Source: a virus
Lineage: Duplodnaviria > Caudoviricetes
Strand: one strand, 5' to 3'
Length of the DNA stretch: 55,101 nt
Virus record (IMG/VR): IMGVR_UViG_3300029448_000053
Span: 1 to 55,101 of that record
Shown here: one piece after another, positions 1-55,101 of the stretch
Position numbering within the stretch: position 1 is the stretch's first letter
Layout: every line of letters starts with the position of its first letter
Made by a program: the position numbers and the translations under genes
Notes under the pieces: model-generated
What the model was told of the DNA's origin: nothing
What the model saw: the letters and a program-made list of their open reading frames with translations, nothing else
Databases searched by the model: none

Positions 1-166
1 CGCTACCAGCATTGGCAATTTGCCAAGCCTCTCCGACGGCTGAACCATCGGAACCTGTGCCTGTGAGAGTAAATGATGCGTTGTCTTGACCGTAGTCCGT
101 GAGTGAAGACGGGTCGCCTCCATTCATACGGCTGGTCCAGTATTCTGTTGTTGTTGCTATGCTCAT
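1..166 (-). CDS. 5' part of a virion/tail-module protein running off the window (MSIATTTEYWTSRMNGGDP...)
   Basis: ATG at 166-164 overlaps the stop of the upstream neck gene; frame open to position 1; lies in the structural operon. Confidence 0.6.
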   Translation of the reverse strand, partial: MSIATTTEYWTSRMNGGDPSSLTDYGQDNASFTLTGTGSDGSAVGEAWQIANAGS

Positions 167-729
167 GCGTATGCCTCCTGTAATGCTTGTTGAATCCTTA
201 ATTCAATTTTAGGTGCGGCTCTATCACGAGTCTTACTCAACCAATCAAGAGGCTCAAATCCTTCGTGCACTTGATTACCTGTTCCTTTGGCATTGATGAA
301 TCCTCCACCAATAGAACCCCAAGAACTTGAGTTCTTAATGGTCTTAAATGTAAATGGGTAGTCAAAGGGTCGCGCTCCGTATTCAAGGATGGCGGCTAAT
401 TTACCACCACGCTTTCCTTCTACACCACCGTTGTCTATCGGGTCGGAACCAAAGCGAACTTCGGCTTCGTTGTTGGCGTTATTACCTACTTCTACTATGA
501 GTGAGTCAGCGACTTCATTTGCCATGTAGCGCAACTTTGGTCCTGCGTCTTTTTTCAATTCGCTTTGGGTTCTACTTAATTCTTCTCGTAGGACTTCTTT
601 AATTGCTCTCGCCATAATCTCCCCCGAAGTCTTGTCCATTCGCTTCGACATCGAATTAAATGGACCATCGGACATTTTAAAATGAACGGATGCAAAATCC
701 GTTGTCATATTTACGTTAAGACCGGCCAT
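163..729 (-). CDS. Putative neck/tail-completion protein (HK97 gp10-like)
   Basis: 188 aa; AAILEYG...PLDWLSKTRD pattern resembles gp10-like virion morphogenesis proteins; follows the adaptor gene. Confidence 0.5.
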   Translation of the reverse strand: MAGLNVNMTTDFASVHFKMSDGPFNSMSKRMDKTSGEIMARAIKEVLREELSRTQSELKKDAGPKLRYMANEVADSLIVEVGNNANNEAEVRFGSDPIDNGGVEGKRGGKLAAILEYGARPFDYPFTFKTIKNSSSWGSIGGGFINAKGTGNQVHEGFEPLDWLSKTRDRAAPKIELRIQQALQEAYA

Positions 730-730
730 T

Positions 731-1261
731 TCAGTCCACCGAACCTAAGTGAGCAAGTCGTCGGAGTTCTCCGGTTCCACGCATTCTTAGGATGTTGGAC
801 CGAACAGGGTCGGCTCCGGCTTGATGAAACGCCGACTCATCCTCAAGGTAAATTGAGGCTGAAAGGTCAGCACATACTTCTCGGATAACTGCGGCGAACT
901 CGCCTTCTTCGACAGTCTCACCGGATGCGTGGTCGAAAGAAACACCAGTTACTCCCGTAAGAGTGTGGGTGCTTTTACCGGTCCACTTGAATGTATCTCC
1001 GTCAATGTTTCCTATGCCGGAGGCGCTGAACCCTGTGCCGCTTGTTAAGACCACACTTGTCGCACCTGCGGCAACTGTGCCGTTAAGAGTAGTTGTAGCG
1101 ATACTCGCTGATGGAGCATCACGACCATAGTCTCGGAACTCTTGGTCTATGTTGACCGATGCTCTACGGATGGCACTTGTTATGCGGGTGGATGCTCTCG
1201 CTTTTTGAGCAGAGTCAAGTCCGAGTCGGATTGATACGTCAGTGGTAGTGCAATATGACAT
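731..1261 (-). CDS. Putative head-tail adaptor with inserted beta-rich domain
   Basis: N-terminal MSYCTTTDV motif and helical halves typical of adaptors; central TTLNGTVAAGATSVVLTSGTGF insertion. Confidence 0.55.
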   Translation of the reverse strand: MSYCTTTDVSIRLGLDSAQKARASTRITSAIRRASVNIDQEFRDYGRDAPSASIATTTLNGTVAAGATSVVLTSGTGFSASGIGNIDGDTFKWTGKSTHTLTGVTGVSFDHASGETVEEGEFAAVIREVCADLSASIYLEDESAFHQAGADPVRSNILRMRGTGELRRLAHLGSVD

Positions 1262-1416
1262 TACATTACCCCCTGCACATCAACACCAAAGGAAGCGAAC
1301 AGGGCGATAGCGGCGTATTTAATGTATTTAGCCATTGTAGACAATTCGAGAACCGCTTGTTCAAGTAGGCGAACTCGGTCGTCTAAATCATCGAGTCTAT
1401 CATCATTCCTTGACAT
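1261..1416 (-). CDS. Small coiled-coil/membrane protein, 51 aa (MSRNDDRLDDLDDRVRLLEQAVLELSTMAKYIKYAAIALFASFGVDVQGVM)
   Basis: Not in the ORF track; fills the gap between flanking genes; GGTGA SD upstream; hydrophobic C-terminus. Confidence 0.6.
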   Translation of the reverse strand: MSRNDDRLDDLDDRVRLLEQAVLELSTMAKYIKYAAIALFASFGVDVQGVM

Positions 1417-1714
1417 TTTCAATCACCTTCTTTGCTTCTTCAAGTCGGGAGATAAGGTCAGCCTTTGTTCCATCAACTGCGAGGCCGTTATCGTTGGCGA
1501 GCGCAATTAACTCGGCTTTTTTCATTTTCTTAATGGAGGATAGTGAGGGGAGGTCTTCGACAATATCCTTTATGTCTTCGGCCAAGTCAAGGACTTCGCC
1601 AAGAGTAATTTTGCCGTCAGCCATCAATTTTTTGTATGCTTTGTAGCCAGCCAGTCCAAGACCGACGGCGATAGCGGCAATTAGTATAATCATTTCAATG
1701 TCCATGTATCTCAT
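1403..1714 (-). CDS. Membrane-anchored protein with C-terminal SAP/HeH-like motif
   Basis: N-terminal TM (IILIAAIAVGLGLAGY); C-terminal MKKAELIALANDNGLAVDGTKADLISRL. Confidence 0.65.
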   Translation of the reverse strand: MRYMDIEMIILIAAIAVGLGLAGYKAYKKLMADGKITLGEVLDLAEDIKDIVEDLPSLSSIKKMKKAELIALANDNGLAVDGTKADLISRLEEAKKVIENVKE

Positions 1715-1878
1715 TCCTTATATTCAATTTGCTTCACAGCGGATGTCGGGATGAACGAAAATGGCTTAGATTCGCCTACCCTATATACTGCGTAGCCGTG
1801 GTCCGTCTTTTCAATGTTCACATTTGTATAACACCTTTCGGGAGGGATATAGATTATTTTTCCTTTTCTTTTTGTCAT
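1711..1878 (-). CDS. Hypothetical protein, 55 aa (MTKRKGKIIY...)
   Basis: AGGTGA SD before ATG 1878; the longer track start overlaps the upstream gene. Confidence 0.5.
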   Translation of the reverse strand: MTKRKGKIIYIPPERCYTNVNIEKTDHGYAVYRVGESKPFSFIPTSAVKQIEYKE

Positions 1879-1879
1879 A

Positions 1880-2068
1880 TTATTCACCTTGTAAAAACGC
1901 GAGTATTTCATCATGGGTCCAGTCGGGTAATCCCGAAGGCCACTTAGCGGGGTTGATTCTATGCTGTCCTTTGAAGTAGTAAAATGGAGTGTCGTCATCA
2001 GTCCAAGCCCAGTCTTCATCGGGGAACCTTGTTTCTAATTTTTGCCTTAAGTTAATTCGAGTCATCAA
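1880..2068 (-). CDS. Hypothetical protein, 62 aa
   Basis: ATGA-coupled to the upstream fibre gene; GGTG SD. Confidence 0.55.
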   Translation of the reverse strand: MMTRINLRQKLETRFPDEDWAWTDDDTPFYYFKGQHRINPAKWPSGLPDWTHDEILAFLQGE

Positions 2069-4509
2069 GCATCACCTAATCTAATTATTTTTACCGATGT
2101 TCGGTAGTCGTTGTATGAGGCAAAGTAAAAGTTTGAGCCAATAATATAACCGCCAAAATAGATATTGACTGGTGAACCACCGGTTTTTATTTTTGCATTA
2201 CATTGAGTATTCCATTTGACATTTGTTCCATTGATATACTTTGCATCTCTTTGAGTGGCGTATCGTCTATCGTTGCTGTTATTAGTGGATATTGAAAGCC
2301 AACAGTCATCTGTTCCGGCACTTGTTGATGTTCCGAATAAATCCGCCGAAAACCACACATCGTATATTCCGTTGGCGGCGAGTGTTACATATCCATCGGA
2401 ATGCAATACAATACTTGTATGGTCGCTGGATGTAGTAGCCTGTGCCCAAAAAGAAGTGTCGGCTAAGTCAAGACATTTGAATGACCCTCCCGTAGCACCA
2501 CTTGTCGAAGGGTCGTGATTTTCTAATCTCCATTCAGCAAACTCCAATGCAGTGCCGCCACTCATAGCGGCCCATGTCAAACCACCGCTCGCCGCACTTT
2601 GCGCTGTAAGAGCGTAGCCATTGGTGGGACTGTTTGATACCTTGAGGTTTGCTTCATCTACTACATCGTCAGCAATAGTCAAAGCGGTTGCTCCTGTAAC
2701 TTCGCCACTGTGTGTAGCGTTGGTAACTTTTGCTGTATTAGCGGTGATTTCACTATTGATTGAGTTTGCTAATTTAGCCGCAGTTACTTGGTCGTCGGCT
2801 ATGTGGGCGGTGTCAATCGAACCATCTACATAATGCTCGCTGTTAATCGAATCATCGGCTATATTATCCCCATCGACGCAATCAGCATCCAACATAGCAT
2901 GTTCAACTGCACCTGCGGCGATAGTAGCCGCTACTGAGCCGGAGCCACTGGCGGTTACATCTCCTGTGAGTGCTGTGATGCCACCACCACCACCAGCACC
3001 GAGTGTGGTATCGGTTCCGGCATCGTCGGTGAATATGAGTGTGCTTGGTGCGGTATTCTTGACCCATATTAAGCCTGTTGCCGCACTTGGGGCAATAGGA
3101 TGGTCGCTACCTTCTGTCAATTTAATCCCTTTGTCAGCGTGTAGTGTATCGTTTGCGAATGACAAACCTTCATCCGAGGTGAATGTTCCTCCAGCGTTTG
3201 ATAGTTGCACTCTTGTTGCTGGACCATCGGAGGGAGTGATTGGGAATGTATCGGACATCAATGAGACATATACTCCGTCGGATAATTGAGAGAAGTTCCA
3301 TGACCCTTTAATGACTGGTCTACGGACTGAGCACACTGTGCTTGTTGCCCCACTACCTGCTGTAATGTGGCCCTTGAGAACTGCGTCAGCCTCTACTGTA
3401 AGACTGTTGACCGATAGAGTGCGATTGTTGGGGACTAAGGCTTTGAACCCTGCCGTAGCGGGAGTGCGTAGAATGAAATTGTAGAATCTACAAACAAATG
3501 GGGCTGTTCCGAAAGTAGTATCTCCTGTTACGGGGATAGTCCAATTGGTAGCATTCACAGTAAATGCAAAGGTGGAGAATCCCGCATCAAATGTAGTTCC
3601 TCCAATAGCAAAAGTAGATGTGTTTAGAATCTCGAATACCTTACTCGCATTTAGAGTAGAAGTAGCGGATGGGCTGGCATCGGGTGCAAACGTAGATGCC
3701 GAACCTATGTTCATTGAATAAAATGTAGCCTCGTTATGTTCTGTGTATGTGGGAGCAACATATTCGGGAGTGAAGTAGGATGTTCCGGCTGTTGTTACAT
3801 TAGGGTATGGCCCATCATCGAACTTCATTTTCCCAGTTCCATTTGCCGAAGTATTGAATGTGTATGTGAGAATGTCTTGATTTTCAATGACAGCGTTTTC
3901 ACCGTTAAGAACATAGCGATTACCAGTCCCCGAAGGGTAGGCACCGCTTAGAGTAATGGTTTTATTTGAACCGGTAGAGTTTCTCAATGTTGTATCGAGT
4001 GTGAACTTAGTAGTAGTAATGTTTTCATTCATGGCTAATTTTATAGTAGCGACAACTGTAACTGCTGGCCCTGCTGATTCAGTTTGCAGGGTTGATTGAG
4101 TGGTAGTAATAGCATTAGATGAAATACCGGCTATGTCGAATGTTCCGTTGTTGGCGACGTTGCTCGCCCCCGACACTACAATTTGCATACCGACCCTAAA
4201 GCCTAAGTCAGCCCAATTGGTATTGGCATGTGTTATTGTTTGCCCTGCCGTAAATGAAATTAGGCTGGCTGTAACAGTAGCAGTATTATATCCAGCGTAT
4301 GTGGTAAAAGAAGTAAGAGTAAGAGCCAAGTCCCATAGACACACAGCGTTGCCTTTGTTAGCCCCTAATGTATCAGCATGGCCGATATGCACATTATCAT
4401 TAGTGGTAGGAATACCGGCGGAACCAGAGCCATCAGCCGTTGTATTCCAAGCCGAAGCAGTATTAGCACTTGTAGAGCCGCCATTTTGAACCCAGTATCT
4501 ATCGGCCAT
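2065..4509 (-). CDS. Fibre/spike-like virion protein
   Basis: 814 aa, T/S/G/A-rich; fibre-type repeats (IADDSINSEHY, IADDQVTAAKLA, LTGDVTASGSG); beta-rich C-terminal domain. Confidence 0.7.
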   Translation of the reverse strand: MADRYWVQNGGSTSANTASAWNTTADGSGSAGIPTTNDNVHIGHADTLGANKGNAVCLWDLALTLTSFTTYAGYNTATVTASLISFTAGQTITHANTNWADLGFRVGMQIVVSGASNVANNGTFDIAGISSNAITTTQSTLQTESAGPAVTVVATIKLAMNENITTTKFTLDTTLRNSTGSNKTITLSGAYPSGTGNRYVLNGENAVIENQDILTYTFNTSANGTGKMKFDDGPYPNVTTAGTSYFTPEYVAPTYTEHNEATFYSMNIGSASTFAPDASPSATSTLNASKVFEILNTSTFAIGGTTFDAGFSTFAFTVNATNWTIPVTGDTTFGTAPFVCRFYNFILRTPATAGFKALVPNNRTLSVNSLTVEADAVLKGHITAGSGATSTVCSVRRPVIKGSWNFSQLSDGVYVSLMSDTFPITPSDGPATRVQLSNAGGTFTSDEGLSFANDTLHADKGIKLTEGSDHPIAPSAATGLIWVKNTAPSTLIFTDDAGTDTTLGAGGGGGITALTGDVTASGSGSVAATIAAGAVEHAMLDADCVDGDNIADDSINSEHYVDGSIDTAHIADDQVTAAKLANSINSEITANTAKVTNATHSGEVTGATALTIADDVVDEANLKVSNSPTNGYALTAQSAASGGLTWAAMSGGTALEFAEWRLENHDPSTSGATGGSFKCLDLADTSFWAQATTSSDHTSIVLHSDGYVTLAANGIYDVWFSADLFGTSTSAGTDDCWLSISTNNSNDRRYATQRDAKYINGTNVKWNTQCNAKIKTGGSPVNIYFGGYIIGSNFYFASYNDYRTSVKIIRLGDA

Positions 4510-4518
4510 TTAATCAAC

Positions 4519-4905
4519 TCATACAAGGCGGGTCTTTGAATTACCAGTAGCAAAGGTTGCAGTTCCTAAGTCAGTAATCAAAGCCAATGCCTCGTCAGCC
4601 CTTTGCTGAAAAGTCAGTATTTGCTGTTGAAAACGCCTGTCATATACCCTTTGCTGTTCTTCACTATAATACGACGGGACAGTATCTATGAGTATGTTAA
4701 GGCAATCGAGAGCAACCAGCATTTTGATTGCTCCTTCTTTGAGGTCAGTGCTTGGTGCTTCGCTCGCTCCAACTCCGTATAAAGTTCCACGGGCCACTTT
4801 ATTAACCTCGTTGGTCCGAATTGAAAGCAACTCGGTAATGGTGCCCTCATTCAAACCTCTCGGTCTGTTTAGGACATCACGGATGTTGTCATTAGTTACT
4901 GCCAT
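4519..4905 (-). CDS. Putative head-completion/adaptor protein
   Basis: 128-aa helical protein two genes downstream of the major capsid gene. Confidence 0.45.
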   Translation of the reverse strand: MAVTNDNIRDVLNRPRGLNEGTITELLSIRTNEVNKVARGTLYGVGASEAPSTDLKEGAIKMLVALDCLNILIDTVPSYYSEEQQRVYDRRFQQQILTFQQRADEALALITDLGTATFATGNSKTRLV

Positions 4906-5245
4906 TATCTACACCTATTCCCCATCTGTCGTTAAAGTCTTTTGGAACATCAAGTAGAGTAGCACTTTTTGGTGCGTTAAGTTCTCTACCCATGATAAAG
5001 ACCAAGCGGGTTTCGGCAATTAGTCGAGCAAATCTACTATTAGGAACCCAGTAAATACTACCGAACTCAAGTAGGTGTGCTGGATTATCCGCTCCCTTAC
5101 GAGAGGGAGGGATAGCGAGTCTAAAGAGGTAGCCTTTGCCACCATCCCAAGTATCAAGTCGATGCTTTAATTCATCGAGACCTGCGCCTTTTGGCACTGG
5201 GATGTCTTTAGCCTTGAGTCTCTTTATGATTTGAGCCTTATTCAA
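4892..5245 (-). CDS. Hypothetical protein (N-terminal HeH-like motif)
   Basis: TTG start with GGTGA SD directly after the capsid gene. Confidence 0.5.
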   Translation of the reverse strand: MNKAQIIKRLKAKDIPVPKGAGLDELKHRLDTWDGGKGYLFRLAIPPSRKGADNPAHLLEFGSIYWVPNSRFARLIAETRLVFIMGRELNAPKSATLLDVPKDFNDRWGIGVDNGSN

Positions 5246-5261
5246 GGAAAATCACCAGTAA

Positions 5262-6176
5262 TCAAACGACTCCGGTGATTTTGAAAATGCGGTTGTTTTT
5301 GCCAGCGGCGGCTCCATCCTGCATTTCGTGAATCACTGAACCCATGTAGGAGGTGAGTAGCCAAGAGTAGCCAACACCTTCAATTCGAGTAAGTTCTGTT
5401 TCGGTAAATCCGTCGCCGTTGTATTGGAAAAACTCAGCAGTTTGCGAGCCACCAATCAAAAGGAGAGCGTCGCTACCGATTGCTCCGGTTGCACCGAAGT
5501 CTCGTGTGTAGTAGACCGACAAGTTAATCATAGTGTTCAAACGCTCTTGGAGAGATTGAAGAACATTCGTGTAAAGACGAGTATTCAACATTTGAGCACG
5601 GCATGATGCTGGGAGGATAAGAGCGAGTGGTTCGTTACCGGAAACACGAGCGTTCTCGAAGATTTTGTCCATAGCGTTAAGAACGTCAAGTTCTTCGTCA
5701 GCGGCACCAGCACCCCAAACAACACCGCCAGTTGTAGCGGCTGTTTGACCTGCACCTGCGTGCAACTTAGCGAGGATGTGGTTGTCGATAAGGTCAGCAC
5801 GGGCTTGAACGATAGCCATTTGCTGTCGGTTCATGTTTTCCCATGTTTCGCCACGGAGTAGTGTAGAGTCGAGGAAAATACATCGACCTTGACCCTTTTC
5901 AAGTTTGACGGAGTAGTTTGCTGTTCCGATTTTGGTCGGGTCAACAACTGCGTTGTCATCGAGAGGGTAGGTAAATGTTCCTGTTGCTCCGGTATACCAA
6001 GTAAAGGTCAACCACGGGACAGTTCGGACACCAATAACTTGAGTTCCGACAGCAATCGTAGTTGATTGAAGTTGGATAAAGTCTCGGAGGGTTTGTTCAA
6101 GCACTGCGTCGCCTTTACCGAATGGTCCGGTAGCGGCTGTAACTTCGAGTAATTCTTCTAATGATTTGTTAGCCAT
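5262..6176 (-). CDS. Major capsid protein (HK97 fold)
   Basis: ~304 aa; canonical order portal-protease-cement-MCP; MAIVQARADLIDNHIL spine-helix-like segment; alternative start at 6191. Confidence 0.8.
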   Translation of the reverse strand: MANKSLEELLEVTAATGPFGKGDAVLEQTLRDFIQLQSTTIAVGTQVIGVRTVPWLTFTWYTGATGTFTYPLDDNAVVDPTKIGTANYSVKLEKGQGRCIFLDSTLLRGETWENMNRQQMAIVQARADLIDNHILAKLHAGAGQTAATTGGVVWGAGAADEELDVLNAMDKIFENARVSGNEPLALILPASCRAQMLNTRLYTNVLQSLQERLNTMINLSVYYTRDFGATGAIGSDALLLIGGSQTAEFFQYNGDGFTETELTRIEGVGYSWLLTSYMGSVIHEMQDGAAAGKNNRIFKITGVV

Positions 6177-6218
6177 ATTATTCACTTCCATTTATTTTTA
6201 TCATGCTTTCAGTCAGCC

Positions 6219-6644
6219 TCAAATGTGGGCACCTCGACAGAAGACAGGAATTAGGTCGCCAGCGGCAGGGGTAATGCCATCCTCACCGAAGTAATATCCG
6301 ACAAAGGTTGCGCTGTTTGCGGCGTTTGTATGACAGAATCCATCGGACTCTGCGGTTTGGGAGGTGTATAGTGCTTCTCCAGTCTTCATAACACCGCCGC
6401 CAACACACTTAATGTATTGAACGCCGGTCAAAGGTAGGATTGAAACAGTTCCGGTTCCAGCCGCTTCGAGAGTTCCTGCGGCATCACGGCTTGATTCATC
6501 AATTGTTACACCGATTGGTTTGTCTGTAACGCTCGCAGTTATCATAATACCTGCGGCGTTGTATTTCACGAGCAATCCGCCGGATGCGAATGTGTTCTGT
6601 ATGTCTTTTGCGTTAACTGGGGTTTGTCCACTGTATGCTACCAT
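6219..6644 (-). CDS. Capsid cement/decoration protein
   Basis: 141 aa, Gly/Ala-rich, between protease and MCP; KPIGVT and AAGDLIPV motifs typical of cement proteins. Confidence 0.6.
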   Translation of the reverse strand: MVAYSGQTPVNAKDIQNTFASGGLLVKYNAAGIMITASVTDKPIGVTIDESSRDAAGTLEAAGTGTVSILPLTGVQYIKCVGGGVMKTGEALYTSQTAESDGFCHTNAANSATFVGYYFGEDGITPAAGDLIPVFCRGAHI

Positions 6645-6658
6645 TTTTCATCACCTAT

Positions 6659-8329
6659 TTATTGGAGTTCCTCATATAACTTAGCCTTTTGCATATCGGC
6701 TCCAGCCATAACAGTATTGTAGGCGTTTGCCCAACTGTTGTAGCATCGTGCATAGAGGGATTCGGAGGATTCGACAACTTTACCGTTTAGGTAGTTGGCG
6801 ATAACTGGTTCGGAGGATTCTTCGGAAGCCTCGACTGGTTCGGAGGTTGCTGGAGTTGCAGGTGCCATTTCAACAACTGCTTCTTCAACTGGCGCAGGTC
6901 GGGAGGATTCCCACGATGCGATAACGGAGTTCAATGTTTCTGTTGAGAAGTCGTCATGGCCTTTAAGTCCCATGTCGGATGCTTTCTTAACAAGAGCGAG
7001 TCTTGATTCTTCGACACGAGCGAGGTCTGCGGCTTCGTATTCTGCGATTTTTGCTTCTCGCAAAACGAGTTCGGCTTGTAGTGCCTCCATGTCGGATGCG
7101 GTTGATTCAATTTGTTCTTCGGTCATATTATTCACCTTCGAGTAATCAGTGCTACTTTCGGGTTGACACTTAAAGGTTTCATTGGCAATCACCTTTTCTA
7201 CGGTTTCTATGTTCGCTTCGGAATAAGCCGGCCTGTGAACAATGGCGAGATGGTCGAACTCAAAGTCATCAGCGAACCACATAGTAGGGCGACCGCCTTC
7301 TTCGTCGGCTTCTATAATCTCGGTAGGGATTCCTGTTCCACCAATAGATACTCCGTATTCGGGTCGCATCCATAGGCCGGATTCAAGAGAAGCAAAGAGT
7401 TCTGTGCGGTGGACTTCGGCCACGTAGCGAACTTCATATCCTTTTTCGGTAACATGATATGATGCTTCGGTAACAATACCTACTGTGGCTTCATCTACTC
7501 CGCCATCCATGTTTCGACGGAACCTGCCCATCTCGGCTTTTGGATGATTAAGTGTTACATCAGCACCAACCATTTTAGCAGTTAAGCGAGATGCGAGTTC
7601 GGGTTTAATTCCCCAATTGTTTTTGTTAATACCACTTGTAAATGCAATACCACTAATTCGCATAATGCTTTTACCGGTGCTCGCTTCGATTCTTGTTTCG
7701 ATACTGTCAATTTCAATTTCACAGGTTACTGCTACTCTTACACATTCACCATCAATAAGTTCTTCTCCGATAGCACATTGTTCATCACAGGATGCAGTCT
7801 TTTTCTTTTTGTCATCATCGTATGCGGCCTCTTCTTTGAAAGAGTGGCCTTGATGTGCGGCCATACATTCTTCTTCGGAATAACCGGCCTCTTGGCAACG
7901 AGTCATATATTCGCCATGCGTTTCATCAGCCGACGGCGTAGGTTCAGCCGCCTCTACTGATTCGCCTTTGCATCCGCATCCACAGCCCATATCACCTGCT
8001 ACGGTATCGTTTGCTTTATCATCATTTGCTTCTACTTTGTTTGTAGACCATTGACGACAGGACCAATAACCAGCGGTTGTTTTGTCTTTCTTTTCCGCAC
8101 AGTTATGGCGGTCTCGGAATGCTTTGCGTCGCTTTGGGTCATCACGTTTAATCTCCATATTCGGGTCTCCGAATCGGACAATGATAACATTACCTTTATT
8201 ATTTTTAACATAGACGGCGAACTTTTTTGCGCCACCCTTTGTTCGGAATGGTTTGTTAAGTGTAACCTTTCGACCTTGATATTCAGCGGCGGAGAATGTC
8301 TCGCCCCAGTCTTCATATTCTTCTTCCAT
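6659..8329 (-). CDS. Prohead protease/scaffold with extra N-terminal domains
   Basis: RISGIAFTSGINKNNW, LNH, YGVSIGG, HLAIVHRPAY protease motifs; acidic coiled-coil C-terminus. Confidence 0.8.
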   Translation of the reverse strand: MEEEYEDWGETFSAAEYQGRKVTLNKPFRTKGGAKKFAVYVKNNKGNVIIVRFGDPNMEIKRDDPKRRKAFRDRHNCAEKKDKTTAGYWSCRQWSTNKVEANDDKANDTVAGDMGCGCGCKGESVEAAEPTPSADETHGEYMTRCQEAGYSEEECMAAHQGHSFKEEAAYDDDKKKKTASCDEQCAIGEELIDGECVRVAVTCEIEIDSIETRIEASTGKSIMRISGIAFTSGINKNNWGIKPELASRLTAKMVGADVTLNHPKAEMGRFRRNMDGGVDEATVGIVTEASYHVTEKGYEVRYVAEVHRTELFASLESGLWMRPEYGVSIGGTGIPTEIIEADEEGGRPTMWFADDFEFDHLAIVHRPAYSEANIETVEKVIANETFKCQPESSTDYSKVNNMTEEQIESTASDMEALQAELVLREAKIAEYEAADLARVEESRLALVKKASDMGLKGHDDFSTETLNSVIASWESSRPAPVEEAVVEMAPATPATSEPVEASEESSEPVIANYLNGKVVESSESLYARCYNSWANAYNTVMAGADMQKAKLYEELQ

Positions 8330-8335
8330 AAAAAA

Positions 8336-8764
8336 TCACTTCTTTGGTTTAATTGGAGTTAATTTAACAATGGTCTCTTTATGCTTTTCAACAACATGAG
8401 AGTGTTCCTGTGCGGCTTTAAGCATTAGTTGTTGGTGCTCTTGTTCGGACTTTTCCATCTCTATTATATGTTGCTTTTTCATTGCATCACGGATGCGCTC
8501 GTGTTCCATTTCAACACCCATGTTATCAATCTCAATTTGCTGTTCCGATTCCCACATACGGAGAACTGTTCCAAGTGCCGGAACTGCAACGCCACTAATA
8601 ATTGCCAAAAGTGCAATGAAGCCATCAAGGTTCATTAGAACGACTTCGGGTTTCCATATACCCATAGCCACTACCGCACCTGCGGCGAGAAGCCAAAGGT
8701 AGATTGTTGGTAATACTGTTCGCTTAACCATACGGTCATTAAATGTGTCTTTGTTTTTCATCAT
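8336..8764 (-). CDS. Two-TM membrane protein with coiled-coil tail
   Basis: Two hydrophobic segments; GGAGG SD upstream of ATG 8764. Confidence 0.6.
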   Translation of the reverse strand: MMKNKDTFNDRMVKRTVLPTIYLWLLAAGAVVAMGIWKPEVVLMNLDGFIALLAIISGVAVPALGTVLRMWESEQQIEIDNMGVEMEHERIRDAMKKQHIIEMEKSEQEHQQLMLKAAQEHSHVVEKHKETIVKLTPIKPKK

Positions 8765-8765
8765 T

Positions 8766-10181
8766 TCATATTCCTCCATCATCACTTGGGGCTTCGGATT
8801 CTTCGGGCGGCTTGTTTTCATTTTCACGAGGCAACTCTCCTACATTAGTATCGGAGGTCGGCGCGTTGTATCTACCTTTCCCAATACTGGCCTTTTCAGC
8901 AGGTAGACTTAATTCAAATCGAGCCTCATTTAAAGTAGTAATTCCAGACTCAAATGCCATAGTTGTTCGGCGGGTTTGCTCGAATGGCGATTCCTCATCC
9001 ATTGGTTCAAACATGACCTTTGGTAAGTCCGACTTAATATGGGCAATACCAAGCAGTTCTAAGTGCTTTGAAAAGAGAGCATTCATAGATTGAGCGAGAA
9101 TAGATTGTAGACGGCGAATTGCTTGGACCGACCATTGACTCGCATTGTATGTAGCGGCAAAAGTAGAACCACGTTCCTGTCCCATAGAAACTCTTGGGAC
9201 ATGGAGAACTGATGAGATGTCAGCATTGACTGAATCTAAAAAGCCGGAGTTATCGGGCACTGTATTCTTGAGGTCAACAAACTCCATGTTCACATAGTGA
9301 GGGAGGATAGGCACTTGGTCGGAGCGGAGGCCGTCAAGTAGACTGCCTACTGAATCCATAACATAGTTAAGGCGAGCCTCGGCTTCGTCGGGGTCATTGA
9401 TATTCTCAACTGCTTCGGGGCCAATAGTAATGTATTGTTTAGTGAGTGAGTCTTCGAGAGCAATGCGGTTATTCATACTGTTGTATTTTGCACGGATGGC
9501 TTGTTTGAGAGCGGTAAAGCGAGATGCTCCCCATACGCCATAGGTCCATCGACCCAACCGGTCTCTAAACCAGTTGGAGCGGTAATCAATACGGATGTGT
9601 AGGATTTCCTTTGCTGGGTATGATTGAGTGTCCCTCGCTTGTTCTCGCAACAAATACTTCTCCGCTTTCATAATAGCGTTTTCTTTATCGGTCTGTGTAG
9701 AGCCGGTTCGACTATCCATAATTGTTATTTGCGCGATAGGCAGGGATTGTAATTCAGTAACACCGACTCCGGTTTTACCGACATACTTTGAGATGTCGTT
9801 GCCGTAGACCATGAGGTTTCGCATACCGTTAATGAGTAGGTCATCAAAGTCAAGTGTCTCTTCTACCAATGTTTTGATAGCGTTTCGTATAGCGGCATTT
9901 TTACCGCCGATAACTTGATACTTGTTTGCTGTGAGGCTGATAGTTCGGACTGCCCCATTAAGTTCGGGGTCGTAATTTAGCATGTCGTCGTATAGGTCGA
10001 ACTCATTTGTATGGTCGAAAGAGCCTCGCAGTCCCTCGGTATTCTTTACAATTTCATCAATACCAGCGGCCATCACTGTAAAGGGACTATCCCCCTTACG
10101 ACTCGCAGTAGTATATACTGGGACTTTAGTCTGTTGCTCTGCCGAAACAGTCCGAGAAGAAAATGGATTCCACCATGCCAT
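8766..10181 (-). CDS. Portal protein
   Basis: 471 aa downstream of TerL; LMVYGN, EILHIR, ISSVLHVP, GITTLNEARFEL motifs. Confidence 0.85.
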   Translation of the reverse strand: MAWWNPFSSRTVSAEQQTKVPVYTTASRKGDSPFTVMAAGIDEIVKNTEGLRGSFDHTNEFDLYDDMLNYDPELNGAVRTISLTANKYQVIGGKNAAIRNAIKTLVEETLDFDDLLINGMRNLMVYGNDISKYVGKTGVGVTELQSLPIAQITIMDSRTGSTQTDKENAIMKAEKYLLREQARDTQSYPAKEILHIRIDYRSNWFRDRLGRWTYGVWGASRFTALKQAIRAKYNSMNNRIALEDSLTKQYITIGPEAVENINDPDEAEARLNYVMDSVGSLLDGLRSDQVPILPHYVNMEFVDLKNTVPDNSGFLDSVNADISSVLHVPRVSMGQERGSTFAATYNASQWSVQAIRRLQSILAQSMNALFSKHLELLGIAHIKSDLPKVMFEPMDEESPFEQTRRTTMAFESGITTLNEARFELSLPAEKASIGKGRYNAPTSDTNVGELPRENENKPPEESEAPSDDGGI

Positions 10182-10213
10182 GCTTTACGCACATATCATA
10201 TGTTATTTGAACA

Positions 10214-10342
10214 TCACTCATCCGACATGCTGTTTTTCTTTCTTTTTCTTTTATATATTAAGTAGCCTACTGTTAACCAAAACAGACATTCTATGATGAT
10301 AAGACCATATAGTGCAAAGAAAGGGTGGAGCATAGGACTCAT
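10214..10342 (-). CDS. Small single-TM protein, 42 aa
   Basis: MSPMLHPFFALYGLIIIECLFWLTVGYLIYKRKRKK: TM followed by a basic stop-transfer segment. Confidence 0.5.
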   Translation of the reverse strand: MSPMLHPFFALYGLIIIECLFWLTVGYLIYKRKRKKNSMSDE

Positions 10343-10373
10343 GTTTGGTATTTTTTGGTGTGAGCCTTTAACA

Positions 10374-11891
10374 TTACGCTCCAAAGCGCACATATTTTCC
10401 ACCGGAACTTCGATTCCGGCTTGGTTTCGTAGGTTTTTTGCCTTTCGACCACCCACCCATGCTTGTCGTTTTAGTTGCCATAGGCATAAAGTCGGAACGC
10501 TTTGGTTTGAATTGGTCTATTGCGTGCGCAAAAGCCATAACTGTATCGTTATGTTTGCCCACATCTATAATCTCACCATTTTTCCATACGTGGTTTTCGA
10601 GTTCGTCAAGAAGTATGCCAATTTTTTTCCGCATATCGGCGGTAGCATACGGGAAAACGATAAGTTCTCGCTCAAACCATACCCTTAACCGGTTCATTAG
10701 CCCCTGTTTAAGTCCTTTATTCGACACTTTAGATGGTCTATAATCAACCATGCCTCCTTTTTGCTCTATGATTGTTTGATACAGTCTTTGAAAACCTACA
10801 TCCTCAGCGGCCACTGCCGCCTTAAAGTGTTTAGCCCATTCGATTATAATATCAGCCTGTCTATCCGGCGCAAAATCATTACGCCTCCACATATCAACAA
10901 AGTGGACATAGCCGTCAGCATCCTGTCGCAACGATATTAAAACGGAGTAGTCTTTACCAATACCATGAGAAGGGTCGAAGCCGAGGATGAAGACGGAACT
11001 ATTGTCGAATTGACTATCGAATCCTCCGTCGGCACTTATGTCTATGTTTTTTCGGATGAGGTGCCTATTGAATACTTGGGCATCATCATCAACGACCTTA
11101 CACAGATACTCTTGAGAGAAGGCGAGGTCGTCATCCATGCTGATTTTTTGTTCCAAGAGAAAAGCGGTGGGTCGGAACTTGGGCCAAAGTGGTGTTAACT
11201 CTACTTCGGGATTAACTCGGTGCTCATCCCAATTGGGGAATGCCGACCATACACCACTTTTCCATACTTGTTTAGCCTTCTCGGATAACATCTCGGTTTG
11301 ATAAAGGTCAGTGTGGGACATTGGCGTGCCGACACAGAACAGTGATGTTTCGGGGTCGAGCATTGGAGTAACTACTTTCTTGAACCACTCTCGCACCGAG
11401 TCCATAGTCATATCCCCCATTTCAGCGAGGACATCATCAAGTGCTACTACGGCAGGGTGCTCTCCACGGATAGCGGAACCTACACCGGTTGCTTGAATCC
11501 AAGCACCGTTGGTAAATTGTATTTTTTGCTTGTTTGATTTACGTTCATTGAGATACTTTCGTAGTTCGGGGTGTCGGCGCATATCAGTCTTAATCTCCTC
11601 AAGACGGTTTGTTGCTTGGCGAATAGATGCGGAAAATAACCACACCTCCATAGGGTTGCCGTTGCGTTCTTCAAACAAACACATGTGAAGTAATTTAACA
11701 CGTAGTGTTGCTGATTTGCTGTGTGAGCGGGGAGCGATAATACAGACACGATGAACTGCCGCGCCTTTACGGTCGCCGTATAATTCCATCCATTCGCCTA
11801 TGTGGTCGGCCCATTCGTATTCGGGGGATAACCATTCATAAAAGTGGCGGATGTCATACTTGGAGCGTTGAAAGTCAAAGTTGGTTATCAT
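10374..11891 (-). CDS. terL: Terminase large subunit
   Basis: Walker A APRSHSKS, Walker B VVALDD, coupling motif VGTP, nuclease LGFDP...DYS and HNDTVMAFA. Confidence 0.93.
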   Translation of the reverse strand: MITNFDFQRSKYDIRHFYEWLSPEYEWADHIGEWMELYGDRKGAAVHRVCIIAPRSHSKSATLRVKLLHMCLFEERNGNPMEVWLFSASIRQATNRLEEIKTDMRRHPELRKYLNERKSNKQKIQFTNGAWIQATGVGSAIRGEHPAVVALDDVLAEMGDMTMDSVREWFKKVVTPMLDPETSLFCVGTPMSHTDLYQTEMLSEKAKQVWKSGVWSAFPNWDEHRVNPEVELTPLWPKFRPTAFLLEQKISMDDDLAFSQEYLCKVVDDDAQVFNRHLIRKNIDISADGGFDSQFDNSSVFILGFDPSHGIGKDYSVLISLRQDADGYVHFVDMWRRNDFAPDRQADIIIEWAKHFKAAVAAEDVGFQRLYQTIIEQKGGMVDYRPSKVSNKGLKQGLMNRLRVWFERELIVFPYATADMRKKIGILLDELENHVWKNGEIIDVGKHNDTVMAFAHAIDQFKPKRSDFMPMATKTTSMGGWSKGKKPTKPSRNRSSGGKYVRFGA

Positions 11892-12031
11892 CGAACCACC
11901 CGCATATAACCGCAGTATATCATTTTCTTGGTTTTCTTACACCATTTTTTATGACTGTTATATCGAGAAGTAGTAGTATGACCGCAGGTTTGGCACTGTC
12001 GTTCTTTCTTATGTAAAGGACTGGCTGGCAT
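11888..12031 (-). CDS. Small basic Cys-rich protein, 47 aa (MPASPLHKKERQCQTCGH...WCKK...YCGY)
   Basis: Not in the track; fills the gap and is ATGA-coupled to terL; CxxC plus two more Cys. Confidence 0.55.
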   Translation of the reverse strand: MPASPLHKKERQCQTCGHTTTSRYNSHKKWCKKTKKMIYCGYMRVVR

Positions 12032-12036
12032 AATAC

Positions 12037-13410
12037 TCACTCATGTGATACTGGGGCAAAGAGAGAGCCAATGTAGCCTTCTTTGTAATCAATTAAGTAT
12101 GCGGCGAGACCGGCTTTGCTTGTAGTATAACCTGCTCTCGCATGGTATCGGTCATGTCCCGCTAAGGATGGCATCTGTATAATGAGGCATCCGTCTTTTT
12201 CGTGCATCTGTTGATGGTGAAGGTGGCCGTGGAACCAAACCTTATGCTCGTTTGTTCCCCATAGTTCACGGGCTTCGACGGACATAATAGAACCAAGACT
12301 GCTACCTCTACTCATACTGTCTCCATGAGTAAAACCAAGTAGTGTGTTTCCGTATTCGATATAACGGCGGTTGTTGGCAGTGATGGTTATTTCAACATCA
12401 TTGATACCTTCGTATGCGGCGGATAAATACATCATTAGTGCGAGGGATGTATGGCGGTCGTGATTACCTGCCATCATTACTATTTCAACAGGAGCGACTT
12501 GTCGCAGTAGGTCAATATGCTCACGGGCTAATTTGCATCCGGTGATTAGGATTTCAGCAGGGGTAGCACACATATCCTGTGGTGTCCCACGGGTTGTTTG
12601 CCCAGCATCGTTATCTACATGGAACCAGTCGGAACCTGCACCTACATATATTTTTTCGGGCTTAGTTGAGATACGGGACACGAGTGTTTCGGTCTTTTCC
12701 ATCAGTCGCTTACGTGCCTCATCAAAGTTATAGGTTTCACCGACTTCATCGGCCCATCCATATTTGCCCCAATGAAAATCAGTAGGACATACAACGAGAG
12801 CGTATGAGTTCTTTGGCTTTGTTAATTTAATTTTGGGGACAGACTTAGGTGCTTTGGAGAGTGTTGTCATGTGGACTACATAGTCATCCATGAGTGTTCT
12901 CCAATTCTTCGAGTCCTCGGACATCCGCTTATGCTGTTCTTTGGCGAGGTCAGCCGCGAGAGTATGACGACGCGAGATAATGATTTCATCAATCAATCCG
13001 TCTTGGTTGTCAACCTCCATCAATTGTTCTCCAGTTACAGGAATTGCGGAACGAGTAATTTTATGGATGCGCTTGTATTGCTTAAAGTAGGACTCGGCAA
13101 TACCGTGAGTGTGGCACAGTTGCCCCGTAGACATACCATTGGACCAGTCCGATATAATTTGCCGGTGCTTTGCCCCCGACACGGTGAGTGCACCAGTGGA
13201 TAGATACGTGGTGTAGTTGTCGGTCTTTTCCTCGTATGTGTATGTCCCTGTCTTTGTTGGCGAGGCCACATTGTCCTGTTGTCGGATAAGTCGCATCTCC
13301 CAACCTTTGACGGAGAGGAACGGGTAATGCTCGTTTAGGAATCGAGCAAATGCGAGTCGGCTTGAGTGGTCTTTTTGGCTATGCTCGGATAGTATGGTGT
13401 CTATGTCCAT
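12037..13410 (-). CDS. Calcineurin-like metallophosphoesterase with N-terminal HTH-like region
   Basis: DFHWG, GSDWFH, GNHD, THGD, GHLH motifs; start moved to ATG 13410, ~30 nt behind the promoter-like TTCATAAGGTGGCG. Confidence 0.85.
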   Translation of the reverse strand: MDIDTILSEHSQKDHSSRLAFARFLNEHYPFLSVKGWEMRLIRQQDNVASPTKTGTYTYEEKTDNYTTYLSTGALTVSGAKHRQIISDWSNGMSTGQLCHTHGIAESYFKQYKRIHKITRSAIPVTGEQLMEVDNQDGLIDEIIISRRHTLAADLAKEQHKRMSEDSKNWRTLMDDYVVHMTTLSKAPKSVPKIKLTKPKNSYALVVCPTDFHWGKYGWADEVGETYNFDEARKRLMEKTETLVSRISTKPEKIYVGAGSDWFHVDNDAGQTTRGTPQDMCATPAEILITGCKLAREHIDLLRQVAPVEIVMMAGNHDRHTSLALMMYLSAAYEGINDVEITITANNRRYIEYGNTLLGFTHGDSMSRGSSLGSIMSVEARELWGTNEHKVWFHGHLHHQQMHEKDGCLIIQMPSLAGHDRYHARAGYTTSKAGLAAYLIDYKEGYIGSLFAPVSHE

Positions 13411-13629
13411 TAAAATGTATGGTATGGTCGCCACCTTATGAATGTTTCTAAAAAAAATTACCCAGAAAAACGTATGGTGCTGGGCTGTCCCTATATACCT
13501 TATAGGTCGTGTTTTTGGCGGCTCATCGAACAAGGCGTGGCCTCAAAGAGAGAGGGCCACCTCCACCCGTCGAAACGGGTGAAGGGGCGGCATCGGTTAA
13601 ACCGTATTACTGTATCACTGTGTTATTGA

Positions 13630-14025
13630 TTAACTACAATTACAGGTTGTCGTTTGACAGTGGCACCAACCACCATAATCCGCTTCTTCATCATCTACTT
13701 GGTGCATCGGTGGCACTGCATCATCAAGTGCTTGACGGAACTTGTCAAGTTCTTTCTGTGTATATCCTTCACTGTGTAGGTATTCCTTGTTGAGACTGAG
13801 ATACTCTCTCATCAACGCTTGAAACACTGTGGGCCACTTGACGGCAAAGTCAAGGGTGTTCTTTTGTAGTCGGTCGTATTCGGCATTGTAATAATACCTC
13901 ATATATCCTGTCTCCATGTGTTTCAACATCACCGTGAACTCAGTCCATGTGGCAGTCCATAGCATGACCTGCATAACCATTAACGACGGTATCTCGCTCA
14001 ATCTCATTTTTTTGCTGTTGTCCAT
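13630..14025 (-). CDS. Hypothetical protein with Cys-rich C-terminus
   Basis: 131 aa; GGAG SD; ends WCHCQTTTCNCS. Confidence 0.55.
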   Translation of the reverse strand: MDNSKKMRLSEIPSLMVMQVMLWTATWTEFTVMLKHMETGYMRYYYNAEYDRLQKNTLDFAVKWPTVFQALMREYLSLNKEYLHSEGYTQKELDKFRQALDDAVPPMHQVDDEEADYGGWCHCQTTTCNCS

Positions 14026-14200
14026 TTTTCATATCTCCATAGGCCGACCTCTTCTGTTTCTGTGTCGGTTATTCCGACATGGGGAGCCACTACTATATCA
14101 ATACTCACTGAATTATCACCATATTTTGCATGATTTGAGCATGATTGAGGTGAGCCACAGTATAGGCCGATAGGTGGGGGATGTTGCCCTATATTGTATG

Positions 14201-14273
14201 TATAGTCTTATCAGTCTTTACTTAGGAGGAAAATGCGTGGGAGAGAGATTCGTAGGGAGAGAGATTCTCAAAC
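14201..14273 (+). repeat. Tripartite ~72-bp element, copy A
   Basis: TATAGTCTTA-N29-GGAGAGAGATT...CAAAC. Confidence 0.6.
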
Positions 14274-14346
14274 CTACAAAACCCCAATCGAATATGCCAC
14301 CACCACCGACGGATTGAAGGGCCGTCGCCCTATCTGTGCTACCTAC

Positions 14347-14817
14347 CTATTCGACCAATTCAAGAAGGGCTGTGTAGGCTTCTACAATGTGCTTGAGTTG
14401 GGTGTTCATTGTCAAACCCATACGGCTCTTTTTGTATTCGGTTGTTTCGACTTGATACAGTGGAGTTATTTTGTAACCTGTCCGAGTTGATGCACCCATG
14501 CACTCTCCATGCTCTTTACCGCCACCGCTTCTCTTATTGGCACCGGACTTCTTGATTGGGCCGGTTGAACGGCCATGTGAACGACCACTCAATGAGGTTT
14601 GGGTTTTGGTGTATCGGTGTCCGGTTAATCGCTTCTCTCTCTTAGCCACTGTTATGCGAGTTGCGTTATGTGTTACATCACTTTCAATCGCTTCTTCAAT
14701 CTGTGCGATATATCGGCTTTGGTCGGCTTTAATTCTCTTGATTAGTTGCTTCGATGCTTGGGGCTTCGCTTCATCTATTCCGTAGTGCGTCAATAGGCGT
14801 TTTAGTTGTCGGGCCAT
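14347..14817 (-). CDS. Hypothetical basic protein
   Basis: Start MARQLK at 14817 has a GGAG SD and TTGATATA upstream; the longer track start runs through a hairpin. Confidence 0.55.
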   Translation of the reverse strand: MARQLKRLLTHYGIDEAKPQASKQLIKRIKADQSRYIAQIEEAIESDVTHNATRITVAKREKRLTGHRYTKTQTSLSGRSHGRSTGPIKKSGANKRSGGGKEHGECMGASTRTGYKITPLYQVETTEYKKSRMGLTMNTQLKHIVEAYTALLELVE

Positions 14818-14930
14818 GATTCTCCGAGGGAGTGGTAGTATATCAACGGTGGGGTGTGGCTCCCCCGCCCTCCGAAGAAGGCGAGGGGGCGGCTCATAGG
14901 CTCTCAGTGGCCCGATTGTTTGAGTGATGC

Positions 14931-15113
14931 TCACTCAAAAGAGGGTAGGTTTCCGTTCCGGTCTTGTTGTCGGTCAAGGTAGACCTGCAACACATCGTCA
15001 AAGAGAGAGGGGCGTTCCATCATGGACATATCCCTTACCCGTGTGTCTTCCAACAAGCAAATAATGTTCCTCAACCTGCGTATTTCATTCATCAGTTCTT
15101 CGTTTGTTTTCAT
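14931..15113 (-). CDS. Hypothetical small protein (MKTNEELMNE...)
   Basis: GGAGG SD; TTTATATAT box near 15200-15208 on the minus strand. Confidence 0.55.
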   Translation of the reverse strand: MKTNEELMNEIRRLRNIICLLEDTRVRDMSMMERPSLFDDVLQVYLDRQQDRNGNLPSFE

Positions 15114-15347
15114 GTTTTTTCCTCCATTGTTTTTACGGTTCGCCTGTTTTCTGTTCTTGTCCACTGACTTTCCCGTATGTGCATACTAACACCTATATCA
15201 TATATAAACGGTTCCCGAATAATGCTCATACCTATTGTTGAGTGGATGGGGGGTTGCCCCACGCACGGCCCCGCCGCCGGTATAAGACTGTTAATAGAAA
15301 ACGCGCTTGGGGAGAGATACTCGGCGTTTAGCCTCTGTAATATACTA

Positions 15348-15420
15348 TATAGTCTTAGGAAGGAACCGTGAACGGGAGGGGGCTTGGGAGAGAGATTTTG
15401 ACTTCTCCAAAAGTCCAAAC
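15348..15420 (+). repeat. Tripartite ~72-bp element, copy B
   Basis: TATAGTCTTA-N29-GGAGAGAGATTTT...AAAAGTCCAAAC. Confidence 0.7.
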
Positions 15421-15784
15421 TTTTCATGCTGTCGGCTCATGGTCTGTCGAATGTGTCCGAGGTTATGAACCCTTTGTTTTCTTGCTTTTTTGGCTGGAAT
15501 TGAACTTTTTTCTGTTTTTTTTTCTGTCTGTTTTTTTCTGTTTTTCTTTCGGTCTTGAATCGTTGCCCCTGATGTCCTAAACGGGGCACTGCGAGACCGG
15601 TGGCCCCTCCGCTCTCAAATGTGCCTTTTTTGGGCTGTTTTGGGCTTTGTCCGGCCAATGACAGGCCGACGATTTAGGGCACCCTAAATCTCTTTTTTTG
15701 TCTTCTATTCGATGGACTGCGAGCCTGTTTTTTGCAGAATGCCACTTGGATAAGTTGATATACTTGAGCGGGAATCGGTAATTG

Positions 15785-16925
15785 CTTCTCCAACCGGAGG
15801 GAGCCGAAGTGAATAATTTGCCCCACACTCATTCCCGATAGTTTAGGGATTCAATGAACGGGGAGTTTCGGAGGGTCATTAAAGTGGCCGTCGAAGAACC
15901 AAGAACAATACAGCGAACACATCATGTTCCCTTCAAAAACTGAAAACATCCAGAAAAAGGAGGGATTGCGTAGCCGTGCACTGCCTCTCTTGAGAGGTGG
16001 GGTAACGGACTCTTGAAGCCGGCTTTTGAGACACCCTCTCAAATATATTCAACGGCATGGGCGTGAGTCATAGGACAAACACGAACATTTGATAGACGGG
16101 TCGGGAACACCTTGACCCTCATGGGAGTTGCCTTCGACAGAAGAGGCACTGAAAGCATGAATTAGTGGATGGTTGAGAAGCATCACTTCTCGACAGGGGC
16201 GACCCGACTCCATCCAATAATCACCGCTTACAACTCTATGACAGTGGACTTAAAACCCCACTTGAGAGCATATATGACAAACAAGACCGCAATGAACTTA
16301 TGGGAACATATATCCGAAAGGAGGCTGTTTAAAGGTGTGCGCATCAGATTCGGGTGTTTCCCGACTGATGACACTATTTAGTAGCGAATTATTGAATTAC
16401 CGATGTAACCGGCGACGGGTGCATCAAACCATTAGATTTTGAGTCTCCACAGGCGGAGGTTCGCATATACCCACCGTGGTTATGCCTTACAGGAACTTTA
16501 TTTTTCAAGACGGCGTGGCTATGCGGTAGCAATACCGGCGGAGTGTCTATGATGCGAGGGAGGCGTGAACTTTTTTGAATAGGTGAGTCGGTCCGGTTGT
16601 ATAGCCGGCTCACTGAATTATCACGGCTCGGATTCATGCTCCAACATACACTACAATACACGGACATGATGAAAGGCAATCCTCCCGAATAATCTTCTAA
16701 TCCTGTGAAAAACGGCGCTTGAGGTGCTCCGCCAATGACGGCCCCAATCACAGTCCTCGCCCACATACGGGCAGAGCGTGGGATTATCTACGGCCTAAAC
16801 CGGACCACGCAGTATGAAAATGGAGCGGAGACTCTACCGCTACCGAACTCTCTCCCTCAAAGAAAGAGAGTGCTTGAAAGAGAGCAAAGAAAAGAGAGGC
16901 GCGACTTGTAGGCAAAGAGTCAAAA
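15785..16925 (+). ncRNA. Candidate large structured non-coding RNA (~1.1 kb), family unassigned
   Basis: No credible ORF; TTGATATA box at 15755-15762; many local hairpins with G-U pairs and GNRA loops plus nested long-range helices; ends approximate. Confidence 0.65.
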
Positions 16926-16944
16926 AAAACGGAGGAAAAAACAA

Positions 16945-19644
16945 ATGTATGAAAATGCAATGAACACAGATAGTGGTTTAGGCATGATTTTTGCTATGCT
17001 ATGGGTATTCCTACTCATGGGCGCAGTAATGACGGCCTTCATCACCCAACGATTAGAAGAAACAATGCGAATGCGTGTTGGACTCGAAATAGAAGTTCTA
17101 CGGAACGACCATACCGAGAATGCACCCAACCACTCAATTGCGACTTGGCTTGACATGAAAGCGGCCGCCGAAGGCGACGCCTACAATCAAGCGTATGAAA
17201 AGACACGAAAGAAGCGTGTCAGCATGTATCGAAAGACTCGTGCGAAGCGGCGAGAGGCAATACATAAAGCCCTGCCCCATTCATACTACAATAGACGTTT
17301 TAGAGTTCGTGATGAGTCGTGGTCTCAAGGCCGCACTGCACCACATACCAAAGTCATACCCGATGGTTCACTATCGAGTGGTGGCTTTGAAGTCGTGTCG
17401 CACCCTTTAACAGATGGTGCACATCATGGTTGGATTGCCACACTTGGTAGACTACTACGACACATAACTCGTATTGACCGCTCATGTGGGCTTCATGTCC
17501 ACATTGGCCTAAGAGACCCCGACGCTAATTTTGGCGACGGCGGTCAACTTACAATGACCGATGCAAAATCAATTGCTGGTCGAGTTGCTTGGGCCTATGC
17601 TTACTTCACCGATGCTTTCAACCAGATTGTATCACCGAGTAGACACTCCGGTCAATACTGCCAACGGTCCTACCATATGCTTCGGACTCACCCGAACCCA
17701 ACAAACCACACTACACGCCGACGAGACACTCATGTGATGGATAACCCATCACAGGAAGCCTACATACTTGATGGGACACATGAATACGAACAACTGTATG
17801 ACAATGACCCAAGTGAAGGATATGTAATCTACCGAGTTGAAAAACTTGAAGGGCAGACCTTGTGGCATAAAATGTATGACAACGCACGGAGTCATGGTCG
17901 TTATTACCATCTCAATGTGTGCAGTCTCCTTGACAGGCCCTTTGGCACTGTCGAGTTCCGTCAACATCAAGGAACATCAAACCCAGTGAAAATGAGTAAC
18001 TGGGTCGACTTATGCTATGAGTTTGTATTGCGGTGCGCCAGTGTCGAAAACTTTAATGGAATACAGGCATACTCACAGGACCTCAAAGGACTGTGGGCAT
18101 TCCTTGACTATGCGGAGGATGACCCAGTGGTTGACTATTATACCAAGCGTGCATATGTTCTAAATGGAGGCAACTTCATACGGGACTGCGACAATTGCGG
18201 TAGTAATACCTGTGTGCATTACGAGTGTGTAACAAAACTTGACAGCGACATTTCCGATGACGCCAAAAGATTCTTTGCCAACTCTCGTGATTGGTCTTGT
18301 TATGACTGCGGTAGTAGTAATTACCTTAGTGAGATTAACACTGAATATGAAACTGCTCACTGTGAATACTGCGACAATGAAGTGTCAATACACTGTTCCG
18401 GTGCAATTGCATCACTCGCCCTCGGCCTCTTTGTAGCCGCACCACTCGTGGGTGCAGTTGCACTGGTAGTCGGATGCGGTATAGGTGCAATCCATGTTGG
18501 TGCCAAGAAGTTCCAATCAAAGAAGAACTTCAAGCGTTTGTTCAATGACCTCGCAGTGCGTGGTGGACAAGCGTCTGGTTTTGCGTGGCAAAAGTCCAAA
18601 GGTGGCGAGACATCCGAACTGTGGTATATCAAATCGCCCACTCCCTCGACTCATCTCAAGAAGCGTGTCGATGACCTTGTAAAAGGCGACACTATTTGGA
18701 TAATGGGACATACTCGATTTGCCACACACGGTGAAAACAATTCCGACAATGCACACCCGCACTGGAGTCCAGACGGACACATAACACTTATTCACAACGG
18801 TGTTGTAGGTAATTATGACAAGGTGTGGAAAACCCTCGGCCTCAAACCGACGGGTCCAGTAGACAGCCAAGCAGTTGCCGCCGCTCTCGAAGTTGGTGGT
18901 ATCGAAAAGGTTGTTGAACTGTGCGTGGGCAATATGTCATTGATTTGGTCGGACAACCGAGACCCGAAAGGGACACTCAAGTTCTGGACAAACGGTGGCA
19001 ACCCACTATGTGCTGGTAGACTACATCATCCAAACAAAGGTCCACTCGTCATAGCATCGACATTACCAATCCTCAAGCAGTCTCAAAAGGGCTTGAAAAC
19101 ACACTGGTCGTGCACTATCGGAACTGAATACACAGTTCACCCCGATGGTTCAATCGAAAAGCGTGATATTGAAGGAAGTGAGGATAGTGTCGGTGTTGGC
19201 ATGTATAACTGGCGAACATATGCGAGCCTATACGGTGGTAAGTCAAAGTCCAACAAGACTCGGACTATTACAGTCAACGCACCAACGGGTAAAGCCGATG
19301 GTGTGGCTGATAATTGCACACTACCCGATGTATCGGACAGTTACGAATACGATGACATGGTGCTCAACGATGTTCTAAATGACGTGTGGGCACAGATGAG
19401 CATAGATGGTTGGATTCCAATTGACGAATACCACGGTTACGACACACAGACACATGTTGGCGTGCGGCCCGATGGAACATCCTACAAACTACCAAATTAC
19501 TACGGTGGTAAGGCTATGGACCCAGTTATGGACACAGACCAAATGGTAATGGTATTGCGTGGCGAGTTTGACCCACGCACTACGACCAAAGGATTCAATG
19601 AAGTAGAATCCTACTGGAATGACGTGCAGGAATACTACAACTAA
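16945..19644 (+). CDS. Fusion: TM + amidoligase (COOH-NH2 ligase) + Zn ribbons + TM + class II glutamine amidotransferase
   Basis: VGLEIEV, DGSL...GFEVVS, SCGLHVHIG, RYYHLN, TVEFRQHQGT (amidoligase); CGIG, RGGQASG, GHTRFATHG, NAHPH, HNGVVGNY, VDSQ (GATase II); GGAGG SD. Confidence 0.85.
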   Translation: MYENAMNTDSGLGMIFAMLWVFLLMGAVMTAFITQRLEETMRMRVGLEIEVLRNDHTENAPNHSIATWLDMKAAAEGDAYNQAYEKTRKKRVSMYRKTRAKRREAIHKALPHSYYNRRFRVRDESWSQGRTAPHTKVIPDGSLSSGGFEVVSHPLTDGAHHGWIATLGRLLRHITRIDRSCGLHVHIGLRDPDANFGDGGQLTMTDAKSIAGRVAWAYAYFTDAFNQIVSPSRHSGQYCQRSYHMLRTHPNPTNHTTRRRDTHVMDNPSQEAYILDGTHEYEQLYDNDPSEGYVIYRVEKLEGQTLWHKMYDNARSHGRYYHLNVCSLLDRPFGTVEFRQHQGTSNPVKMSNWVDLCYEFVLRCASVENFNGIQAYSQDLKGLWAFLDYAEDDPVVDYYTKRAYVLNGGNFIRDCDNCGSNTCVHYECVTKLDSDISDDAKRFFANSRDWSCYDCGSSNYLSEINTEYETAHCEYCDNEVSIHCSGAIASLALGLFVAAPLVGAVALVVGCGIGAIHVGAKKFQSKKNFKRLFNDLAVRGGQASGFAWQKSKGGETSELWYIKSPTPSTHLKKRVDDLVKGDTIWIMGHTRFATHGENNSDNAHPHWSPDGHITLIHNGVVGNYDKVWKTLGLKPTGPVDSQAVAAALEVGGIEKVVELCVGNMSLIWSDNRDPKGTLKFWTNGGNPLCAGRLHHPNKGPLVIASTLPILKQSQKGLKTHWSCTIGTEYTVHPDGSIEKRDIEGSEDSVGVGMYNWRTYASLYGGKSKSNKTRTITVNAPTGKADGVADNCTLPDVSDSYEYDDMVLNDVLNDVWAQMSIDGWIPIDEYHGYDTQTHVGVRPDGTSYKLPNYYGGKAMDPVMDTDQMVMVLRGEFDPRTTTKGFNEVESYWNDVQEYYN

Positions 19645-19659
19645 GCATTGTTTCTTTAA

Positions 19660-19833
19660 TCGACCGATGTCCTTAGTGTAATACACACTGAGGTTCCTTA
19701 ACCGATGGTTGAGGTTGCCGCCAATCTTGGGGCTTCGGCCCCTTGAGAGGCCCCCGCTGGCGAGCGGTTTACAAATACGCATTCACATTCCAGCCTTCGG
19801 GCATTCCTATTCCCTCACAGGGAGGTATAACAA
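19660..19833 (+). other. Repeated structured leader, unit 1
   Basis: TTAACCGATGGTTGAGG, GGGGC-TTCG-GCCCC hairpin, CGCTGGCGAGCG, TACAAATACGC, CACAGGGAGGTATAACAAATG. Confidence 0.55.
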
Positions 19834-19935
19834 ATGATGACTGCAAATGAAATTGAAGATGCAATAATCGCTGAACAAGTGGCTATTGATACTGCAAACA
19901 AAGAAGCATGGGCATTGGCTATTAGTCAATGCTAA
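19834..19935 (+). CDS. Mini-ORF, 33 aa (MMTANEIEDAIIAEQVAIDTANKEAWALAISQC)
   Basis: Strong GGAGGT SD; not in the track. Confidence 0.6.
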   Translation: MMTANEIEDAIIAEQVAIDTANKEAWALAISQC

Positions 19936-19954
19936 GTAATTGTAATACAATTAC

Positions 19955-20079
19955 TACTGTTAAACCGATGACTTGGCATACTCCAAGACGGCTGAGGAGC
20001 CACCCCAAATAGATGCGACCGTCGTGGGCGCTATACAAATACACGCATATTCCCCCACAGGAAAGGAGGTAAAACAAAC
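19955..20079 (+). other. Repeated structured leader, unit 2
   Basis: TTAAACCGATG...GACGGCTGAGGAGCCACCC...ATGCG...GCGCTATACAAATACACGC...CACAGGAAAGGAGGTAAAACAAAC. Confidence 0.55.
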
Positions 20080-20415
20080 ATGGATAAATACAAGCAACAA
20101 ATTATGCAACTGTATGCTACGCTACTGCGTGCACACATAGCATTACTTGATGAGATATTGGATGCGGCTACAAGTAAAGCCGCACGCCGATGTGCAACCA
20201 AAGCCAGTGAGCAAATCTGCTCAACTGTGTATCATTTGATACATGACACTGGTGTTATGCCCAACAGCCACATGATACCATATATCGACGACTTGGCCCC
20301 AACAGCCGACGACTTCGATTTCGGTCTCATGCACTCTGTTCGGGATATGGAGAAGCAAGTGTTCCCGTCGACAGTCGGCGGTCGCACTGGCTTCGGCCTA
20401 TACCCAAGCAACTGA
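20080..20415 (+). CDS. Hypothetical protein, 111 aa
   Basis: GGAGGT SD within the shared leader. Confidence 0.65.
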   Translation: MDKYKQQIMQLYATLLRAHIALLDEILDAATSKAARRCATKASEQICSTVYHLIHDTGVMPNSHMIPYIDDLAPTADDFDFGLMHSVRDMEKQVFPSTVGGRTGFGLYPSN

Positions 20416-20565
20416 TGTCTCATTAGTAATCCAGTATATCGGTAGGCCGTAGATAACTCGGCACTACTGTTCCCGAAAGGGTAGCCGCACTGCCCCTCGC
20501 TTCGGCGGGGGGTGGTGCCCAACACCTCCTCTCACATCACACTCCACACAGGAGGTATAACAAAA

Positions 20566-20676
20566 ATGGAAAATGAATGGGAATGCGGTTGCATTCAAAC
20601 AGGAACAAATTGGATTCTGTGCAAAGACTGTAAGGCGGCGCGTGAGCACCCTCTTGCATGTGCTTGTTGCCAGTAA
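20566..20676 (+). CDS. Cys-rich mini-ORF, 36 aa (MENEWECGCIQTGTNWILCKDCKAAREHPLACACCQ)
   Basis: CACAGGAGGTATAACAAAAATG leader; 7 Cys; not in the track. Confidence 0.6.
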   Translation: MENEWECGCIQTGTNWILCKDCKAAREHPLACACCQ

Positions 20677-20715
20677 GCATAATCCAAATGCCAAGCCAAA
20701 AATACCAAATGGATG

Positions 20716-20822
20716 ACGGGCATTTTAACCCGACGGTTGAGGAACCACCCACATAAATGCGCTGGCGAGCGCCATATAAATACGCTTCATTTTTTTTATC
20801 ACAGGTAGAGGATGACAAACAG
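20716..20822 (+). other. Repeated structured leader, unit 4 (no intact ORF follows)
   Basis: TTAACCCGACGGTTGAGGAACCACCC...ATGCGCTGGCGAGCGCCATATAAATACGC...CACAGG. Confidence 0.55.
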
Positions 20823-20892
20823 ATAGTCAGTAGACTATGCTCCCCGTCGTGGGGGATGGATGGGCATGACTGGAGATGCTCTCTCTCTCTCT

Positions 20893-20963
20893 TATAGTCT
20901 TAAGACTTAAGACTATACCACATGCGCTAAGGAGAGCGATTTTTGGCGGCGAAAAATCCAAAC
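20893..20963 (+). repeat. Tripartite ~72-bp element, copy C
   Basis: TATAGTCTTA-N28-GGAGAGCGATTTTT...AAAAATCCAAAC. Confidence 0.7.
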
Positions 20964-21023
20964 ATTCGCACACGCACACACACATGCGTCATACACTGCT
21001 AAAACCGAGGCTCTCTACGCACA

Positions 21024-21095
21024 TATAGTCTTAAGACTAATCCCCCCACCATACACGTATTAGGAGAGCGGTTTTTCACCTAAAAAAATCCAAAT
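21024..21095 (+). repeat. Tripartite ~72-bp element, copy D
   Basis: TATAGTCTTA-N29-GGAGAGCGGTTTTT...AAAAATCCAAAT. Confidence 0.7.
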
Positions 21096-21457
21096 CAAAA
21101 TGCTTATGAGGCACACACACATGCACATATGTGCGTATATACGGTGCCGAATCCCTACGAAAAAGCCCCTAAACAGGCGAAAAAGCGAACATATGTGCGG
21201 AATCAGGCGCAAAACACCGGCAAAACGCCGAAAAACGAGGCACTTGTATCTGTGTGGGTAGGCTCACACGCTACATGCGAGTATTTCGATTACGCCAAAA
21301 ACCAAACATGTTATAATGCGTATGTGCTGGAACTCTCTACTTTCGCACCCGTTCCGCATACACATCCATACATGACGCATATATCTACGCTTACGCATAG
21401 GGCCAGCAAACAGTGGAGCAGTGGTCTCTTTAAGTATCGAATGTAGGGGGAGAATCC

Positions 21458-21474
21458 TAATATACCGGCGGCCT
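21458..21474 (+). promoter_or_regulatory. TATA-type promoter opening the early gene run
   Basis: TAATATACCGGCGGCC ~30 nt before ATG 21489; related motifs at 23033, 25081, 26071, 27635 and 29092. Confidence 0.55.
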
Positions 21475-21488
21475 CACATTTCACTTTG

Positions 21489-21896
21489 ATGGCAACCGAA
21501 ACGGAAACCAACGAAGCGAGAGGCTCACTGAGTCTCGATAACCTACAAGACGGCACCTATTGGTTGGCCGACGGCATTTTACGCCGGTCTGGGGCGACCA
21601 AAGGATATTGGGTAGCCTCGCATAGAGGCACAGACGCCCTGCTTGACCGAGAATTAACGCTGTATCACCCCGCCGTAACTGGAGCGACTGTAAAGGCCAT
21701 GCTTGAAGCCCCTCGAATCCTTAACCAAAGCCGCACATTTTATGTGGGTGTTTGGACTGATAAATCCGGCAACCAACATCTCGACTACGCATACCATGTG
21801 GATAAGTATAACGAGGCTATGTCAATCGCAAAATACAGAAAGCAACTCGCATTTTGGGATATTGGCATGGGTCGTGAAGTGGTGGTGAACCAATGA
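21489..21896 (+). CDS. Hypothetical early protein
   Basis: 135 aa, apparently leaderless; YVGVW...HLD...QLAFWD segment. Confidence 0.7.
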   Translation: MATETETNEARGSLSLDNLQDGTYWLADGILRRSGATKGYWVASHRGTDALLDRELTLYHPAVTGATVKAMLEAPRILNQSRTFYVGVWTDKSGNQHLDYAYHVDKYNEAMSIAKYRKQLAFWDIGMGREVVVNQ

Positions 21897-22300
21897 GCGA
21901 ACCGGATTATACCTCCGAATTAGCCTATCTCGCAGATGGGTGTGCGCCTTTGCATAAGGCAGAGGTGGAATACATCAATGTTGACCGAAAATCCAAACAT
22001 TTCGGTGAGCGAAAGACCATGATGAGCACCTTCATGTGTCTACAACCGAGCGAGACATCCGAAGTCGCACCTGTATGTGGCGGTGCAATCTATCGTTTCG
22101 GTGGGGATGGAACATGGTGTGCCTCATGTGGCCCCATACAAATCTCCAAATCACGCCTCAATAAGCAGTCTTGGTCGGCAATCATTTCAGGTTGGGTTCA
22201 GCGAAAGGCCCATCATGGATGGCTGTGCAATTGGACTGAGACCGAACAAGCCGAAGCCGAAGCACAGTGGCAGTCGGACATGGATAGGTGTGAACTATGA
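21893..22300 (+). CDS. Hypothetical Cys-containing protein
   Basis: ATGA-coupled; WCASCG motif. Confidence 0.65.
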   Translation: MSEPDYTSELAYLADGCAPLHKAEVEYINVDRKSKHFGERKTMMSTFMCLQPSETSEVAPVCGGAIYRFGGDGTWCASCGPIQISKSRLNKQSWSAIISGWVQRKAHHGWLCNWTETEQAEAEAQWQSDMDRCEL

Positions 22301-23000
22301 GTCCAAGACTACCCACATACACACGCTTTAGAGCGGCGAATGCTTTCATGTTCGATTTGCCCTCCGAGTTCACATACATGCCCTTAGACATCAGTGCTCG
22401 CCGGCAAATATCCAAGCGTGTATGGGTGTATGAGAGGCTCGACTTATCGAAAATCGAGGTGGTCGCATGAGTGCCGTTGAAATCATGGGCTACGAAGCCG
22501 CCGTCAAAAGCCCTGCCGTTTGCATGGTGTCATACTGGCACTACTTCGGCGTGGATGAGATATGCGAATGCAATACCTGCATGGATAAACACGGGGTGAG
22601 CGAATGAGCGATTGGTTTTCCGGCGAGATTTTCAAGCCGTCATTTGGATTCACTCGAATAAAATTACAGTATGTAACAAGATTGCCTCCTGTCGCACGAG
22701 ACAAGAAAGGCAACACTTACACATGGCACTCATACAAGGCATACTGGCGAAAGGATGAGGTGAGCGAATGATTACAGCGTGGCTAATACGCATGACGATT
22801 CGATACAACAGGTGGCGATTTCAATGAGCGAATGGTGTCCGAAGAAGAAAGAAGAATGGATGGGTAGATGGTATGAATTACGAGATACCCGAAACGAGAT
22901 TGAAAGAATCGAAAAAGGAATAGCCAAATATCAAGAATTGATTGCCGAAAAAGAAAGGGTATTGAAAATACTCAAGGCTAAATTGGAGGCGATTGAATGA
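22297..23000 (+). CDS. Chain of five ATGA-coupled mini-genes (22297-22470, 22467-22607, 22604-22771, 22768-22827, 22824-23000)
   Basis: Each start overlaps the previous stop and has a GGTG SD; most are below the track cutoff. Confidence 0.55.
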
Positions 23001-23098
23001 GTCGAGCATTCCGAGCCGATAGAGACCGAACACTATATATGGGGGAGGCCACCCATAGTAAAACAACGGCCAACAAACCGAAACAAGGAGAACTGAAA

Positions 23099-23803
23099 AT
23101 GAAAACAGCAACACAGAAAATAGACGAAGCGATTGAGCGAGATAATGAAACAGGTTATGCCTGTGGCACTCTCGTGAATGATATAGACCTACTTAGACGA
23201 ATGGGATTCAGCGACGAAGAGTTGTTGATTCGACTTACTGAGATGGGGTTGATTGAATGAGAACAGCAATGGATGAATTGAAAGAAACGATAGACGAAAA
23301 GTTCGATGAACTCTCACACATGCTCATCGAGGACTACCCGACCGGATATGCAAAAGCAACCACAGGCGAGAAAATGTCTTGGTTCGATGGTTATGTAGCC
23401 GCACTCGAATGGATAATGGGGATGATTGAATGAGGGATATGAGCATAGATGTAACACCATCACGGAAACAATATGTGCGAATGCTCTATTTCCTTATCAT
23501 ACATTCTACGATTGATGATGACAAGGCATGGGCCGAAGAACAACTGGGCAAACTCGAAGTCTCACAGTTCTTGGTCGGTCGCTTGGAGGCGGTAGTATGA
23601 GCGTAGCAGTAGATAGCACAGTCTTTGCGGATTGCCCACATTGCCGTAGTGAAAATGACGCAATAGACCTATGGGATGCAAACATTGAGTCATTCGATGG
23701 CGACCAAGTAACAATGCGAGCCGAGGTATCATGCGAGACATGCGGTGAGTCATACAGCGTCATATGGTATTCAACCATTCACAGCACGGAGGTGGAGGAA
23801 TGA
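23099..23803 (+). CDS. Chain of four coupled small genes (23099-23260, 23257-23433, 23430-23600, 23597-23803; last is a CxxC...CxxC Zn ribbon)
   Basis: ATGA overlaps and SD motifs; CPHC...CETC in the last gene. Confidence 0.55.
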
Positions 23804-25083
23804 GTAAGCACGAGATAGTCGTTGCAGTCGCATCAAAGCCACGTATCGAGAAGTTGCTCGCTCGCCTTGAGAGGGCACATGACATGCGAGGATTGGATTT
23901 CTCGTATGATTTCACGGGCCTGTGGACTCGAAAGCGTCGAGTAGGCCCAAATGCGTTCATACATGAGACTGTGCAAACACTTGAGGTGAACATGGAGGAA
24001 CTCTCCGATGACTGGCAAATGCTATTCAAGACCGAGCCGGTGGATATTAACGCCGATATTCTTGACGGTTCACCTGCGATACGCAAATGGAACCCAATGA
24101 TAAACAGTGAAGACCATGCGATTGAGGCTATTCATGGCGACTTCGAGGACAAGTGCGACCATTGCACATCAGGTCGTCGTGGTCGTCATAGAACATACAC
24201 GCTCCAGCGTCGAGATGACCCTTCGATTACAAAAACGGTAGGCTCATCATGCCTGTATGAATACACGGCCATAGACCCTGCGGATGTCGAAGCATTACTT
24301 CGATTGAAAGGATATGCCGAGGCCGGATATACAGGACCTCGTAATAGACGCACACACCCAAGCATGGGCTTGGGCGACTTTGCACTGCTCGCTGGAGTAT
24401 GGGCATACAACGGATTACATTATCAAAAAGGACTCGGTAGTATGTTCTTCAACCAAGTGATATTTGCCAAGTATCAAGGTAGAGGTAAGCATGACTTAGG
24501 CCATTACAGAAGCGACGACCAAAAGTTTGTTGCCGTGATTAAGGGCGTAGAAGGATTGACTGGTGAAGGTGGATTGCTTGACGGTGATGTCGAGTTCAAT
24601 TTGGCCGTAGTAACTCATGCCAACAACTACATGCTCTACATGCGTGAACTCGCAGGTGTGAACTCGTTTGAGCAAAATGTGCGGAACATAGCCAAAGCAG
24701 GTGTTGTTACCAACAAAACAGCGAACCTCGCAGGGGGAGCGATTGGTGGCTACATCCGTGAGAACAAAAGACGTGCTATGATACACCTTCGAGAAGCACA
24801 GGAACGTAAGCAGTCGAACTCGAAGTGGGTTGGCGAAGTGGGTAAGCGACAATCATTTGGTGAATGCACAGTAGCGTTCACCCGTAGGCTTGAGAATCAG
24901 TGGGGTTCAACCACACTTACACGCTTCACGGATAGCCAAGACAACATACTGGTGTGGTTCCGTAGCGGAGACCATAACGATTTACAGGTGGGGATGAAGG
25001 TGAACCTCGTCGCCACCGTCAAAAAGCATGACTCCTACAAGGAGGCACAGCAAACAACGATTACAAGGGGGAGGATAGAGTGA
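23800..25083 (+). CDS. Zn-finger and C-terminal OB-fold protein, probably nucleic-acid binding
   Basis: CDHC...VGSSC; C-terminal WVGEVGKR...FTDSQDNILVWF...ATVKKHDSYKEAQQTTITR. Confidence 0.6.
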   Translation: MSKHEIVVAVASKPRIEKLLARLERAHDMRGLDFSYDFTGLWTRKRRVGPNAFIHETVQTLEVNMEELSDDWQMLFKTEPVDINADILDGSPAIRKWNPMINSEDHAIEAIHGDFEDKCDHCTSGRRGRHRTYTLQRRDDPSITKTVGSSCLYEYTAIDPADVEALLRLKGYAEAGYTGPRNRRTHPSMGLGDFALLAGVWAYNGLHYQKGLGSMFFNQVIFAKYQGRGKHDLGHYRSDDQKFVAVIKGVEGLTGEGGLLDGDVEFNLAVVTHANNYMLYMRELAGVNSFEQNVRNIAKAGVVTNKTANLAGGAIGGYIRENKRRAMIHLREAQERKQSNSKWVGEVGKRQSFGECTVAFTRRLENQWGSTTLTRFTDSQDNILVWFRSGDHNDLQVGMKVNLVATVKKHDSYKEAQQTTITRGRIE

Positions 25084-25126
25084 TATACCGGCGACCCCTA
25101 ATTGAAACGAAAATGGAGGAATTGAT

Positions 25127-25603
25127 TTGAGATACCCAAAAATACCGAAAGACAAGCGAAACGATGTGATTACTATTCACACCGTCGAAACCACCGAGAA
25201 GGTAACAAGTTACTACACAGTAGTAGGATTGAACAAGAAACAAGCGAGGGAGGCCGTTGAAAATGATGGCTACTATGACGCCGATGACAAGTGGGTGAAT
25301 GTGCATTACGATGACGACCACCGAGATTACTCCGGCTCGACAAAGCCCAAAATTAGCGATACAAAGCACTACATACCATGTGTCAACCACAGTGAAGAAA
25401 TGTATAAAACGAGGGAGGGATTTTCCTATCCTTCATACTATAAGTGCACTCAAATTATGGAGATACCCAAGCATGTGCTTGAGGGCCACCGCTATGTTGT
25501 AACCGATAAGGCCGCATGGATTCGACAAAATCCTGTGTGCTATGAATGCCGTAGAAAAATCAAACAGGGCTACACATCGGAGAAGCCGGAGGTGAGTGCA
25601 TGA
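25127..25603 (+). CDS. Hypothetical protein
   Basis: 158 aa; GGAGG SD; CYEC motif. Confidence 0.6.
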   Translation: MRYPKIPKDKRNDVITIHTVETTEKVTSYYTVVGLNKKQAREAVENDGYYDADDKWVNVHYDDDHRDYSGSTKPKISDTKHYIPCVNHSEEMYKTREGFSYPSYYKCTQIMEIPKHVLEGHRYVVTDKAAWIRQNPVCYECRRKIKQGYTSEKPEVSA

Positions 25604-25818
25604 CTACGCATTGGGAATTGCTTAATGTGAAACTTGATACACTACGTGAAACGGCTAAGTGCCGGTGCTTTGCAGTAGCAAAAAAGTTTGACAAGTTGCT
25701 CAAGAATGTAGAGCACGAACCAACCTTTCAGCCTTGTTGCTGGGTGTGTTGCGATTGTAGCATAGACAGACTATTTGACGAGTGGGGCGACGAACTCGAT
25801 GTGGAGGTGAAGGCATGA
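25600..25818 (+). CDS. Cys-rich hypothetical protein
   Basis: ATGA-coupled; PCCWVCCDC. Confidence 0.55.
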   Translation: MTTHWELLNVKLDTLRETAKCRCFAVAKKFDKLLKNVEHEPTFQPCCWVCCDCSIDRLFDEWGDELDVEVKA

Positions 25819-26030
25819 TGTCTACACACGAGATACAGAAAGCCATAGATGAAGCGTGGTTCATAGCCATGTTACTGCATGATGAAATGCACATATCGGG
25901 GCGAGTCAATGAATATACCAAAGACGAACTCGACTGGATGCACGAAGCCGAGGGTGCGTGTCTATGCCACATCAAACAGATGAGCGAACTGCTCGGAGAC
26001 TTCAATCCATTCGGAGGGCGAAAAGCATGA
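25815..26030 (+). CDS. Hypothetical protein
   Basis: ATGA-coupled; GGAGGTGA SD. Confidence 0.55.
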   Translation: MMSTHEIQKAIDEAWFIAMLLHDEMHISGRVNEYTKDELDWMHEAEGACLCHIKQMSELLGDFNPFGGRKA

Positions 26031-26101
26031 GTAGTCCTACGGACTGGTATGATACCACCGACCAAAACGAATATATAGGTCCGGCCCCCCTAAATGAAAA
26101 C

Positions 26102-26533
26102 ATGGGCCAACAACCAAAACCCAAAACAGGAATGAATAATATGCGAGCAAAAAATGTAAGCGAAAACACAGCGAAGGAGGCATTTAGAATTGCCACCGGA
26201 TTTACCCCCGAACTACCAGCCGTCATCGAGTGGGCGAAACAATGCCTCACCGATTTTGAAATCGAACCGAATGCGGAGTGGCTCGACTTTGAGCGAGTCC
26301 TCGCAGACTATGCCGATACAGAAGCAGGTCGCAACTCATACTACCTCAACGCACTGATTGCCGCCGACGGTGGCATTTGGGTGTCATCTCGACTGGATGA
26401 TTACGGCTTCGGCCACAGCGACCCAAGCGGTGCATTACAGATGGATGAGGTGCTCACAGCCTTTGCCTATGAGGTAACATGTGAGTTGATTCTCGCATTT
26501 GTCAGTATGCTCGATGGGGAGGTGAAAGCATGA
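26102..26533 (+). CDS. Hypothetical acidic protein
   Basis: Follows the TATA-like motif at 26071; exact start uncertain. Confidence 0.55.
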   Translation: MGQQPKPKTGMNNMRAKNVSENTAKEAFRIATGFTPELPAVIEWAKQCLTDFEIEPNAEWLDFERVLADYADTEAGRNSYYLNALIAADGGIWVSSRLDDYGFGHSDPSGALQMDEVLTAFAYEVTCELILAFVSMLDGEVKA

Positions 26534-27444
26534 GTGCTACTCGAACCCAACAAAAAGTTGTCCGAGGTGGAGGCACTGTTGAACAATGGCAACTTATGCA
26601 AATCATAGCCGAAGCCCGTCGAGCAGTGAAGACATACACAGGTAGTAATGGCAAAGAATACCCGAACAACAAATACCGAACAATGATTCGAGATGGCAAA
26701 CAGCAAACAGTGCAATACACGAAGAAAGAAATGATGGGCATAGAATACTTGACTACGCTAATAGCACATCAAGGCCGCACCCATTACTCAATTGTAAGAA
26801 CTATAAAAGCACTGAGACACCCATCCGTTGAGGATTTGCTACGGCTTACATACGGCAATCAACCCGTTACAGTAGCCGTTACAGTGTATAACATTCACGA
26901 CGACAAGCATGTTAAGTTGTATCAACACTCCGATGGCCCACTACTCGACAAGGATGGCAACGAAACGAATTACCCTAAGCATGGACAATGGTTGAACTCA
27001 TGGAAAAACCGAGTAGTCTTGACGCCTAAGTGGGCTAAGGACTTTCGCAGTTGGATGGCTCGCAACAAGGTGCTCATGGACACCATCGAGGCCAAGTATG
27101 TGATTAAGCAAAACCATGAATCTCACATACGAGCAAAGTCAAGCCTCAGTCAAGCCGAGATGCACAGGGCGATGAGCATAAAGAAATTAGATGCGTTTGG
27201 CGCCAACTATGATGAATACTGCGAAAAGTGGGAGGCTGAGGAGGCGTGGCTCAAGGCCGCACCGAAGCACATGGGCGTCATTTACCGACGAAATATCAGT
27301 AATAACCCAATGAAGTATAAGTTATCACCGGATGCACAGATGAAACAATTAACCCGTAATTTGGATATGGCTACTAAGGAGGTTACACACTGGCAACAAC
27401 AGGTAGAATCACTGGCACAGATGTTCGGAGATGAGGAGGAGTGA
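26530..27444 (+). CDS. Hypothetical protein, 304 aa, coiled-coil C-terminus
   Basis: Long ORF; GGAGGTGA SD; ATGA overlap. Confidence 0.7.
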   Translation: MSATRTQQKVVRGGGTVEQWQLMQIIAEARRAVKTYTGSNGKEYPNNKYRTMIRDGKQQTVQYTKKEMMGIEYLTTLIAHQGRTHYSIVRTIKALRHPSVEDLLRLTYGNQPVTVAVTVYNIHDDKHVKLYQHSDGPLLDKDGNETNYPKHGQWLNSWKNRVVLTPKWAKDFRSWMARNKVLMDTIEAKYVIKQNHESHIRAKSSLSQAEMHRAMSIKKLDAFGANYDEYCEKWEAEEAWLKAAPKHMGVIYRRNISNNPMKYKLSPDAQMKQLTRNLDMATKEVTHWQQQVESLAQMFGDEEE

Positions 27445-27638
27445 GTAATCGGCCACACGACCAAATACGCACCATGATTGATGATGCCAATGCGCTCAAA
27501 GAAGTATGGTTTGAGAGGATGGCAAACGCTACCTCACGGAGTGAGCGAGCGGAGTCTATACGGAATTACAACGCCCTGCGTGGTGTCGTCAAGGCACTAC
27601 GTTGGGCATACTTCGGTGGAGATACACCACTGAATTGA
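27441..27638 (+). CDS. Hypothetical helical protein
   Basis: GTGA overlap; GVVKALRW motif. Confidence 0.6.
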   Translation: MSNRPHDQIRTMIDDANALKEVWFERMANATSRSERAESIRNYNALRGVVKALRWAYFGGDTPLN

Positions 27639-27664
27639 TATAGGAGTGGCCCCTAATGACAAAC

Positions 27665-27904
27665 ATGAACCCTTACAGAATACAGTTCATCAACGGCTAC
27701 ATCGAAGTCGAAGAACGCAAATCGCCCAACGGAACACCCGAAGCCAAGTGCACCCTGCACCCAATGGCACAGACTGCTATGCTCTTTCGAGAGGTAGTGG
27801 CATGGGCAAACGAAAACAATTACACCCACACCAAGTTGCTAATGCGGGGTGGCGACCCTTATGTCGTTGCATGGCAACAAATCTCTACGGAGGAATTAGA
27901 ATGA
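27665..27904 (+). CDS. Hypothetical protein
   Basis: Leaderless start ~30 nt after TTGATATA at 27635. Confidence 0.55.
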   Translation: MNPYRIQFINGYIEVEERKSPNGTPEAKCTLHPMAQTAMLFREVVAWANENNYTHTKLLMRGGDPYVVAWQQISTEELE

Positions 27905-28212
27905 AAAAATATAGTGAATACTTAAACGAGCAATATACCCCGCTTACACGGGATGAAGTAATGAAATTACAGAAGACAGTGAACAACTACTTGGGTCAAA
28001 TGGACCCGAACTGTGAGGCCCAAGACGAGTTACGGCGGATGACTGTTAATCTCAATGTGGCCTTAAGTGAGGTCGCATTCCTACGAGAACAATTGGCGGT
28101 TGCCTACCAATACATAGGGCGACGAGCACCCAACCCAGCACCGACCAAGTATCGTGAGGTCATGCACCATGCGACACGGATTCGGGGCGAGGAACGGGGG
28201 GTGAGCCAATGA
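27901..28212 (+). CDS. Hypothetical protein (MKKYSEY...)
   Basis: GGAGG SD and ATGA overlap; the track's longer 5' extension overlaps the previous gene. Confidence 0.6.
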   Translation: MKKYSEYLNEQYTPLTRDEVMKLQKTVNNYLGQMDPNCEAQDELRRMTVNLNVALSEVAFLREQLAVAYQYIGRRAPNPAPTKYREVMHHATRIRGEERGVSQ

Positions 28213-28943
28213 ACATATTCGCATTATCAACCGACCCCATAAGAGCGGCGCAAATGGTGTGCGACAGACACGCCAGTAAAATGTGCGTCGAGACTGCACA
28301 GATGATGGCTTCGGCCCTGCTTCGCAACGGATTCGAGTCGGAGGACATGCCGCTTACAAGTAAGGGCACACCTTACAAGGGTGGCTACAAGCACCATCCC
28401 TGCACAGTATGGGCTGGCGATAACTGGGCTAATTTTCTATGGCTCGCTCAACATGGGCTGGCACTATGTGATGAGTTCAAAATGCGATACGGCGAAGGGC
28501 GAGTAGAACATGCTTGTCGTAAGCCTATCAATAAAATGCTCAACATGGCCGTGAACCGTAAAGACACAGGCATATACTATCACATGCGAGGCATAACTAC
28601 TACTGGCCCCTTTGGGCATTTGTTAAATCAAGAATGGCCGAAGAAGACTGCCTTCGCTATGGCTATGCCCGACGAGTTCAAGCGTGATGATGGCAAAGAG
28701 GTGCTCGCATACCGAGAATACTACAAGTCAAAGGTGTTCAAGGATGGCTCCCGCCCTACATGGGCAAAGGGGCGAAGTGCACCCGAATGGTGGGAACTTA
28801 GAGTTGGATTTCAACGAATGATGGAGAACCTCACCGAAGGACTTGACGGACTCGTTGCGCAAACCGCCGAAGCGATAGACACGGCACGGGCACGGCGGGC
28901 TTTGGGTTACACATATGTTGGAGGTGATTGGGAAAATGAATAA
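28209..28943 (+). CDS. Pyrimidine-dimer DNA glycosylase (DenV/endonuclease V)-like family protein
   Basis: MNIF...DRHASKMCVETAQMM, HPCTVW, ALCDEFKMRYG...HAC, AMPDEFK, AYREYY motifs. Confidence 0.75.
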   Translation: MNIFALSTDPIRAAQMVCDRHASKMCVETAQMMASALLRNGFESEDMPLTSKGTPYKGGYKHHPCTVWAGDNWANFLWLAQHGLALCDEFKMRYGEGRVEHACRKPINKMLNMAVNRKDTGIYYHMRGITTTGPFGHLLNQEWPKKTAFAMAMPDEFKRDDGKEVLAYREYYKSKVFKDGSRPTWAKGRSAPEWWELRVGFQRMMENLTEGLDGLVAQTAEAIDTARARRALGYTYVGGDWENE

Positions 28944-29136
28944 TAATGCTGGATATGCCGAATACCACGAGATTACACAGGCTCTCACTACAACGACAGA
29001 CATAGCCCTCGATGCGATAAAAATTATCCGTATGCTTGGGCATGATGAACTCGCAAACACATTAACAAAGAGGCTATTGATAGCACAGAAAAATATATAT
29101 GGGGGCAACCCCCCAATACAAAATGGAGGCAACTGA
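28936..29136 (+). CDS. Hypothetical protein (MNNNAGYAEYHE...)
   Basis: GGAGGTGA SD. Confidence 0.55.
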   Translation: MNNNAGYAEYHEITQALTTTTDIALDAIKIIRMLGHDELANTLTKRLLIAQKNIYGGNPPIQNGGN

Positions 29137-29138
29137 AA

Positions 29139-29351
29139 ATGAATATAGAACTTTTAGAAGCGGCGAAGGACTTACTACGGTGGGTTTTGATTAAGAACGA
29201 AGGAACGCTACCACTACCCTTATTGGATGCACAGCATGTCATTATGGAGGAACAGCGAGAACAGGACCTTGAGGACCTGCGACATAGCGAGAGGGCGAGT
29301 TTTCACTCGAACCTCATGTATGTCCTATACGGAGATGAACCACATGAGTAA
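29139..29351 (+). CDS. Hypothetical protein
   Basis: GGAGG SD; TATA-like motif at 29092. Confidence 0.55.
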   Translation: MNIELLEAAKDLLRWVLIKNEGTLPLPLLDAQHVIMEEQREQDLEDLRHSERASFHSNLMYVLYGDEPHE

Positions 29352-29553
29352 TGCTGGATATGCCGAATACCACGAGACAACGGTGCACGCAGTCCTTGAC
29401 GAATACATGACGAAGGAGGCCGCAATAGAGGCACTCATGGAATACTTTCGCAAAGCGGATAAGCATGTCGTTATGGAGGAATTGGCCGAGTGGGTGTATG
29501 CCGACGAAGAATGTAGCATAGTAGACCTTCGGGGGTGGATTAAGTATGAATGA
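29344..29553 (+). CDS. Hypothetical acidic protein (MSNAGYAEYHE...)
   Basis: GGAG SD; shares a 29-nt 5' segment with the gene at 28936. Confidence 0.55.
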   Translation: MSNAGYAEYHETTVHAVLDEYMTKEAAIEALMEYFRKADKHVVMEELAEWVYADEECSIVDLRGWIKYE

Positions 29554-29713
29554 AGGCCGAAGAGTATGCAACAATCCATACTGCGAATCCACACCTAATT
29601 GGTTTGGCAACTTCGCACTGTGCACCAAGTGCCTGTATGAAGCGGCGAATGTGTTTGTTATGAACAAGTTGCTCGAAAAGACTCTTAGTGGACTCAAGGA
29701 GGGGAGTGAATGA
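29546..29713 (+). CDS. Small Zn-finger-like protein, 55 aa (CNNPYC...CTKC)
   Basis: Not in the track; fills the gap; GGTGG SD; ATGA-coupled to the next gene. Confidence 0.5.
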   Translation: MNEGRRVCNNPYCESTPNWFGNFALCTKCLYEAANVFVMNKLLEKTLSGLKEGSE

Positions 29714-29970
29714 TACCATACACAGAATACCTGCTCACGGTAGATGACATGAAAGTGAGCGACATGCTATGGACTGCGCCCGACAAAGAACCACAGGCGG
29801 TAGCGAAGTATGCCGCTAAAATGAAAAGACTCTCCGAGCATAACTTGAGGTTGATGAAAGCCGAGTATGTGCGAAAGAAGACTCAATATCAACGTCAAGT
29901 GAAGAATGCTACCTACTGGGGCATGGCTTTAGATTTGGCTAAAGAAGACTTGAAGGGGGGCTTACAATGA
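29710..29970 (+). CDS. Hypothetical protein
   Basis: ATGA overlaps on both sides. Confidence 0.6.
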   Translation: MIPYTEYLLTVDDMKVSDMLWTAPDKEPQAVAKYAAKMKRLSEHNLRLMKAEYVRKKTQYQRQVKNATYWGMALDLAKEDLKGGLQ

Positions 29971-30239
29971 TTGGTGCATACACCGACAGGAAAAATAGAC
30001 GCTCAACATTTGCCATAGGTATGTGCGAAACATGCGGGATTGGTGGAAAAATACAGGGTAGCGTTGTCAAAGACTCCAAAGAAAAGGCAATGTTTATACT
30101 TAGTCGAGCAGTGCCTTTATTGTTCGAGAAACAGGATATAACGGGTCGTCGGTATGACCGACTTTGCGGCCCCTGTATCGAGCGCATCGAGTTAATCGAA
30201 GCGAAGCGAGCAGGTGAAAAAGAGGTGCCTAATCAATAA
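29967..30239 (+). CDS. Zn-finger-like hypothetical protein
   Basis: CETC...CGPC. Confidence 0.6.
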   Translation: MIGAYTDRKNRRSTFAIGMCETCGIGGKIQGSVVKDSKEKAMFILSRAVPLLFEKQDITGRRYDRLCGPCIERIELIEAKRAGEKEVPNQ

Positions 30240-30241
30240 GG

Positions 30242-30254
30242 CTATATAGTGGCG
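30242..30254 (+). promoter_or_regulatory. Conserved promoter motif TATATAGTGGCG
   Basis: Same motif at 37059, 37998 and 44112; variants at 31701, 41857 and 45633. Confidence 0.7.
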
Positions 30255-30271
30255 TGAACAAAGAGTAAATT

Positions 30272-30392
30272 ACAACACGGGGTGGGCTTCGGCCCTCATC
30301 AACCCACGTAATGTGGCGTTGCCTCCGTTTTAGTTGCTCTTGGTTTCTCCTGTAATGGTCGAACCCACCCCACCTTGAGCAACACGGAGATG
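30272..30392 (+). promoter_or_regulatory. Structured 5' leader or small RNA
   Basis: GGGGTGGG/CCCACCCC, GGGC-TTCG-GCCC and CTCCGT..GTTGCTC/GAGCAAC-ACGGAG complementarities. Confidence 0.5.
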
Positions 30393-30398
30393 AATAAT

Positions 30399-30686
30399 AT
30401 GAGTAATACATACATTTTAGCGGATAGCGTAGCCCGACTACTGATAGCAAACCCCGAAGGCTTGTCATCATATGAGATTTTTAATCACTTGGCCGACAGC
30501 GACCTTAACAGGCGTTGGTTGCCCACTCGCAATTCTATCGGCCCAAAGTTAAGGGCCATCGGCGGTCTTGAAAAGGCCGGTAAAAGCACAGCATATACAA
30601 CCATTAGCACTCGAAGCGTGGTTGTATGGAAAATAAACATGGAGGATTATATCAAATGGAGGGGTGCGGATGTTATCGGTAATTGA
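30399..30686 (+). CDS. Putative winged-helix DNA-binding protein
   Basis: GLSSYEIFNHL...PTRNSIGPKL...VVWKI pattern. Confidence 0.55.
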   Translation: MSNTYILADSVARLLIANPEGLSSYEIFNHLADSDLNRRWLPTRNSIGPKLRAIGGLEKAGKSTAYTTISTRSVVVWKINMEDYIKWRGADVIGN

Positions 30687-31440
30687 TTTGAAGTCAATTC
30701 GGTATGAGCGAACATACCCCTACACCCGCAATAGGCAGGGGCGTATGATACAAGAGCCATACTTCACACTCAATGATGGAGGGGAAACCTTTCATTTACA
30801 TGGGCGATTAGTAATGTGGTCGTTTCTCGACTCACTATATCCCAAGCAACCTCTACCAAGAGGGCCTGTGGAGGATGATATATTCGCACCGGACATAACT
30901 ACCCCGTCAATGCTCGCATTGTTTCAAGACTTTGCTAATGAAGCGGTTAATTACAATCGCTATCTAATTCTTGAGCACGACAAGAAGAATACGGTTTCTT
31001 TAGTTCGGAACCTCGACCAGTATGCACTATCAAGTGAAATTGAAAAGGTGGGTCGGATGCTTGAGAACTCCGGTTTCGGGGTGGAGTATAGACCAAGCGT
31101 GTATATTGACTCTAAAGGCTCGCATCTAAGGGCCTCATTATTCTCACGTATAGGCACACACACGCTTAGAGTCATAGACATAGGCTCGTCTTACTACATG
31201 AGCATTAGTGCTCTCGATACATCCGGCAAAAAATACTGCGTTATGCCACCACTGACCTGTAAAAAGACAAGTCTAAGCATACAAAGCAAATTAAGAGACA
31301 TGATGGATGTCGCCTCGGTAGGAGTATCGAAGGAACAACTGTGGCAAATGGGTAAAACGCCCGAAGTAAATGAGTCGCCATATCTAATGACTCGTGAATT
31401 AGATACATTACTGCACGATAGATTGCGGAGGTGCATATAA
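30664..31440 (+). CDS. Hypothetical protein, ~256 aa
   Basis: Long ORF continuing the operon; start possibly 30670. Confidence 0.65.
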   Translation: MRMLSVIDLKSIRYERTYPYTRNRQGRMIQEPYFTLNDGGETFHLHGRLVMWSFLDSLYPKQPLPRGPVEDDIFAPDITTPSMLALFQDFANEAVNYNRYLILEHDKKNTVSLVRNLDQYALSSEIEKVGRMLENSGFGVEYRPSVYIDSKGSHLRASLFSRIGTHTLRVIDIGSSYYMSISALDTSGKKYCVMPPLTCKKTSLSIQSKLRDMMDVASVGVSKEQLWQMGKTPEVNESPYLMTRELDTLLHDRLRRCI

Positions 31441-31700
31441 GCGTTTTGGAATTAAGTTGTAATAATTTTTTTTGAGCAACTTAAAAGAACCAGCATACTG
31501 CACCTCTATTGCTCTAATTAAGTTATTACGTTAAAGACATTTATTTTAATATGGTCTATACTATACTATTACTATACTATACTATAACCTTTTTATTGAA
31601 TATCCTTTATACGAATTAACTTAATACATGCGAATCGGGGAGCAGTGTCTTGGTTTAATTTAGTTTATTGAATTGAAGTAACCAACTTAATTAGGGAACA
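31441..31700. other. Candidate replication origin
   Basis: Very AT-rich intergenic gap with CTATA tandem repeats, flanked by imperfect inverted repeats, directly upstream of the helicase operon. Confidence 0.55.
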
Positions 31701-31729
31701 CTTAAGTAGTGAAGAAGGATTGATGAAGA

Positions 31730-32566
31730 ATGATGATGAAGAAACATAACACCATAGACATATACCAACGAGAAGAGTGGCCGGATGCTCTACGAGGAGT
31801 GCTCATATACTCCGAGAATGAATACGGTTGCGCTTCGCACATAGCCATTAAATCACTATTGGGTGATACTGAACCTTCGGGTCGTATTCTCACCCACTTA
31901 ATCAATCAAATGGTTTTCAATCAAACAAAGGACTATGAGCAGGTAGGCTGGGCATATTACTTTTACGAAGACATACTGATTGTTAATATCAACAAGTGGC
32001 CCCAAACACCTATCATGCCCTTAGATGAAGCACAGGCAACATGGATTCACTGCTACCCACCTGTTCGAGACCTTCTCTCATTCCTCTACGAAAAGTATGG
32101 GTCTATGGGTTGGTTATCATATATGACATCAACAACTCTACATGACTCTTTGAATACAGATATTTTTAGAATACATGACCCAAAGGAAACGATTGCCTTT
32201 TGGCATTCCTCACAGAAAATGATACCTTTGCCAGCCACCGGAAAAAAAGTAAAGGGTGATTTGTTCTTTACCCCTCCCGCGTGGATGTTTCCTCACTTTG
32301 CGAATGCTATGGGCTTCACCAATTGCTTGACTCTTTTCAGTGGGCATGACCCCGAATCGGGAGACATTGACGAGGTAGCGGCTCTCACTCTTTTCCGATG
32401 GGCAAACCAAGTATCGGGTAATAAACAAACAAAGCACGCATTCAATCGTGCCCTCAAAAAGACGAAGGCTCAAGTGGCCGAAACACTAAGCCTAAGAAAA
32501 GACCTTGAAGCACTACTCGAAAGTGCCGAACAAAAAACAGAAGCACCGAATGTGCTATGGGGATGA
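31730..32566 (+). CDS. Hypothetical protein, possibly PAC2/proteasome-chaperone-like
   Basis: 278 aa; late IDEVAALTL helix, coiled-coil tail and C-terminal VLWG; weak resemblance only. Confidence 0.4.
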   Translation: MMMKKHNTIDIYQREEWPDALRGVLIYSENEYGCASHIAIKSLLGDTEPSGRILTHLINQMVFNQTKDYEQVGWAYYFYEDILIVNINKWPQTPIMPLDEAQATWIHCYPPVRDLLSFLYEKYGSMGWLSYMTSTTLHDSLNTDIFRIHDPKETIAFWHSSQKMIPLPATGKKVKGDLFFTPPAWMFPHFANAMGFTNCLTLFSGHDPESGDIDEVAALTLFRWANQVSGNKQTKHAFNRALKKTKAQVAETLSLRKDLEALLESAEQKTEAPNVLWG

Positions 32567-32570
32567 TTAC

Positions 32571-33887
32571 ATGAATGTATTTGATGCTATGGCCGAGTAT
32601 GTGAACCGCAACCACTATGTTGATGTCGAAGACAAGGTTCCAGTATTCCTGTGTTCCATTGGCACTCACATATTCAACGGACTTAACAAGTGCGGCACCT
32701 GCCCTTTCATTCCTTTCGAGGACAACGAAGGGTTTGAGATTGAATCCTGTATTCTACGACACGACAAAGACCCAATCTATACACCTATGTCTCACGTCGC
32801 TGACACGAGACTTCACATACTGATGCGGGGTATGAAAGGGTCGGGTAAATCCGTGCTCATACAGTTGTTCCTAAGCCCCAAAACAGGGCTACTCTCGAAT
32901 GTGGCTAATGCTGAAATCGGCATGGGCTTTAGAACTGACATCGGACCGAACTCAATTACCGAAGCAGGTATGTTTGGTTCCGTTGACGAAGAAGGTAATA
33001 TCATGGGCCGACCACTCGCTCGTGAAATGTGCGGAGGGTTCCTCGGTTTCGAGGAGTTCTCCTCTATCACTGATGCTGGAAAAAAGGAACACAGCACCGA
33101 CATTAAGAATCAATTACTCACTTCTACCGATAACGGCAGAGTCAAGAAGGTTATGCGTGCTGGATGGGTAGAATACACTACTCGATATACGTTATGGGCT
33201 GGCACTCAACCTGCTCGATTCGAGATGGAGTCCGGTCTTGACCGACGATTCTTCATCATTGACATTGAAATGAACCCCGAAAAGGAACGGTTATTCAAGG
33301 TCGCACAGGCCAAACAAGCGAGCATGACTCCGAGTGAGCGTGCGGAACTCATCGGCATGGCCGATAAACTACGCAACTTCTTTACCGACCGAGCGTTGGA
33401 TGTCATTATGAATCCACCCACAGGTCTACGCTTCGATGACGAGTTCAATGAGTGGTTGTTCCGGCCCGAAGTGCGTAGCCATGAGGCCGACCTGTTTCGA
33501 CGCTTGGCTCTCGGCTACTCTATCATGTCTCCCGAATACAAAGGTGGGGGCATACTACACATCAAAATGACAGACCAATTACGCTCCATCCTCGACCGTT
33601 GCTTAGATATGCGACGAACTGTTATGGATTCCGACCTGCGCCTCATCAAGACGGCGTTTTGGAACCAAGCCATGTCTCGCTCCAACCTCATTAAAGAGGT
33701 AGCACGGATGATTACGAATGGTGATTATCAATCCGCTAAACGATGGATTGAGGACAACCTACATATACAGGCGTGGTATAATGAAGAAAGGCCGAAGGGC
33801 GGAGGTAGAGGCCGTAAGGGAGTGTCGTGTTATATCGGCTACCCCCAAGCCTCCTACGAAGCAGTTGAAGCAAAACAGGTGAAATAA
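32571..33887 (+). CDS. MCM-like AAA+ replicative helicase (short)
   Basis: LHILMRGMKGSGKS Walker A, SITEAGM, GGFLGFEEF Walker B, WAGTQP sensor 1, LDRRF Arg finger. Confidence 0.75.
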   Translation: MNVFDAMAEYVNRNHYVDVEDKVPVFLCSIGTHIFNGLNKCGTCPFIPFEDNEGFEIESCILRHDKDPIYTPMSHVADTRLHILMRGMKGSGKSVLIQLFLSPKTGLLSNVANAEIGMGFRTDIGPNSITEAGMFGSVDEEGNIMGRPLAREMCGGFLGFEEFSSITDAGKKEHSTDIKNQLLTSTDNGRVKKVMRAGWVEYTTRYTLWAGTQPARFEMESGLDRRFFIIDIEMNPEKERLFKVAQAKQASMTPSERAELIGMADKLRNFFTDRALDVIMNPPTGLRFDDEFNEWLFRPEVRSHEADLFRRLALGYSIMSPEYKGGGILHIKMTDQLRSILDRCLDMRRTVMDSDLRLIKTAFWNQAMSRSNLIKEVARMITNGDYQSAKRWIEDNLHIQAWYNEERPKGGGRGRKGVSCYIGYPQASYEAVEAKQVK

Positions 33888-33888
33888 A

Positions 33889-34170
33889 ATGAAAATAAAT
33901 AAAGGTAAAAAGCGATTCCTTCAAGACGCAGTAGAATACATCAAGGCAAACGGACCGTCTACTGCCGAACAACTACATGATGGTTGTCGATATACAGTAA
34001 CAGGTAAATTACTTAGAGATAGTCCTTCGAGACCACAGGTGCAACAAATACTCGCCCGAAGTAAATTATTTAAGTCCGACTACACAGAAGTTGCTTATCC
34101 ATACTCAAAGGACAATCCTCGATACACTACTTATCCGGTAAAGCAATACTCTTTGGTAGGTGAGGAGTAA
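33889..34170 (+). CDS. Putative winged-helix protein
   Basis: GPSTAEQL...PSRPQVQQIL pattern; GGTGA SD. Confidence 0.5.
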   Translation: MKINKGKKRFLQDAVEYIKANGPSTAEQLHDGCRYTVTGKLLRDSPSRPQVQQILARSKLFKSDYTEVAYPYSKDNPRYTTYPVKQYSLVGEE

Positions 34171-34439
34171 TGGCGAGATACACTCAATGGTGCGACCGAG
34201 CACGAGAACAGATACTACGCAACGGCGAGATGACATCCCGCACACTTATGTATAACATAGCACAGTCGGGATTCAGCCAAAAGCGCAGTCCTACAAGCGT
34301 GCGCTCGGCATCTCAAGCCCTACTCCGAGACAACAGGTTCACATCACACGAACCCGATATAGGTGAATATCAATTCGGTGATGGCGAAGTGGCGAGAGGT
34401 TATCATTACAAAATAAAGTTATGGAGTGTGATACGATGA
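34170..34439 (+). CDS. Putative winged-helix protein
   Basis: GEMTSRTL...PTSVRSASQAL...KLW pattern. Confidence 0.5.
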   Translation: MARYTQWCDRAREQILRNGEMTSRTLMYNIAQSGFSQKRSPTSVRSASQALLRDNRFTSHEPDIGEYQFGDGEVARGYHYKIKLWSVIR

Positions 34440-35086
34440 AGACCCGACGACAAATCCAAGACCGCATAGATTATTTGCTTACGAACATACCTAATACCAA
34501 TGCTCACGCTCACGCCGAAGCACTAAGTTGGGTAATTGAAGACAACAACTGTGCTGTATGTCAATTGGCAAACAAGCGTGATGTCGAAGTAAAAATCCAC
34601 AGGGGTGAGATGACAAGCACATTCCTTGAATCAAAGTATTCATGGCCTGTTGGCACAGTGATGACTCACATGGATGAGCACCTGCAATACGACCCCAACG
34701 AAGCATCACACATCGAACAAATGCGTGATGAGTCTATAAGCACACTCAATGTTGCCGAGAACCTCGTGCAACGCCTTGTCTCATGGCTCGATGAATTGGA
34801 ACAACGTAAGGTTACAGAAGGCTTGACATCCGAATGGATTGGGGATGCAACGAAGTTATTATCTCAAGGTCAAGGGTTTTTGAAATTAGTAGGTCAACTC
34901 AAGAGTGAGATTGGCATTGACTCCCAATTACTATTGGCCGACCGAAAGGTAGATGCTATGATGGGTATTCTTGTTGAGGTTCTACGCAACGAGCCTCTTT
35001 ATCTCGACCAAATACAATTACGACTCGCAACCATACAAGCCCCGACTGTATCATATGATGATGCCGAGTTCGAGGTGATTGAATGA
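34436..35086 (+). CDS. Zn/HTH plus coiled-coil protein (terminase small subunit-like architecture possible)
   Basis: CAVC...HMDEH followed by long helices; ATGA overlap. Confidence 0.4.
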   Translation: MKTRRQIQDRIDYLLTNIPNTNAHAHAEALSWVIEDNNCAVCQLANKRDVEVKIHRGEMTSTFLESKYSWPVGTVMTHMDEHLQYDPNEASHIEQMRDESISTLNVAENLVQRLVSWLDELEQRKVTEGLTSEWIGDATKLLSQGQGFLKLVGQLKSEIGIDSQLLLADRKVDAMMGILVEVLRNEPLYLDQIQLRLATIQAPTVSYDDAEFEVIE

Positions 35087-35123
35087 AGCGTGAATGGGAT
35101 TGGATGCTGGATGGTGAAGAGGA

Positions 35124-35387
35124 ATGAGTATTAAATCATGGCGAAGTAAAAGTGCAACCATGCTATTTACCCGACCTATTTACGAGCGTGAGTTTCCCGC
35201 TCTCGCCCAAGCCATGTCCGATGATGGTTTAAGCATTCGCTTAGTGAATAAAGGTAATGGTTATGAGTTGTATGTTGCAGACTACCAAGTCCCGCTAAAG
35301 TCTGTGCGCGAAGTGTGGGGCCTATCGCCCCACCAAATGCGCCGATTTTTAGATTGGGCCTTGACAAATGATACGGAGTTGATGTGA
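35124..35387 (+). CDS. Hypothetical protein
   Basis: 87-aa ORF in the operon. Confidence 0.6.
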   Translation: MSIKSWRSKSATMLFTRPIYEREFPALAQAMSDDGLSIRLVNKGNGYELYVADYQVPLKSVREVWGLSPHQMRRFLDWALTNDTELM

Positions 35388-35388
35388 T

Positions 35389-36057
35389 ATGGGCGTAGTA
35401 ATTTTTACCAAAGACGATGAGCGATACCGAACTGGGAATTACTTCGCTATGTATGGCGAACTCACAGTCTCCCCAAGCCTACCACACACTACTTACATTC
35501 TACACATTAACAAGTTCACTGAAAAGGATGCGCTCTATTGGGCAAAAATAGTTCCCTTTAGACTTGTTGTAGTCTCCGATAAAATGCCTAAATTAACAAA
35601 GGCGAGTGAAGAATGTGTCATCCTCGACCAATCAATCAAGACCAGTAAGCCGGACTTCTCTCGCAAAATGAGAGCCGCCTTATGCTGGGCCGACCGAGAC
35701 CGTGCACACACCGCTCTCGGACCTATCCCTCTCCCCTTAGCCAACGCATTCATCAAGGTTAATGTTCACGACATCAACCTCGGTCGCCTCTTGGCTCGAT
35801 GTCGCTATACCCTGCATGACAATTACACTCGTGCCGCTATTGCATACGGCATCAGTCCTATTCGCAATTTTAAATGGCCTTCTAAGAAGGCCAGTAATGA
35901 CTATATAGTGCCGAAAGGTATTAGACAAACAGACAAGCACATAAGCACTATCATAAATAATGATGTGATAGTAGCCAATGAGTTGCGTATCAATGATACC
36001 GCCGCTCTACCTGCTCGTCTAAACAAAACAAAACAGGATGTAATACAATGGGTATGA
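35389..36057 (+). CDS. Hypothetical protein, 222 aa
   Basis: Long ORF in the operon. Confidence 0.65.
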   Translation: MGVVIFTKDDERYRTGNYFAMYGELTVSPSLPHTTYILHINKFTEKDALYWAKIVPFRLVVVSDKMPKLTKASEECVILDQSIKTSKPDFSRKMRAALCWADRDRAHTALGPIPLPLANAFIKVNVHDINLGRLLARCRYTLHDNYTRAAIAYGISPIRNFKWPSKKASNDYIVPKGIRQTDKHISTIINNDVIVANELRINDTAALPARLNKTKQDVIQWV

Positions 36058-36422
36058 TGATGAAACAAAAAGCAATAGATACGGTGTTTGTTTATGGAAC
36101 ACTAAAACAAGGATATACGAACCACTATTTTCTTGAAGACTCCCTTTACTTGGGGGAGTTCAAGACTAATCCTAAGTGGGGCTTATTAGATTTAGGTTTA
36201 TTCCCTGCTATGGTTGTAGGGTCCTTAGAAGTAGAAGGTGAGGCGTATGGTGTCAGTGAGGAAACTCTCGACCGACTCGACCGACTCGAAGGCGTAGAAC
36301 AAGGACTCTACCGACGAAAAAGAATCAGTGTCAACGACAGTCTCGGCAACAGTATCAGTGCTTGGGCATACATTTACAATGCCATTCCTCATAACGAAAC
36401 AACATTATTAGCGGAGTGGTGA
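36048..36422 (+). CDS. Gamma-glutamylcyclotransferase (GGCT/AIG2-like)
   Basis: VFVYGTLKQG, FPAM, VEGEAY, LDRLEG...LYRR, AWAYIY. Confidence 0.9.
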   Translation: MGMMMKQKAIDTVFVYGTLKQGYTNHYFLEDSLYLGEFKTNPKWGLLDLGLFPAMVVGSLEVEGEAYGVSEETLDRLDRLEGVEQGLYRRKRISVNDSLGNSISAWAYIYNAIPHNETTLLAEW

Positions 36423-36616
36423 ACATGGAATACGGTGGCGGTGGATTACTTATCATACTGGGATTCTTATTGATGATTATTATTCCTGTTCTATTCGACC
36501 CCGAATCATATGATTACGGGGGAGCATATCAATTTGATGTCAAGACTACAATGGAGCATGAACAACAAGCAATGCGTTCCGAATCACTTATTTGGATGAA
36601 TCAACAAAATGAGTGA
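36416..36616 (+). CDS. Small single-TM protein
   Basis: GLLIILGFLLMIIIPVLF. Confidence 0.55.
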   Translation: MVNMEYGGGGLLIILGFLLMIIIPVLFDPESYDYGGAYQFDVKTTMEHEQQAMRSESLIWMNQQNE

Positions 36617-37056
36617 GTCTAATAAAGCATCGGCTTTTACCCTTAAGTGTGTCGGGCAACAATAATAACAAGAGGGTTCGACGCGCAATAGTAGAATTGC
36701 TCCTTGAGTATGGACCTGCAACTCGTGAAGAAGTGGCGGAATTACTACAAACATACAAGGGTGTTAAAAATGTCCCTTCTCCTCACAGCCTTAGTGCTCT
36801 CATGTCAAAAAATCCGCAGGTTGTTATCGTGGGCAAACAAAAAGTTGAGATGACTCTTGGGATTAACACCCATCATATGTTGTTTGATATTGACAGACAA
36901 GTAATCAAGACTAAGGATGATTTAATTTTGACTCGCCCTATTTCAGTTATGACTCCCAGTGAACGTAAAGTCGCAATACAGTGTCAAACCTGTGGTCGAA
37001 CTCGAATCATGCCTAAAGAATCAAGCCAATGTATCTCATGCTCTCGACAAGAGTAG
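36613..37056 (+). CDS. Winged-helix protein with C-terminal Zn finger
   Basis: GPATREEVAELL...PSPHSLSALM; CQTC...CISC. Confidence 0.6.
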   Translation: MSLIKHRLLPLSVSGNNNNKRVRRAIVELLLEYGPATREEVAELLQTYKGVKNVPSPHSLSALMSKNPQVVIVGKQKVEMTLGINTHHMLFDIDRQVIKTKDDLILTRPISVMTPSERKVAIQCQTCGRTRIMPKESSQCISCSRQE

Positions 37057-37058
37057 AG

Positions 37059-37071
37059 TTATATAGTGGCG
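37059..37071 (+). promoter_or_regulatory. Promoter motif TTATATAGTGGCG
   Basis: 30 nt before the RFC ATG (leaderless spacing). Confidence 0.75.
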
Positions 37072-37088
37072 TAGACTGATGTTAAGGC

Positions 37089-37991
37089 ATGAGACAAGTA
37101 TGGGCTACCAAGCATCGACCTTCTACTCTCGATGATTTTGTCGGACAGGAACACATGATAGATGAGTTCCGCCGTATTGTTTCCGACAACAATGGTATGC
37201 AACACTACATTTTTTATTCTCCCGAAGCGGGAACAGGCAAAACCTCTCTCGCTCATATACTGGCTAATCAACTTGGCTACACCATTCACATGTATAATGC
37301 GTCGTCTAAAAGACAGCGTGGTATTGATTTCATTGAAGACGAGATAGGGCCGATGGCTCGGCTCGGTCAATGGGAAACAATTTTCTTTTTAGATGAAGCC
37401 GACCAACTTACTGATGCGGCACAGTCGGCACTGAAAGGTGTTATCGAAGGTGCTCAAGGCTACTTCATCCTCACCTGCAACGACTTGACTAAGTTATCGC
37501 CGTGGCTACAATCTCGGTGTCAAGTAAGAACCTTTGAACCCATAGGTGATAGCGAGATGTTTTACCGACTGCACCAAGTAGACGGTAGAGAGGGATTCTT
37601 TACAAACAACGATGACCTTGACAAAATCATAGGTGCCAACAAAGGCGACTTACGAAACGCTATCAATACCCTTCAAGCATACCACACTATGCCGGAGGAG
37701 ACCCGACAACAATTTTTACTCTCAATATCCGAACCCGAAGTCGACGTGCCTAAAATCCTCTCGCTTTGTATCAAAGAGAAGCAGGTAGAAGAGGCAGTGA
37801 AGTGCATGGGCACTCCGGCCAACCTGCGAAAGACAATAGACGCCGTGTTCAATTACGGCATAAACTCCCCCGCTAAACCCGAAAGCAAATTGCTCTTGGT
37901 GGATGCCGCTACACAGGCCCAAAGGGACTTGTTGAGTGGTGTCGAGGCCCACTATGTTATGTGGGACTTTTGCCGGAGACTGGCTGAATAG
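37089..37991 (+). CDS. rfcS: Replication factor C small subunit (clamp loader)
   Basis: WATKHRPSTLDDFVGQ, GTGKTS, NASS, LDEADQLT.AAQSAL, LQSRC, GDLRNAINTLQ. Confidence 0.92.
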   Translation: MRQVWATKHRPSTLDDFVGQEHMIDEFRRIVSDNNGMQHYIFYSPEAGTGKTSLAHILANQLGYTIHMYNASSKRQRGIDFIEDEIGPMARLGQWETIFFLDEADQLTDAAQSALKGVIEGAQGYFILTCNDLTKLSPWLQSRCQVRTFEPIGDSEMFYRLHQVDGREGFFTNNDDLDKIIGANKGDLRNAINTLQAYHTMPEETRQQFLLSISEPEVDVPKILSLCIKEKQVEEAVKCMGTPANLRKTIDAVFNYGINSPAKPESKLLLVDAATQAQRDLLSGVEAHYVMWDFCRRLAE

Positions 37992-37997
37992 GTAGGG

Positions 37998-38010
37998 TTA
38001 TATAGTGGCG
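37998..38010 (+). promoter_or_regulatory. Promoter motif TTATATAGTGGCG
   Basis: Identical 13-mer upstream of the RPA-like gene. Confidence 0.75.
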
Positions 38011-38038
38011 GAGACAGATGGAAATATGAGGTTTTACT

Positions 38039-39229
38039 ATGGTAGATATACAACAGATGATTGAAAGAATAAGCAAAAATGTGAACTGCACACTCGACGC
38101 ACTTAGTGCTCGAATGGACTCCGTGCTCGACGAGAATCGAGCGGCATGGATGGATGCAGGGAAAACAGAAGAAGAGTGCAATATCAATGCACTAAGAATT
38201 GCAGGGCGACAAGTGAAAAGCGAAGGAGAGCGACTAAAGCGTTCCGGCGCAACTCTCTTTGAAGGAATGTTCCTTAGTGCACCACGATACAAAGACTGGG
38301 CCGAGTTCGCATACAAGAAAGCGGCTAAGAGTATTGGCGACTCCGCTATTGCGGATGCTATGGTAGAAGACGGATTGGCAACAGTCTATGAAGACAACAA
38401 TGACGGCACATATACCAAAAAATACAACGGGTCTTTGGCTCGTGGCGAAGCATTCGACCCCGATGTTACTACAACTGACATCTCGGAACTCCCAAAGAAT
38501 ACATATGATGCCGGCAACGGATTACACTTTCACTTGATTTGGGACAAGGCCAGCCCTACATTCCCTTCGGGCGATAAGAACTTCAAGTATGGCAACCCTC
38601 GCCCATTGAGTGAGAAGGACCGTAACTGTATGTTCTTGGGTCGCAAACAAGGTGAGAAGGATATTCAAATCTACTCGATGCGCTTTACTGGTGCGTTGGC
38701 CGAAGTAGACCACCCAACATTTGTAGCAGGAACTATCGCTATGCGACCTGCTCGCAACGGTAACACTGCCTATGCAAAGGCAGGTGTCTCCGCTTTCACA
38801 GTGGATGACTCACTACAAACAATTTTCTCCGACGCACCCGATGCCATGAACTATGATGGTGTCAAGCGACTCGAAGGTGGACTACAAGACATCGAATCCT
38901 TTGTTGGTGGACTCACCGATAAAGAGAAGTGGGATGCTCTCGTTTCTGTTGTTGTTGAAGTGGTTCACATTGACCCACGAGACAACGGTGGCTACATTAT
39001 GACTGTTGGCGACCTTGATATTATGAGTATGGCTGGCACTACGGACATTTATGTCCCTGCCTCCCAAGAATCTCTTGTTGACTTCTCGGTCGGCTCGACT
39101 CTCATGGTGATAGGTCAACCATACATGAGCCGTGATGATGAAGCACGTCTTGTAACTACTGGTTGGTATTGCGCCGAATCTCTTGGTTCCTCCGAAACCT
39201 CCACTACTGATGTTGAGGGGTGGGACTGA
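38039..39229 (+). CDS. Putative RPA-like ssDNA-binding protein (OB folds, acidic tail)
   Basis: Beta-rich C-terminal OB-like domain (VDFSVGSTLMVIGQPY), acidic end DVEGWD, replication context. Confidence 0.55.
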   Translation: MVDIQQMIERISKNVNCTLDALSARMDSVLDENRAAWMDAGKTEEECNINALRIAGRQVKSEGERLKRSGATLFEGMFLSAPRYKDWAEFAYKKAAKSIGDSAIADAMVEDGLATVYEDNNDGTYTKKYNGSLARGEAFDPDVTTTDISELPKNTYDAGNGLHFHLIWDKASPTFPSGDKNFKYGNPRPLSEKDRNCMFLGRKQGEKDIQIYSMRFTGALAEVDHPTFVAGTIAMRPARNGNTAYAKAGVSAFTVDDSLQTIFSDAPDAMNYDGVKRLEGGLQDIESFVGGLTDKEKWDALVSVVVEVVHIDPRDNGGYIMTVGDLDIMSMAGTTDIYVPASQESLVDFSVGSTLMVIGQPYMSRDDEARLVTTGWYCAESLGSSETSTTDVEGWD

Positions 39230-40158
39230 TGGCTTGGGCACAGTCTAAGACCGAGGCGGCACCTGCGAAAGCGGGTGCTACCTACGGGGCCGATTACTAC
39301 CGTGAGTTGTTTGAACAAAAGCGTGATACTCATGCTCCTATTCGCATGGCACTTGTTGGCAAAGAGAACACAGCAAAGACTGGTCTATCTCTTGACCTCG
39401 CACTCAAGCACACGGACAAGCAAATTATTGTCCTCGATTGCGACAACTCCGCACAGAATACAGTTGATTACCTACTCTCTACCAAAGTTGAGGGTGCTGA
39501 GAATATCCGTGTCATCCCTATGATTGATGAGATGGATGACGCTATGTGGAATGATGACAACACTACCGATTGGCTCGCAGTAGTCAAGAAGTTGGAATGG
39601 TTCACTGCCTACTTAGGTGAGAATCACTCCGAGATTGGTGCAGTAGTTATGGATGGCGGCTCTACATTCCTTAAGTGGTGTGAGTTTGTTATGACTGAAC
39701 GCCTACTTGAGCGTGGTGTCATCAAAGACGAGAGTGATAACTTCAATCAGAAAGAATGGCGTGAGCGCAACCGTGTGTTCAAGAGCGTTCTCAACAGGTT
39801 GACTGCTCTCCCTATCCCTTACATTTTCTTTACCTTTCACTTGAAAGACAAGAAGCAATTTATGGACATCGGCAACGGCACTAAAGCCATGATGAAAATT
39901 GGCGAGATTGTTGATTGGGTTGACGGCACACAGCGTTTCGTGAGCCAACAGATTTTACTACGTCGATACACCAAGAAAGGCGACAAGACCGCAGGTGTTG
40001 AGGCTGACAAAAAATTGGGTGAGGATGACTTTGTTATCCGTGCTACGGTTAATGAGATGAAAGGCCGCAACATGGAACACTTGGGCAAACAATATGACTT
40101 GATGAGTGTTGTCAATAGCAAAGTGGCTTGGAATGGACTACCTTTCGGGTGGGACTAA
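39229..40158 (+). CDS. RecA-superfamily P-loop ATPase (Sak4/AAA_24-like)
   Basis: ALVGKENTAKT Walker A, VLDCD, AVVMDG Walker B, IFFTFH. Confidence 0.7.
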   Translation: MAWAQSKTEAAPAKAGATYGADYYRELFEQKRDTHAPIRMALVGKENTAKTGLSLDLALKHTDKQIIVLDCDNSAQNTVDYLLSTKVEGAENIRVIPMIDEMDDAMWNDDNTTDWLAVVKKLEWFTAYLGENHSEIGAVVMDGGSTFLKWCEFVMTERLLERGVIKDESDNFNQKEWRERNRVFKSVLNRLTALPIPYIFFTFHLKDKKQFMDIGNGTKAMMKIGEIVDWVDGTQRFVSQQILLRRYTKKGDKTAGVEADKKLGEDDFVIRATVNEMKGRNMEHLGKQYDLMSVVNSKVAWNGLPFGWD

Positions 40159-40352
40159 TGGCGTTTGAGGCTAAGTTGTTTGAGATGGGTAAAGAATTAA
40201 CCCGTCTACGCTCAAGGATTGCTGACCTTGAAAGCATCATTGATGAGATACCCAATTTGGGTGCTCTCTTTGCCGCAGTTCAAGAACTACAAGAGAAGTA
40301 TGATGCACCAGCCTCCGAGTTCATCCATTATGTCGGAGGTGCTCGACGGTGA
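40158..40352 (+). CDS. Small coiled-coil protein
   Basis: TAATG overlap; heptad pattern. Confidence 0.55.
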   Translation: MAFEAKLFEMGKELTRLRSRIADLESIIDEIPNLGALFAAVQELQEKYDAPASEFIHYVGGARR

Positions 40353-41161
40353 GCGGGGTTAAGGTAGGGTGCAAAGCACTTATTCAATTACTCTCCGCTA
40401 CAAGCAGGGAGCAACACATCAATGGTAAAGCACAGAAGCAGGTTGCTGGGTGCATCCTTACTTTGAATGACAAAGTATTGTCTACTACATCAATTGTCAA
40501 GGATGGCAAAACCTCCCTCTCTCGTTTTTCTATACTCACTGATTCGGAGTTAACTGCCACTATACCAGTTCCCGACATAGAAAGAATGCTGGGTGTTCTA
40601 AAATACCACGGTGATTATGTTACTCTACTTTACAAGTCCGACACTGGCAAAGTGGTAGTTAAGTCAACAAACAAACAGACTACCCTTGTTGGGGGCTTCG
40701 ATTCCAAAGCATTCGCCAATAGCCAAGACACACTCAAAGAGTGGCATAATAAGGCACTTGAGCGTTCCCATCAAATAAAGGGGAATGTCTACAAGACAGG
40801 GGATGGGGATGTAATTACTCCTTTCTTTGTTGCCGAACTTGGTGCCAATGAACTATATGATGCACTTAAATGCGACGGTATCAACGGACAAAAGTTAAAC
40901 CGCTACACCTTCAAGGTAGATAATGGTTCACTATTACTCTCCGTTGGTGATGCTTTTAAGGGCCAAACAACTATTGACTTCGGACCACACACCAGTAAGG
41001 ACTTCGAGGCTACGTTTGAAGGAGGTCTTGAGCATATTGTCAAGCACTACTCAAACGCTATCAAATTATCATTCATGGACTTTAGTGAGTATGCACAGGG
41101 AACTCGCCTATTGCTCACTATGGATAATGGAGACTGGGTATTCCAAGCAGGGGTATTGTAA
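40349..41161 (+). CDS. Putative PCNA-like sliding clamp
   Basis: 270 aa, two-domain alpha/beta pattern, between RFC and PolB. Confidence 0.55.
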   Translation: MSGVKVGCKALIQLLSATSREQHINGKAQKQVAGCILTLNDKVLSTTSIVKDGKTSLSRFSILTDSELTATIPVPDIERMLGVLKYHGDYVTLLYKSDTGKVVVKSTNKQTTLVGGFDSKAFANSQDTLKEWHNKALERSHQIKGNVYKTGDGDVITPFFVAELGANELYDALKCDGINGQKLNRYTFKVDNGSLLLSVGDAFKGQTTIDFGPHTSKDFEATFEGGLEHIVKHYSNAIKLSFMDFSEYAQGTRLLLTMDNGDWVFQAGVL

Positions 41162-41568
41162 TGTCTCTATTTGACACTGGTAAAACCGGTAATAATGGTA
41201 ATGGCTTTAAGAAGGGTAGAAGAGACAGTATAACAGGCTTCACTATCGGCCAAGTGGAGGAGGCATGTGAACATCCTCAATTAAACCGCTGGATTTATAG
41301 AGGCTCGAAAAGACGTAGGCGTATGAGAATGCTATTGTCTCTTATTTGGTATTATGAAATGAAAGAAAATGAGTGGTATACAACAGAACAGATTTGCCAA
41401 ATGTGCTTAGAGCATGATGCGAGGGGAACCTCGGCTATGGTTATCACCAACCAACGGATAGGCACACTATTTAGAGTGTTTATCGCTCGTGGTATGGTGC
41501 AATATCGTGTTGTTCGAGGAAAAAGAGAATACAAAAAAGGTGAAAAAAATGAGAATGAAATGTTATAA
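41161..41568 (+). CDS. Putative winged-helix protein
   Basis: WYTTEQI...TNQRIGTLF...GKREY. Confidence 0.5.
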   Translation: MSLFDTGKTGNNGNGFKKGRRDSITGFTIGQVEEACEHPQLNRWIYRGSKRRRRMRMLLSLIWYYEMKENEWYTTEQICQMCLEHDARGTSAMVITNQRIGTLFRVFIARGMVQYRVVRGKREYKKGEKNENEML

Positions 41569-41881
41569 TTGTAATAAAGAACAAATAGTGAATGAAGTGC
41601 AACCTATGGTAGAAGTAGGCGAGATACGAGAACAGATGATTGCGTGCATCAAGTGCAAATCAGTGTTTAAATTATGCTTAACTCTCAAGTCCCTACGGGA
41701 TGACTACCGAGACCCGCATTGGTTGCGTGAGCACTATGTGGACAAAGGATATTCTATGGCGGCAATAGCCGACATGTGTGCAGTTACTCCAATGACTATT
41801 CAAAACTGGCTAAGACGCCACGACATCGAAACAAGAGGTCGGGGTTATAGGGCTGGTTTAAGTAGTGCCGACGATAAATGA
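41534..41881 (+). CDS. Zn ribbon plus HTH protein
   Basis: CYNC...CIKC; WLREHYVDKGYSMAAIADMCAVTPMTIQNWLRRHDIETR; start uncertain. Confidence 0.7.
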   Translation, partial: KKVKKMRMKCYNCNKEQIVNEVQPMVEVGEIREQMIACIKCKSVFKLCLTLKSLRDDYRDPHWLREHYVDKGYSMAAIADMCAVTPMTIQNWLRRHDIETRGRGYRAGLSSADDK

Positions 41882-41887
41882 TAAAGC

Positions 41888-44110
41888 ATGATAGTAACAC
41901 AGGTTGGCGGTAGAGATATACGCATACGGAGTAGAGACCCCGAAACACTTGAGCGTCAAGACCTAAAGGTCATGGCATACCCCTATTGTTTTTCAAACAA
42001 TGTAGGTGATACCTACGGACTGGTTAAAATCCAAGAAGGATTCGAGGGACTATACGGTCAAAAGTTAAACAAGGTGTATTTTCGCACCGAGTATGACCGA
42101 CGCTTATGGGCTAAAGGAAAAGAGACATGGGAGGCGAATGTAACATTCCCCAACCAAGTGTTGATTGACCGACTCGAAAAGGGCGAAGACCCCATCCCGA
42201 ACTACCAGCACCGTATTTGGTATCTCGATGGTGAATGGAAAACCACCTCCGGTGAAATAACCATGTTGTCGGTGCAGGACTCCTACACAGGTAGACTTTA
42301 TTCTTGGGTTCATCACCCCGACATAAAGGCCGGCGTCTACAAATCTCTCGAAGAATATGATTATGATACTCCAATTAAGGCGTTTGCTAATGAACGTCAA
42401 TTGCTCGCTGATTTTGCCGCACATATGGCAAAACAAGACCCCGATATTATAGCCGGTTGGTATGTGGTTGACGCCGACATTAAACAAATATGCGACCGTA
42501 TGAGAGCAGTGGGATTAGACCCAAAGAGTCTATCCCCATACAACCGACATGACTTCAAATACAACTGGAGCGATAAGCATTGGTCCCAACCGATTGCAGG
42601 TAGGTTATGTTTTGATTTGATGATTGGATTTAAAACATTATGGACTCTAAAGAACGGACAATTAGCGAGTCAAAAATTAGATGATATTGCTTGGCATGTG
42701 CTACAAGAGCGCAAAGTAGAGTTGCCCGACGGACACGACACATACTACTCCGACCCCGTAAAGTATCTCGATTACAACCGACAGGATGTGAGGCTACTAC
42801 CTCGGCTTGATGAAGCAGTGAATGCAACAGGCTACTATACTTCTATGCAACATGTGGTTCAATGTCAACTCGGCATTACTCCTCTCATCACCGCTATGAG
42901 CACGAGCCTATTCCTCCAAGACAATGAGTTTGACTTACGCATTCCCGACTCACCTCAATTTGAGAAGAAGGAGTATGCAGGGGCCGACATTCAAGAACCG
43001 GAGCCGGACCGTTATGAGAACATGGCTATCATGGATATTAAGGCCATGTATCACAGTAATGTAAAATTACATCGGATATGCTGGACCAACCTTAGTGAAG
43101 ACGGGGTGGATTGCGGCAACGGTATCAAGTTCACTCAAAGAGAAGGCTTACTGGGCCGCACTATGGATAAATTAACAATCAAACGTAATGAATACAAGGC
43201 TTTGATGAAGGAGGCTCGTGCCACTGGTGATGAAATCGCCTACAAGAAGTGGGATGGAGCGCAATTTGCTACGAAGTCTATGGTCGCATCCCTCTATGGG
43301 ATATGTGGCGATTCTAAATACGGCATGTATCACCCCGATATAGCCGCCGCTATCACATTCACCTCTCGCCAAACGCTGTTCCGATTACGGGATGAATGCA
43401 ACGAGCGAGGTTATCCTGTTCGATACGGACACACTGATTCAATTTTCTGTGAAGTGCCCTCTCCCGAAGAAGGCATGAAGTTGGTAATTGAAATCAACAA
43501 GTCTATGGCACCTATCGAGACCGAGTTCGAGAAGTGGTGTGAGTCTATGGTTCTCAAGGCTAAGAATCGCTATGCCGGTAAAGTTACATGGACTGATGGC
43601 GAATACCATGAGCCGGACTACTACTACAAGGGACTTGAACTAATACAGGCTCGAATGCCAAAGGCTATGAAATCCGCTATGGACTCCACTCTCCGTGCTA
43701 TTCTTGACGGAAAATCACGGGATGAAGTGGATGAGGACTTGAGTCAATTGATAAGCAAAGGTTTGGCCGGAGAACTTGGTGAGGACTTGTTGATGGTTGG
43801 TAAATTAAAGAAGCGATTGAGTGAATACAAGGTCTTGTCCGGCGCATCGGCAGGTGCATATTGGGCTAAGAAAACCCTCAATAAGAATTACAAAGTCAAT
43901 GAATCATTTTTGACTGCTGTGGATATTAAGGGCCAACATATAGCCTTTGATGACATACAGGATTTGGTGGGGACTACCGAGATTGATTGGTCGGAGATGA
44001 CCGAGAAGTTCATTGTCAATAAGGCATCGAGTATCTATGACCTTGTAGGATGGTCCACTATTGAATTAAACAACGCTCATCGAGGATTGGGTGCTGTTCA
44101 GTGGGTATAA
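41888..44110 (+). CDS. polB: Family B DNA polymerase
   Basis: Exonuclease YLDGE, KLDDIA, YNRQD; polymerase DIKAMYHS, KSMVASLYG, YGHTDS, KNRYAG. Confidence 0.93.
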   Translation: MIVTQVGGRDIRIRSRDPETLERQDLKVMAYPYCFSNNVGDTYGLVKIQEGFEGLYGQKLNKVYFRTEYDRRLWAKGKETWEANVTFPNQVLIDRLEKGEDPIPNYQHRIWYLDGEWKTTSGEITMLSVQDSYTGRLYSWVHHPDIKAGVYKSLEEYDYDTPIKAFANERQLLADFAAHMAKQDPDIIAGWYVVDADIKQICDRMRAVGLDPKSLSPYNRHDFKYNWSDKHWSQPIAGRLCFDLMIGFKTLWTLKNGQLASQKLDDIAWHVLQERKVELPDGHDTYYSDPVKYLDYNRQDVRLLPRLDEAVNATGYYTSMQHVVQCQLGITPLITAMSTSLFLQDNEFDLRIPDSPQFEKKEYAGADIQEPEPDRYENMAIMDIKAMYHSNVKLHRICWTNLSEDGVDCGNGIKFTQREGLLGRTMDKLTIKRNEYKALMKEARATGDEIAYKKWDGAQFATKSMVASLYGICGDSKYGMYHPDIAAAITFTSRQTLFRLRDECNERGYPVRYGHTDSIFCEVPSPEEGMKLVIEINKSMAPIETEFEKWCESMVLKAKNRYAGKVTWTDGEYHEPDYYYKGLELIQARMPKAMKSAMDSTLRAILDGKSRDEVDEDLSQLISKGLAGELGEDLLMVGKLKKRLSEYKVLSGASAGAYWAKKTLNKNYKVNESFLTAVDIKGQHIAFDDIQDLVGTTEIDWSEMTEKFIVNKASSIYDLVGWSTIELNNAHRGLGAVQWV

Positions 44111-44141
44111 CTTATATAGTGGCGTGGATAAAGTGAGTAAT

Positions 44142-44423
44142 ATGACCGAAGAACGGACACCTCGCAAAATGACAACGAAAGAACTTACAGAAGCAGTGCA
44201 TAACATTGGTTCATCACTCAATAGTCTCGCACATGCTCTATCAAACGATATTGCACAGATTATGGGTGTCCTTTCGGGCATCCTTGTTCACATGGACTTA
44301 CTACAAACAATCACATGCCCCTCCTGTGGCAGTGAATTACAGCACCCTAAATTAGAAGGTGTGCCCGAACCAACACATTGTCCTCACTGCGGTAGCGATT
44401 TGGACTTAAATGAAGAAGAATGA
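44142..44423 (+). CDS. Zn-ribbon protein
   Basis: CPSC...CPHC; ATG 30 nt after TTATATAGTGGCG at 44112. Confidence 0.65.
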   Translation: MTEERTPRKMTTKELTEAVHNIGSSLNSLAHALSNDIAQIMGVLSGILVHMDLLQTITCPSCGSELQHPKLEGVPEPTHCPHCGSDLDLNEEE

Positions 44424-44452
44424 TTAAAACACAGACGGGGCGTGGAATAAAT

Positions 44453-44713
44453 ATGGCACGAGTATTGTTAACAAGTATGGATGAAGAATTGGTCGCTAAG
44501 GCTATTGAACTTCACGGTAAAAGAGATGTATATGTCGCAGTAGATGCAACAGTCCTCTCTCGCATGAAGGCACTTGAACTCGGACTTGACACTCACGCAT
44601 TGGTCGGCGTTGACGCCGATGCTTCGACTTACGAAGCATTCCCTGCCCCTACAAAGAAGGCTACAAAGCCTAAGAAAGTAGAGGCGAAGAAGGATGCACC
44701 AAAGTCCGAGTAA
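44453..44713 (+). CDS. Hypothetical protein with Lys-rich tail
   Basis: MARVLL... start (track gives 44420); KKATKPKK tail. Confidence 0.55.
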   Translation: MARVLLTSMDEELVAKAIELHGKRDVYVAVDATVLSRMKALELGLDTHALVGVDADASTYEAFPAPTKKATKPKKVEAKKDAPKSE

Positions 44714-45659
44714 ATACAGCAAAGAGTGGTTTGAAATCCACGGCCCCGAACACGGGCACGCTAATCCATTCAAAGCGGCTAATAATAACTGGCCGGTTCG
44801 ACTATCTAAGTCGGCATTTATGACCTACTTAGGTTGCCCTCGTAAGTATTGGTGGGGTAATGTAGCCGAGATACGAGGTCCACGTAATCATTTCATGGTT
44901 CATGGGACTGCGGTTCATCGTGCTCTGGAAAATCTCTATGGTAATTGGGATGCTACTACTGAAAAGACATTCCCTACTTTGATGATGAAGGACTGGGAGG
45001 ATAAATCCACCCACGAACCGCATTTGGAGTGGGATGAGATGCAAAAACAAATCTATACTGGTTCTGTTGAGGCTCTCGCTCAACTTGAAGAGGAGAGGTT
45101 GCGTCGCTGGGGGACTGAATCATTTGCTCCCGAAGAGTTCGAGGTCAAGCACACTATCAAGGCACCGGACAATAATTTTATTCTCGTAGGTATGATTGAC
45201 GGAGTGCATAGGCACCCCGACGGTGGCCTTGTTATCACTGAATTGAAGACAGGTAAAGCAACCTCCGGCAAATTGAGTAAGACCCGTAAGGAACTATGCT
45301 ACTACCGCTACATGCTGGCCCTGTTGGGTTGGGATGAAGCAGTCTACTTCTACTACCTATTCCCCGAAGCAACCAACACTAAGTTGTTTCACGAACTTGA
45401 CGGCAAAAAGAACACCGAGGTGTGGCTTGGCGACCTTCAAGGCATGGCTGTTTTAGAGAAGGTGCAAAAGCGTTCTGTAACGGCTATGCACAGGTCTCTC
45501 GACAAGACTTTCGAGGGCATTAGCAACTCAATATGGGACATAAAATGGAACGATTACTTCTGTTCGGAGTGGTGTGAGTTCAATATGTCCTGTGAGTCTC
45601 AATTGATGGGTATTGATGAAGACCCAACGGTCTTATATAGTGCCGATGAGGAATGGTGA
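44694..45659 (+). CDS. Cas4-like PD-(D/E)xK exonuclease
   Basis: LSKS...CPRKYW, GTAVHRALE, GMIDGV, ITELKTG, C-terminal CSEWCEFNMSC (4-Cys Fe-S pattern). Confidence 0.85.
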   Translation: MHQSPSKYSKEWFEIHGPEHGHANPFKAANNNWPVRLSKSAFMTYLGCPRKYWWGNVAEIRGPRNHFMVHGTAVHRALENLYGNWDATTEKTFPTLMMKDWEDKSTHEPHLEWDEMQKQIYTGSVEALAQLEEERLRRWGTESFAPEEFEVKHTIKAPDNNFILVGMIDGVHRHPDGGLVITELKTGKATSGKLSKTRKELCYYRYMLALLGWDEAVYFYYLFPEATNTKLFHELDGKKNTEVWLGDLQGMAVLEKVQKRSVTAMHRSLDKTFEGISNSIWDIKWNDYFCSEWCEFNMSCESQLMGIDEDPTVLYSADEEW

Positions 45660-45663
45660 TAAC

Positions 45664-45816
45664 ATGGAGACTAAAATACAGTGCCCCGAATGTGGGGATA
45701 AAGACTTTGAGACTGATGCTATGATGCTTGTTACTGGGCAAATTGGCGGAGAACAGAAAATGCTTATTGTTCATACCTGTAATGGCTGTGGACATAAGTG
45801 GAGGGGTCATGTTTGA
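45664..45816 (+). CDS. TFIIS/TFS C-terminal-like Zn ribbon, 50 aa
   Basis: CPECG...HTCNGCGHKWR; own promoter TTATATAGTGCCG at 45633 and GGTGA SD. Confidence 0.6.
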   Translation: METKIQCPECGDKDFETDAMMLVTGQIGGEQKMLIVHTCNGCGHKWRGHV

Positions 45817-46850
45817 CCCTCCTCTCTTTTCCGAGAGAGATAGGTTTGAAGCGTGCGGTAATCACCAAGCAGTATCAATACAAACATTATCTCGACAAAA
45901 TGCGCTCGAAAACATCGTGCTACACCAGCCTATACTCGTTTAATAAAATGAATGACGACGGCAAACCCGATTACAGATACGCTGAAATAGATAGAGCATG
46001 GTGGGACTTTGATGCGGGAGAGCGAGGCGGAATTGAACTTGTCAAGCGGGATGTGGCTGAACTCATCCGCCGCTTGGAGGGGGACATACGTGTCGTTGCC
46101 ACCGGTAGAGGTTTTCATGTGCACCAACTCTTCAACGATTCAGTCTGTGGACCGGAGTTCCGCTTAACATTAGAACACTACCAGCGAAGAAAGGCAAAGG
46201 GACTCGTTACTCTTGATGGAGTAGGGTTCCCCGAAAAAATGACTCGTATTCCAAACACATTCAATCCTAAGCGTGGTCGCTGGTGTGTGGTTATAGACGG
46301 TAGAGAGTTCGCCAAAGACTTCGACAATTTCGTAATCCCTAAATCCCCTTCTATAATGTCGAGAACACTGCATCCTTTTGGCGAAGCAACAGATAATGGC
46401 TTTGATTTCATAAATTGGGCAAAAAATTACGCTCCCGAACAAGAAGACTACAACTTCACAGAAGGCGTCTGTCTGGACTCGGATGTGCTCACTGCTGGGT
46501 CGGTGCCTTTGATGCCCTGTTTGGCCCGTGCAGTGCACGAGAACAAGCCTAATCACCATGTGCGTGTCGCACTCGTGCAACATATGGCTGATACACTGCG
46601 AGATTTTGCCGACCCCGACGCTTTGACTAAGGAACAAAGGTTGGCAATTGAGGATGAGATTTTTGACTACATCAAAGGTCTTAACTGGTCCAACTGGAAT
46701 GCGACCAACTCAAGAAAGGGAATCAAAAGCACCATGAAATACCGCAGAGTTCCCTCATGTGCTTGGTTTGTAGCGAGAGGTATGTGTGCATCTAAATGTT
46801 GGCGTTATGATGGGACCGCCGAAGTTCCCGAATCGCCGCAGTCCTCTTAA
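45798..46850 (+). CDS. Archaeo-eukaryotic primase, PriS fused to a PriL-type C-terminal domain
   Basis: WWDFD, TGRGFHVH, RIPNT; MPCL...HHVRVALV...PSCAW...CASKC; start may be TTG 45813. Confidence 0.85.
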   Translation: MEGSCLTLLSFPREIGLKRAVITKQYQYKHYLDKMRSKTSCYTSLYSFNKMNDDGKPDYRYAEIDRAWWDFDAGERGGIELVKRDVAELIRRLEGDIRVVATGRGFHVHQLFNDSVCGPEFRLTLEHYQRRKAKGLVTLDGVGFPEKMTRIPNTFNPKRGRWCVVIDGREFAKDFDNFVIPKSPSIMSRTLHPFGEATDNGFDFINWAKNYAPEQEDYNFTEGVCLDSDVLTAGSVPLMPCLARAVHENKPNHHVRVALVQHMADTLRDFADPDALTKEQRLAIEDEIFDYIKGLNWSNWNATNSRKGIKSTMKYRRVPSCAWFVARGMCASKCWRYDGTAEVPESPQSS

Positions 46851-46874
46851 AGAGTTAGCCGCAACGCTTATACA

Positions 46875-47579
46875 ATGCTGGTAGTAGACGACCGAGAAAA
46901 CGACCTTCTAAAACATAAACTACTTGTCGCTATGGGCGAACATGTCAAGGTCAAAAGACTGATTTCAGCCGACTATATCATCGGTGAGATTGGCATAGAG
47001 GCCAAAGAGATAAATGACCTCTACCACTCAATCATGGGACATGGTAGAAGCCGCACTATTGTCGGTCAATTACATGACCTCAACGAGAACTTCGAGCGAC
47101 CTATGCTCGTAGTCTACAATACCAAGTTGAAACCGTATGTGCGTAATGGAGGGCGTGCCGCAATTGCGAGGGAGATGAAAAAAATGCACGCTGTCATCAA
47201 AAAGTTCAAACAGAACTTTGCTATTCAATTCCCCAACATTCAATACATGGAGTTATCCAGCATGGATGAGTTTGTCGACTGGCTAAACGCTATGCACCAC
47301 GGTCTAAGAATCCGTAAAATTACCACTGCTGAACCCAAAGAGATTCAAAGAAAGAGCAATCGTAATGTGGACCCAAGAGTGGCAGTTCTCTCGTCTATCG
47401 AAGGAGTGTCCGAAAGAGCGGCGCATGATTTACTCACACACTTCGGTTCTATTCCTCGAATACTACGTTCAAGAACAAGTCAGCGTATGCTTATGGAGAT
47501 TGACGGCATAGGTAGAAAGAGAGCAAAGGCTATCCTATCTCTTAGGGATAGATACCTCGACCAACCCGACCGTTCTTAG
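46875..47579 (+). CDS. ERCC4/XPF-family nuclease with HhH motifs
   Basis: VDDRE, ADYII, IEAKEINDL, LSSIEGVSERAA, IDGIGRKRA. Confidence 0.88.
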   Translation: MLVVDDRENDLLKHKLLVAMGEHVKVKRLISADYIIGEIGIEAKEINDLYHSIMGHGRSRTIVGQLHDLNENFERPMLVVYNTKLKPYVRNGGRAAIAREMKKMHAVIKKFKQNFAIQFPNIQYMELSSMDEFVDWLNAMHHGLRIRKITTAEPKEIQRKSNRNVDPRVAVLSSIEGVSERAAHDLLTHFGSIPRILRSRTSQRMLMEIDGIGRKRAKAILSLRDRYLDQPDRS

Positions 47580-48028
47580 TCAAGTCTCCACACATTATGA
47601 TGGCATATGTCCTCATACAACCATTCATCCATACACTCTTCTACATCCTCGAAGTAATTCACTTTAGTGTAGCCAAGAGAAGACACTACCGATTCAAGTT
47701 GCGGCATCTCTATACCCTGTATTGGATTAAGAATGGTAATTTTGGGGACATCTCCGAGAGTATCGTTTCTTTCACGGAGTAGATGCTTATGCAAACCTTT
47801 ACTTCTCCAAGACTTACGAACATAAGTGTTGCCAACGAAAATGCAGTGTCCTAAAGAGAGAGAAGCAGTGTGTGCCACTGCCTCATCCCCAACAGAAAGA
47901 ACCCAATACTTCATATCATCGAACAGTATAGGGTAGCCTTTTTCGGATGCTGTCAATAAGGTAGAACCCCATAACTCTTCAAGTTCGGAATGACTCTCGA
48001 TAATTTGTATTGTCATATCGTTGAGCAT
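47576..48028 (-). CDS. GNAT-family acetyltransferase
   Basis: YVRKSWRSKGLHKHLL acetyl-CoA motif A; SLGY. Confidence 0.7.
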   Translation of the reverse strand: MLNDMTIQIIESHSELEELWGSTLLTASEKGYPILFDDMKYWVLSVGDEAVAHTASLSLGHCIFVGNTYVRKSWRSKGLHKHLLRERNDTLGDVPKITILNPIQGIEMPQLESVVSSLGYTKVNYFEDVEECMDEWLYEDICHHNVWRLD

Positions 48029-48033
48029 TTAAA

Positions 48034-51000
48034 TTACTCCGAATAACTGAACGAGTTCGATTGCGATTTACCTGCTACTGAGCGGTTATCGGTAGCAATC
48101 TGTATGTTATGTAACTCGACCGAGGCGTGAGATGCGTTGTCATCACCTTGACCTGCGTTCCGCTCTACTGTTACCTTGATAGTATTGTTTGATACATTAG
48201 CACCGAGCACACTACCACTAAACAAAACGACATTACCACGTTCAATTTGTTCTACCGTTACAGTGTTGGTGTGTGTTGCACCAGTCTCTACACATTCAAC
48301 GCTCACCAGTAGAACTGCACTGCCGGAGGCGGCACCCATACTGGCTCTACCAAATACTCTAATGCTGTTCGATTGAGCGTTGGGTGGGATTCGAGCAGTA
48401 GCAGTGAAGGATGTAGGGGGCGAGACCCAATCTCCGGCACCAGCAAAGACCATACCGTCTTCACCCATGATTGCATCTCCCGATGTAGGGGAGATAAACG
48501 AGTCAATGCCGGATATACCGTTGCCATCTCTCGGAGCCGCCGCCGGTTTTGTTTGACCGAGGACTCCGAATGAACCACCGGTAACACTGTCATTGTTAAA
48601 GTCCATAGTTCCCTTGACACGATTAAGGGTAGTATTGCCTAATGCCGATGACGATAGGGTATGCACTCCGGTTATTGAAGTGCTTAGTCCGTCGGGTCGA
48701 GAGATACGATTTGGATTTGTAATTGGATTGAGTTGAGAACTGCTTGTTTGAGCAGGGCCACCGTCGCCCCAACCACCCCAGTCCTGCCATCCTCCGCCTT
48801 GAGGATTACCTGCGTTATCGCCACCTCGACCACCAGTAGTGCTACCTCCCGATGGAGGAGTCTGTGGTGCTACACTATCACCGCCGCCACCAGTATTACC
48901 TTGACCGGATGACTGAACGCCGCCTCGTGCTACCTTTGGTAGAATATATGAGGTGAAGTTCTTTGCCGCTCTCGACACATCTCTTTCAAGTCCTATTGAT
49001 AGACTCTCACTGTTTCGGCCGTCAATAGACCAATTGATATTACGAATACTTAATTTTTCACTACTCAATCCCATTTGAGCGTCAGTGTATGTCAACGTAG
49101 TTGCTGGCACGAAGTTCCAATCATCGACAATGTGGAGGCGAGGAGCATACCATTCAGCATTCTTGTTCCAGTAATCAGCCTGTCCGAACTTACGAACACC
49201 GAGAGGGAAAATACTATCGGTATTAAATCCAGCAGTGTATGTAACTCCAGCCCAATTATGTGCATTTAGATGAGTGTTGCTACCGCCGCAACGGTTGCGT
49301 AGGAGAGAGGTCAAGTAATCGTAGTTCACTGAAATAACCATTTTTTCATTACCTACTTGGTCGCTCCAATAAGTAGAAGGAATGCCTATCTCATAGAAAC
49401 CATTCGATGAAACGGTAATTGAACTACTGCTTCTTAAGGTGCCGTCAAATCCACCAGTGTTTAAGACGGCCCAATCGTAATCCAATAAGTATATTCGGAA
49501 CAAAGCGAGGTTCGGGTCTTGAAATGCGCCCCATCTGTCGTCAATATCAATTGCTATTCTCAAGTGTCCGTCGGCATTATTCTTTGTTGGGATTCCGCCG
49601 GCTGGTGTTTTCATTGTAGTCTTTGGCATGCCTTGAGGAACATGGACTACCTGCATAGCGTAGGACAGTGAATTAGCACCATACCAATAATAATTTGCCG
49701 AGTATGCGAGAGTGCCCTGCTCGTCAGTATTACTTGGAGTAGCACCATCTCGACCATCAAGTGCATTTTGAATACCACTAAACAAGTTGCCACCCCAAAG
49801 AGAAGCCCAAGCCCATGCTTTATCATCAGTATAGGACCCTGCTAAAGTGCATGTTCGGGGGATTGTTCGAGATTGGTCGGCTACATATCCGTAGCGAGCG
49901 TTGTATAGCATGGTATCGTTGAGTCCGTTGAGAGTATGACTATCGCTGAATCGAATAATCTCGGCTGTAACTGCAAATGGTGCGGCCTTGTTCTTCTCAT
50001 ACTCTTGTTTCGCTACAATCAGTGCTTCATTTTTTGATTGCACCGAATCCACATGAATGATGTCCCAACGAGGGCGAGTTCCAAGCGTAGCCGCCGGATA
50101 ATCAACGAATGATGTTCCGCCGTTGTAGAATAGGCGAACATTGGAGATTTGCCCACCGGATTCGGTATTCAAGTTGGAGACTTTTAGGTTGGTAGTGTTA
50201 AACACGAAACCGTTGCCGTATGTAGGTCGGAATGACGGCTGTGAGTCTCGACCCATGAGCCAAGACATAACCGAGCGAGTTCCGTCAGTGTGTCCTATGC
50301 CACTACCGCTTTGAGTAGAAGAGAATATGTTGGCAATAGTAGTGTTGCGGCAATCATTAACGGAGCCGAATGTATCTACCGACCCTACCTTACGCCAATA
50401 ACCTGCATTGGCTGTCGCACTTTTACCTGCGGCAGTTACTCTAAAGTTATACGGACCACTCCCCCCAACATCGGAGACAACATATCTCGTCTTGTAGTTA
50501 TCAGCCGCGAGGCTTAGTTGAGAATTGTTGACAATTTCAACAATATCACCATTAGCGAGGTTTCCGTCGAGCCGCTCCCCTGCGATATTACCGAGAACTA
50601 TTACTGTTCCGTCGCCTTGAGTGTGGCTTGAGGTTGCGATAATCGAGTTTGTTCCACCAGTCGAAGCGTCGTTTTGAGTATTAGTCATGTTGCCCATCAC
50701 AGGAATAGATGCGAGAGAAGGTATTCCGTAGAGAGATGCTTGGGTCAACCAATTCTGTGTGAGTGAGTCGAGCCATGTAACACGGAACTTGTCGCTTTCA
50801 TTGAAGGTGAGGCTCGCTTCATTCTCAATGAAGCCGTCAACCTGCATCATCAAGCGCATAGGGAATACATTAGCGAGGCCGACATGCACTGTCGCATCCT
50901 CGTAAGCATTTGTTGCGTCTTCATCAATAGGGATGTCAATAAAGGTATGTGCTGAAAACGGCGAGCCTCCGTCTTGAACTAAATACTCAGCGTCATTGAT

Positions 51001-54000
51001 ACCAGTTCCATAACCAGCACCGTTCCACTCACCAACCGCAGTAGTTCCTTCTACTGCCACCCCTAAGTCAGCCATACAATCGACTATGTATGTTGCTCCG
51101 GCACCGATAATTGTTCCTGTTCCGCCGCTTGACATTGTAGTTGAAGGGTCAATTGCGAATCTAAGTTCCCAACCGGCAGTTGTAACAGTTCCGTTGTCAG
51201 CGGTAATAGTGTATGTGCCATCTACATTAGGAGTTGTATTTGAACTTGAAATTGTAATTTGCTGTCCTGCCCTAAAGTATTTGATAATATCACTACTACC
51301 CGTTATTTTGCATATTCCTTGACCGTAGGGCGCAATAGCCATGCCTGTAACTGCGGCAGGTTGACTCGTTGCGTTGAAGTGAAATATCTTCTCTTTGCTT
51401 TGACTGGTTATAGAACCTGCTACTGCTCCACTGGAGGGAAAGTTAATAATGTCGTCAGTCAATTGTAGCAACCTGTCTCCACTTTCAAAGCCGACAAGTA
51501 GAGTAGTGCTTCGGCTGTTAAAGTGCTTGTAATTACTATTCCAATTTGCTGAATCGGCACTGTCGAGATTGTAAGGCCCAGTAGGTGCCCTCTCCCAATA
51601 GTTGTCAATGAGTATAGGAAACCCTTCTGTCTCTACGAGGTAGTCGCCAATCTCCTTTCTACCACCGGATGTTTGAAATGTGCTACCTCCGTTTGATTCA
51701 GTGTTGAGATTGAAGAACTTAGATGTATCAACAAAGAGAAATGACCCCCCTTTACCCTCCCAGTTCTTGTATCGGTTATCGTCGGAACCAGTAAATGAGT
51801 CGGGTGTAAATGAGTCGGAGTTGACGGAGGACCAAGTGTTGCCTGTGATTGGGTCTTGGGTCGCATCCATTTGCCACAGGTCCACATCAGTTCCTATCGC
51901 CAAATCAACAAACTCTTGTCTTTCGGAATCATTTGAGACCGTAGAGTCAGCGAGGACCATAGATACTGCGTAGTTCTGTGAGTATGGTGCCATCAATCCG
52001 AAGTTCTTTTTACGGAATCCTAAGTCAGCATTAGCCGAGCCATCATTCCTCATGTCAGCCCACATAACCCAAACATGCTTGTAGTCATCAAGAAGTTCCC
52101 TTATTCTAACAGTAGAGCCGCTGTCGTGGTCTCTTTGAAAGAAGTTGGTCGCTGGCGCAACTGCCGTAGTGCCGAGCATCTGTAAAGTCCCACCCGTCGC
52201 TTCGGTTGCTATGACCTGCCCCACACCGAACATAGGCGCGGCGGCGACATCACTAAGGGCAGTTGGATTTGTAGTATAGACTAATCCTGTTAAGACTGTT
52301 TGCTTAGTCGTAATGTTTGTAAAGTGAAAAAGGTCGTATTTGTATGGAGAATGTCTCGCTCCTCTTGGCTTTAGAATAAGTCGGAGACACGGAACTCCGT
52401 TTCTTGTTACGAGAGAAGTATGGCTGGTGGATGCGGCAGTAGCGGGGTATGTGGTGGAGGTATCGGCATACATAGCCTGTGGTTTCCACTCTCCGTTTAG
52501 ATTGGCATTTGAGCAACCAGTGATTGTCATTGTTTGGTCGGTCATAGTGCTTGAGTTCCATGCTGATGCGGCGATATACACTACGGGGAACCATGTGTAG
52601 GGCTGATGAGTTCCATAGGTAGTGCTGAACCCATTAACAATCCAATCTATCGCCACTATTGCAGTAGAGGTAGTAGCGGTTGCACTGTTCACTACGCCGG
52701 AGTCAATTGTTCCGTCGGCATCAATGATTTCAATACTACCGCCACTTACTAAACCGCCGCAGTAACCTACCAAGTCAATTTGAGTATCGCCAACACTGAA
52801 TGCCGACGCGAGTGTAGTCTGCACCCCACCGCTACTATCTATGCGACCAAACATGTGTTTGAACCACTGAGAGTTCTTGAAATCCAACATCCATCGAGAC
52901 TGGAGTGCTCGATACTGCGCTGATGCCGTTGCTGTTCCGTCATCACACGCGTCATCCCAATTGGCATAGGGAGTATTGGGTCCAATGAGTGTGTCTTCGC
53001 CGCCATACATTTGAATAGGATGTGCTGAACGGTTTCGCATTCGAGAGTCTTTATGTGCGAGGAACACGCCGGACCCGTCATCTACTTCATTGAATCCGAG
53101 GGTAGCATTGGATGAAACCAAACGTGATGCTCCGAAGTAGTAGGTGTTGAGGTTGTTCTGTGCTTCGCTACGGTTATATGCAACGCTCGCTGTGCTGTCA
53201 GCATCTCCCGAATCACCAAGTTCCCATGTGGGGATTTGCTGGTCGAGTGATGAGAAGTAGTCCTGTGCACTTAACTTGATTGTCGGAGTGCGCTCTACTG
53301 CTCCCATAGAATAATTGAGAGAGTTGATTGCCCCTCGCCATAGTGGTCGGTCAATGTTATCTCGGAACATTAGGAGGGACCAATCAGCATATGATGAGGC
53401 ATTGAAGAACTCAATTAGGCTCAACTGTGCGTCATCATCAATCAATGTGAGATTTAGAGTAGACACAGCGTTCACAGAGGTGTTGTATGCCATAGAGACC
53501 GCTGGAGGCATCTCTAAGCCGCTTGGATAGTCGTTAAGGGGTCTTACCAGCCCCACACGGTCAATGAGCACAGCGGCCTTCTTAGAGCAACTATGAGCCT
53601 GTATCATCCAACCATACATGTCGGCGGCTGTGAAGTTGGTTCCGTCAGCCTTTGTAGTCATGGTTTGGTTTGTTACTACGGCAGTGCCGTTTTTGTAGAG
53701 AGTGTAGCGATTATTTGTATAGTCAATTACAAAGTCGTAGTCATCCCAAAGAGAAGCAACCGTAGGTGGACTGGCATATGATGTCGAGTCGGTTTCTTGG
53801 TATGCCACAGGAGTAATCTCTAATTCTATTGCGGCGCGTGAATATCCAGTATCACCGGATGCGGCACTGGTGAACGCAGTTCCCTCGCAACCAATACTCA
53901 ATTTGAATCGGGCGGCTGAGGTATCGACAGCACATGCGTGCATACGCATAGTAAATATGTCTCCGTCGCCTTTTGAGTTAAGGCTACCGTCGAATGAGAG

Positions 54001-54771
54001 AACTGGTGCGTAACTGGCCGAGGTCATGTAGACCTCGCTTACCAAGAATGGTTTGCCAGCGGGAGATTCAATAGGGTAAAGGTATGCCTTTGGGTTACTA
54101 TTGGTGTAGGCATTGTTAAACAAAACCTCTCCCGAATACACACCTGCGAGGTGAGTTCTTACGACGGTAGTTGGTGCTGATACACCAGTAGGTATTCCAG
54201 CGATAGCGTCGAGGGTGCTTGTTGAACCGCCGTCGTAGTCGGGAGTCTTTGAAGTTGCTCTACCGTAGGAACTGTCGTTGGTCCCGATAGCGGAGTAATA
54301 ACGGCTGGCTGTGTTGTAGCCGTATGAGAATAGGAGGTATGCGTCTTTGGCATCGGCGGCTTTGTATGCTTCTCCGAGGATGCCTGTTCCGCCGTCGAAT
54401 CGCTGGCGGTTCGCATTTGTTAATGAGTCGGGATATTGCAGTTGAGCAGTTCCCTCGTATGTTCCGGCGTTGCGTCGGTTTTGGTCGTATGCCAACCACT
54501 CGTTGATACCGCCGTTATGCTTGTATTGGTCGGCTGTGGCTGTGGCGGCATTGTTGAACCTGCCGCTGGCACCGTCGCCTCGCTCACACCATGCGTAGGT
54601 GTAGCGTGTGTTTAGATTGGCCCAGCCGTTGAGCGGGTTGCCGTGATGACTCTTTGCTGAGGACCATGTAGTTCCCTGTATGTTTAGGTCATCGGGGAGT
54701 GCACGAGCACCGATGAAGTCGTCGTAATAGCCAGCCATCCAAAATGTTAATCGTCTATCCACTGTTCGCAT
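48034..54771 (-). CDS. Very large tail/baseplate virion protein, 2245 aa
   Basis: T/S/G-rich, multiple beta domains, hub-like segment (PLWRGAINSL...IKLSAQDY), Gly-rich linker; follows the tape-measure-like ORF. Confidence 0.7.
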   Translation of the reverse strand: MRTVDRRLTFWMAGYYDDFIGARALPDDLNIQGTTWSSAKSHHGNPLNGWANLNTRYTYAWCERGDGASGRFNNAATATADQYKHNGGINEWLAYDQNRRNAGTYEGTAQLQYPDSLTNANRQRFDGGTGILGEAYKAADAKDAYLLFSYGYNTASRYYSAIGTNDSSYGRATSKTPDYDGGSTSTLDAIAGIPTGVSAPTTVVRTHLAGVYSGEVLFNNAYTNSNPKAYLYPIESPAGKPFLVSEVYMTSASYAPVLSFDGSLNSKGDGDIFTMRMHACAVDTSAARFKLSIGCEGTAFTSAASGDTGYSRAAIELEITPVAYQETDSTSYASPPTVASLWDDYDFVIDYTNNRYTLYKNGTAVVTNQTMTTKADGTNFTAADMYGWMIQAHSCSKKAAVLIDRVGLVRPLNDYPSGLEMPPAVSMAYNTSVNAVSTLNLTLIDDDAQLSLIEFFNASSYADWSLLMFRDNIDRPLWRGAINSLNYSMGAVERTPTIKLSAQDYFSSLDQQIPTWELGDSGDADSTASVAYNRSEAQNNLNTYYFGASRLVSSNATLGFNEVDDGSGVFLAHKDSRMRNRSAHPIQMYGGEDTLIGPNTPYANWDDACDDGTATASAQYRALQSRWMLDFKNSQWFKHMFGRIDSSGGVQTTLASAFSVGDTQIDLVGYCGGLVSGGSIEIIDADGTIDSGVVNSATATTSTAIVAIDWIVNGFSTTYGTHQPYTWFPVVYIAASAWNSSTMTDQTMTITGCSNANLNGEWKPQAMYADTSTTYPATAASTSHTSLVTRNGVPCLRLILKPRGARHSPYKYDLFHFTNITTKQTVLTGLVYTTNPTALSDVAAAPMFGVGQVIATEATGGTLQMLGTTAVAPATNFFQRDHDSGSTVRIRELLDDYKHVWVMWADMRNDGSANADLGFRKKNFGLMAPYSQNYAVSMVLADSTVSNDSERQEFVDLAIGTDVDLWQMDATQDPITGNTWSSVNSDSFTPDSFTGSDDNRYKNWEGKGGSFLFVDTSKFFNLNTESNGGSTFQTSGGRKEIGDYLVETEGFPILIDNYWERAPTGPYNLDSADSANWNSNYKHFNSRSTTLLVGFESGDRLLQLTDDIINFPSSGAVAGSITSQSKEKIFHFNATSQPAAVTGMAIAPYGQGICKITGSSDIIKYFRAGQQITISSSNTTPNVDGTYTITADNGTVTTAGWELRFAIDPSTTMSSGGTGTIIGAGATYIVDCMADLGVAVEGTTAVGEWNGAGYGTGINDAEYLVQDGGSPFSAHTFIDIPIDEDATNAYEDATVHVGLANVFPMRLMMQVDGFIENEASLTFNESDKFRVTWLDSLTQNWLTQASLYGIPSLASIPVMGNMTNTQNDASTGGTNSIIATSSHTQGDGTVIVLGNIAGERLDGNLANGDIVEIVNNSQLSLAADNYKTRYVVSDVGGSGPYNFRVTAAGKSATANAGYWRKVGSVDTFGSVNDCRNTTIANIFSSTQSGSGIGHTDGTRSVMSWLMGRDSQPSFRPTYGNGFVFNTTNLKVSNLNTESGGQISNVRLFYNGGTSFVDYPAATLGTRPRWDIIHVDSVQSKNEALIVAKQEYEKNKAAPFAVTAEIIRFSDSHTLNGLNDTMLYNARYGYVADQSRTIPRTCTLAGSYTDDKAWAWASLWGGNLFSGIQNALDGRDGATPSNTDEQGTLAYSANYYWYGANSLSYAMQVVHVPQGMPKTTMKTPAGGIPTKNNADGHLRIAIDIDDRWGAFQDPNLALFRIYLLDYDWAVLNTGGFDGTLRSSSSITVSSNGFYEIGIPSTYWSDQVGNEKMVISVNYDYLTSLLRNRCGGSNTHLNAHNWAGVTYTAGFNTDSIFPLGVRKFGQADYWNKNAEWYAPRLHIVDDWNFVPATTLTYTDAQMGLSSEKLSIRNINWSIDGRNSESLSIGLERDVSRAAKNFTSYILPKVARGGVQSSGQGNTGGGGDSVAPQTPPSGGSTTGGRGGDNAGNPQGGGWQDWGGWGDGGPAQTSSSQLNPITNPNRISRPDGLSTSITGVHTLSSSALGNTTLNRVKGTMDFNNDSVTGGSFGVLGQTKPAAAPRDGNGISGIDSFISPTSGDAIMGEDGMVFAGAGDWVSPPTSFTATARIPPNAQSNSIRVFGRASMGAASGSAVLLVSVECVETGATHTNTVTVEQIERGNVVLFSGSVLGANVSNNTIKVTVERNAGQGDDNASHASVELHNIQIATDNRSVAGKSQSNSFSYSE

Positions 54772-54792
54772 TTACTTCACCTATTACTATTA

Positions 54793-55101
54793 CTATGCCG
54801 CTAAGACATCTGTTACTATTCTTGTTATTCTCTCCGCCGCTTCTTTCTCGTTAAAGAAGCCGTGGAAGTTCGTCGTCATTATGACCTCGTTCTTATGGTA
54901 TAAAGTGCCGACCCCTTGTTTCACTACTGTTTTGTAAAGAGAGCCGGTTACGTTCCCATATTTACCACCAAAGAACAACTCTTCACGAGCACCCGAAAAC
55001 GAGTATATCTCATCGGTCAAGTTCTTTAGTCCTTCGGCTGACGCATCGGTCAAGTCATTGGTGTTTTCTATTTCATCACCTAATTGACTTTGAACATAGG
55101 T
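54793..55101 (-). CDS. 3' end of a probable tape measure protein (partial)
   Basis: Frame open from the window edge; C-terminal TTNFHG...EAAERITRIV end; sits before the tail-hub gene. Confidence 0.5.
   Translation of the reverse strand, partial: TYVQSQLGDEIENTNDLTDASAEGLKNLTDEIYSFSGAREELFFGGKYGNVTGSLYKTVVKQGVGTLYHKNEVIMTTNFHGFFNEKEAAERITRIVTDVLAA

Follow-up and report, generated by a model that had tools for sequence, protein, structure and literature searches.

The window analysed here, a 55,101-nt stretch from an uncultured marine tailed phage whose lineage has genomes of ∼55–62 kb and a family B DNA polymerase, contains a repeat-bounded rightward block made up of a predicted large RNA, a ligase fusion gene and small ORFs, and this block is conserved across relatives. 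An initial annotation of the sequence had listed the repeats, an 899-aa fusion, three short ORFs and a distant GGACT (gamma-glutamyl cyclotransferase-like) gene, all of which were found (Table 1), and its description of a co-oriented unit bounded by repeats holds, the repeat positions being conserved in relatives. The block layout is seen again where ligase identity is only 32–58%, and adjacency of RNA and ligase is maintained in clades down to ∼37% ligase identity. We lean, with somewhat more confidence than doubt, toward reading the whole as one rightward transcription unit comprising an RNA, a membrane amidotransferase and accessory cassettes. Such a unit would run from repeat B through a box leader of ∼0.5 kb, closing in a terminator-like hairpin ahead of the RNA, to the ∼1-kb RNA, the ligase, a variable set of small-gene cassettes that each bring their own copy of a repeated leader, and a doublet of repeats C and D that closes it.

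Table 1. Features of the block and of the distant companion gene (nt positions in the window; residues are those of the fusion).
Feature	Position	Strand	Details
Repeat element A	14201..14290	+	TATAGTCTTA, spacer, GGGAGAGAGATT (tandemly doubled), AAAACCCCAA
Repeat element B	15348..15420	+	TATAGTCTTAGGAAG, ∼20-nt variable spacer, CTTGGGAGAGAGATTT, ∼12-nt variable stretch, AAAGTCCAAA
5' non-coding segment	15421..15900	+	Conserved boxes in alignment A3: two ACTGCGAG, plus AAATGTGC.TTTTTGGGCTGTTTTGG
Predicted large structured non-coding RNA, ∼1 kb	15925..16915	+	Substitution pattern vs coding controls; no codon periodicity
Insertion site of 76-nt module	16710..16711	+	Extra module in sibling contig L081 (alignment A8)
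899-aa fusion	16945..19644	+	Amidoligase_2 + class II GATase
Hydrophobic helix	N-terminus of fusion		Before Amidoligase_2 domain
Amidoligase_2 domain	residues 43–360, nt 17071–18024		40.9 bits, cut-off 22
Cys-rich linker	residues 415–476, nt 18187–18372		Followed by second hydrophobic helix
Invariant VGCGIGAIH motif with Cys511	nt 18475–18477 (Cys511)
Class II GATase region	residues 511 to ∼771		C-terminal extension of ∼130 aa after it
Intergenic leader 1	19645..19833	+	Box GATGGTTGAGG (19704), GC hairpin, box TACAAATACGC (19770), Shine-Dalgarno leader (19821–19834)
Acidic 33-aa ORF	19834..19935	+	Cassette between two repeated-leader copies
Intergenic leader 2	19936..20079	+	Boxes 19987, 20034; Shine-Dalgarno leader 20065
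111-aa protein	20080..20415	+	No known family
36-aa Cys-rich micro-protein	20566..20676	+	ATG inside 54-aa GTG frame
Intergenic leader 4	20677..20892	+	Boxes 20732, 20775; then only a 4-codon frame
Repeat elements C (20893) and D (21024)	20893..21098	+	Palindrome TAGTCTTAAGACTA in each
GGACT gene	36048..36422	+	Pfam GGACT, 84.1 bits, cut-off 22.8

The repeats share the exact word TATAGTCTTA, present on the plus strand at 14201, 15348, 20893 and 21024 and with a palindromic partner on the minus strand at 20908; a scan allowing one mismatch gave 7 matches, compared with 2.98 ± 1.88 in shuffles. Copies are ∼75 nt long and include a second box, GGAGAG(A/C)G(A/G)TTTT...AAAA.(T/C)CCAA (repeat families D11 and D13). 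Element A is placed between two minus-strand genes and opposes the surrounding genes in orientation, and a second motif copy at approximately −2300 from the ligase ATG is recurrent in relatives. The boxes of element B are near-invariant in 18 distinct relatives (alignment A3), and its motif lies 1150–1760 nt upstream of the ligase ATG in 41/66 loci (those with at least 2200 nt upstream, the present window included); it is probably a promoter- or operator-type signal opening the rightward unit. Elements C and D, which are found 768–1596 nt past the ligase stop in 15 of the 19 relatives inspected, form the border between this unit and the one that follows. A promoter reading of repeats A–D is nevertheless weak, as no good sigma-70 −35/−10 pair was found for them.

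Ahead of the ligase, the RNA region is non-coding: codon 3-periodicity is missing from 16/16 upstream 300-nt blocks (P 0.1–1.0) and present in 16/16 ligase control blocks (P 1e-2 to 3e-7), and upstream indels are not multiples of 3 in 35/46, 51/63, 63/75 and 39/50 cases. For structure, which was predicted from a single sequence, pair changes were compared with ligase coding controls in seven clades. Predicted pairs were kept through substitution at about twice the coding rate in two clades and showed a weaker excess in two others, with P values that are approximate because sequences inside a clade are related: changed pairs were kept at 0.44 in the RNA vs 0.24 in coding sequence in the near trio (P 3e-8; two-sided changes kept/broken 49/25 vs 60/114), 0.47 vs 0.26 in the 40% clade (P 2.6e-8; 41/16 vs 45/66), 0.33 vs 0.25 in c52 (P 0.013; 55/34 vs 18/44) and 0.43 vs 0.35 in c37 (P 0.04; 40/21 vs 23/42). 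The remaining three of the seven clades gave no signal (c50, 0.29 vs 0.30; c34 and c40b, not above coding). In the near trio and the 40% clade, where the signal is strongest, the kept fraction was higher on the plus than on the minus strand (0.44 vs 0.34 and 0.47 vs 0.36). By thermodynamic z-score the RNA region was indistinguishable from coding sequence, and consensus-derived counts of compensatory pairs are not decisive because the same pipeline yields many such pairs in coding controls.

Domain-sized indels in this region are closed by helices. The closest relative (L002) has a 49-nt hairpin insertion, and a near-identical sibling contig with a 100% identical ligase carries an extra 76-nt three-way-junction module (22 pairs, 9 compensatory), which has the same geometry with four different P1 helices; a covariance-model search for this module found no match in the window. 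Rfam 15 covariance models gave 0 matches at the gathering score in the window and four relatives, and relaxed searches (E ≤ 10 or E ≤ 5) returned chance-level matches only, with no large-RNA model among them (GOLLD, ROOL, OLE, group I/II introns, RNase P and others were considered). Our reading is that the region encodes a new, large structured RNA whose family Rfam does not include, with approximate boundaries (15925–16570 aligned in alignment A5; 15945–16915 tested against coding controls). The structured RNA that had been proposed to lie beside the fusion is thus upheld by the pair-keeping substitutions and the lack of codon periodicity.

The conserved sequence could instead act as DNA, with a replication origin, divergent promoters or protein-binding boxes occupying the ORF-free 1.7-kb stretch and any RNA structure being incidental. 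The location of the stretch, where leftward genes switch to rightward, would suit such a role, as would its 5' 500 nt, in which conserved boxes occur together with direct repeats and a T-rich tract (15470–15560) and which have no shared fold (RNAalifold on 15421–15900: 7 invariant pairs, −2.1 kcal/mol), and the palindromes of repeats C and D are perfect, as is typical for dimeric DNA-binding sites. However, paired positions in the 3' 1 kb co-change at about twice the level of the coding controls, the strand asymmetry depends on G-U pairs and favors the plus strand, and the 76-nt module retains its geometry while its P1 helix varies, so that we regard a purely DNA-level function as improbable.

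How the RNA would be made is a closer question, as no RNA run was found to contain the stretch. It lies on the ligase strand and reaches the ligase ribosome-binding site, and no terminator-like site was found on the plus strand between it and the ligase ATG; a shared transcript is therefore most likely, and we put the chance that the RNA is cis-acting or co-transcribed with the ligase at a little above even. It would then serve as an exceptionally long folded leader or be cut out of the ligase transcript, and a scaffold or control role, as proposed initially, is possible. Phages and prophages carry large ornate RNAs, GOLLD and ROOL (the available part of bioRxiv 10.1101/2024.12.08.627333), and the present RNA resembles them as a large, many-helix non-coding RNA in a phage genome. 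An independent, trans-acting RNA of that kind, with its own promoter and end and adjacent to the ligase only because both are early in the rightward arm, is a rather unlikely but serious possibility. At ∼1 kb and with dozens of helices the RNA is far larger than known cis-regulators, relatives gain and lose helix-closed domains, and the structured part is preceded, at 15671–15770, by a terminator-like hairpin (15671–15690, with a T run after it) and then an AT-rich conserved box. A partial leader-box copy at 16711–16740 also separates RNA from ligase, and if this copy were a promoter, the RNA would be a separate transcript. Against this stand the lack of a terminator-like site on the plus strand ahead of the ligase ATG, the preservation of ligase adjacency across divergent clades and the failure of Rfam large-RNA models to match even at E ≤ 10. 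The RNA also differs from GOLLD and ROOL in that it matches no Rfam model and lies directly ahead of a protein-coding gene, whereas they neighbor tRNAs; the 55-kb window contains no tRNA genes.

The domain identities of the fusion are clear. The Amidoligase_2 (PF12224) match spans profile positions 3–244 of 245, the protein also matches phrog_2443 'amidoligase enzyme' (1.5e-14), and its GATase part matches GATase_6 (residues 585–692, 54.8 bits, cut-off 27) and the GlmS glutaminase domain 1xff (2.9e-15). At E ≤ 0.001 the fusion is matched by 118 protein clusters, most with both Pfam domains and several that are fragments or GATase domains only. The 21 aligned members have the GlmS-like motifs HTR.ATHG, HNG and D640 in common, and in them G-C-G-I-G...H is invariant, as are Cys511 (21/21) and acidic, His or Arg columns of the amidoligase domain (E48, E50, H184, H186, R339 and H341); no solved structure related by sequence to the amidoligase domain was found. 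Residue 511 aligns with profile position 2 of three stand-alone phage GATases and with residue 2 of human GFAT (profile position 503 of alignment A1), in agreement with the polyprotein-like organization first suggested. Because Cys511 is internal, an N-terminal nucleophile would need cleavage at G510/C511. We infer that the fusion most likely cuts itself between Gly510 and Cys511, freeing the class II glutaminase nucleophile, and carries out glutamine-dependent amidation of a membrane-proximal carboxylate. Two hydrophobic helices would anchor it in the membrane, the glutaminase would provide ammonia to the ATP-dependent carboxylate-amine ligase domain, and that domain would amidate the carboxylate of a membrane-proximal target or join an amine to a carboxylate.

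Glutamine-dependent amidation of a carboxylate by a ligase with a glutaminase is the chemistry of asparagine synthetase B. The logic proposed here would be that of this enzyme or of MurT/GatD, a ligase and glutaminase that amidate lipid II (as outlined in the available part of PMC3267633). Likeness to both lies in the pairing of a glutaminase with an ATP-dependent carboxylate-activating enzyme, and the predicted membrane-proximal setting further recalls MurT/GatD; the ligase fold here, however, is Amidoligase_2 and not that of a Mur ligase or the asparagine synthetase. Phage COOH-NH2 ligases (Amidoligase_2) accompanied by a class II GATase and GGCT were predicted by Iyer et al. (2009, Mol Biosyst), as relayed in the available parts of PMC10580990 and PMC11706807. 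The same two Pfam families and a GGACT gene occur here; this gene, the GGCT companion noted at the outset, is 16 kb from the ligase block and outside the unit, and it accompanies the ligase genome-wide in 5/5 near-complete relatives. Unlike that system, the present one combines both enzymes in a single chain, which also bears the two hydrophobic helices, the Cys-rich linker and the internal putative nucleophile Cys, and it has a 1-kb predicted structured RNA ahead of the gene. Only separate GATase genes, with ≤34% identity over ≤28% of the query, were found in the cultured-phage collection.

Downstream of the ligase, the leader GGAGGTAWAACAAA occurs in exactly 3 copies in the 55-kb window, one just ahead of each short ORF. 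The claim that four ORFs have this leader in common stands for these and, with 2 mismatches, for the copy before the ligase ATG, but the leader style is not entirely private to them, since a near-identical ribosome-binding stretch (inverted repeat I15) precedes the divergent minus-strand gene at 14931–15164. The three exact box1/box2 pairs are confined to 19700–20790 of the window, such pairs appear again between ligase and C/D in relatives, and sigma-70-spaced hexamers were not found at the boxes. Leader 4 is a leader copy without a gene.

The short products had been put forward as substrates or tags of the ligase. That it ligates or amidates the 33-mer and/or 36-mer in a RiPP- or pupylation-like manner, with the RNA as control or scaffold, now seems very improbable to us. 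The genes are co-oriented under a common leader, and the carboxylate-amine ligase superfamily to which this enzyme belongs includes protein-tagging enzymes. The 36-mer, moreover, is by its conservation a real micro-protein: C7, C9, C19, C32 and C34 are invariant in 5 sequences, its ORF is an island of 65–97% nucleotide identity between flanks at background identity in 3/4 relatives, and it is always the final gene ahead of C/D. Yet where the layout of RNA, ligase and repeats recurs in relatives, the mini-ORFs are patchy. The 33-mer has no homologue (0/21 viral relatives, and no credible match in 159 loci), the 36-mer is conserved in few relatives (7 loci, representing 4 distinct relatives, against a ligase in every locus searched), and the 111-aa protein is a frequent but not constant neighbor of the ligase (25/70 loci), so that none of the three co-occurs with the ligase as a precursor or tag peptide would. 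A C-terminal GG(Q/E) of the Pup or ubiquitin type is missing from all three products, whose last residues are SQC, PSN and CCQ, and the presence of a GATase would favor ammonia transfer over peptide ligation. A role for the mini-ORFs as dedicated ligase substrates or tags is thus not supported.

The shared leaders behave as recurring regulatory cassettes that enclose exchangeable small genes. The closest relative is without exactly the 33-mer and one leader copy, and its flanks match both leader copies. Promoter/stem-loop (PeSL) cassettes of T4-type phages, to the extent covered by the available parts of PMC2839356 and PMC4122927, are similar in that a box, a GC hairpin and an AT-rich box are repeated before small ORFs and in that, where close relatives differ by a gene, a repeat copy lies on either side of the difference, a layout also found here, with the repeated motif flanking small ORFs and the indel bounded by its copies. 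The present, putative cassettes differ in being unrelated in sequence and in belonging to another phage lineage. The small genes of this unit would accordingly be not substrates of the ligase but accessory cargo, swapped by recombination between repeated leaders.

The repeats, ORFs, Pfam domains, GGACT gene and leader listed in the initial annotation were all confirmed in place, and, on comparison with 21 viral loci carrying the full amidoligase/glutaminase fusion (the ligase) and 80 metagenome loci, the arrangement proved to be lineage-wide; the interpretation placed on it was half right. The conserved unit is a large, apparently structured RNA together with a self-processing-type amidoligase/glutaminase, bounded by putative regulatory repeats. 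Synteny across relatives held for the RNA, the ligase and the bracketing repeats but not for the mini-ORFs, which are not tied to the ligase.

Features of the window and their positions
Feature	Position	Strand	Remark
Repeats A, B, C, D	14201, 15348, 20893, 21024	+	exact copies of TATAGTCTTA
Inverted copies I15	15113-15134, 16922-16943		91% complementary
Non-coding stretch	15165-16944		
Terminator-like hairpin	15671-15690		within first 500 nt after repeat B
Site of 76-nt insert in sibling contig	16710/16711		no insert in window
Ligase	16945-19644	+	899 aa; Amidoligase_2, GATase_6
33-mer	19834-19935		33 aa
111-aa protein	20080-20415		111 aa
36-mer	20566-20676		36 aa
CA/CACG-rich simple tracts	20960-20990, 21105-21130		3' of repeats C and D
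Pyrimidine-dimer glycosylase-like protein	28209-28943		rightward arm
Direct repeat, 29 nt	28944-28972, 29349-29377		perfect; spacing 405 nt
(G)TTATATAGTGGCG	30243, 37060, 37999, 44113	+	four copies
GGACT gene	36048-36422		Pfam
Clamp-loader-like AAA protein	37089-37991		rightward arm
2245-aa ORF	48034-54771	-	no Pfam or PHROG match

The completeness of this 55.1-kb IMG/VR virus record is estimated at 85%, and it carries terminase, portal-like, exonuclease and family B DNA polymerase (PolB) genes, the genes pointing leftward as far as ~15.16 kb and rightward beyond 16.9 kb. A search of the phage collection with the window DNA gave no match, and protein similarity to cultured phages is remote only (PolB, 24%; TerL, at most 25%; ligase, solely via its GATase part); haloarchaeal viruses are among the best, very distant, matches of both PolB and TerL. 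Two groups considered as its lineage, that of the OM43 phage MEP401 (43 kb, 34% GC and PolA; PMC10580990) and Vyasavirus (PMC11706807), are different. In a large protein collection the fusion matches 118 clusters at E ≤ 0.001, most of them with the two-domain make-up and many on 56-63-kb contigs of ocean origin.

Each of the four TATAGTCTTA copies runs on for ~75 nt as far as a second box, GGAGAG.G.TTTT...AAAA..CCAA. In 41 of the 66 loci with enough upstream sequence, the repeat B motif is placed 1150-1760 nt 5' of the ligase ATG, a placement kept across clades with ligase identity from 58% down to 32%, and in 15 of the 19 relatives examined for it a doublet of the motif follows the ligase stop at a distance of 768-1596 nt. 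Because these positions are kept in relatives, the bracket that the initial annotation had drawn around the unit is a conserved lineage feature and not peculiar to this genome. Around repeat B, in an alignment of 18 distinct relatives, the boxes are conserved far better than the proteins while the sequence between them varies freely; copies C and D contain a perfect palindrome, TAGTCTTAAGACTA. The repeats may be promoter- or operator-type signals, a reading to be held with reserve because none of them shows convincing sigma-70 geometry and element A runs against its neighbouring genes. Archaeal-type TATA/leaderless, T7-like and sigma-54 promoters were also considered, and the sequences fit none of these well enough. 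As a separate matter, two of the (G)TTATATAGTGGCG copies stand 29 nt ahead of a likely ATG (37089 and 44142), and these copies are probably a second promoter class, for replication genes. The I15 copies are the ribosome-binding stretches of the divergent first genes, namely a minus-strand 77-aa ORF and the ligase.

The stretch between these two genes is non-coding. Codon periodicity of substitutions was seen in 0 of 16 upstream 300-nt blocks from four clades (P 0.1-1.0) and in 16 of 16 ligase blocks (P 1e-2 to 3e-7), and indels upstream of the ligase are mostly not multiples of three; the length of the ORF-free gap is uninformative because chance ORFs of at least 100 aa fall within the RNA region. 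Rfam searches of the stretch, the whole window and relatives returned 0 matches, and neither a tRNA nor a tmRNA was found. A search of the literature available found no earlier description of the ~1-kb RNA, though the supplementary tables of PMC10690425 might list fragments; the accessible part of this IMG/VR RNA survey gives candidates of 29-151 nt only. The first 500 nt past repeat B, which include the terminator-like hairpin, contain conserved boxes, two ACTGCGAG repeats and a T-rich tract, and RNAalifold found no common fold there.

Downstream of this 5' part, ~1 kb behaves like structured RNA, judging from the fate of its predicted pairs in relatives. When the window was aligned with its two closest relatives (mean column identity 79%), the consensus had 167 pairs, 34 of them compensatory, versus 12.8 ± 2.8 in shuffles, and a second clade (n = 6 sequences) gave 282 pairs with 37 compensatory, versus 13.4 ± 2.6. 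However, ligase coding blocks put through the same pipeline also yielded 9-43 "compensatory" pairs per block, so such counts prove little by themselves and were downgraded as evidence; sliding thermodynamic z-scores and single-sequence folding energies were likewise not discriminating. The decisive test took the structure from one reference sequence alone and scored the fate of its pairs in relatives; two blocks of ligase coding sequence served as controls. Pairs in the RNA outlasted those in the controls in four clades (see table below), and three clades (c50, c34 and c40b) gave no structure signal; in two of these the upstream region is shorter or the alignment very divergent. In the two best clades, plus-strand scores exceeded minus-strand scores. 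A look-up of RNA runs that contain the stretch listed none.

Fate of single-reference pairs in relatives, RNA versus ligase coding blocks; P values are approximate because the sequences inside each clade are related
Clade	Changed pairs still canonical, RNA	Same, coding	P	Two-sided changes kept/broken, RNA	Same, coding
Near trio	0.44	0.24	3e-8	49/25	60/114
40% clade	0.47	0.26	2.6e-8	41/16	45/66
c52	0.33	0.25	0.013	55/34	18/44
c37	0.43	0.35	0.04	40/21	23/42

The RNA also varies by modules. A 49-nt insertion in the closest relative is itself a hairpin, and a sibling contig whose ligase is 100% identical has an extra 76 nt (L081:38-128). Across clades, no other block of the RNA is as well conserved as this 76-nt module; its predicted fold is a three-way junction of 22 pairs (9 compensatory), the closing helix of which occurs in four different versions. 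Its covariance model, searched against 74 sources, recovered only its 12 training sequences, detected no copy in the window and did not support a suspected similarity of the intergenic leaders to the module, and a pattern scan of viral contigs placed it in 3 contigs, each an already known ligase carrier. Profile searches link the near clade and the 40% clade through this block only, and two further blocks are common to near-clade members. The RNA probably represents a new family of large RNAs in phages, one that keeps a fixed protein-gene neighbour.

In a 21-member alignment, that neighbour begins with a hydrophobic helix followed by the amidoligase domain, a linker with four conserved Cys pairs, and a second hydrophobic helix terminating in an invariant VGCGIGAIH. 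The glutaminase domain retains HTR.ATHG, HNG and a conserved Asp, which we take to be the GlmS-type catalytic set. Matches to three stand-alone phage GATase profiles begin at ligase residue 511, which corresponds to profile position 2, and residue 2 of human GFAT aligns there too. Because a class II glutaminase requires its catalytic Cys as a free N-terminus, a cut at Gly510/Cys511 would be needed, and we infer from these alignments that the ligase is cleaved there, which would make the term "polyprotein" used in the initial annotation an apt one. The standard make-up of an enzyme for glutamine-dependent amidation is a glutaminase joined to a carboxylate-amine ligase, and the fusion would be an enzyme of this type. 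Because the ligase has two predicted membrane helices, its target probably lies at the membrane or envelope. A GGACT gene was found in every near-complete relative (5 of 5), distant from the ligase, a co-occurrence that fits the three-gene association of phage amidoligase, GATase and GGCT reportedly predicted in 2009.

Of the three short ORFs downstream, the 33-mer and the 36-mer had been proposed as possible substrates or tags of the ligase; the distribution of the three is not as expected for substrates tied to it. The 33-mer is an orphan, with no homologue in the 21 viral relatives and a best match of E 0.97 among 159 loci; what is missing from the closest relative is precisely the 33-mer with one copy of the leader, and both leader copies match the sequence at the junction. 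The 111-aa family is found downstream of the ligase in 25 of the 70 loci with at least 1 kb of downstream sequence. Neither of these two proteins has a Pfam or PHROGs match, and the ESM Atlas gave no usable match for the 111-aa protein. The 36-mer is confined to 7 loci, representing 4 distinct relatives, an iterated search adding none. Co-folding it with ligase residues 36-500 scored 0.00 in two runs, a result that speaks neither for nor against an interaction. Conservation of the peptides held in part: taken by itself, the 36-mer is a conserved Cys-rich micro-protein. Its identity is 100% in the closest relative (3 nucleotide changes, all third-position) and 89%, 75% and 63% in three others, the ligases of which are only 53%, 37% and 37% identical; five Cys are invariant in five aligned sequences, the flanking sequence is at background identity in three of four relatives, and it is always the final ORF ahead of repeats C and D.

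The leader GGAGGTAWAACAAA has exactly three copies in the window, one ahead of each short ORF, and a looser copy stands ahead of the ligase; the repeated leader as a whole consists of a box (GAYGGYTGAGG), a GC hairpin, a second box (TAYAAATACRC) and a Shine-Dalgarno stretch. The pattern is that of interchangeable accessory cargo, each gene behind a repeated leader, and the PeSL cassettes of T4-type phages are functionally alike. Unrelated Cys-rich small proteins, with 7 Cys in 40 residues, follow the ligase in other clades (L010, L130, L018, L137 and L140). Positions 20046-21887 are 88.6% identical over 1.8 kb to positions 9884-11723 of the closest relative (L002), whereas the adjoining ligase gene is only ~68% identical at the DNA level, a contrast that points to mosaic exchange in the region of the small genes and repeats.

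These results remove the attractive but unsupported idea of substrate peptides and put in its place the 36-mer as a conserved micro-protein. Since 2009 the "auxiliary" trio of phage amidoligase, GATase and GGCT genes has stood unexplained, and a form of the ligase that is fused, membrane-anchored and probably self-cleaving leaves fewer places to look for its target. Few large structured non-coding RNAs are known, and new biology has come with each new class. The ~1-kb candidate described here occurs widely among ocean metagenome contigs (Tara and JGI), and its position, tied to one enzyme gene, offers a direct experimental handle. We consider it unlikely that RNA and ligase are functional partners, with the RNA acting as a metabolite sensor or platform gating ligase synthesis, or as a scaffold or carrier for building or amidating the product, for which tRNA as the carrier for amidation by GatCAB is a precedent. 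If they were, the two would form a new kind of amidation system that depends on RNA and is distributed among abundant marine phages.

Follow-up and report, generated by a model that had tools for sequence, protein, structure and literature searches.

A modular multi-hairpin RNA from uncultivated marine tailed viruses, a candidate 5' leader of an amidoligase message

A non-coding region of ~1.16 kb (15,784-16,944, plus strand) was identified directly 5' of an amidoligase gene in the window, i.e., the whole stretch of 55,101 nucleotides of viral DNA analysed here. On balance, we read this region as a new modular multi-hairpin RNA that forms the 5' leader of an amidoligase/glutamine-amidotransferase message. 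Its bearers form a small clade of marine tailed viruses, all of them uncultivated. The region is conserved among these viruses, contains hairpins with compensatory changes, carries no coding signal, lies next to the same gene throughout and matches no known RNA family. The initial annotation had proposed either a new class of large viral non-coding RNA or a very large structured leader of the amidoligase gene. A new, conserved and structured plus-strand RNA is supported by our results, and its position favours the leader. Its novelty as a class is based on its occurrence in 12 lineages, its positional hairpins, its compensatory changes and the lack of a match in Rfam or in the literature searched.

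No other gap between called genes in the window is as large as this region, as the initial annotation had recognized, and it coincides with a switch of gene orientation: minus-strand genes end at or before position 15427, and plus-strand genes start at 16945. The adjacent gene (16945-19644, plus strand) starts with an ATG codon (16945-16947) preceded by a GGAGG ribosome-binding site (16931-16935, plus strand) and encodes an 899-aa protein combining Amidoligase_2 with a class-II glutamine amidotransferase. The RNA element is oriented as this gene. No close relative was found among cultured phages by DNA comparison, and matches of the amidoligase protein to cultured phages are confined to the amidotransferase part, with at most 28% coverage. 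All 31 sequence strings quoted in the earlier description of the region were found in place, with GCCGT located at 15973. That description had also called the region ORF-free. A 125-aa ATG frame (16389-16766, minus strand) and a 70-aa frame (16169-16381, plus strand) are in fact present, but no reading frame is conserved among the 12 lineages in 15,784-16,944. Moreover, a given block of DNA obtains scores in more than one frame and on either strand, and a coding reading of the region was rejected on these two grounds.

Homologous stretches of 1.13 to 1.26 kb were retrieved from 12 distinct viral lineages after removal of duplicates, sharing 41-89% DNA identity. In 12/12 lineages the stretch is located directly upstream of the same amidoligase/glutamine-amidotransferase gene and on its coding strand, the arrangement expected of a leader. 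These loci were fetched through an amidoligase alignment; a single-protein query gave none. An nhmmer search with window positions 15430-16944 returned full-length counterparts, among them L084 (E 2.4e-132) and L003 (E 7e-41). The full-length family is small, with 12-13 lineages, all of them metagenomic, and its conservation is lowest at 16445-16580. Covariance models of the three-way junction and the 3' domain match the closest clade only (amidoligases 48-58% identical, plus L086), with no match in the clade whose amidoligases are 40% identical. More distant clades retain only a 5' hairpin with CGAAG, a pre-start hairpin and a 76-base insertion termed module M, spaced 310 to 1,140 nt before the gene. 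The hairpin-CGAAG element and the pre-start hairpin recur 5' of amidoligase genes that are only 33-41% identical to that of the window.

Hairpin loops are co-positioned in at least 9 of the 12 lineages at 9 sites (circular-shift null mean 0.05) and in at least 7 of the 12 at 15 sites (null mean 2.39). These counts come from a sequence-only MAFFT alignment, on which the analysis was repeated because a structure-profile aligner is biased towards aligning hairpins. When nine modules were folded separately in each lineage, the same shapes were obtained from different sequences. The initial annotation had proposed collecting homologs and examining their covariation; with the 12 lineages gathered here, compensatory changes were found on sequence-only alignments in four modules (the junction, P6/P7, the 3' domain and module M), well beyond the levels of shuffled and slid controls. 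When MAFFT alignments of all 12 lineages, whole-length or by segment, were given to RNAalifold, few helices were recovered because the variable stems are misaligned. Most of the local hairpins listed previously recur in relatives with differing sequences, namely 15981-16000, 16025-16043, 16098-16118, the junction at 16166-16216, and 16342-16370. Folding energy proved uninformative, although a comparison with shuffled sequences had been suggested as a check. For the plus strand the folding energy is -367.4 kcal/mol, with z = -4.0 relative to 30 dinucleotide shuffles; z is -1.1 for the minus strand. Seven equal-length coding controls have z values between +0.37 and -4.20, and in two of them z is -3.25 or lower. 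Folding energy was therefore rejected as evidence, since the value of the region is equalled by coding controls.

The 5' part of the element begins behind an AT-rich box, TTGATATA (15755-15762, plus strand), located ~22-29 nt before the first hairpin. This box aligns with TTGATATA, TTTATATC or TTTAAGG boxes in the relatives, and further copies of the motif, (T/G)ATATA(C/G), precede other genes in the window. It may represent a promoter, either archaeal TATA-like or, if the host is bacterial, an extended -10 element. The 5'-proximal hairpin P1 (15784-15804, plus strand) forms a positional hairpin cluster in 12/12 lineages and appears in all 12 when they are folded singly, with different stem sequences; the alignment of the P1 region is unusable for covariation as its variable stems are misaligned. 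Directly 3' of P1 is a CGAAG motif (15805-15809, plus strand) shared by 10/12 lineages, with the variants CGAGG in L088 and CGTAG in L087. Under a strict automatic rule, a hairpin followed by CGARG was also found upstream of more distant amidoligase genes at 26/51 loci, and the density of this combination is 0.47 per kb upstream of amidoligase genes versus 0.14 per kb elsewhere. Further downstream on the plus strand, helix P3 (15928-15934/15959-15965) encloses hairpin P3a (15940-15942/15951-15953), whose loop lies around AAAACAUC. Independent folds gave this nested hairpin in 10/12 lineages, L003 and L089 being mis-cut in the alignment, and the P3/P3a stack was recovered in the covariation scan as well. 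The long hairpin P4 (15972-16011, plus strand), which contains the hairpin at 15981-16000, was obtained by independent folds and forms a positional cluster in 10/12 lineages.

The middle part, also read on the plus strand, contains a TTTGAGA/TCTCAAA hairpin (16025-16043; positional cluster in 12/12 lineages), whose stem sequences differ across the alignment, and a GGGTCGGG/CTTGACCC hairpin (16098-16118; 11/12). It is followed by a three-way junction (16160-16222), which is supported by covariation on a sequence-only alignment. The junction consists of an outer helix (16161-16164/16218-16221), a closing helix (16167-16172/16210-16215), a hairpin (16174-16180/16186-16192) and a GNRA hairpin (16196-16198/16203-16205). 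In this alignment, 85.5% of cells are paired versus 61.0% after shuffling, with 0/500 shuffles as high; 17 of the 20 pairs changed on both sides, and slid controls are 34-47% paired. A covariance model of the junction matched 21 loci, with E values from 1.9e-19 to 9.3e-14. Downstream of the junction, P6 (16342-16370) is a CATCAG/CTGATG stem with an inner hairpin (16350-16354/16360-16364) on which independent folds agree, and P7 (16409-16418) is a 3-bp stem closed by a GNRA loop (GCGA) that is GNRA in 11/11 aligned lineages. In the module containing P6 and P7 (16336-16428), 81.9% of cells are paired versus 68.9% after shuffling, and the P7 pairs 104-113 and 106-111 of the alignment covary. For this module and the 3' module (16818-16944), neither the observed pairing nor the covariation score was attained in any of 500 shuffles, and pairing with slid partners is 32-48%.

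The 3' part includes segments that differ between strains. Contigs and lineage conservation define a strain-variable segment at 16392-16531 (plus strand), where a DNA contig and an RNA-library contig join 16392 to 16519/16531 with other letters between. Module M is absent from the window; its insertion point lies at 16710-16711 (plus strand), where L082, with flanks identical to the window, carries 76 extra bases. The presence of this extra module in a near-identical strain suggests that at least part of the RNA is dispensable. Module M folds as a three-way junction (95.5% paired versus 85.5% shuffled; 9/22 pairs changed on both sides), and module M with its flanks alone gives a folding z of -0.94. 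A tRNA-like reading of module M was rejected, as no tRNA model matched on L011 at E up to 10. Viruses with amidoligases of just ~40% identity carry almost the same module, and a wider search for it returned only 3 viral contigs, all already in the set studied here, and 1 genome contig. Three hairpins follow on the plus strand. H10 (16822-16844) is supported by agreeing independent folds in 12/12 lineages, with 4/7 pairs changed on both sides. The CTCTCT/AGAGAG hairpin (16848-16870) has 4/6 pairs changed on both sides and is paired in only 65% of cells because its register differs in group C. The last hairpin, H11 (16903-16921), has a conserved (T)AGGCAAA(G) loop and ends 9 nt before the ribosome-binding site; it is 90% paired, with 3/5 pairs changed on both sides, and the 40%-identity clade has a comparable hairpin ahead of the start codon. 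Both H11 and the GGAGG site are conserved.

The helices described above are local. The seven nested long-range pairings proposed initially did not hold up, none being kept in relatives better than random region pairs. The covariation scan gave one candidate long-range helix on the plus strand (5' arm 16012-16015, 3' arm 16282-16285), in which 4/4 columns change on both sides with at least 10/12 sequences paired per column; a parallel-stack control reaches 3/4. A MAFFT alignment of 15996-16296 has gaps inside the helix arm and was not relied on for this count, and duplex energies for the candidate helix are not significant in any single sequence. Long-range pairing thus amounts to this one candidate, and the region may consist of successive separate hairpins instead of a single integrated fold.

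The initial annotation had also held that G-U pairs and GNRA loops favour the plus strand, and this holds for the loops. Two hairpins (the junction hairpin and P7) have GNRA loops in 22/22 cases, in the plus-strand reading only. The difference in folding z between the strands (-4.0 versus -1.1) and the shared orientation with the gene point the same way. Among fully paired columns, by contrast, 8 need G-U on the plus strand (21 G-U cells) and 6 are paired only if the minus strand is read; over all cells, 46 are G-U versus 41 A-C. Such near-even counts do not discriminate between the strands, probably owing to stems that lie out of register in the sequence-only alignments.

A search against Rfam 15, whose models span GOLLD, ROOL, OLE, HEARO, group I/II introns, RNase P, rRNA, tRNA, tmRNA and riboswitches, gave 0 matches at the gathering score in the window and 13 related loci (121,264 bases), in agreement with the earlier statement that intron, RNase P and rRNA signatures are absent. 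A permissive scan returned 6 matches in window positions 15300-17100, all with E of at least 1 and below half the gathering score, and 3 in L011 positions 3700-5050, all with E of at least 2.5; a value below about 0.01 was taken as suggestive. ARAGORN detected no tRNA or tmRNA in the window. The literature searched contained no description of an RNA element tied to viral amidoligase genes.

The viruses were initially assigned to archaea. The replication genes are indeed of archaeal type, but no direct link to an archaeal host (provirus, spacer or tRNA match) was found. Pfam domains in the window include DNA_pol_B, an RFC-like AAA+ protein and ERCC4 with HhH. Among solved structures, the clamp loader is closest to archaeal RFC small subunits (1iqp, 1.7e-31; 2chq, 2.3e-29), with T4 gp44 at ~2e-11. 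The XPF-like protein matches 2bhn/2bgw ('XPF endonuclease') and Hef, which we take to be of archaeal origin, and the best virus matches of the polymerase are Halorubrum tailed viruses. The only cellular-genome record with module M is a 61,226-base contig in a MAG labelled Opitutales (bacteria). Only 1 of 201 Opitutales genomes has the amidoligase, so this contig appears to be viral and binned with the MAG. A Poseidoniales virus in the literature reportedly has a metallophosphoesterase, an amidoligase and a GATase (PMC11706807). Together, an archaeal host appears likelier.

The leader reading is favoured because the AT-rich box lies before P1, no plus-strand terminator occurs up to the start codon and a hairpin abuts the ribosome-binding site. 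No terminator-like site of the hairpin-plus-T-run type was found on the plus strand of 15,790-16,944. The GGAGG site lies in an A-rich, apparently open stretch after H11; CUCC-type stretches complementary to it are present, without covariation. An expression platform is thus not visible, the ribosome-binding site being apparently open and a terminator lacking, and this counts against control in cis. Contigs from 3 metatranscriptome runs (3 studies) cover 16102-16252, 16275-16392 and 16300-16715, and one of the three runs also contains part of the amidoligase gene. This evidence is weak, because the stretch itself served as the query that picked out the runs, and such contigs cannot show transcript start, end or strand. 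Where transcription starts, its continuation into the gene, an action in cis and any ligand or protein partner are inferred, as is the archaeal host. Transcription would most likely start ~25 nt after the AT-rich box at 15755-15762, so that the transcript would begin with the stable hairpin P1 followed by CGAAG. It would then pass through at least nine positionally conserved hairpins, including the three-way junction, to H11 as the last, 9 nt before the ribosome-binding site, and run into the gene without a terminator. The RNA would most likely act in cis on the amidoligase gene, on message stability or translation, possibly via a bound protein or small ligand. Its peripheral modules differ between strains through gain, loss and swapping.

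Instead of a leader, the region could encode a stand-alone, trans-acting large non-coding RNA of the GOLLD/ROOL/OLE kind, serving as a scaffold or self-assembling particle during infection. It would be released by processing of the leader or end at a terminator of a type outside the scan, and its adjacency to the gene would reflect co-expression. We consider this possible but unlikely. The ~1.16-kb length and the number of conserved hairpins exceed what a simple leader needs, the strictly conserved GNRA loops could make tertiary contacts, and the peripheral domains vary while the core hairpins stay, a pattern also seen in other large RNAs. The element was covered in all three RNA-library runs and the adjacent gene in one, in a search biased to the element. 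Against this, there is no terminator-like site before the gene, the last conserved hairpin abuts the ribosome-binding site and the long-range helices that would close such a fold were not found. In the loci examined the element is also always directly upstream of the amidoligase gene, but these loci were fetched through that gene. The local character of every well-supported helix and the failure of the claimed long-range pairs would equally fit a row of independent elements, such as stabilising hairpins, protein-binding sites and perhaps a few small RNAs, each conserved separately and without an integrated fold. Whole modules come and go between strains, and the distant clades keep just the three elements named above. 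This reading nevertheless seems rather improbable to us: across 12 lineages at least nine hairpins retain their order and spacing along 1.1 kb, 4/4 positions of one long-range stack covary, and the plus strand lacks internal promoter-like or terminator-like sites.

A function at the DNA level, as a replication origin, a packaging site or a divergent-promoter control region with inverted repeats acting in DNA, is very improbable. The location at a switch of gene orientation and AT skew would suit it, and T-runs, a repeated ACTGCGAG motif and a palindrome occur just upstream (15,480-15,760); these DNA-like features, however, lie upstream of 15,784 and thus outside the element. The near-even column counts for G-U and A-C (8 versus 6) are compatible with a strand-neutral reading, but GNRA loops occur on one strand only, the helices tolerate G-U in the fully paired columns, and stems keep pairing despite sequence change in the 12 lineages. 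Direct-repeat iterons were not noticed in the region on inspection without a repeat-finding program.

Few structured RNAs exceed ~500 nt once ribosomal, intronic and RNase P RNAs are set aside, and new large RNA classes (OLE, GOLLD, ROOL, HEARO and raiA) each opened new biology. To our knowledge, no large structured RNA class is known from archaeal viruses. We tentatively raise the possibility, with more doubt than confidence, that the element is the first large ornate RNA class from marine-archaeal viruses, a kilobase sensor or ribonucleoprotein platform of exchangeable cassettes, such as module M, on the amidoligase/glutamine-amidotransferase message. If so, it would be a modular RNA of giant size, either riboswitch-like or self-assembling, with cassettes that pass horizontally between co-infecting viruses. 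The element offers a conserved 1.16-kb target with clear domain boundaries and a constant genetic partner, the amidoligase-glutamine amidotransferase fusion, and the natural module-swap variants provide ready-made deletion and insertion experiments. If it acts in cis, no other structured leader associated with a single enzyme family would come near it in length; if it acts in trans, it would represent a new class of large RNA borne by abundant ocean viruses.

Among known systems, the initial annotation had pointed to GOLLD and ROOL, and the element is of the same kind without being a member of either family. It exceeds 400 nt, with nine hairpins in at least 9/12 lineages and covariation, which places it among large ornate RNAs. 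GOLLD and ROOL are large ornate RNAs often found in phages and prophages of bacteria (bioRxiv 10.1101/2024.12.08.627333). The marine element resembles them as a virus-borne, many-hairpin RNA of several hundred nucleotides or more with variable peripheral parts. In contrast to them, it matches no Rfam 15 model in 14 loci, which speaks against homology with GOLLD or ROOL, adjoins a protein gene with no terminator between, comes from viruses with archaeal-type replication genes, and is characterised here as conserved hairpins, not as a multimer or a global fold. A further likeness, seen by eye only, is to the k-turn consensus of archaeal RNAs, in which a helix is followed by a 3-nt bulge and tandem G.A pairs: L088 and L087 repeat helix-TTGA-helix-GATGA(C)-helix in the 16,690-16,760 region, and the window has CTTGAGG ... 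AATGAC at 16718-16740.

Long structured 5' leaders include the glutamine (glnA RNA) riboswitch of marine cyanobacteria. Compared with riboswitches, the element is 5-20 times longer than known aptamers and has neither a terminator nor a helix sequestering the ribosome-binding site, and no glnA or other riboswitch model matched at E up to 10 in window positions 15300-17100 or L011 positions 3700-5050. It nevertheless shares with them a position between a candidate promoter and the ribosome-binding site of a single glutamine-using enzyme gene, conserved and covarying helices, and an association with one gene family across divergent clades.

The record comprises 55,101 bases, representing the whole IMG/VR virus record with an estimated completeness of 85%, and belongs to a tailed virus with genes encoding a portal (8766-10181) and a terminase large subunit (10374-11891). 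Up to approximately 15,427 the genes lie on the minus strand; from 16,945 onward they lie on the plus strand, and the AT skew flips its sign at the same place. The plus-strand series opens with a gene (16945-19644; 899 aa) that encodes an Amidoligase_2 domain fused to a class-II glutamine amidotransferase (GATase), and the element (15,784-16,944, plus strand) occupies the gap preceding this gene. We consider it very likely that this element is a genuine structured RNA of approximately 1.16 kb, new, conserved and read from the plus strand. In the adjoining fusion protein, an invariant cysteine cluster (C415 to C476) together with a hydrophobic segment links the two halves, and the catalytic-type cysteine of the amidotransferase (C511, in an invariant CGIG) is internal. 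Class-II amidotransferases require an N-terminal catalytic cysteine, and the internal position of C511 suggests that the fusion may undergo self-cleavage. Elsewhere in the window, a 2,245-aa ORF (48034-54771, minus strand) has no match in Pfam at E-values up to 0.01.

Twenty-four relatives of the amidoligase protein occur in a large protein collection. The window's protein was aligned with 20 of them, and this 21-sequence alignment, used as query, retrieved 80 viral and 79 metagenome loci. Nothing similar was found in cultured phages. Using nhmmer with window positions 15430-16944 as query, full-length counterparts of the element were found immediately upstream of the gene in all loci with an amidoligase of 48-58% identity. 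After removal of duplicates, 12 lineages remain (the window, L084, L002, L088, L087, L097, L095, L004, L092, L003, L089 and L086), sharing 41-89% pairwise DNA identity, with 1,126-1,261 nt between promoter box and start codon.

All 31 motif strings quoted from the element in the initial annotation are present at the positions assigned to them. Its description of the stretch as ORF-free is literally incorrect, as there are a 125-aa minus-strand frame and a 70-aa plus-strand frame, but no frame is conserved across the homologues. The longest open frames among the 12 homologous sequences vary in strand, frame and position, and tblastn with the window's frames landed repeatedly on the same blocks of DNA, in more than one frame and on either strand, indicating nucleotide rather than protein conservation. 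A coding reading of the element was therefore rejected.

The structural evidence is local but strong. When nine segments cut at conserved anchors were folded separately for each lineage, the same hairpin shapes recurred from differing sequences; the stem of P1, the 5'-proximal hairpin (15784-15804), is built from at least six unrelated sequences among the lineages. Loops of these separately folded RNAs, counted as coinciding within 7 columns of a sequence-only MAFFT alignment, coincide in at least 9 of the 12 lineages at 9 sites (circular-shift mean 0.05, maximum 1) and in at least 7 at 15 sites (mean 2.39, maximum 5). A structure-profile alignment yields an equal hairpin count, a method biased toward that outcome. 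Base pairs were counted on sequence-only alignments, where slid-partner controls give 32-62% pairing across four modules. In the three-way junction (16160-16222, plus strand), 85.5% of cells are paired vs 61.0% in shuffled alignments and 17 of 20 pairs change on both sides, including one helix with 7/7 pairs changed on both sides and 100% pairing. The corresponding values are 81.9% vs 68.9% and 7 of 16 pairs for the module at 16336-16428 (plus strand), 72.6% vs 58.5% and 13 of 22 for that at 16818-16944 (plus strand), and 95.5% vs 85.5% and 9 of 22 for module M, an optional 76-nt cassette. For each module, none of 500 shuffles matches the observed pairing or covariation score, although kinship alone can beat shuffles without structure. 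GNRA loops occur in 11 of 11 lineages both in one junction hairpin and in the hairpin at 16409-18.

Folding energy is less informative. The plus strand folds at -367.4 kcal/mol and the minus strand at -348.0, with z-scores of -4.0 and -1.1 against 30 dinucleotide shuffles, but seven equal-length coding stretches of the same genome give -1.08, -2.35, +0.37, -3.25, +0.22, -0.91 and -4.20. Since coding controls reach similar values, folding energy does not set the region apart, and the shuffle test cannot serve as proof of structure. The seven nested long-range pairings proposed initially are kept in relatives no better than random region pairs. A blind scan for long-range stacks gave one good candidate, 16012-16015 with 16282-16285, in which 4/4 positions show changes in both partners and every column is paired in at least 10 of 12 sequences. 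A control scan for impossible parallel stacks reached up to 3/4 positions and the candidate's duplex energies are unremarkable, so this putative helix is treated as a lead only. With long-range pairing otherwise unsupported, an integrated fold and a row of hairpins are both possible. GNRA loops, z-scores, gene orientation and the promoter box favor a plus-strand RNA; the G-U argument, also made for this strand in the initial annotation, does not discriminate between the strands, with 8 columns for plus vs 6 for minus.

A conserved AT-rich box, TTGATATA (15755-15762, plus strand; of the TTTAAGG type in other lineages), precedes P1 by about 22-29 nt and could be an archaeal TATA-like element or, if the host is bacterial, an extended -10 element. 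The motif (T/G)ATATA(C/G), a candidate promoter of this virus, recurs elsewhere in the window 20-60 nt upstream of start codons, ahead of genes starting at 11891 (minus strand), 21486, 25127, 25958, 27646, 37089 and 38039; two copies extend to GTTATATAGTGGCG.AGAC and three lack the final T of the bacterial -10 box. Directly 3' of P1, CGAAG is found in 10 of the 12 lineages, with CGAGG in L088 and CGTAG in L087. At the other end, the conserved hairpin H11 (16903-16921) stops 9 nt short of the GGAGG ribosome-binding site (16931-16935), and no terminator-like site was found on the plus strand of the element up to the start codon. The RNA is thus physically the leader of the amidoligase gene, unless it is processed, and we lean slightly toward a role in cis as the amidoligase-GATase leader. 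A stand-alone RNA acting in trans, which such processing could release, appears less likely. Pieces of the element occur in metatranscriptome contigs from three runs of three studies, all found using this stretch; one run also contains a piece of the amidoligase gene, and the contigs reveal neither strand nor ends.

Covariance models built for the junction and the 3' domain recover the closest clade only, the latter with one out-of-sample locus (L085, 1.3e-11). In the clade with approximately 40% identical amidoligase, the leader is about 950 nt, shares the promoter-box type, begins with P1-CGAAG and has an H11-like hairpin ahead of the start codon. This clade also carries module M, itself a three-way junction, almost identical to its counterparts in L003, L089, L086 and L097. 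More distant clades have a hairpin followed by CGAAG 310-680 nt upstream of the gene; under a strict automatic rule, 26 of 51 loci have one upstream, at 3.4 times the background density, which is a lead, some sites being other hairpins. The window lacks module M, whereas locus L082 (45-120), with identical flanks and an identical amidoligase protein, has it inserted after 16,710. Together with the near-identical cassette at ~40% amidoligase identity, this points to probable horizontal exchange of module M. In addition, contigs from one DNA run and one RNA-library run connect 16392 with 16519/16531 through ~90 different letters, a strain-level replacement at 16,392-16,531. The insertion and the replacement indicate that whole structured modules are gained, lost and exchanged.

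A second conserved non-coding element (15560-15700) lies immediately upstream of the promoter of the large RNA and may represent a small RNA or a group of operator sites. It includes a hairpin (~15583-15607) and a palindrome (15671-15690) followed by a T-run, a combination scored as terminator-like on the plus strand; the motif ACTGCGAG occurs at 15588-15595 and 15706-15713. The block at 15569-15656 is the sole part that single-sequence nhmmer also recovers in the 40%-identity clade. Another strongly conserved block, 15345-15480 (CTTGGGAGAGAGATTT, GCTCATGG, ATGAACCCTTTGTTTT), overlaps a 31-aa minus-strand ORF (15345-15440). The 105-aa ORF at 15110-15427 is a low-complexity, implausible translation with no family match, and the true non-coding gap may therefore exceed 1.5 kb.

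An archaeal host, assumed in the initial annotation, is more likely than not. The replication genes are archaeal-type, encoding a family B polymerase, an RFC small-subunit-like clamp loader and an XPF/Hef-like nuclease. The best solved relatives of the clamp loader are archaeal, the top virus matches of the polymerase are Halorubrum tailed viruses, and the terminase matches include haloarchaeal viruses. A published Poseidoniales virus reportedly carries metallophosphoesterase, amidoligase and GATase, a set also found in the window (PMC11706807, PMC13108676). Two points count against an archaeal host: the AT-rich box can be read as an extended -10 element, and the sole host hint among cellular genomes is a related, genome-sized contig of 61,226 bases binned in a MAG labelled Opitutales, a bacterial order. 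The amidoligase gene was present in this one of 201 Opitutales genomes and absent from the 200 others sampled, so that the placement is probably a binning artefact.

Searches of the window and 13 related loci against Rfam 15 gave no match at the gathering score, permissive settings applied to window 15300-17100 and L011 3700-5050 yielded only noise, and no tRNA or tmRNA was found in the window. Membership in the GOLLD, ROOL, OLE, HEARO, intron, RNase P and riboswitch families was ruled out, and literature searches turned up no account of such an RNA. The element is alike in kind to the large ornate RNAs and alike in position to long regulatory leaders.

Follow-up and report, generated by a model that had tools for sequence, protein, structure and literature searches.

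To our knowledge, the glutaminase domain of class II amidotransferases always comes first in the chain, its first residue being the catalyst. How, then, could such a domain work when its cysteine lies in the middle of a long protein? The question is raised by a reading frame in IMG/VR virus record IMGVR_UViG_3300029448_000053 (Caudoviricetes), of which the whole 55,101-nt stretch analysed is here called the window. From N- to C-terminus, the frame encodes a transmembrane (TM) helix, an Amidoligase_2 domain, Cys clusters, a 25-residue hydrophobic segment, a class II glutaminase and a C-terminal domain (Table 1). The initial annotation had placed the glutaminase start motif CGIG, with Cys511, mid-protein directly behind a hydrophobic segment and the amidoligase behind an N-terminal TM, and both placements were borne out. 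It had further argued that an internal Ntn cysteine means a protein that must be cut or a domain that has been repurposed. This logic holds: the Ntn fold is present with its catalytic residues unchanged, no member of the family has the Cys at its N-terminus, and the distant homologues start with Met-Cys. The gene stands at the head of a rightward block of replication genes. A promoter and terminator scan of positions 14900-20200 gave signals not above shuffled expectation, and neither a tRNA nor an Rfam family was found in the window.

Table 1. Features of the amidoligase-glutaminase fusion gene, in window positions
Feature	Position	Strand	Residues and basis
Shine-Dalgarno-like GGAGG	16931..16935	+	direct read of the sequence; ATG at 16945, 9 nt downstream
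Fusion ORF	16945..19644	+	899 aa; amidoligase-GATase II single chain
N-terminal TM helix	16978..17046	+	about residues 12-34; AF2 helix 12-39; best 19-residue Kyte-Doolittle mean 2.44
Amidoligase_2 domain	17071..18024	+	residues 43-360; Pfam PF12224 and phrog_2443
Cys-rich linker	18187..18372	+	residues 415-476; CxxCx4Cx4C cluster and zinc-ribbon-like CxxC...CxxC pair
Second hydrophobic segment	18400..18474	+	residues 486-510, ending Val-Val-Gly; Kyte-Doolittle mean 2.6; putative membrane segment and end of the proposed pro-segment
Proposed scissile bond Gly510/Cys511 (GGA TGC)	18472..18477	+	codons read directly; cleavage inferred
Class II (Ntn, PurF/GlmS-type) GATase domain	18475..19209	+	residues 511 to about 755; PHROG, Pfam, Foldseek
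Conserved C-terminal domain	19342..19590	+	residues about 800-882; HGYD...G.RP.G..Y.LP motif

As modelled, the C-terminal half has the true Ntn fold of a class II glutaminase, with Cys511 as its very first residue. Residues 585-692 match Pfam GATase_6 (E 1.3e-14), three PHROG GATase profiles (phrog_4736, phrog_14519 and phrog_18128) align residue 511 with their position 2, which is the position of the Met-Cys start, and Cys511 aligns with residue 2 in 50 standalone relatives. The AF2 model of the domain is confident from residue 512 (pLDDT mostly >90 over 512-755), and a Foldseek search of the PDB returned GFAT-1, GlmS, PurF and ASNS at E 1.6e-12 to 4.5e-8, with a TMt of 0.71 for 1xff_B; the Ntn fold on which the initial annotation had made its case depend is thus present. 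A phmmer alignment to GlmS (1xff) matches the HTR.ATHG (HTR..T) and HNG motifs, and the NCBIfam scan gave GlmS and PurF matches below threshold only. C511, G512, G514, R539, H589-T590-R591, T594, N618-G619 and D640 are invariant in all 118 aligned sequences. We take the glutamine-binding and oxyanion residues to be Arg73, Asn98-Gly99 and Asp123 in GlmS numbering; D640 is presumably the counterpart of Asp123 by way of the DS/TE motif, which lies beyond the reach of the phmmer alignment to GlmS. The glutaminase domain therefore looks active and canonical, and a mere binding module would not be expected to keep every active-site residue unchanged through 118 sequences whose identity to the query is only 32-60%. 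The only recognisable synthetase-type domain in the chain is the N-terminal Amidoligase_2, and no synthase domain was recognised C-terminal to the glutaminase.

Clustered at 90% identity, the family with the fused layout comprises at least 118 groups (31 at 50% identity), and it recurs in marine metagenomes of at least 12 further studies. The query (P0001) was aligned with 117 of 118 homologues; the one omitted, P0002, is the cluster to which the window itself belongs. A hydrophobic stretch directly precedes the Cys in all 118 sequences (Kyte-Doolittle maximum at least 1.88), and the Cys511-Gly512 pair is likewise universal; of the pairing of TM and GCG, which the initial annotation had wished to see compared, the hydrophobic stretch and the Cys-Gly are thus constant. 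An N-terminal TM was detected in 108. Position -1 is Gly in 109 sequences, Ala in five, Asn in two and Gln in two, with Asn also marking the more distant relatives P0135 and P0136; Val (101) or Ile (16) occupies position -2 in 117 of 118, and position -3 is Leu, Ile or Val in 105. The second segment has a median uncharged run of 25 residues, with Pro inside it in 101 of the 118.

When representatives were compared all against all, the top 31 matches (E <= 1.9e-31) were the fusion family, and the query Cys aligned to an internal position in 28 of them, the other three being fragments without the Cys. Outside the family, 106 of 119 representatives start with Met-, Val- or Leu-Cys. Identical fusion was seen at 19 of 67 related viral loci; the non-fused loci have a Met- or Val-Cys start in 45 of 48 cases, and an amidoligase match lies just upstream on the same strand in 25 of these 45. 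On the question of fused versus split homologues, then, members of the family are fused, and more distant relatives consist of an amidoligase gene followed by a Met-Cys GATase gene. Among 185,579 species genomes, the fusion gene was limited to a pair of MAG contigs, one labelled Parvibaculum and the other Opitutales. Against GenBank phages, megablast with the fusion gene gave no match, and tblastn with the query matched in the GATase part only, with at least 80% query coverage in none of 151 records. An entire lineage of uncultured marine viruses shares the fused architecture, and the internal-Cys layout is conserved far more than chance would allow.

If an assembly or sequencing error masked a stop codon and a Met-Cys start, the locus would really hold two genes, and the 470-aa 'complete' gene calls P0123 and P0125 could be read as such split forms. 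Both of these, however, still have the hydrophobic segment before an internal Cys, and among seven shorter relatives none starts with Met-Cys and the four that contain the Cys retain the segment. In the window, the Cys511 codon (TGC, 18475-18477) follows GTA GTC GGA (Val-Val-Gly), with neither a stop nor a start codon directly before it, and throughout the family the preceding codon encodes Gly, Ala, Asn or Gln, none of them a start codon. The same unbroken frame is found in the 118 aligned proteins, the 19 viral loci and the two MAG contigs. Contigs of four other sequencing runs span the junction without a frame break, the only indel being an in-frame 12-nt difference at 18607. The hidden stop or Met-Cys start for which the initial annotation wanted the reads examined is thus not there; the fusion layout is not an assembly artefact, and the chance that it could still prove to be one is negligible.

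The ligase half matches Amidoligase_2 (PF12224) over profile positions 3-244 of 245 (E 2.8e-10, 40.9 bits versus a cut-off of 22) and phrog_2443, 'amidoligase enzyme' (E 1.5e-14). Amidoligase_2 is a glutamine-synthetase/GCS2-like family of ATP-dependent carboxylate-amine ligases. The domain is modelled by AF2 with pLDDT mostly >90, and searched by sequence it matched no solved structure. Residues E48, E50, D140, E149, H184, H186, E337, R339 and H341 are each at least 90% conserved in the 118-sequence alignment; we assume catalytic roles for these Glu, Asp, His and Arg residues from the glutamine-synthetase-like fold. The CxxC clusters that had been noted between the halves are present as the pairs 415-418, 455-458 and 473-476. 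Conservation reaches 90% or more at C415, C418, C423, C428, C455, C473 and C476, and three short strands are predicted over residues 461-481 (AF2); the linker may bind zinc. At the other end of the chain, the C-terminal domain reaches pLDDT 81-97 in the full-length AF2 model and a mean of 65.6 when modelled alone, and its motif is conserved in 14 aligned sequences. The separate model had no Foldseek match in the PDB at E <= 0.001, and the protein atlas gave no usable feature match, only structural rows with TM <0.5.

The charges flanking the two hydrophobic segments bear on where the domains lie. Where the N-terminal TM was detected (108 of 118), Lys/Arg number 0.17 on average on its upstream side and 4.6 over the 15 residues that follow it, which predicts an outside N-terminus and an inside C-terminus. 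The second segment is preceded by 15 residues with a mean of 0.45 Lys/Arg and 3.0 Asp/Glu, and the 20 residues past the Cys carry on average 4.1 Lys/Arg and 0.08 Asp/Glu (n = 118). These flanks fit a cytoplasmic ligase and a cytoplasmic glutaminase. However, a cytoplasmic domain cannot lie between two single-pass TMs if the charges of both indicate N-out/C-in, and the second segment would therefore be re-entrant, a tail anchor formed after cleavage, or not a membrane segment. AF2 gives no confident placement for residues 483-508 (pLDDT <50), and with a full-length pTM of 0.56 the arrangement of the domains is not fixed by the model. A self-cut between Gly and Cys would turn the junction segment into a tail anchor and so resolve an otherwise impossible topology.

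Because the general base of class II glutaminases is the free alpha-amino group of Cys1, the chain would have to be cut at Gly510/Cys511. On balance, we lean towards a zymogen-like, membrane-anchored precursor, in effect a polyprotein of two enzymes, that cleaves itself at this bond by an N-to-S acyl shift and whose products probably act jointly. A chain that is never cut is unlikely, although it deserves consideration: the GATase-like domain could be repurposed for substrate binding or as a thiol enzyme with another base, or could be inactive until acted on. Every member does encode one continuous chain, and His517, six residues past the Cys, is invariant in the family and missing near the Cys in the listed split relatives. 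As judged from the AF2 strand 512-517 rather than from coordinates, however, His517 is probably too distant to serve Cys511 as its base, all residues that define an active class II glutaminase are invariant in the 118 sequences, and the chemistry of these enzymes requires the free alpha-amine of Cys1 (established knowledge, stated also in the excerpts of PMC9140057). Cleavage of the Gly/Cys bond by another protease, either a host membrane or cytoplasmic enzyme or an unrecognised viral one, appears improbable. The bond does end a membrane-like segment, where intramembrane and juxtamembrane proteases act, but no protease domain was found in the fusion protein by Pfam, PHROGs or NCBIfam, and none in 40 other ORFs by PHROGs or in 10 by Pfam. 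Ntn self-processing is more parsimonious than dependence on a single host protease of exact Gly/Cys specificity, given how divergent the viruses that carry the family are.

The initial annotation had also remarked that VVG-C resembles a lipobox. As a motif the likeness is real, for signal peptidase sites follow a -3,-1 rule, lipoboxes have the consensus [LVI][ASTVI][GAS]C, and the family shows Leu/Ile/Val, Val/Ile and Gly/Ala at -3, -2 and -1 before the Cys, with Gly or Ala at -1 in 114 of 118. The reading that would follow from it, namely that the second segment is an internal export signal from which signal peptidase I releases the glutaminase, or at which Cys511 is lipidated and signal peptidase II cuts, is very improbable. 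Both variants are disfavoured by the acidic upstream flank, almost without Lys or Arg, by the Lys/Arg-rich flank past the Cys, which would oppose translocation, and by the four sequences with Asn or Gln at -1 (Asn also in P0135 and P0136), residues unfit for either peptidase. The segment begins 486 residues into the chain rather than at its N-terminus, and an exported glutaminase would be unable to feed an ATP-dependent ligase in the cytoplasm. A diacylglyceryl-modified thiol cannot be a nucleophile, and lipidation would block the very thiol around which all the conserved catalytic residues are built.

The favoured self-cleaving precursor would have arisen from a phage gene pair, amidoligase then class II GATase, fused through the Cys-rich linker and the hydrophobic segment. 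Ntn precursors generally mature by an N-to-S acyl shift, and short PurF-type propeptides are removed likewise; the fusion protein has, as such precursors do, a pro-segment before the nucleophile in one translated chain. The most likely route would be an intramolecular cut by Cys511 itself. One product, of about 510 residues, would comprise the first TM, the ligase, the Cys clusters and a C-terminal hydrophobic tail and remain membrane-bound, the ligase facing the cytoplasm; the second, of about 389 residues, would carry the glutaminase and the C-terminal domain on the cytoplasmic side, with a Lys/Arg-rich loop near its start. In the weakest step of the proposal, both parts would form a self-contained glutamine-dependent amidoligase, in which ammonia or a gamma-glutamyl unit derived from glutamine is passed by the ATP-dependent ligase to the carboxylate of a membrane-proximal substrate. 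The coupling of glutaminase and ligase, as ammonia donor or as gamma-glutamyl hydrolase, is suggested only by analogy, a lipid-linked envelope precursor is our leading guess for the substrate, and from the gene order one might guess at expression early in infection. The fuller picture, in which ligase and anchors together are the 'propeptide' and the self-cut at once arms the glutaminase and makes the C-terminal tail anchor, giving a two-chain membrane amidoligase that acts, possibly early, on an envelope precursor or another membrane-proximal carboxylate, is offered as a speculative and rather unlikely one.

The pairing of the two enzymes is itself familiar. A phage cassette of amidoligase and class II GATase was reportedly predicted by Iyer, Abhiman, Burroughs and Aravind in 2009. 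It is known from phiEco32-like Kuravirus, LUZ24-like and related podoviruses (cited in the excerpts of PMC10580990, PMC5498523 and PMC11706807), and the same gene order appears in the gene table of UFV-P2 (excerpt of PMC3890496). As in the fusion, Amidoligase_2 precedes a GlmS-like Ntn GATase on the same strand, and the functions are predicted in both. In the phiEco32/LUZ24 cassette, however, these are two separate genes and the GATase starts with Met-Cys, whereas the fusion joins both enzymes in one polypeptide, with a TM at its N-terminus and, between the two enzymes, a Cys-cluster linker and a hydrophobic segment that ends at the catalytic Cys. Coliphage SU10 illustrates the split form: its amidoligase gp086, which by eye has no N-terminal hydrophobic stretch, is followed by the GATase gp085, whose residue 2 is Cys and which is 29% identical to query residues 529-729 (E 3e-17). 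The SU10 cassette also has COOH-NH2 ligase (PF14395), ATP-grasp and gamma-glutamyl cyclotransferase genes, none of which was found among 40 other ORFs of the window by PHROGs or 10 by Pfam, a scan that covered part of the larger ORFs, of which 75 with 100 aa or more are listed, on a contig about 85% complete.

Among enzymes of MEROPS family C44, we take Bacillus subtilis PurF and the large subunit of glutamate synthase to be examples that bear a propeptide. Like the fusion, such enzymes have a catalytic Cys that is not residue 2 and that requires removal of a pro-segment, and they share its Ntn fold and catalytic residues. Their pro-segments run from a few to a few tens of residues, whereas the pro-part here has 510 and comprises an enzyme of its own along with membrane segments; the order of the partners differs too, the synthetase coming before the glutaminase here and after it in the C44 enzymes. 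Known class II amidotransferase pro-segments are put at 'a few amino acids' in the excerpts of PMC9140057, and in the literature searched on class II GATases we found no characterised precedent for a 510-residue pro-part with a whole enzyme and membrane segments. The cutting of a precursor by its own nucleophile is described in the same excerpts as a general principle of self-processing Ntn hydrolases (PMC9140057).

The two-chain Ntn hydrolases include gamma-glutamyltranspeptidase, cephalosporin acylase and glycosylasparaginase, and in several of them Gly precedes the nucleophile. They resemble the proposed maturation of the fusion in that the nucleophile cuts the single-chain precursor of which it is part, and a large N-terminal fragment is retained. 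Unlike the fusion, they have Thr or Ser as nucleophile or come from other Ntn families, the retained fragment lies within the same fold, and they have neither an ATP-dependent ligase part nor a hydrophobic tether that ends at the scissile bond. In function, MurT/GatD resembles what is proposed here, in that a glutaminase and an ATP-dependent ligase-type subunit amidate a carboxylate of lipid II, a membrane-bound envelope precursor (excerpt of PMC3267633). MurT and GatD are, however, separate soluble proteins without homology to the viral fusion, GatD being a class I (triad) GATase and MurT Mur-ligase-like.

Several further relationships were weighed. Kinship with the OM43 phages MEP401 and MEP402, 43-kb podoviruses with a family A polymerase and 34% G+C (excerpt of PMC10580990), was rejected, as the contig encodes a family B polymerase and a clamp loader and its G+C content is about 46%; kinship with Vyasavirus, which is said in the excerpt of PMC11706807 to be without a DNA polymerase, was not supported. 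The polymerase, terminase and clamp loader of the contig are 21-29% identical to those of haloarchaeal viruses, cyanophages, Firmicutes phages and T4-like phages, and the host may be a bacterium or an archaeon. Thymidine-hypermodification genes include GATases according to the excerpt of PMC13229309. A role in DNA hypermodification was set aside here, since membrane anchoring does not suit it and no kinase, amino-acid:DNA transferase or dioxygenase was found in the scanned ORFs. The literature searched, main texts without supplementary tables, held no description of the fused internal-Cys form; Iyer et al. 2009, which stood outside that search, may discuss fusions.

In summary, the amidoligase and GATase module of phages is known, and its fused, internal-Cys variant appears new within the literature searched. 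This viral lineage inverts the domain order of class II amidotransferases and sets a putative membrane segment against the catalytic Cys. If self-cleavage is true, the pro-part would be by far the largest known for class II amidotransferases, the protein would be a natural case of two enzymes fused and then parted post-translationally, and it would give an experimental handle on a phage module that has been annotated since 2009 without any tested function. The predicted membrane anchoring narrows the search for the substrate of the amidoligase/GATase module to the cell envelope or membrane.

The window carries a gene whose product joins an amidoligase and a class II (Ntn) glutaminase (GATase) in a single chain, with the expected glutaminase nucleophile, Cys511, in the middle of the protein. 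As the initial annotation had it, the amidoligase domain lies behind an N-terminal hydrophobic helix and Cys clusters join the two halves (see table); seven linker Cys, as well as Glu, His and Arg residues of the ligase domain, are conserved in at least 90% of the 118 aligned sequences. The concern that the C-terminal half might lack an Ntn fold did not hold up. The AF2 model of the full protein (mean pLDDT 83.7) matched the glutaminase domains of GFAT-1, GlmS, PurF and asparagine synthetase in Foldseek (E 1.6e-12 to 4.5e-8), with a TM of 0.71 to 1xff_B, and the phmmer alignment with E. coli GlmS revealed shared HTR.ATHG and HNG motifs. Residue 511 corresponds to profile position 2 in three PHROG GATase profile alignments, which places Cys511 where Met-Cys proteins carry their Cys. 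For the C-terminal domain at about 800-882, Foldseek found no PDB match at E <= 0.001, and a protein atlas search likewise gave no usable match.

Features of the fused protein and of its surroundings in the window
Feature	Position	Strand	Basis or remark
Hydrophobic helix (TM1)	residues about 12-34		AF2 helix 12-39; Kyte-Doolittle 2.44
Pfam Amidoligase_2	residues 43-360		E 2.8e-10; 40.9 bits vs cut-off 22
Cys clusters: CxxCx4Cx4C, then CxxC...CxxC with three short strands	residues 415-476		alignment and AF2
Uncharged hydrophobic run, Val-Val-Gly at end	residues 486-510		Kyte-Doolittle
Class II glutaminase domain	residues 511 to about 755		Pfam, PHROG, GlmS alignment, Foldseek
Low-confidence linker	residues about 756-799		AF2
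Small domain, HGYD...RP.G..Y.LP motif	residues about 800-882		confidently folded in AF2
Large terminase, portal, neck-like protein	left part of window (terminase 10374-11891)	minus	
Metallophosphoesterase-type exonuclease	12037-13533	minus	
GGAGG	9 nt upstream of fused-gene ATG	plus	
Fused gene	16945-19644	plus	899 aa; first long gene of rightward block
DNA-binding protein, clamp loader, Sak4-like protein, family B DNA polymerase, exonuclease	rightward block (clamp loader 37089-37991; polymerase 41888-44110)	plus	
439-aa protein	23764-25083	plus	phrog_2319 (unknown function), E 1.1e-40
2,245-aa ORF	48034-54771	minus	no PHROG match at E <= 0.001

A word-indexed search identified 118 clusters of homologues, mostly 800-950 aa in length and with both Pfam domains present. 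In an alignment of 118 sequences (the query and 117 homologues, with the window's own cluster, P0002, left out), identity to the query was 32-60%, and C511, G512, G514, H517, R539, H589-T590-R591, T594, G596, N618-G619 and D640 were invariant. The conservation of the hydrophobic segment with Cys-Gly, a point raised by the initial annotation, is complete: such a stretch abuts the Cys on its N-side in all 118 proteins. The uncharged run before the Cys has a median of 25 residues and an internal Pro in 101 of them. All aligned members of the fused family have His517 (18493-18495), six residues past the catalytic Cys; split relatives, with separate amidoligase and GATase genes, mostly have Phe, Ile or Ser near this position.

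When the glutaminase domain alone was compared with all representatives, the top 31 matches (E <= 1.9e-31) all belonged to the fused family; the Cys is internal in 28, and the other three are fragments without it. Below these, wherever the first residue of the query is aligned (50 rows), it pairs with residue 2 of a standalone protein, and 106 of the 119 non-family representatives start with Met/Val/Leu-Cys, the remaining 13 being mostly fragments. One non-family representative, P0180 (351 aa, E 1.7e-15), has a 15-residue hydrophobic leader followed by Val-Gly|Cys-Gly, and may represent either a minimal form consisting of leader plus GATase or a truncated gene call. No Met-Cys start was present in seven shorter relatives inspected; four contain the Cys, all with the hydrophobic segment retained. 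Some members differ in their N-terminal part: in P0138 and P0141 the single N-terminal hydrophobic helix is replaced by two, and in a sub-group of about 1,080-1,130 aa (P0093, P0097-P0099, P0102-P0106 and P0113) the catalytic Cys lies at 675-705, indicating a larger N-terminal half. Among 185,579 species genomes the fused gene occurred in two, both times on viral-looking MAG contigs.

The initial annotation had considered that a misassembly might hide a stop codon and a Met-Cys start. The codons preceding TGC(511) are GTA GTC GGA, and the residue before the Cys in the 118 aligned proteins is Gly (109), Ala (5), Asn (2) or Gln (2), with no start codon. Near-identical DNA was found in sequencing runs of 12 further studies, and contigs of four such runs span the Cys511 junction, although two of these runs, X3 and X4, have contigs equal in length and could represent the same data set. 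The sole indel in these contigs relative to the window lies outside the junction, at 18607; it spans 12 nt and preserves the frame. The codons, the −1 residues and the contigs from other runs together exclude a hidden stop and Met-Cys start, and an assembly error is refuted by the alignment, the existence of 19 fused viral loci and the junction-spanning contigs. The difference at 18607 (residues about 555-558) falls in a glutaminase loop, where all four contigs lack four codons present in the window.

Homologues proved to be of both kinds, fused and split. Nineteen of 67 related viral loci are fused as in the window, and 45 of the 48 non-fused loci have a Met- or Val-Cys start (the other three are without clear assignment), 25 of these 45 with an amidoligase match immediately before the GATase gene in the same orientation. 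Coliphage SU10 (Kuravirus) encodes the amidoligase gp086 and, after it, a separate GATase, gp085, whose Cys is residue 2 and which has 29% identity to query residues 529-729 (E 3e-17). The fused family thus derives from the known phage amidoligase/GATase pair and has kept its gene order. The 676-aa gp085 also has several C-terminal CxxC pairs, reminiscent of the linker Cys clusters of the fused family. By plain translation, its annotated first codon (gene at 5947-7977 of the SU10 sequence), directly before the catalytic Cys, is Ile, which implies a non-ATG start. The SU10 cassette adds a COOH-NH2 ligase, a RimK-like ATP-grasp enzyme and a gamma-glutamyl cyclotransferase, whereas no other cassette gene was found among the window ORFs scanned against PHROGs and Pfam, which makes it likely that the two domains are a self-contained unit.

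It is well known that class II glutaminases require the free alpha-amine of Cys1. As none of the catalytic residues varies, self-cleavage at Gly510|Cys511 is the simplest reading: Cys511 would attack the carbonyl of Gly510 through an N-to-S acyl shift and so release its own N-terminus. The cut may be made by another protease instead, although none is encoded nearby in the query and the ORFs scanned. The likeness of VVG-C to a lipobox, pointed out in the initial annotation, stands as far as the motif goes, as it is matched in 114 of the 118 members; however, an internal signal peptidase or lipobox site is disfavoured by the mid-chain position, the flanking charges, the Asn/Gln variants at −1 and the requirement of a free thiol. 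It is also hard to see the GATase-like domain as uncleaved and repurposed when its whole catalytic set is invariant, although the family-specific invariant His517 might fit such a role.

The flanking charges make both hydrophobic segments appear 'N-out/C-in'. TM1 has 0.17 Lys/Arg upstream vs 4.6 Lys/Arg per 15 residues downstream, and the second segment has 0.45 Lys/Arg and 3.0 Asp/Glu per 15 residues upstream and 4.1 Lys/Arg and 0.08 Asp/Glu per 20 residues downstream. Two ordinary 'N-out/C-in' TM helices cannot, however, flank a domain dependent on ATP and on reduced Cys clusters. The ligase and glutaminase domains are probably both cytoplasmic, and the second segment would then be either a C-terminal tail anchor arising upon cleavage or a re-entrant helix-break-helix, in keeping with its conserved small-residue-Pro pair.

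The position of the fused gene is conserved, since in 18 of 19 related fused loci the exonuclease homologue is found upstream in the opposite orientation. Between the leftward and rightward blocks is an ORF-poor gap of about 2 kb (14935-16944), weakly conserved among related loci, in which the AT skew switches sign near 16000; a purine-rich tract lies immediately 5′ of the fused gene, and a promoter scan of 14900-20200 gave no signal above chance. Six of the 19 related loci also have the 439-aa phrog_2319 protein encoded downstream of the fused gene, and the 2,245-aa ORF could encode a giant structural or injected protein. The window, an IMG/VR viral contig of 55,101 bases, is estimated to be about 85% complete. 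Its core genes show 21-29% identity to those of haloarchaeal viruses, cyanophages, Firmicutes phages and T4-like phages: closest are haloarchaeal tailed viruses and cyanomyoviruses for the polymerase (23-24%), Firmicutes phages and the haloarchaeal phiH and PhiCh1 for the terminase (21-25%), and T4-like phages of marine bacteria for the clamp loader (26-29%).

In its most parsimonious version, the protein would act as a glutamine-dependent amidoligase, with a carboxylate close to the membrane as its substrate. Pfam reportedly describes the GATase-like domain as a gamma-glutamyl thiol hydrolase. The same activity has long been suggested for this domain of the split cassette (PMC5498523). Such a hydrolase is an alternative for the fused protein that would likewise require a free Cys. 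Cell-wall modification for superinfection exclusion, secondary-metabolite synthesis and nitrogen metabolism have been proposed for the split pair; in the passages concerned, these proposals all derive from the 2009 prediction of Iyer, Abhiman, Burroughs and Aravind and come with no experiment (PMC10580990, PMC5498523, PMC11706807). The full-text literature searched, which did not extend to the 2009 paper or to supplements, contains no description of the fused, membrane-tethered form with an internal Cys. We infer the cleavage, membrane topology and substrate of the fused protein; its fused architecture is solid, and is surprising for class II glutaminases.

Follow-up and report, generated by a model that had tools for sequence, protein, structure and literature searches.

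Repeated intergenic units with covarying hairpins and a TATA-like box as candidate promoter cassettes of an uncultured tailed virus

Introduction

The transcription signals of uncultured marine viruses are almost unknown, especially those of presumed archaeal ones, and the closest described systems come from haloviruses and T4-type phages. In halovirus HF2 intergenic repeats are proven promoters that are flanked by virus-specific motifs (PMC8707807). As far as the available part of that report goes, experiments established both their activity as promoters and the start sites, and the repeats, one of which has a 9-bp inverted repeat, are not described as being built around covarying hairpins. 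Halovirus HGTV-1 has a conserved motif as well, the source cited for its description reportedly being Sencilo et al. 2013. In one arm of the genome most ORFs are preceded by this motif, a TATA-box-like region combined with an inverted repeat, and in the part of the source available it is explicitly likened to PeSLs and genome shuffling (PMC3950731). PeSLs (promoter-early stem-loops) in turn consist of a bacterial early promoter and a terminator-like stem-loop and are found in T4-like myoviruses, again according to the available parts of the sources (PMC4122927; PMC2839356).

The locus described here belongs to an uncultured ocean virus of the Caudoviricetes (IMG/VR record IMGVR_UViG_3300029448_000053, positions 1 to 55,101; this whole stretch of 55,101 nucleotides is called the window) and contains three intergenic units at 19698-19833 (unit 1), 19963-20079 (unit 2) and 20708-20822 (unit 4), all of them on the + strand and ahead of tiny genes or a non-coding region. 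Judged by its likeness to the systems above, the layout of these units is already known from archaeal viruses and T4-type phages, and what the known examples leave unexplained is the covariation of hairpins whose loops stay constant. Like the HF2 repeats, as these are presented in the part of the report at hand, the units are short repeated intergenic elements with an A/T-rich TATA-like box and virus-specific conserved flanks, and both viruses have two distinct repeat classes in different genome regions with position and orientation conserved among relatives. However, there is no sequence similarity between the HF2 repeats and the units, the latter have three small hairpins with compensated stems and occur only within a single block of tiny genes, and their reading as promoters comes from sequence. 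With the HGTV-1 motif, as far as the source describes it, the units have in common that a TATA-like box and a short inverted repeat stand immediately before small ORFs. In the HGTV-1 record many of the 41 upstream regions show CGAAA and then a TTAAGT-type box about 30 nt before the ATG, but where HGTV-1 has this haloarchaeal CGAAA BRE the units have a GC-rich hairpin arm. Moreover, HGTV-1 genes are mostly leaderless and its motif is present in dozens of copies, whereas the units come with SD leaders and in only 2-4 copies per genome of the lineage. The parts of the PeSL sources that we draw on describe stem-loop/promoter modules which, like the units, recur between variable small ORFs where the genome is plastic and appear as exchange points, close relatives differing by whole gene-plus-module indels (PMC4122927; PMC2839356). 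In contrast to PeSLs, the units have no sigma-70 match and no U-tract after their stems, and they belong to an unrelated virus with a probably archaeal host.

On balance, and with moderate confidence, we regard the units as repeats of one intergenic promoter cassette that is specific to this virus and made up of a TATA box and an initiator, to which hairpins are attached. Together with a second motif, TATATAGTGGCG, the cassettes would give two candidate promoter classes for one lineage. They would also mark its block of fast-changing accessory genes and provide a concrete case in which to ask if gene shuffling is driven by repeated promoter modules in viruses other than T4-type phages and haloviruses.

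Results and Discussion

Units 1, 2 and 4 share a core consisting of a 5-bp hairpin (hairpin 2) with a constant GGCG loop and an adjoining TAYAAATA(C)CGC, followed on the 3' side by a G-free spacer of 13-19 nt and then by CACAGG or a leader hairpin. Unit 1, which is truncated on its 5' side and precedes a 33-aa ORF (19834-19935, +), contains an H1-like part (TTAACCGATGGTTGAGG), an inserted hairpin GGGGC-UUCG-GCCCC (19729-19742), hairpin 2 (CCGCT 19754-19758, loop GGCG 19759-19762, AGCGG 19763-19767), the TATA-like TTTACAAATACGC (19768-19780), a leader hairpin GCC-UUCG-GGC (19793-19802), CACAGG (19816-19821) and the SD GGGAGG (19820-25). The long form is represented by unit 2, located before a 111-aa ORF (20080-20415, +), with H0 (CTTGG 19972-76, CCAAG 19983-87), H1 (GGCT 19990-93, loop GAGG, AGCC 19998-20001), a variant hairpin 2 with a 5-nt loop and one A.G mismatch (GCGACC 20015-20, GGGCGC 20026-31), TATACAAATACACGC (20032-20046), CACAGG (20056-61) and the SD AGGAGG (20064-69). 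Unit 4 is also of the long form, with H0 (CGGG 20717-20, CCCG 20729-32), H1 (GGTT 20735-38, loop GAGG, AACC 20743-46), hairpin 2 (GCGCT 20759-63, loop GGCG 20764-67, AGCGC 20768-72), CATATAAATACGC (20773-85), a T8 run (20790-97) that lies 17 nt past hairpin 2, and CACAGG (20800-05); no gene follows on its 3' side, where it faces a non-coding repeat region of about 650 nt. The spacing between the parts varies, and a unit is a modular string of independent small hairpins and not one single fold.

The strings quoted in an earlier note on this DNA are all present at their places with the exception of one shift: the second copy of the exact CGCTGGCGAGCG does start at 20760, but the first one starts at 19755 instead of 19756. 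A repeat finder gave a 26-nt family at 19755-19780, 20019-20044 and 20760-20785 with 100, 69 and 85% identity. TAYAAATAC has four matches in the 55 kb where 1.05 are expected, a number reached by 3 of 100 shuffles, and three of the four are located on the + strand inside 1.1 kb. For CCGAYGGYTGAGG, which occurs exactly at 19702 and 20730, we found 12 matches with up to two mismatches (2.96 expected; none of 100 shuffles reached 12), while AYAAATACGC with up to one mismatch is not significant by itself (11 against 6.5 expected).

The compensatory change pointed out in the earlier note, GGCT/AGCC versus GGTT/AACC, held up: the pair is C-G in four and U-A in four of the 8 distinct units and is broken in none. 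Covariation also extends beyond this pair. In hairpin 2 of the relatives four of the five pairs change on both sides with 91% of the cells paired, which none of 500 shuffles reached, and in the three-hairpin consensus of the 8 distinct units 6 of the 13 pairs are compensated and none is broken, the two further upstream hairpins H0 and H1, the latter with the pair just mentioned, being compensated as well. Because the hairpins keep pairing through compensatory changes, there is a constraint on single-stranded structure. All 13 pairs are Watson-Crick pairs, without a single G.U in the 8 sequences, and thus both strands are able to fold. A covariance-model check along the suggested lines also supported the family: the R1 model, built only from unit-2/unit-4-type sequences, recovered unit 1 from outside its training set (19700-19782, E=0.004) in addition to unit 2, whose sequence is part of that set (19963-20046, E=2.6e-20). 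The R2 model, which covers the core, matches unit 1 at 19751-19786 (E about 1e-8) and unit 2 at 20015-20050 (E=2.6e-5).

Conserved unpaired stretches between covarying hairpins would fit a riboswitch or self-cleaving ribozyme, as the earlier note had proposed. This proposal did not stand, and we give it hardly any credence: the folding of whole units is weak and barely above that of shuffles (z -0.83 to -1.86), the consensus has three separate hairpins only with no multi-helix junction or long-range pairing, and the modules have variable spacing, occur separately and are exchanged among relatives. In addition, the units precede unrelated tiny ORFs and once a non-coding region, and Rfam gave no match, either over the whole window at the gathering score or over 15000-22000 with E allowed up to 1. 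A C/D-box or k-turn RNA (GAUGA ... CUGA with a spacing of 20 nt, wrong bulge), a CRISPR-repeat mimic (the stems differ between copies of one genome) as well as a bulge-helix-bulge, a T-arm mimic and a sigma-54 site were considered by eye and dropped, and a tRNA search found none.

A different picture is seen in spacer 3 (20416-20566, +), which is outside the family and is followed by a 36-aa Cys-rich ORF (20567-20676, +) that separates it from unit 4. It is a leader of its own with a strong structure, made up of hairpins with GAAA and UUCG tetraloops, a long stem that includes three G.U pairs, and a CCUCCUC/GGAGGU pairing over the SD, and its folding z-score is -4.74 on the + strand and -1.55 on the - strand. 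It matches neither the R1 nor the R2 model, and the CACAGGAGG end is the sole feature that it has in common with the units. Since spacer 3 is clearly an RNA structure of the + strand, spacers of this block are under selection at the RNA level, and the units might then be purely RNA-level elements too, i.e. intercistronic signals of one polycistronic transcript that serve endonuclease processing, the stabilisation of 3' ends or the binding of a viral protein which recognises the GGCG and GAGG loops in the RNA, with TAYAAAUACGC as a single-stranded part of the signal and not a promoter. The covarying stems with constant loops and linkers, the RNA-typical C(UUCG)G and GAAA tetraloop hairpins inserted inside or beside units and the variable spacing between the parts all agree with such a function. 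Nevertheless, we consider it unlikely, as the lack of G.U among 13 pairs in 8 sequences leaves nothing by which H0, H1 and hairpin 2 could be assigned to + strand RNA, whole-unit folding is weak, no gene follows unit 4, and the A/T box and its regular distance to CACAGG or a leader hairpin would be left without a role. Furthermore, the last spacer of L005/L006-type relatives keeps the A/T box, a T-run and TCAGCGAGAGG, and its hairpins are gone.

For the distribution of the units we used relatives that were fetched with the 111-aa protein, the product of the conserved gene of the block (59-94% identity). The core is confined to the small-gene block, with three copies in the window and two in the 61.6-kb relative G001, and no other match was found in the 232,972 bases searched save one place at E=3.9. 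All strong core matches are on the + strand and just 5' of a small gene or a non-coding region, a position and orientation that fit a promoter, and in 9 of the 9 relatives' loci that hold the region and were searched the units are kept at the same place and on the same strand. What lies between them changes: relatives have either no 33-aa ORF between units 1 and 2 or a different small ORF there, they carry ORFs of 51-79 aa where the window has the 36-aa ORF, and in one of them units lie in tandem without a gene in between. Hairpins are exchanged, truncated or absent in relatives, and the hairpin-2/TATA-like core stays. Some units are chimeric. L003 is without the 33-aa ORF plus unit 2, and L037 is without an RHH-like ORF and carries a chimera of the L004a and L003b-type units. 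Where close relatives differ by an indel or replacement of a small ORF, the difference ends in the repeated module. As the same cassette is repeated, it may also serve as a crossover point at which relatives gain, lose and swap small genes between cassettes. A scan of the collection with GGYTGAGGARCCACCC gave 22 stretches, with the unit present only in two contigs that were already known relatives and the remaining 20 being unrelated, and one with GGCGWGCGSYWTAYAAATAC gave 7 stretches, two of them from relatives and five unrelated; an 899-aa protein as query in viral contigs gave no pattern match, and no DNA similarity of the window to cultured phages was found.

That TAYAAATA might instead be a TATA box had been mentioned in the earlier note as a fallback, and it is now the better-supported reading. 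Besides the archaeal-type features of the virus given below, the spacing speaks for it. Each of the 17 distinct units has an A/T box, and in 15 of them the beginning of CAYAGG/TCAGCG or of a leader hairpin falls 24-29 nt past the box: of the 8 units that have no leader hairpin, seven carry CAYAGG or TCAGCG from index 24-28 and one has TCAGCG from index 34, 8 others have a UUCG or GAAA hairpin beginning at index 25-29, and in the remaining one a second unit comes next. Archaeal TATA boxes are described, in the part of the source consulted, to lie about 27 nt before the start with a pyrimidine at -1 and a purine at +1 (PMC5316973). Transcription would be predicted to start past the G-free spacer, either at the CACAGG just 5' of the SD or, where the RNA would begin with a UUCG/GAAA hairpin, at the foot of that hairpin, and the T8 run in unit 4 would end the transcripts of the block.

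Several features do not fit a promoter of this kind well. The position of the BRE, in the 5-8 nt directly 5' of the box, is occupied by the GC-rich 3' arm of hairpin 2 (e.g. AGCGCC, TGCGC or AGCGG), so that an A-rich or purine-rich BRE is not found there. C is tolerated in the box (TACAAATA, AACAAATA), one clade has a degraded form of it (TATCAACA), and the initiator spacing is not strict, TCAGCG lying 33-36 nt from the box in the L005/L006-type spacers by our own count. CACAGG does precede the SD in units 1, 2 and 4, as had been noted, but it is not specific for the motif because it also ends the core-less spacer 3. A plain promoter also leaves the covarying stems with constant loops (GGCG, GAGG) unexplained, and the UUCG hairpin inserted 5' of the box in unit 1 argues for an action of this part as RNA. 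In the cassette reading the upstream hairpins H0, H1 and hairpin 2 would be attached accessory modules, most likely present in the read-through RNA of the preceding gene and serving there to stabilise 3' ends or intercistronic stretches or to insulate; a landing site for a viral regulator is the alternative. It is possible that the hairpins act in RNA, be it in 3'-end formation, processing or stability.

Which machinery would read the box depends on the host. The clamp loader of the virus is of the RFC type, with archaeal RFC small subunits as its best solved relatives (1.7e-31, compared to 2e-11 for T4 gp44); in the protein atlas it falls into viral clusters only and gives no host clue. Among the cultured matches of PolB (21-26% identity) the top three records are haloarchaeal tailed viruses, and those of TerL (21-26% identity) are haloarchaeal tailed viruses mixed with phages of bacteria. 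The second motif TATATAGTGGCG occurs six times with up to one mismatch, always on the + strand, where 0.17 are expected, and is located 28-30 nt 5' of ATGs without an SD. This spacing is kept in the relatives G001 and G005 despite a different spacer sequence, and HGTV-1 has the same layout with about 30 nt. Since the virus looks archaeal from its sequence, the box would probably be read by the basal machinery of the host in the form of archaeal TBP, TFB and RNAP. Against an archaeal host speaks that contigs of two relatives are found in MAGs labelled as bacterial (Opitutales, Rhodobiaceae); most genes here have a strong SD, which does not settle the host domain. Satyavativiridae/Vyasavirus was considered as the lineage, as amidoligase, GATase and phosphoesterase are present in both according to the available part of the source (PMC11706807). 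It is not the same virus, however, because its genome has 87 kb and it is said possibly to use the host replisome (PMC13108676).

The bacterial bins and the strong AGGAGG sequences would also be consistent with a cassette for a bacterial host. TAYAAATA would then be a -10-like or T4-late-like element that bacterial RNAP reads with the help of a phage factor, TATAAATA in unit 4 being identical to the T4 late promoter consensus, and the hairpins would be terminator-like analogues of PeSLs. The latter share the layout and the role in gene shuffling, as far as the sources describe them (PMC4122927; PMC2839356). We find this rather unlikely, as the scan for sigma-70-like -35/-10 sites is at chance level (11 found, 11.6 expected) and gave no site at the boxes, from which the closest is a 9-of-12 match at 19923-19951, and AACAAATA and TATCAACA are poor -10 hexamers. 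A terminator scan was at chance level too and gave no + strand terminator-like site in the units, whose hairpins are without a U-tract, and no sigma or gp55-like protein was found among the ORFs scanned. The fixed 28-30 nt between TATA and ATG without an SD fits archaeal leaderless genes and not bacterial promoters. Avoidance of T-runs in the sense strand was tried as a test for archaeal termination and decides nothing, the asymmetry being about that predicted from the A-over-T skew.

Coliphage N4 has hairpin promoters for its virion RNA polymerase, with a stem of 5-7 bp and a loop of 3 nt, and these need the giant virion RNAP. Like the units, they are a small number of short hairpins, flanked by conserved sequence, that all point the same way and precede early genes. 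By analogy, hairpin 2 could be a structure-dependent DNA signal that is extruded from supercoiled or single-stranded DNA, similar to the N4 promoters or to single-strand initiation sites. The exclusively Watson-Crick pairs with both strands foldable, the 5-bp stem with its constant loop immediately 5' of the predicted start region and the few copies in one orientation in an early-looking block would suit such a signal, which we nevertheless think very improbable. Stems of 4-5 bp extrude poorly, the loop has 4 nt here compared to 3 nt in N4, and an N4-type virion RNA polymerase gene was not found, a search for the T7/N4-like RNAP domain (PF00940) having given no match in the five records (window plus four relatives), which is weak evidence as the positive control was silent as well. 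A 2245-aa ORF has no family match and no D.D.D motif, which is the metal-site motif of crAss-type virion RNA polymerases and does not cover a T7/N4-type enzyme.

Returning to the promoter cassette, the hairpin abutting the TATA-like box could itself be part of promoter recognition, either as extruded DNA or in the form of RNA, nascent or read-through, to which a viral factor is drawn, although we regard this as quite unlikely. If true, it would be a structure-dependent promoter class for one gene block and an archaeal counterpart of the N4 type, and it might tie the end of the transcript before it to the beginning of the following one. As a side observation on the 2245-aa ORF, its product looks fibre-like by eye and is rich in S, T, G and N.

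Results and Discussion

The intergenic repeat and its hairpins

The window is a linear viral record of 55,101 bp with a completeness estimate of 85%, and searches of it gave no DNA match to cultured phages, no tRNA and no match to Rfam. The repeat block begins just downstream of the gene for a fused amidoligase and class-II glutamine amidotransferase of 899 aa (16945-19644, + strand) and holds three tiny + strand genes for proteins of 33 aa (19834-19935), 111 aa (20080-20415) and 36 aa, the last Cys-rich (20567-20676), with four short spacers (19645-19833, 19936-20079, 20416-20566 and from 20677 onward). The order is amidoligase, unit 1 (19698-19833), 33-aa gene, unit 2 (19963-20079), 111-aa gene, spacer 3, 36-aa gene, unit 4 (20708-20822), spacer 3 being a different element from the units. 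A repeat finder returned a 26-nt family with members starting at 19755, 20019 and 20760, TAYAAATAC occurs four times against 1.05 expected (three of these in the block, + strand), and CCGAYGGYTGAGG shows 12 matches at up to two mismatches against 2.96 expected, exact at 19702 and 20730. All strings quoted in the earlier note are present in the window, one of them starting at 19755 and not 19756, and its observation of a repeated unit is confirmed.

We gathered 17 distinct versions of the core and aligned 14 of them. In these 14 rows a 5-bp stem with a constant GGCG loop (hairpin 2) is followed immediately by N3-AYAAATACGC. The stems found were GCGCT/AGCGC, GCGCA/TGCGC, CCGCT/AGCGG, CCGGT/ACCGG and CCAGT/ACTGG, with two-sided change in four of the five pairs; 91.4% of the cells are paired versus 70.6% in shuffles, the covariation score was reached by none of 500 shuffles, and sliding the register lowered the paired fraction to 29-57% in all cases. 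The unpaired cells are confined to two unit-2-type rows, which have a hairpin of their own, in which the window and a relative's locus (L036) differ by a G-C to A-U exchange. For the eight long units RNAalifold predicted three hairpins separate from each other (H0, H1 and hairpin 2), in which 6 of 13 pairs are compensated, none is broken and all are Watson-Crick with no G.U. The compensatory change GGCT/AGCC versus GGTT/AACC, noticed already from the sequence, is H1 and holds across the long units (C-G in four, U-A in four).

The earlier note had read the units as a cis-acting RNA (riboswitch, self-cleaving ribozyme or processing site). A riboswitch or ribozyme is not supported, as the hairpins are independent modules and whole units fold close to shuffles (z = -1.86, -1.28 and -0.83). 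In unit 1 the 5' arm of H0 is missing and a UUCG hairpin has been inserted, the units of L005/L006-type relatives have other hairpins upstream (GTGTG-AGAMC-CACAC, and one whose loop is CMGUGCU), and an H1-like hairpin is also seen in spacers without the core. The last spacer of these L005/L006-type relatives holds only an A/T box, a T-run and TCAGCGAGAGG. Folding of the unrelated spacer 3 is strong, and only on the + strand (z = -4.74, as against -1.55 for the opposite strand). Its structure includes GAAA and UUCG tetraloops and G.U pairs, and a CCUCCUC/GGAGGU helix would mask the SD of the 36-aa gene; the spacer may be a translational control element.

A probable TATA box within a proposed promoter

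The alternative of the same note, that TAYAAATA is a TATA box, is favoured over the RNA switch. Sigma-70-like sites are as frequent as expected in the window (11 vs 11.6) and none coincides with the A/T box, the nearest being a 9/12 match at 19923-19951; terminator-like sites were not found within the units on the + strand. The archaeal TATA box is reported to be centred ~27 nt upstream of the start, with a pyrimidine at -1 and a purine at +1 (PMC5316973). Counting from two bases upstream of the A in AYAAATAC as index 1, 8 of the 17 distinct units have no leader hairpin, and CAYAGG or TCAGCG begins at index 24-28 in seven of them and at 34 in one. Another eight carry a leader hairpin, GCC-UUCG-GGC from index 25 or GCUAC-GAAA-GUAGC from 28-29, and in the remaining one a second unit comes next. 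With this spacing the archaeal start position would fall at an initiator-like CA or at the base of a tetraloop hairpin forming the 5' terminus, and these are our predicted start sites. The stretch from CGC to the predicted starts is G-free. The spacing is imperfectly regular, and CACAGG also terminates spacer 3.

A plain promoter has no need of hairpins. They may lie within transcripts that read through from the gene upstream, as C(UUCG)G hairpins typical of RNA are inserted among them and the block has just one long T-run on the sense strand (T8 at 20790), downstream of hairpin 2 in the last unit. Alternatively they may act on DNA, with which the Watson-Crick pairs throughout and the constant loops are consistent.

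As promoters the units would not stand alone. In HF2, intergenic repeats of two classes, I (58 bp) and II (29 bp), are proven promoters. They combine a TATA box and initiator with flanking motifs specific to the virus, keep their place in relatives and serve different genome regions by class (PMC8707807). For HGTV-1 a conserved TATA-like box with an inverted repeat is described upstream of most ORFs in one arm and compared to the promoter-early stem-loops (PeSLs) of T4-type phages (PMC3950731). We regard the window units as the same in kind as both, whereas their sequence is different, they have three covarying hairpins with constant loops and a GC-rich arm at the expected BRE position, and they are limited to 2-4 copies in one block.

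Relatives and mosaicism

With the 111-aa protein as query we found four viral contigs (94, 90, 76 and 59% identity) and 14 contigs from metagenomes, with several duplicates among these. Scans of the viral collection for the motif showed the unit in no contigs but the two closest relatives; a further 20 and 5 stretches are unrelated contexts. We built two covariance models, R2 for the core and R1 for the long unit, and ran them on 232,972 bases: the window, all of the 61.6-kb relative G001 and of the 61-kb contig G005:C3, and nine other loci. Strong matches are confined to the small-gene block and the + strand, with three in the window, two in G001 and at least one in each of nine relatives' loci holding the block; G005:C3 gave no match except one place at E=3.9, seen in two overlapping loci. 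R1 also detects unit 1, which is outside its training set (E=0.004).

The block itself is mosaic, a pattern also reported for PeSL-mediated shuffling (PMC4122927). In L003/G001 the 33-aa gene is absent and a single unit has a 5' part like unit 1 and a 3' end identical to unit 2, while L036 has different small ORFs downstream of unit 1 and of spacer 3. L004 has the order 66-aa gene, unit, RHH-like ORF, unit. L037 lacks this ORF, has two tandem units without an intervening gene and carries a chimeric unit, in which the left half of L004a meets a right half of L003b type, switching within AAATACGCTTCA. ORFs of 51, 57 or 79 aa occupy the same slots in other relatives. Judged by eye from sequence, several of the exchangeable small ORFs (L004 862-1021, L043 1760-1915 and L036 1996-2196) resemble ribbon-helix-helix (RHH) DNA-binding proteins.

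An archaeal-type host?

A number of observations favour a host of archaeal type. A second motif, TATATAGTGGCG, has six + strand copies at up to one mismatch between 30 and 46 kb (30243, 35902, 37060, 37999, 44113 and 45634; four exact, two with one mismatch) against 0.17 expected, and the related ATATACCGGCG has two (21460 and 25083, +). The genes at 21489, 37089 and 44142 and a 50-aa ORF near 45663 have their ATG 28-30 nt past the first T of TATA and no SD, and by our own count the terminase gene is likewise spaced without SD. The 29-nt spacing of the clamp-loader gene is kept in the window, G001 and G005 despite differing spacer sequence, and that of the 44142 gene in G005 as well as the window. 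The arrangement is the same in halovirus HGTV-1, where TTAAGT-type boxes precede the ATG by ~30 nt. TATATAGTGGCG looks like an archaeal-type, leaderless promoter class serving the replication genes.

The best solved relatives of the clamp loader are archaeal RFC small subunits (1.7e-31), with T4 gp44 (2e-11) and bacterial gamma (5e-8) weaker. PolB gave 704 records, all below 60% identity; the matches listed (23-24%) are headed by three records of haloarchaeal tailed viruses, after which come T4-like cyanophages. TerL gave 23 records, with haloarchaeal phiH and PhiCh1 amid phages of Firmicutes and Arthrobacter. Strong SD sequences are uninformative on the host domain. Against an archaeal host stand two bacterial MAG labels found with PolB as query, Opitutales for the 61-kb contig (79% identity) and Rhodobiaceae for a 2.8-kb contig. 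The former (L048/G005:C3, 61,226 bp) looks like the near-complete genome of a relative, sharing the amidoligase gene, TATATAGTGGCG motifs and the TAGTCTTAAGAC region and having about the length of G001, so that the Opitutales label may not name the host. On balance we consider an archaeal host rather probable.

Other features of the window

Unit 4 is directed into a non-coding region (20822-21480) that is conserved in all relatives including G005. This region and 15290-15420, together with a ~1.5-kb non-coding stretch (15430-16940), show paired modules. They include TATAGTCTTAAGACT palindromes, whose 12-nt core TAGTCTTAAGAC has five matches at up to one mismatch against 0.2 expected, as well as AGGAGAGCGATTTTT..AAAAATCCAAA and GCACACACACATGC; a similar module lies at 15340-15420. 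A role as replication origin or as a source of non-coding RNA is possible for the region.

PolB and a 222-aa protein share the C-terminus QWV, and four other replication-region proteins end in EW, GWD, GWD and EEW (41888-44110, 35389-36057, 36048-36422, 38039-39229, 39220-40158 and 44694-45659, all +). The product of 36048-36422 resembles gamma-glutamyl cyclotransferase, and the same set of amidoligase, amidotransferase and cyclotransferase-like genes is reported for a predicted Poseidoniales virus (PMC11706807). A 2245-aa ORF (48034-54771, - strand) matched nothing in Pfam or PHROG; its product, with many S, T, G and N residues, is probably a giant tail or fibre protein. The AT-rich spacer at 31440-31730 (GC 0.39) includes a T8 run (31466) and, around 31550-31590, tandem repeats of TATAC/TACTA.
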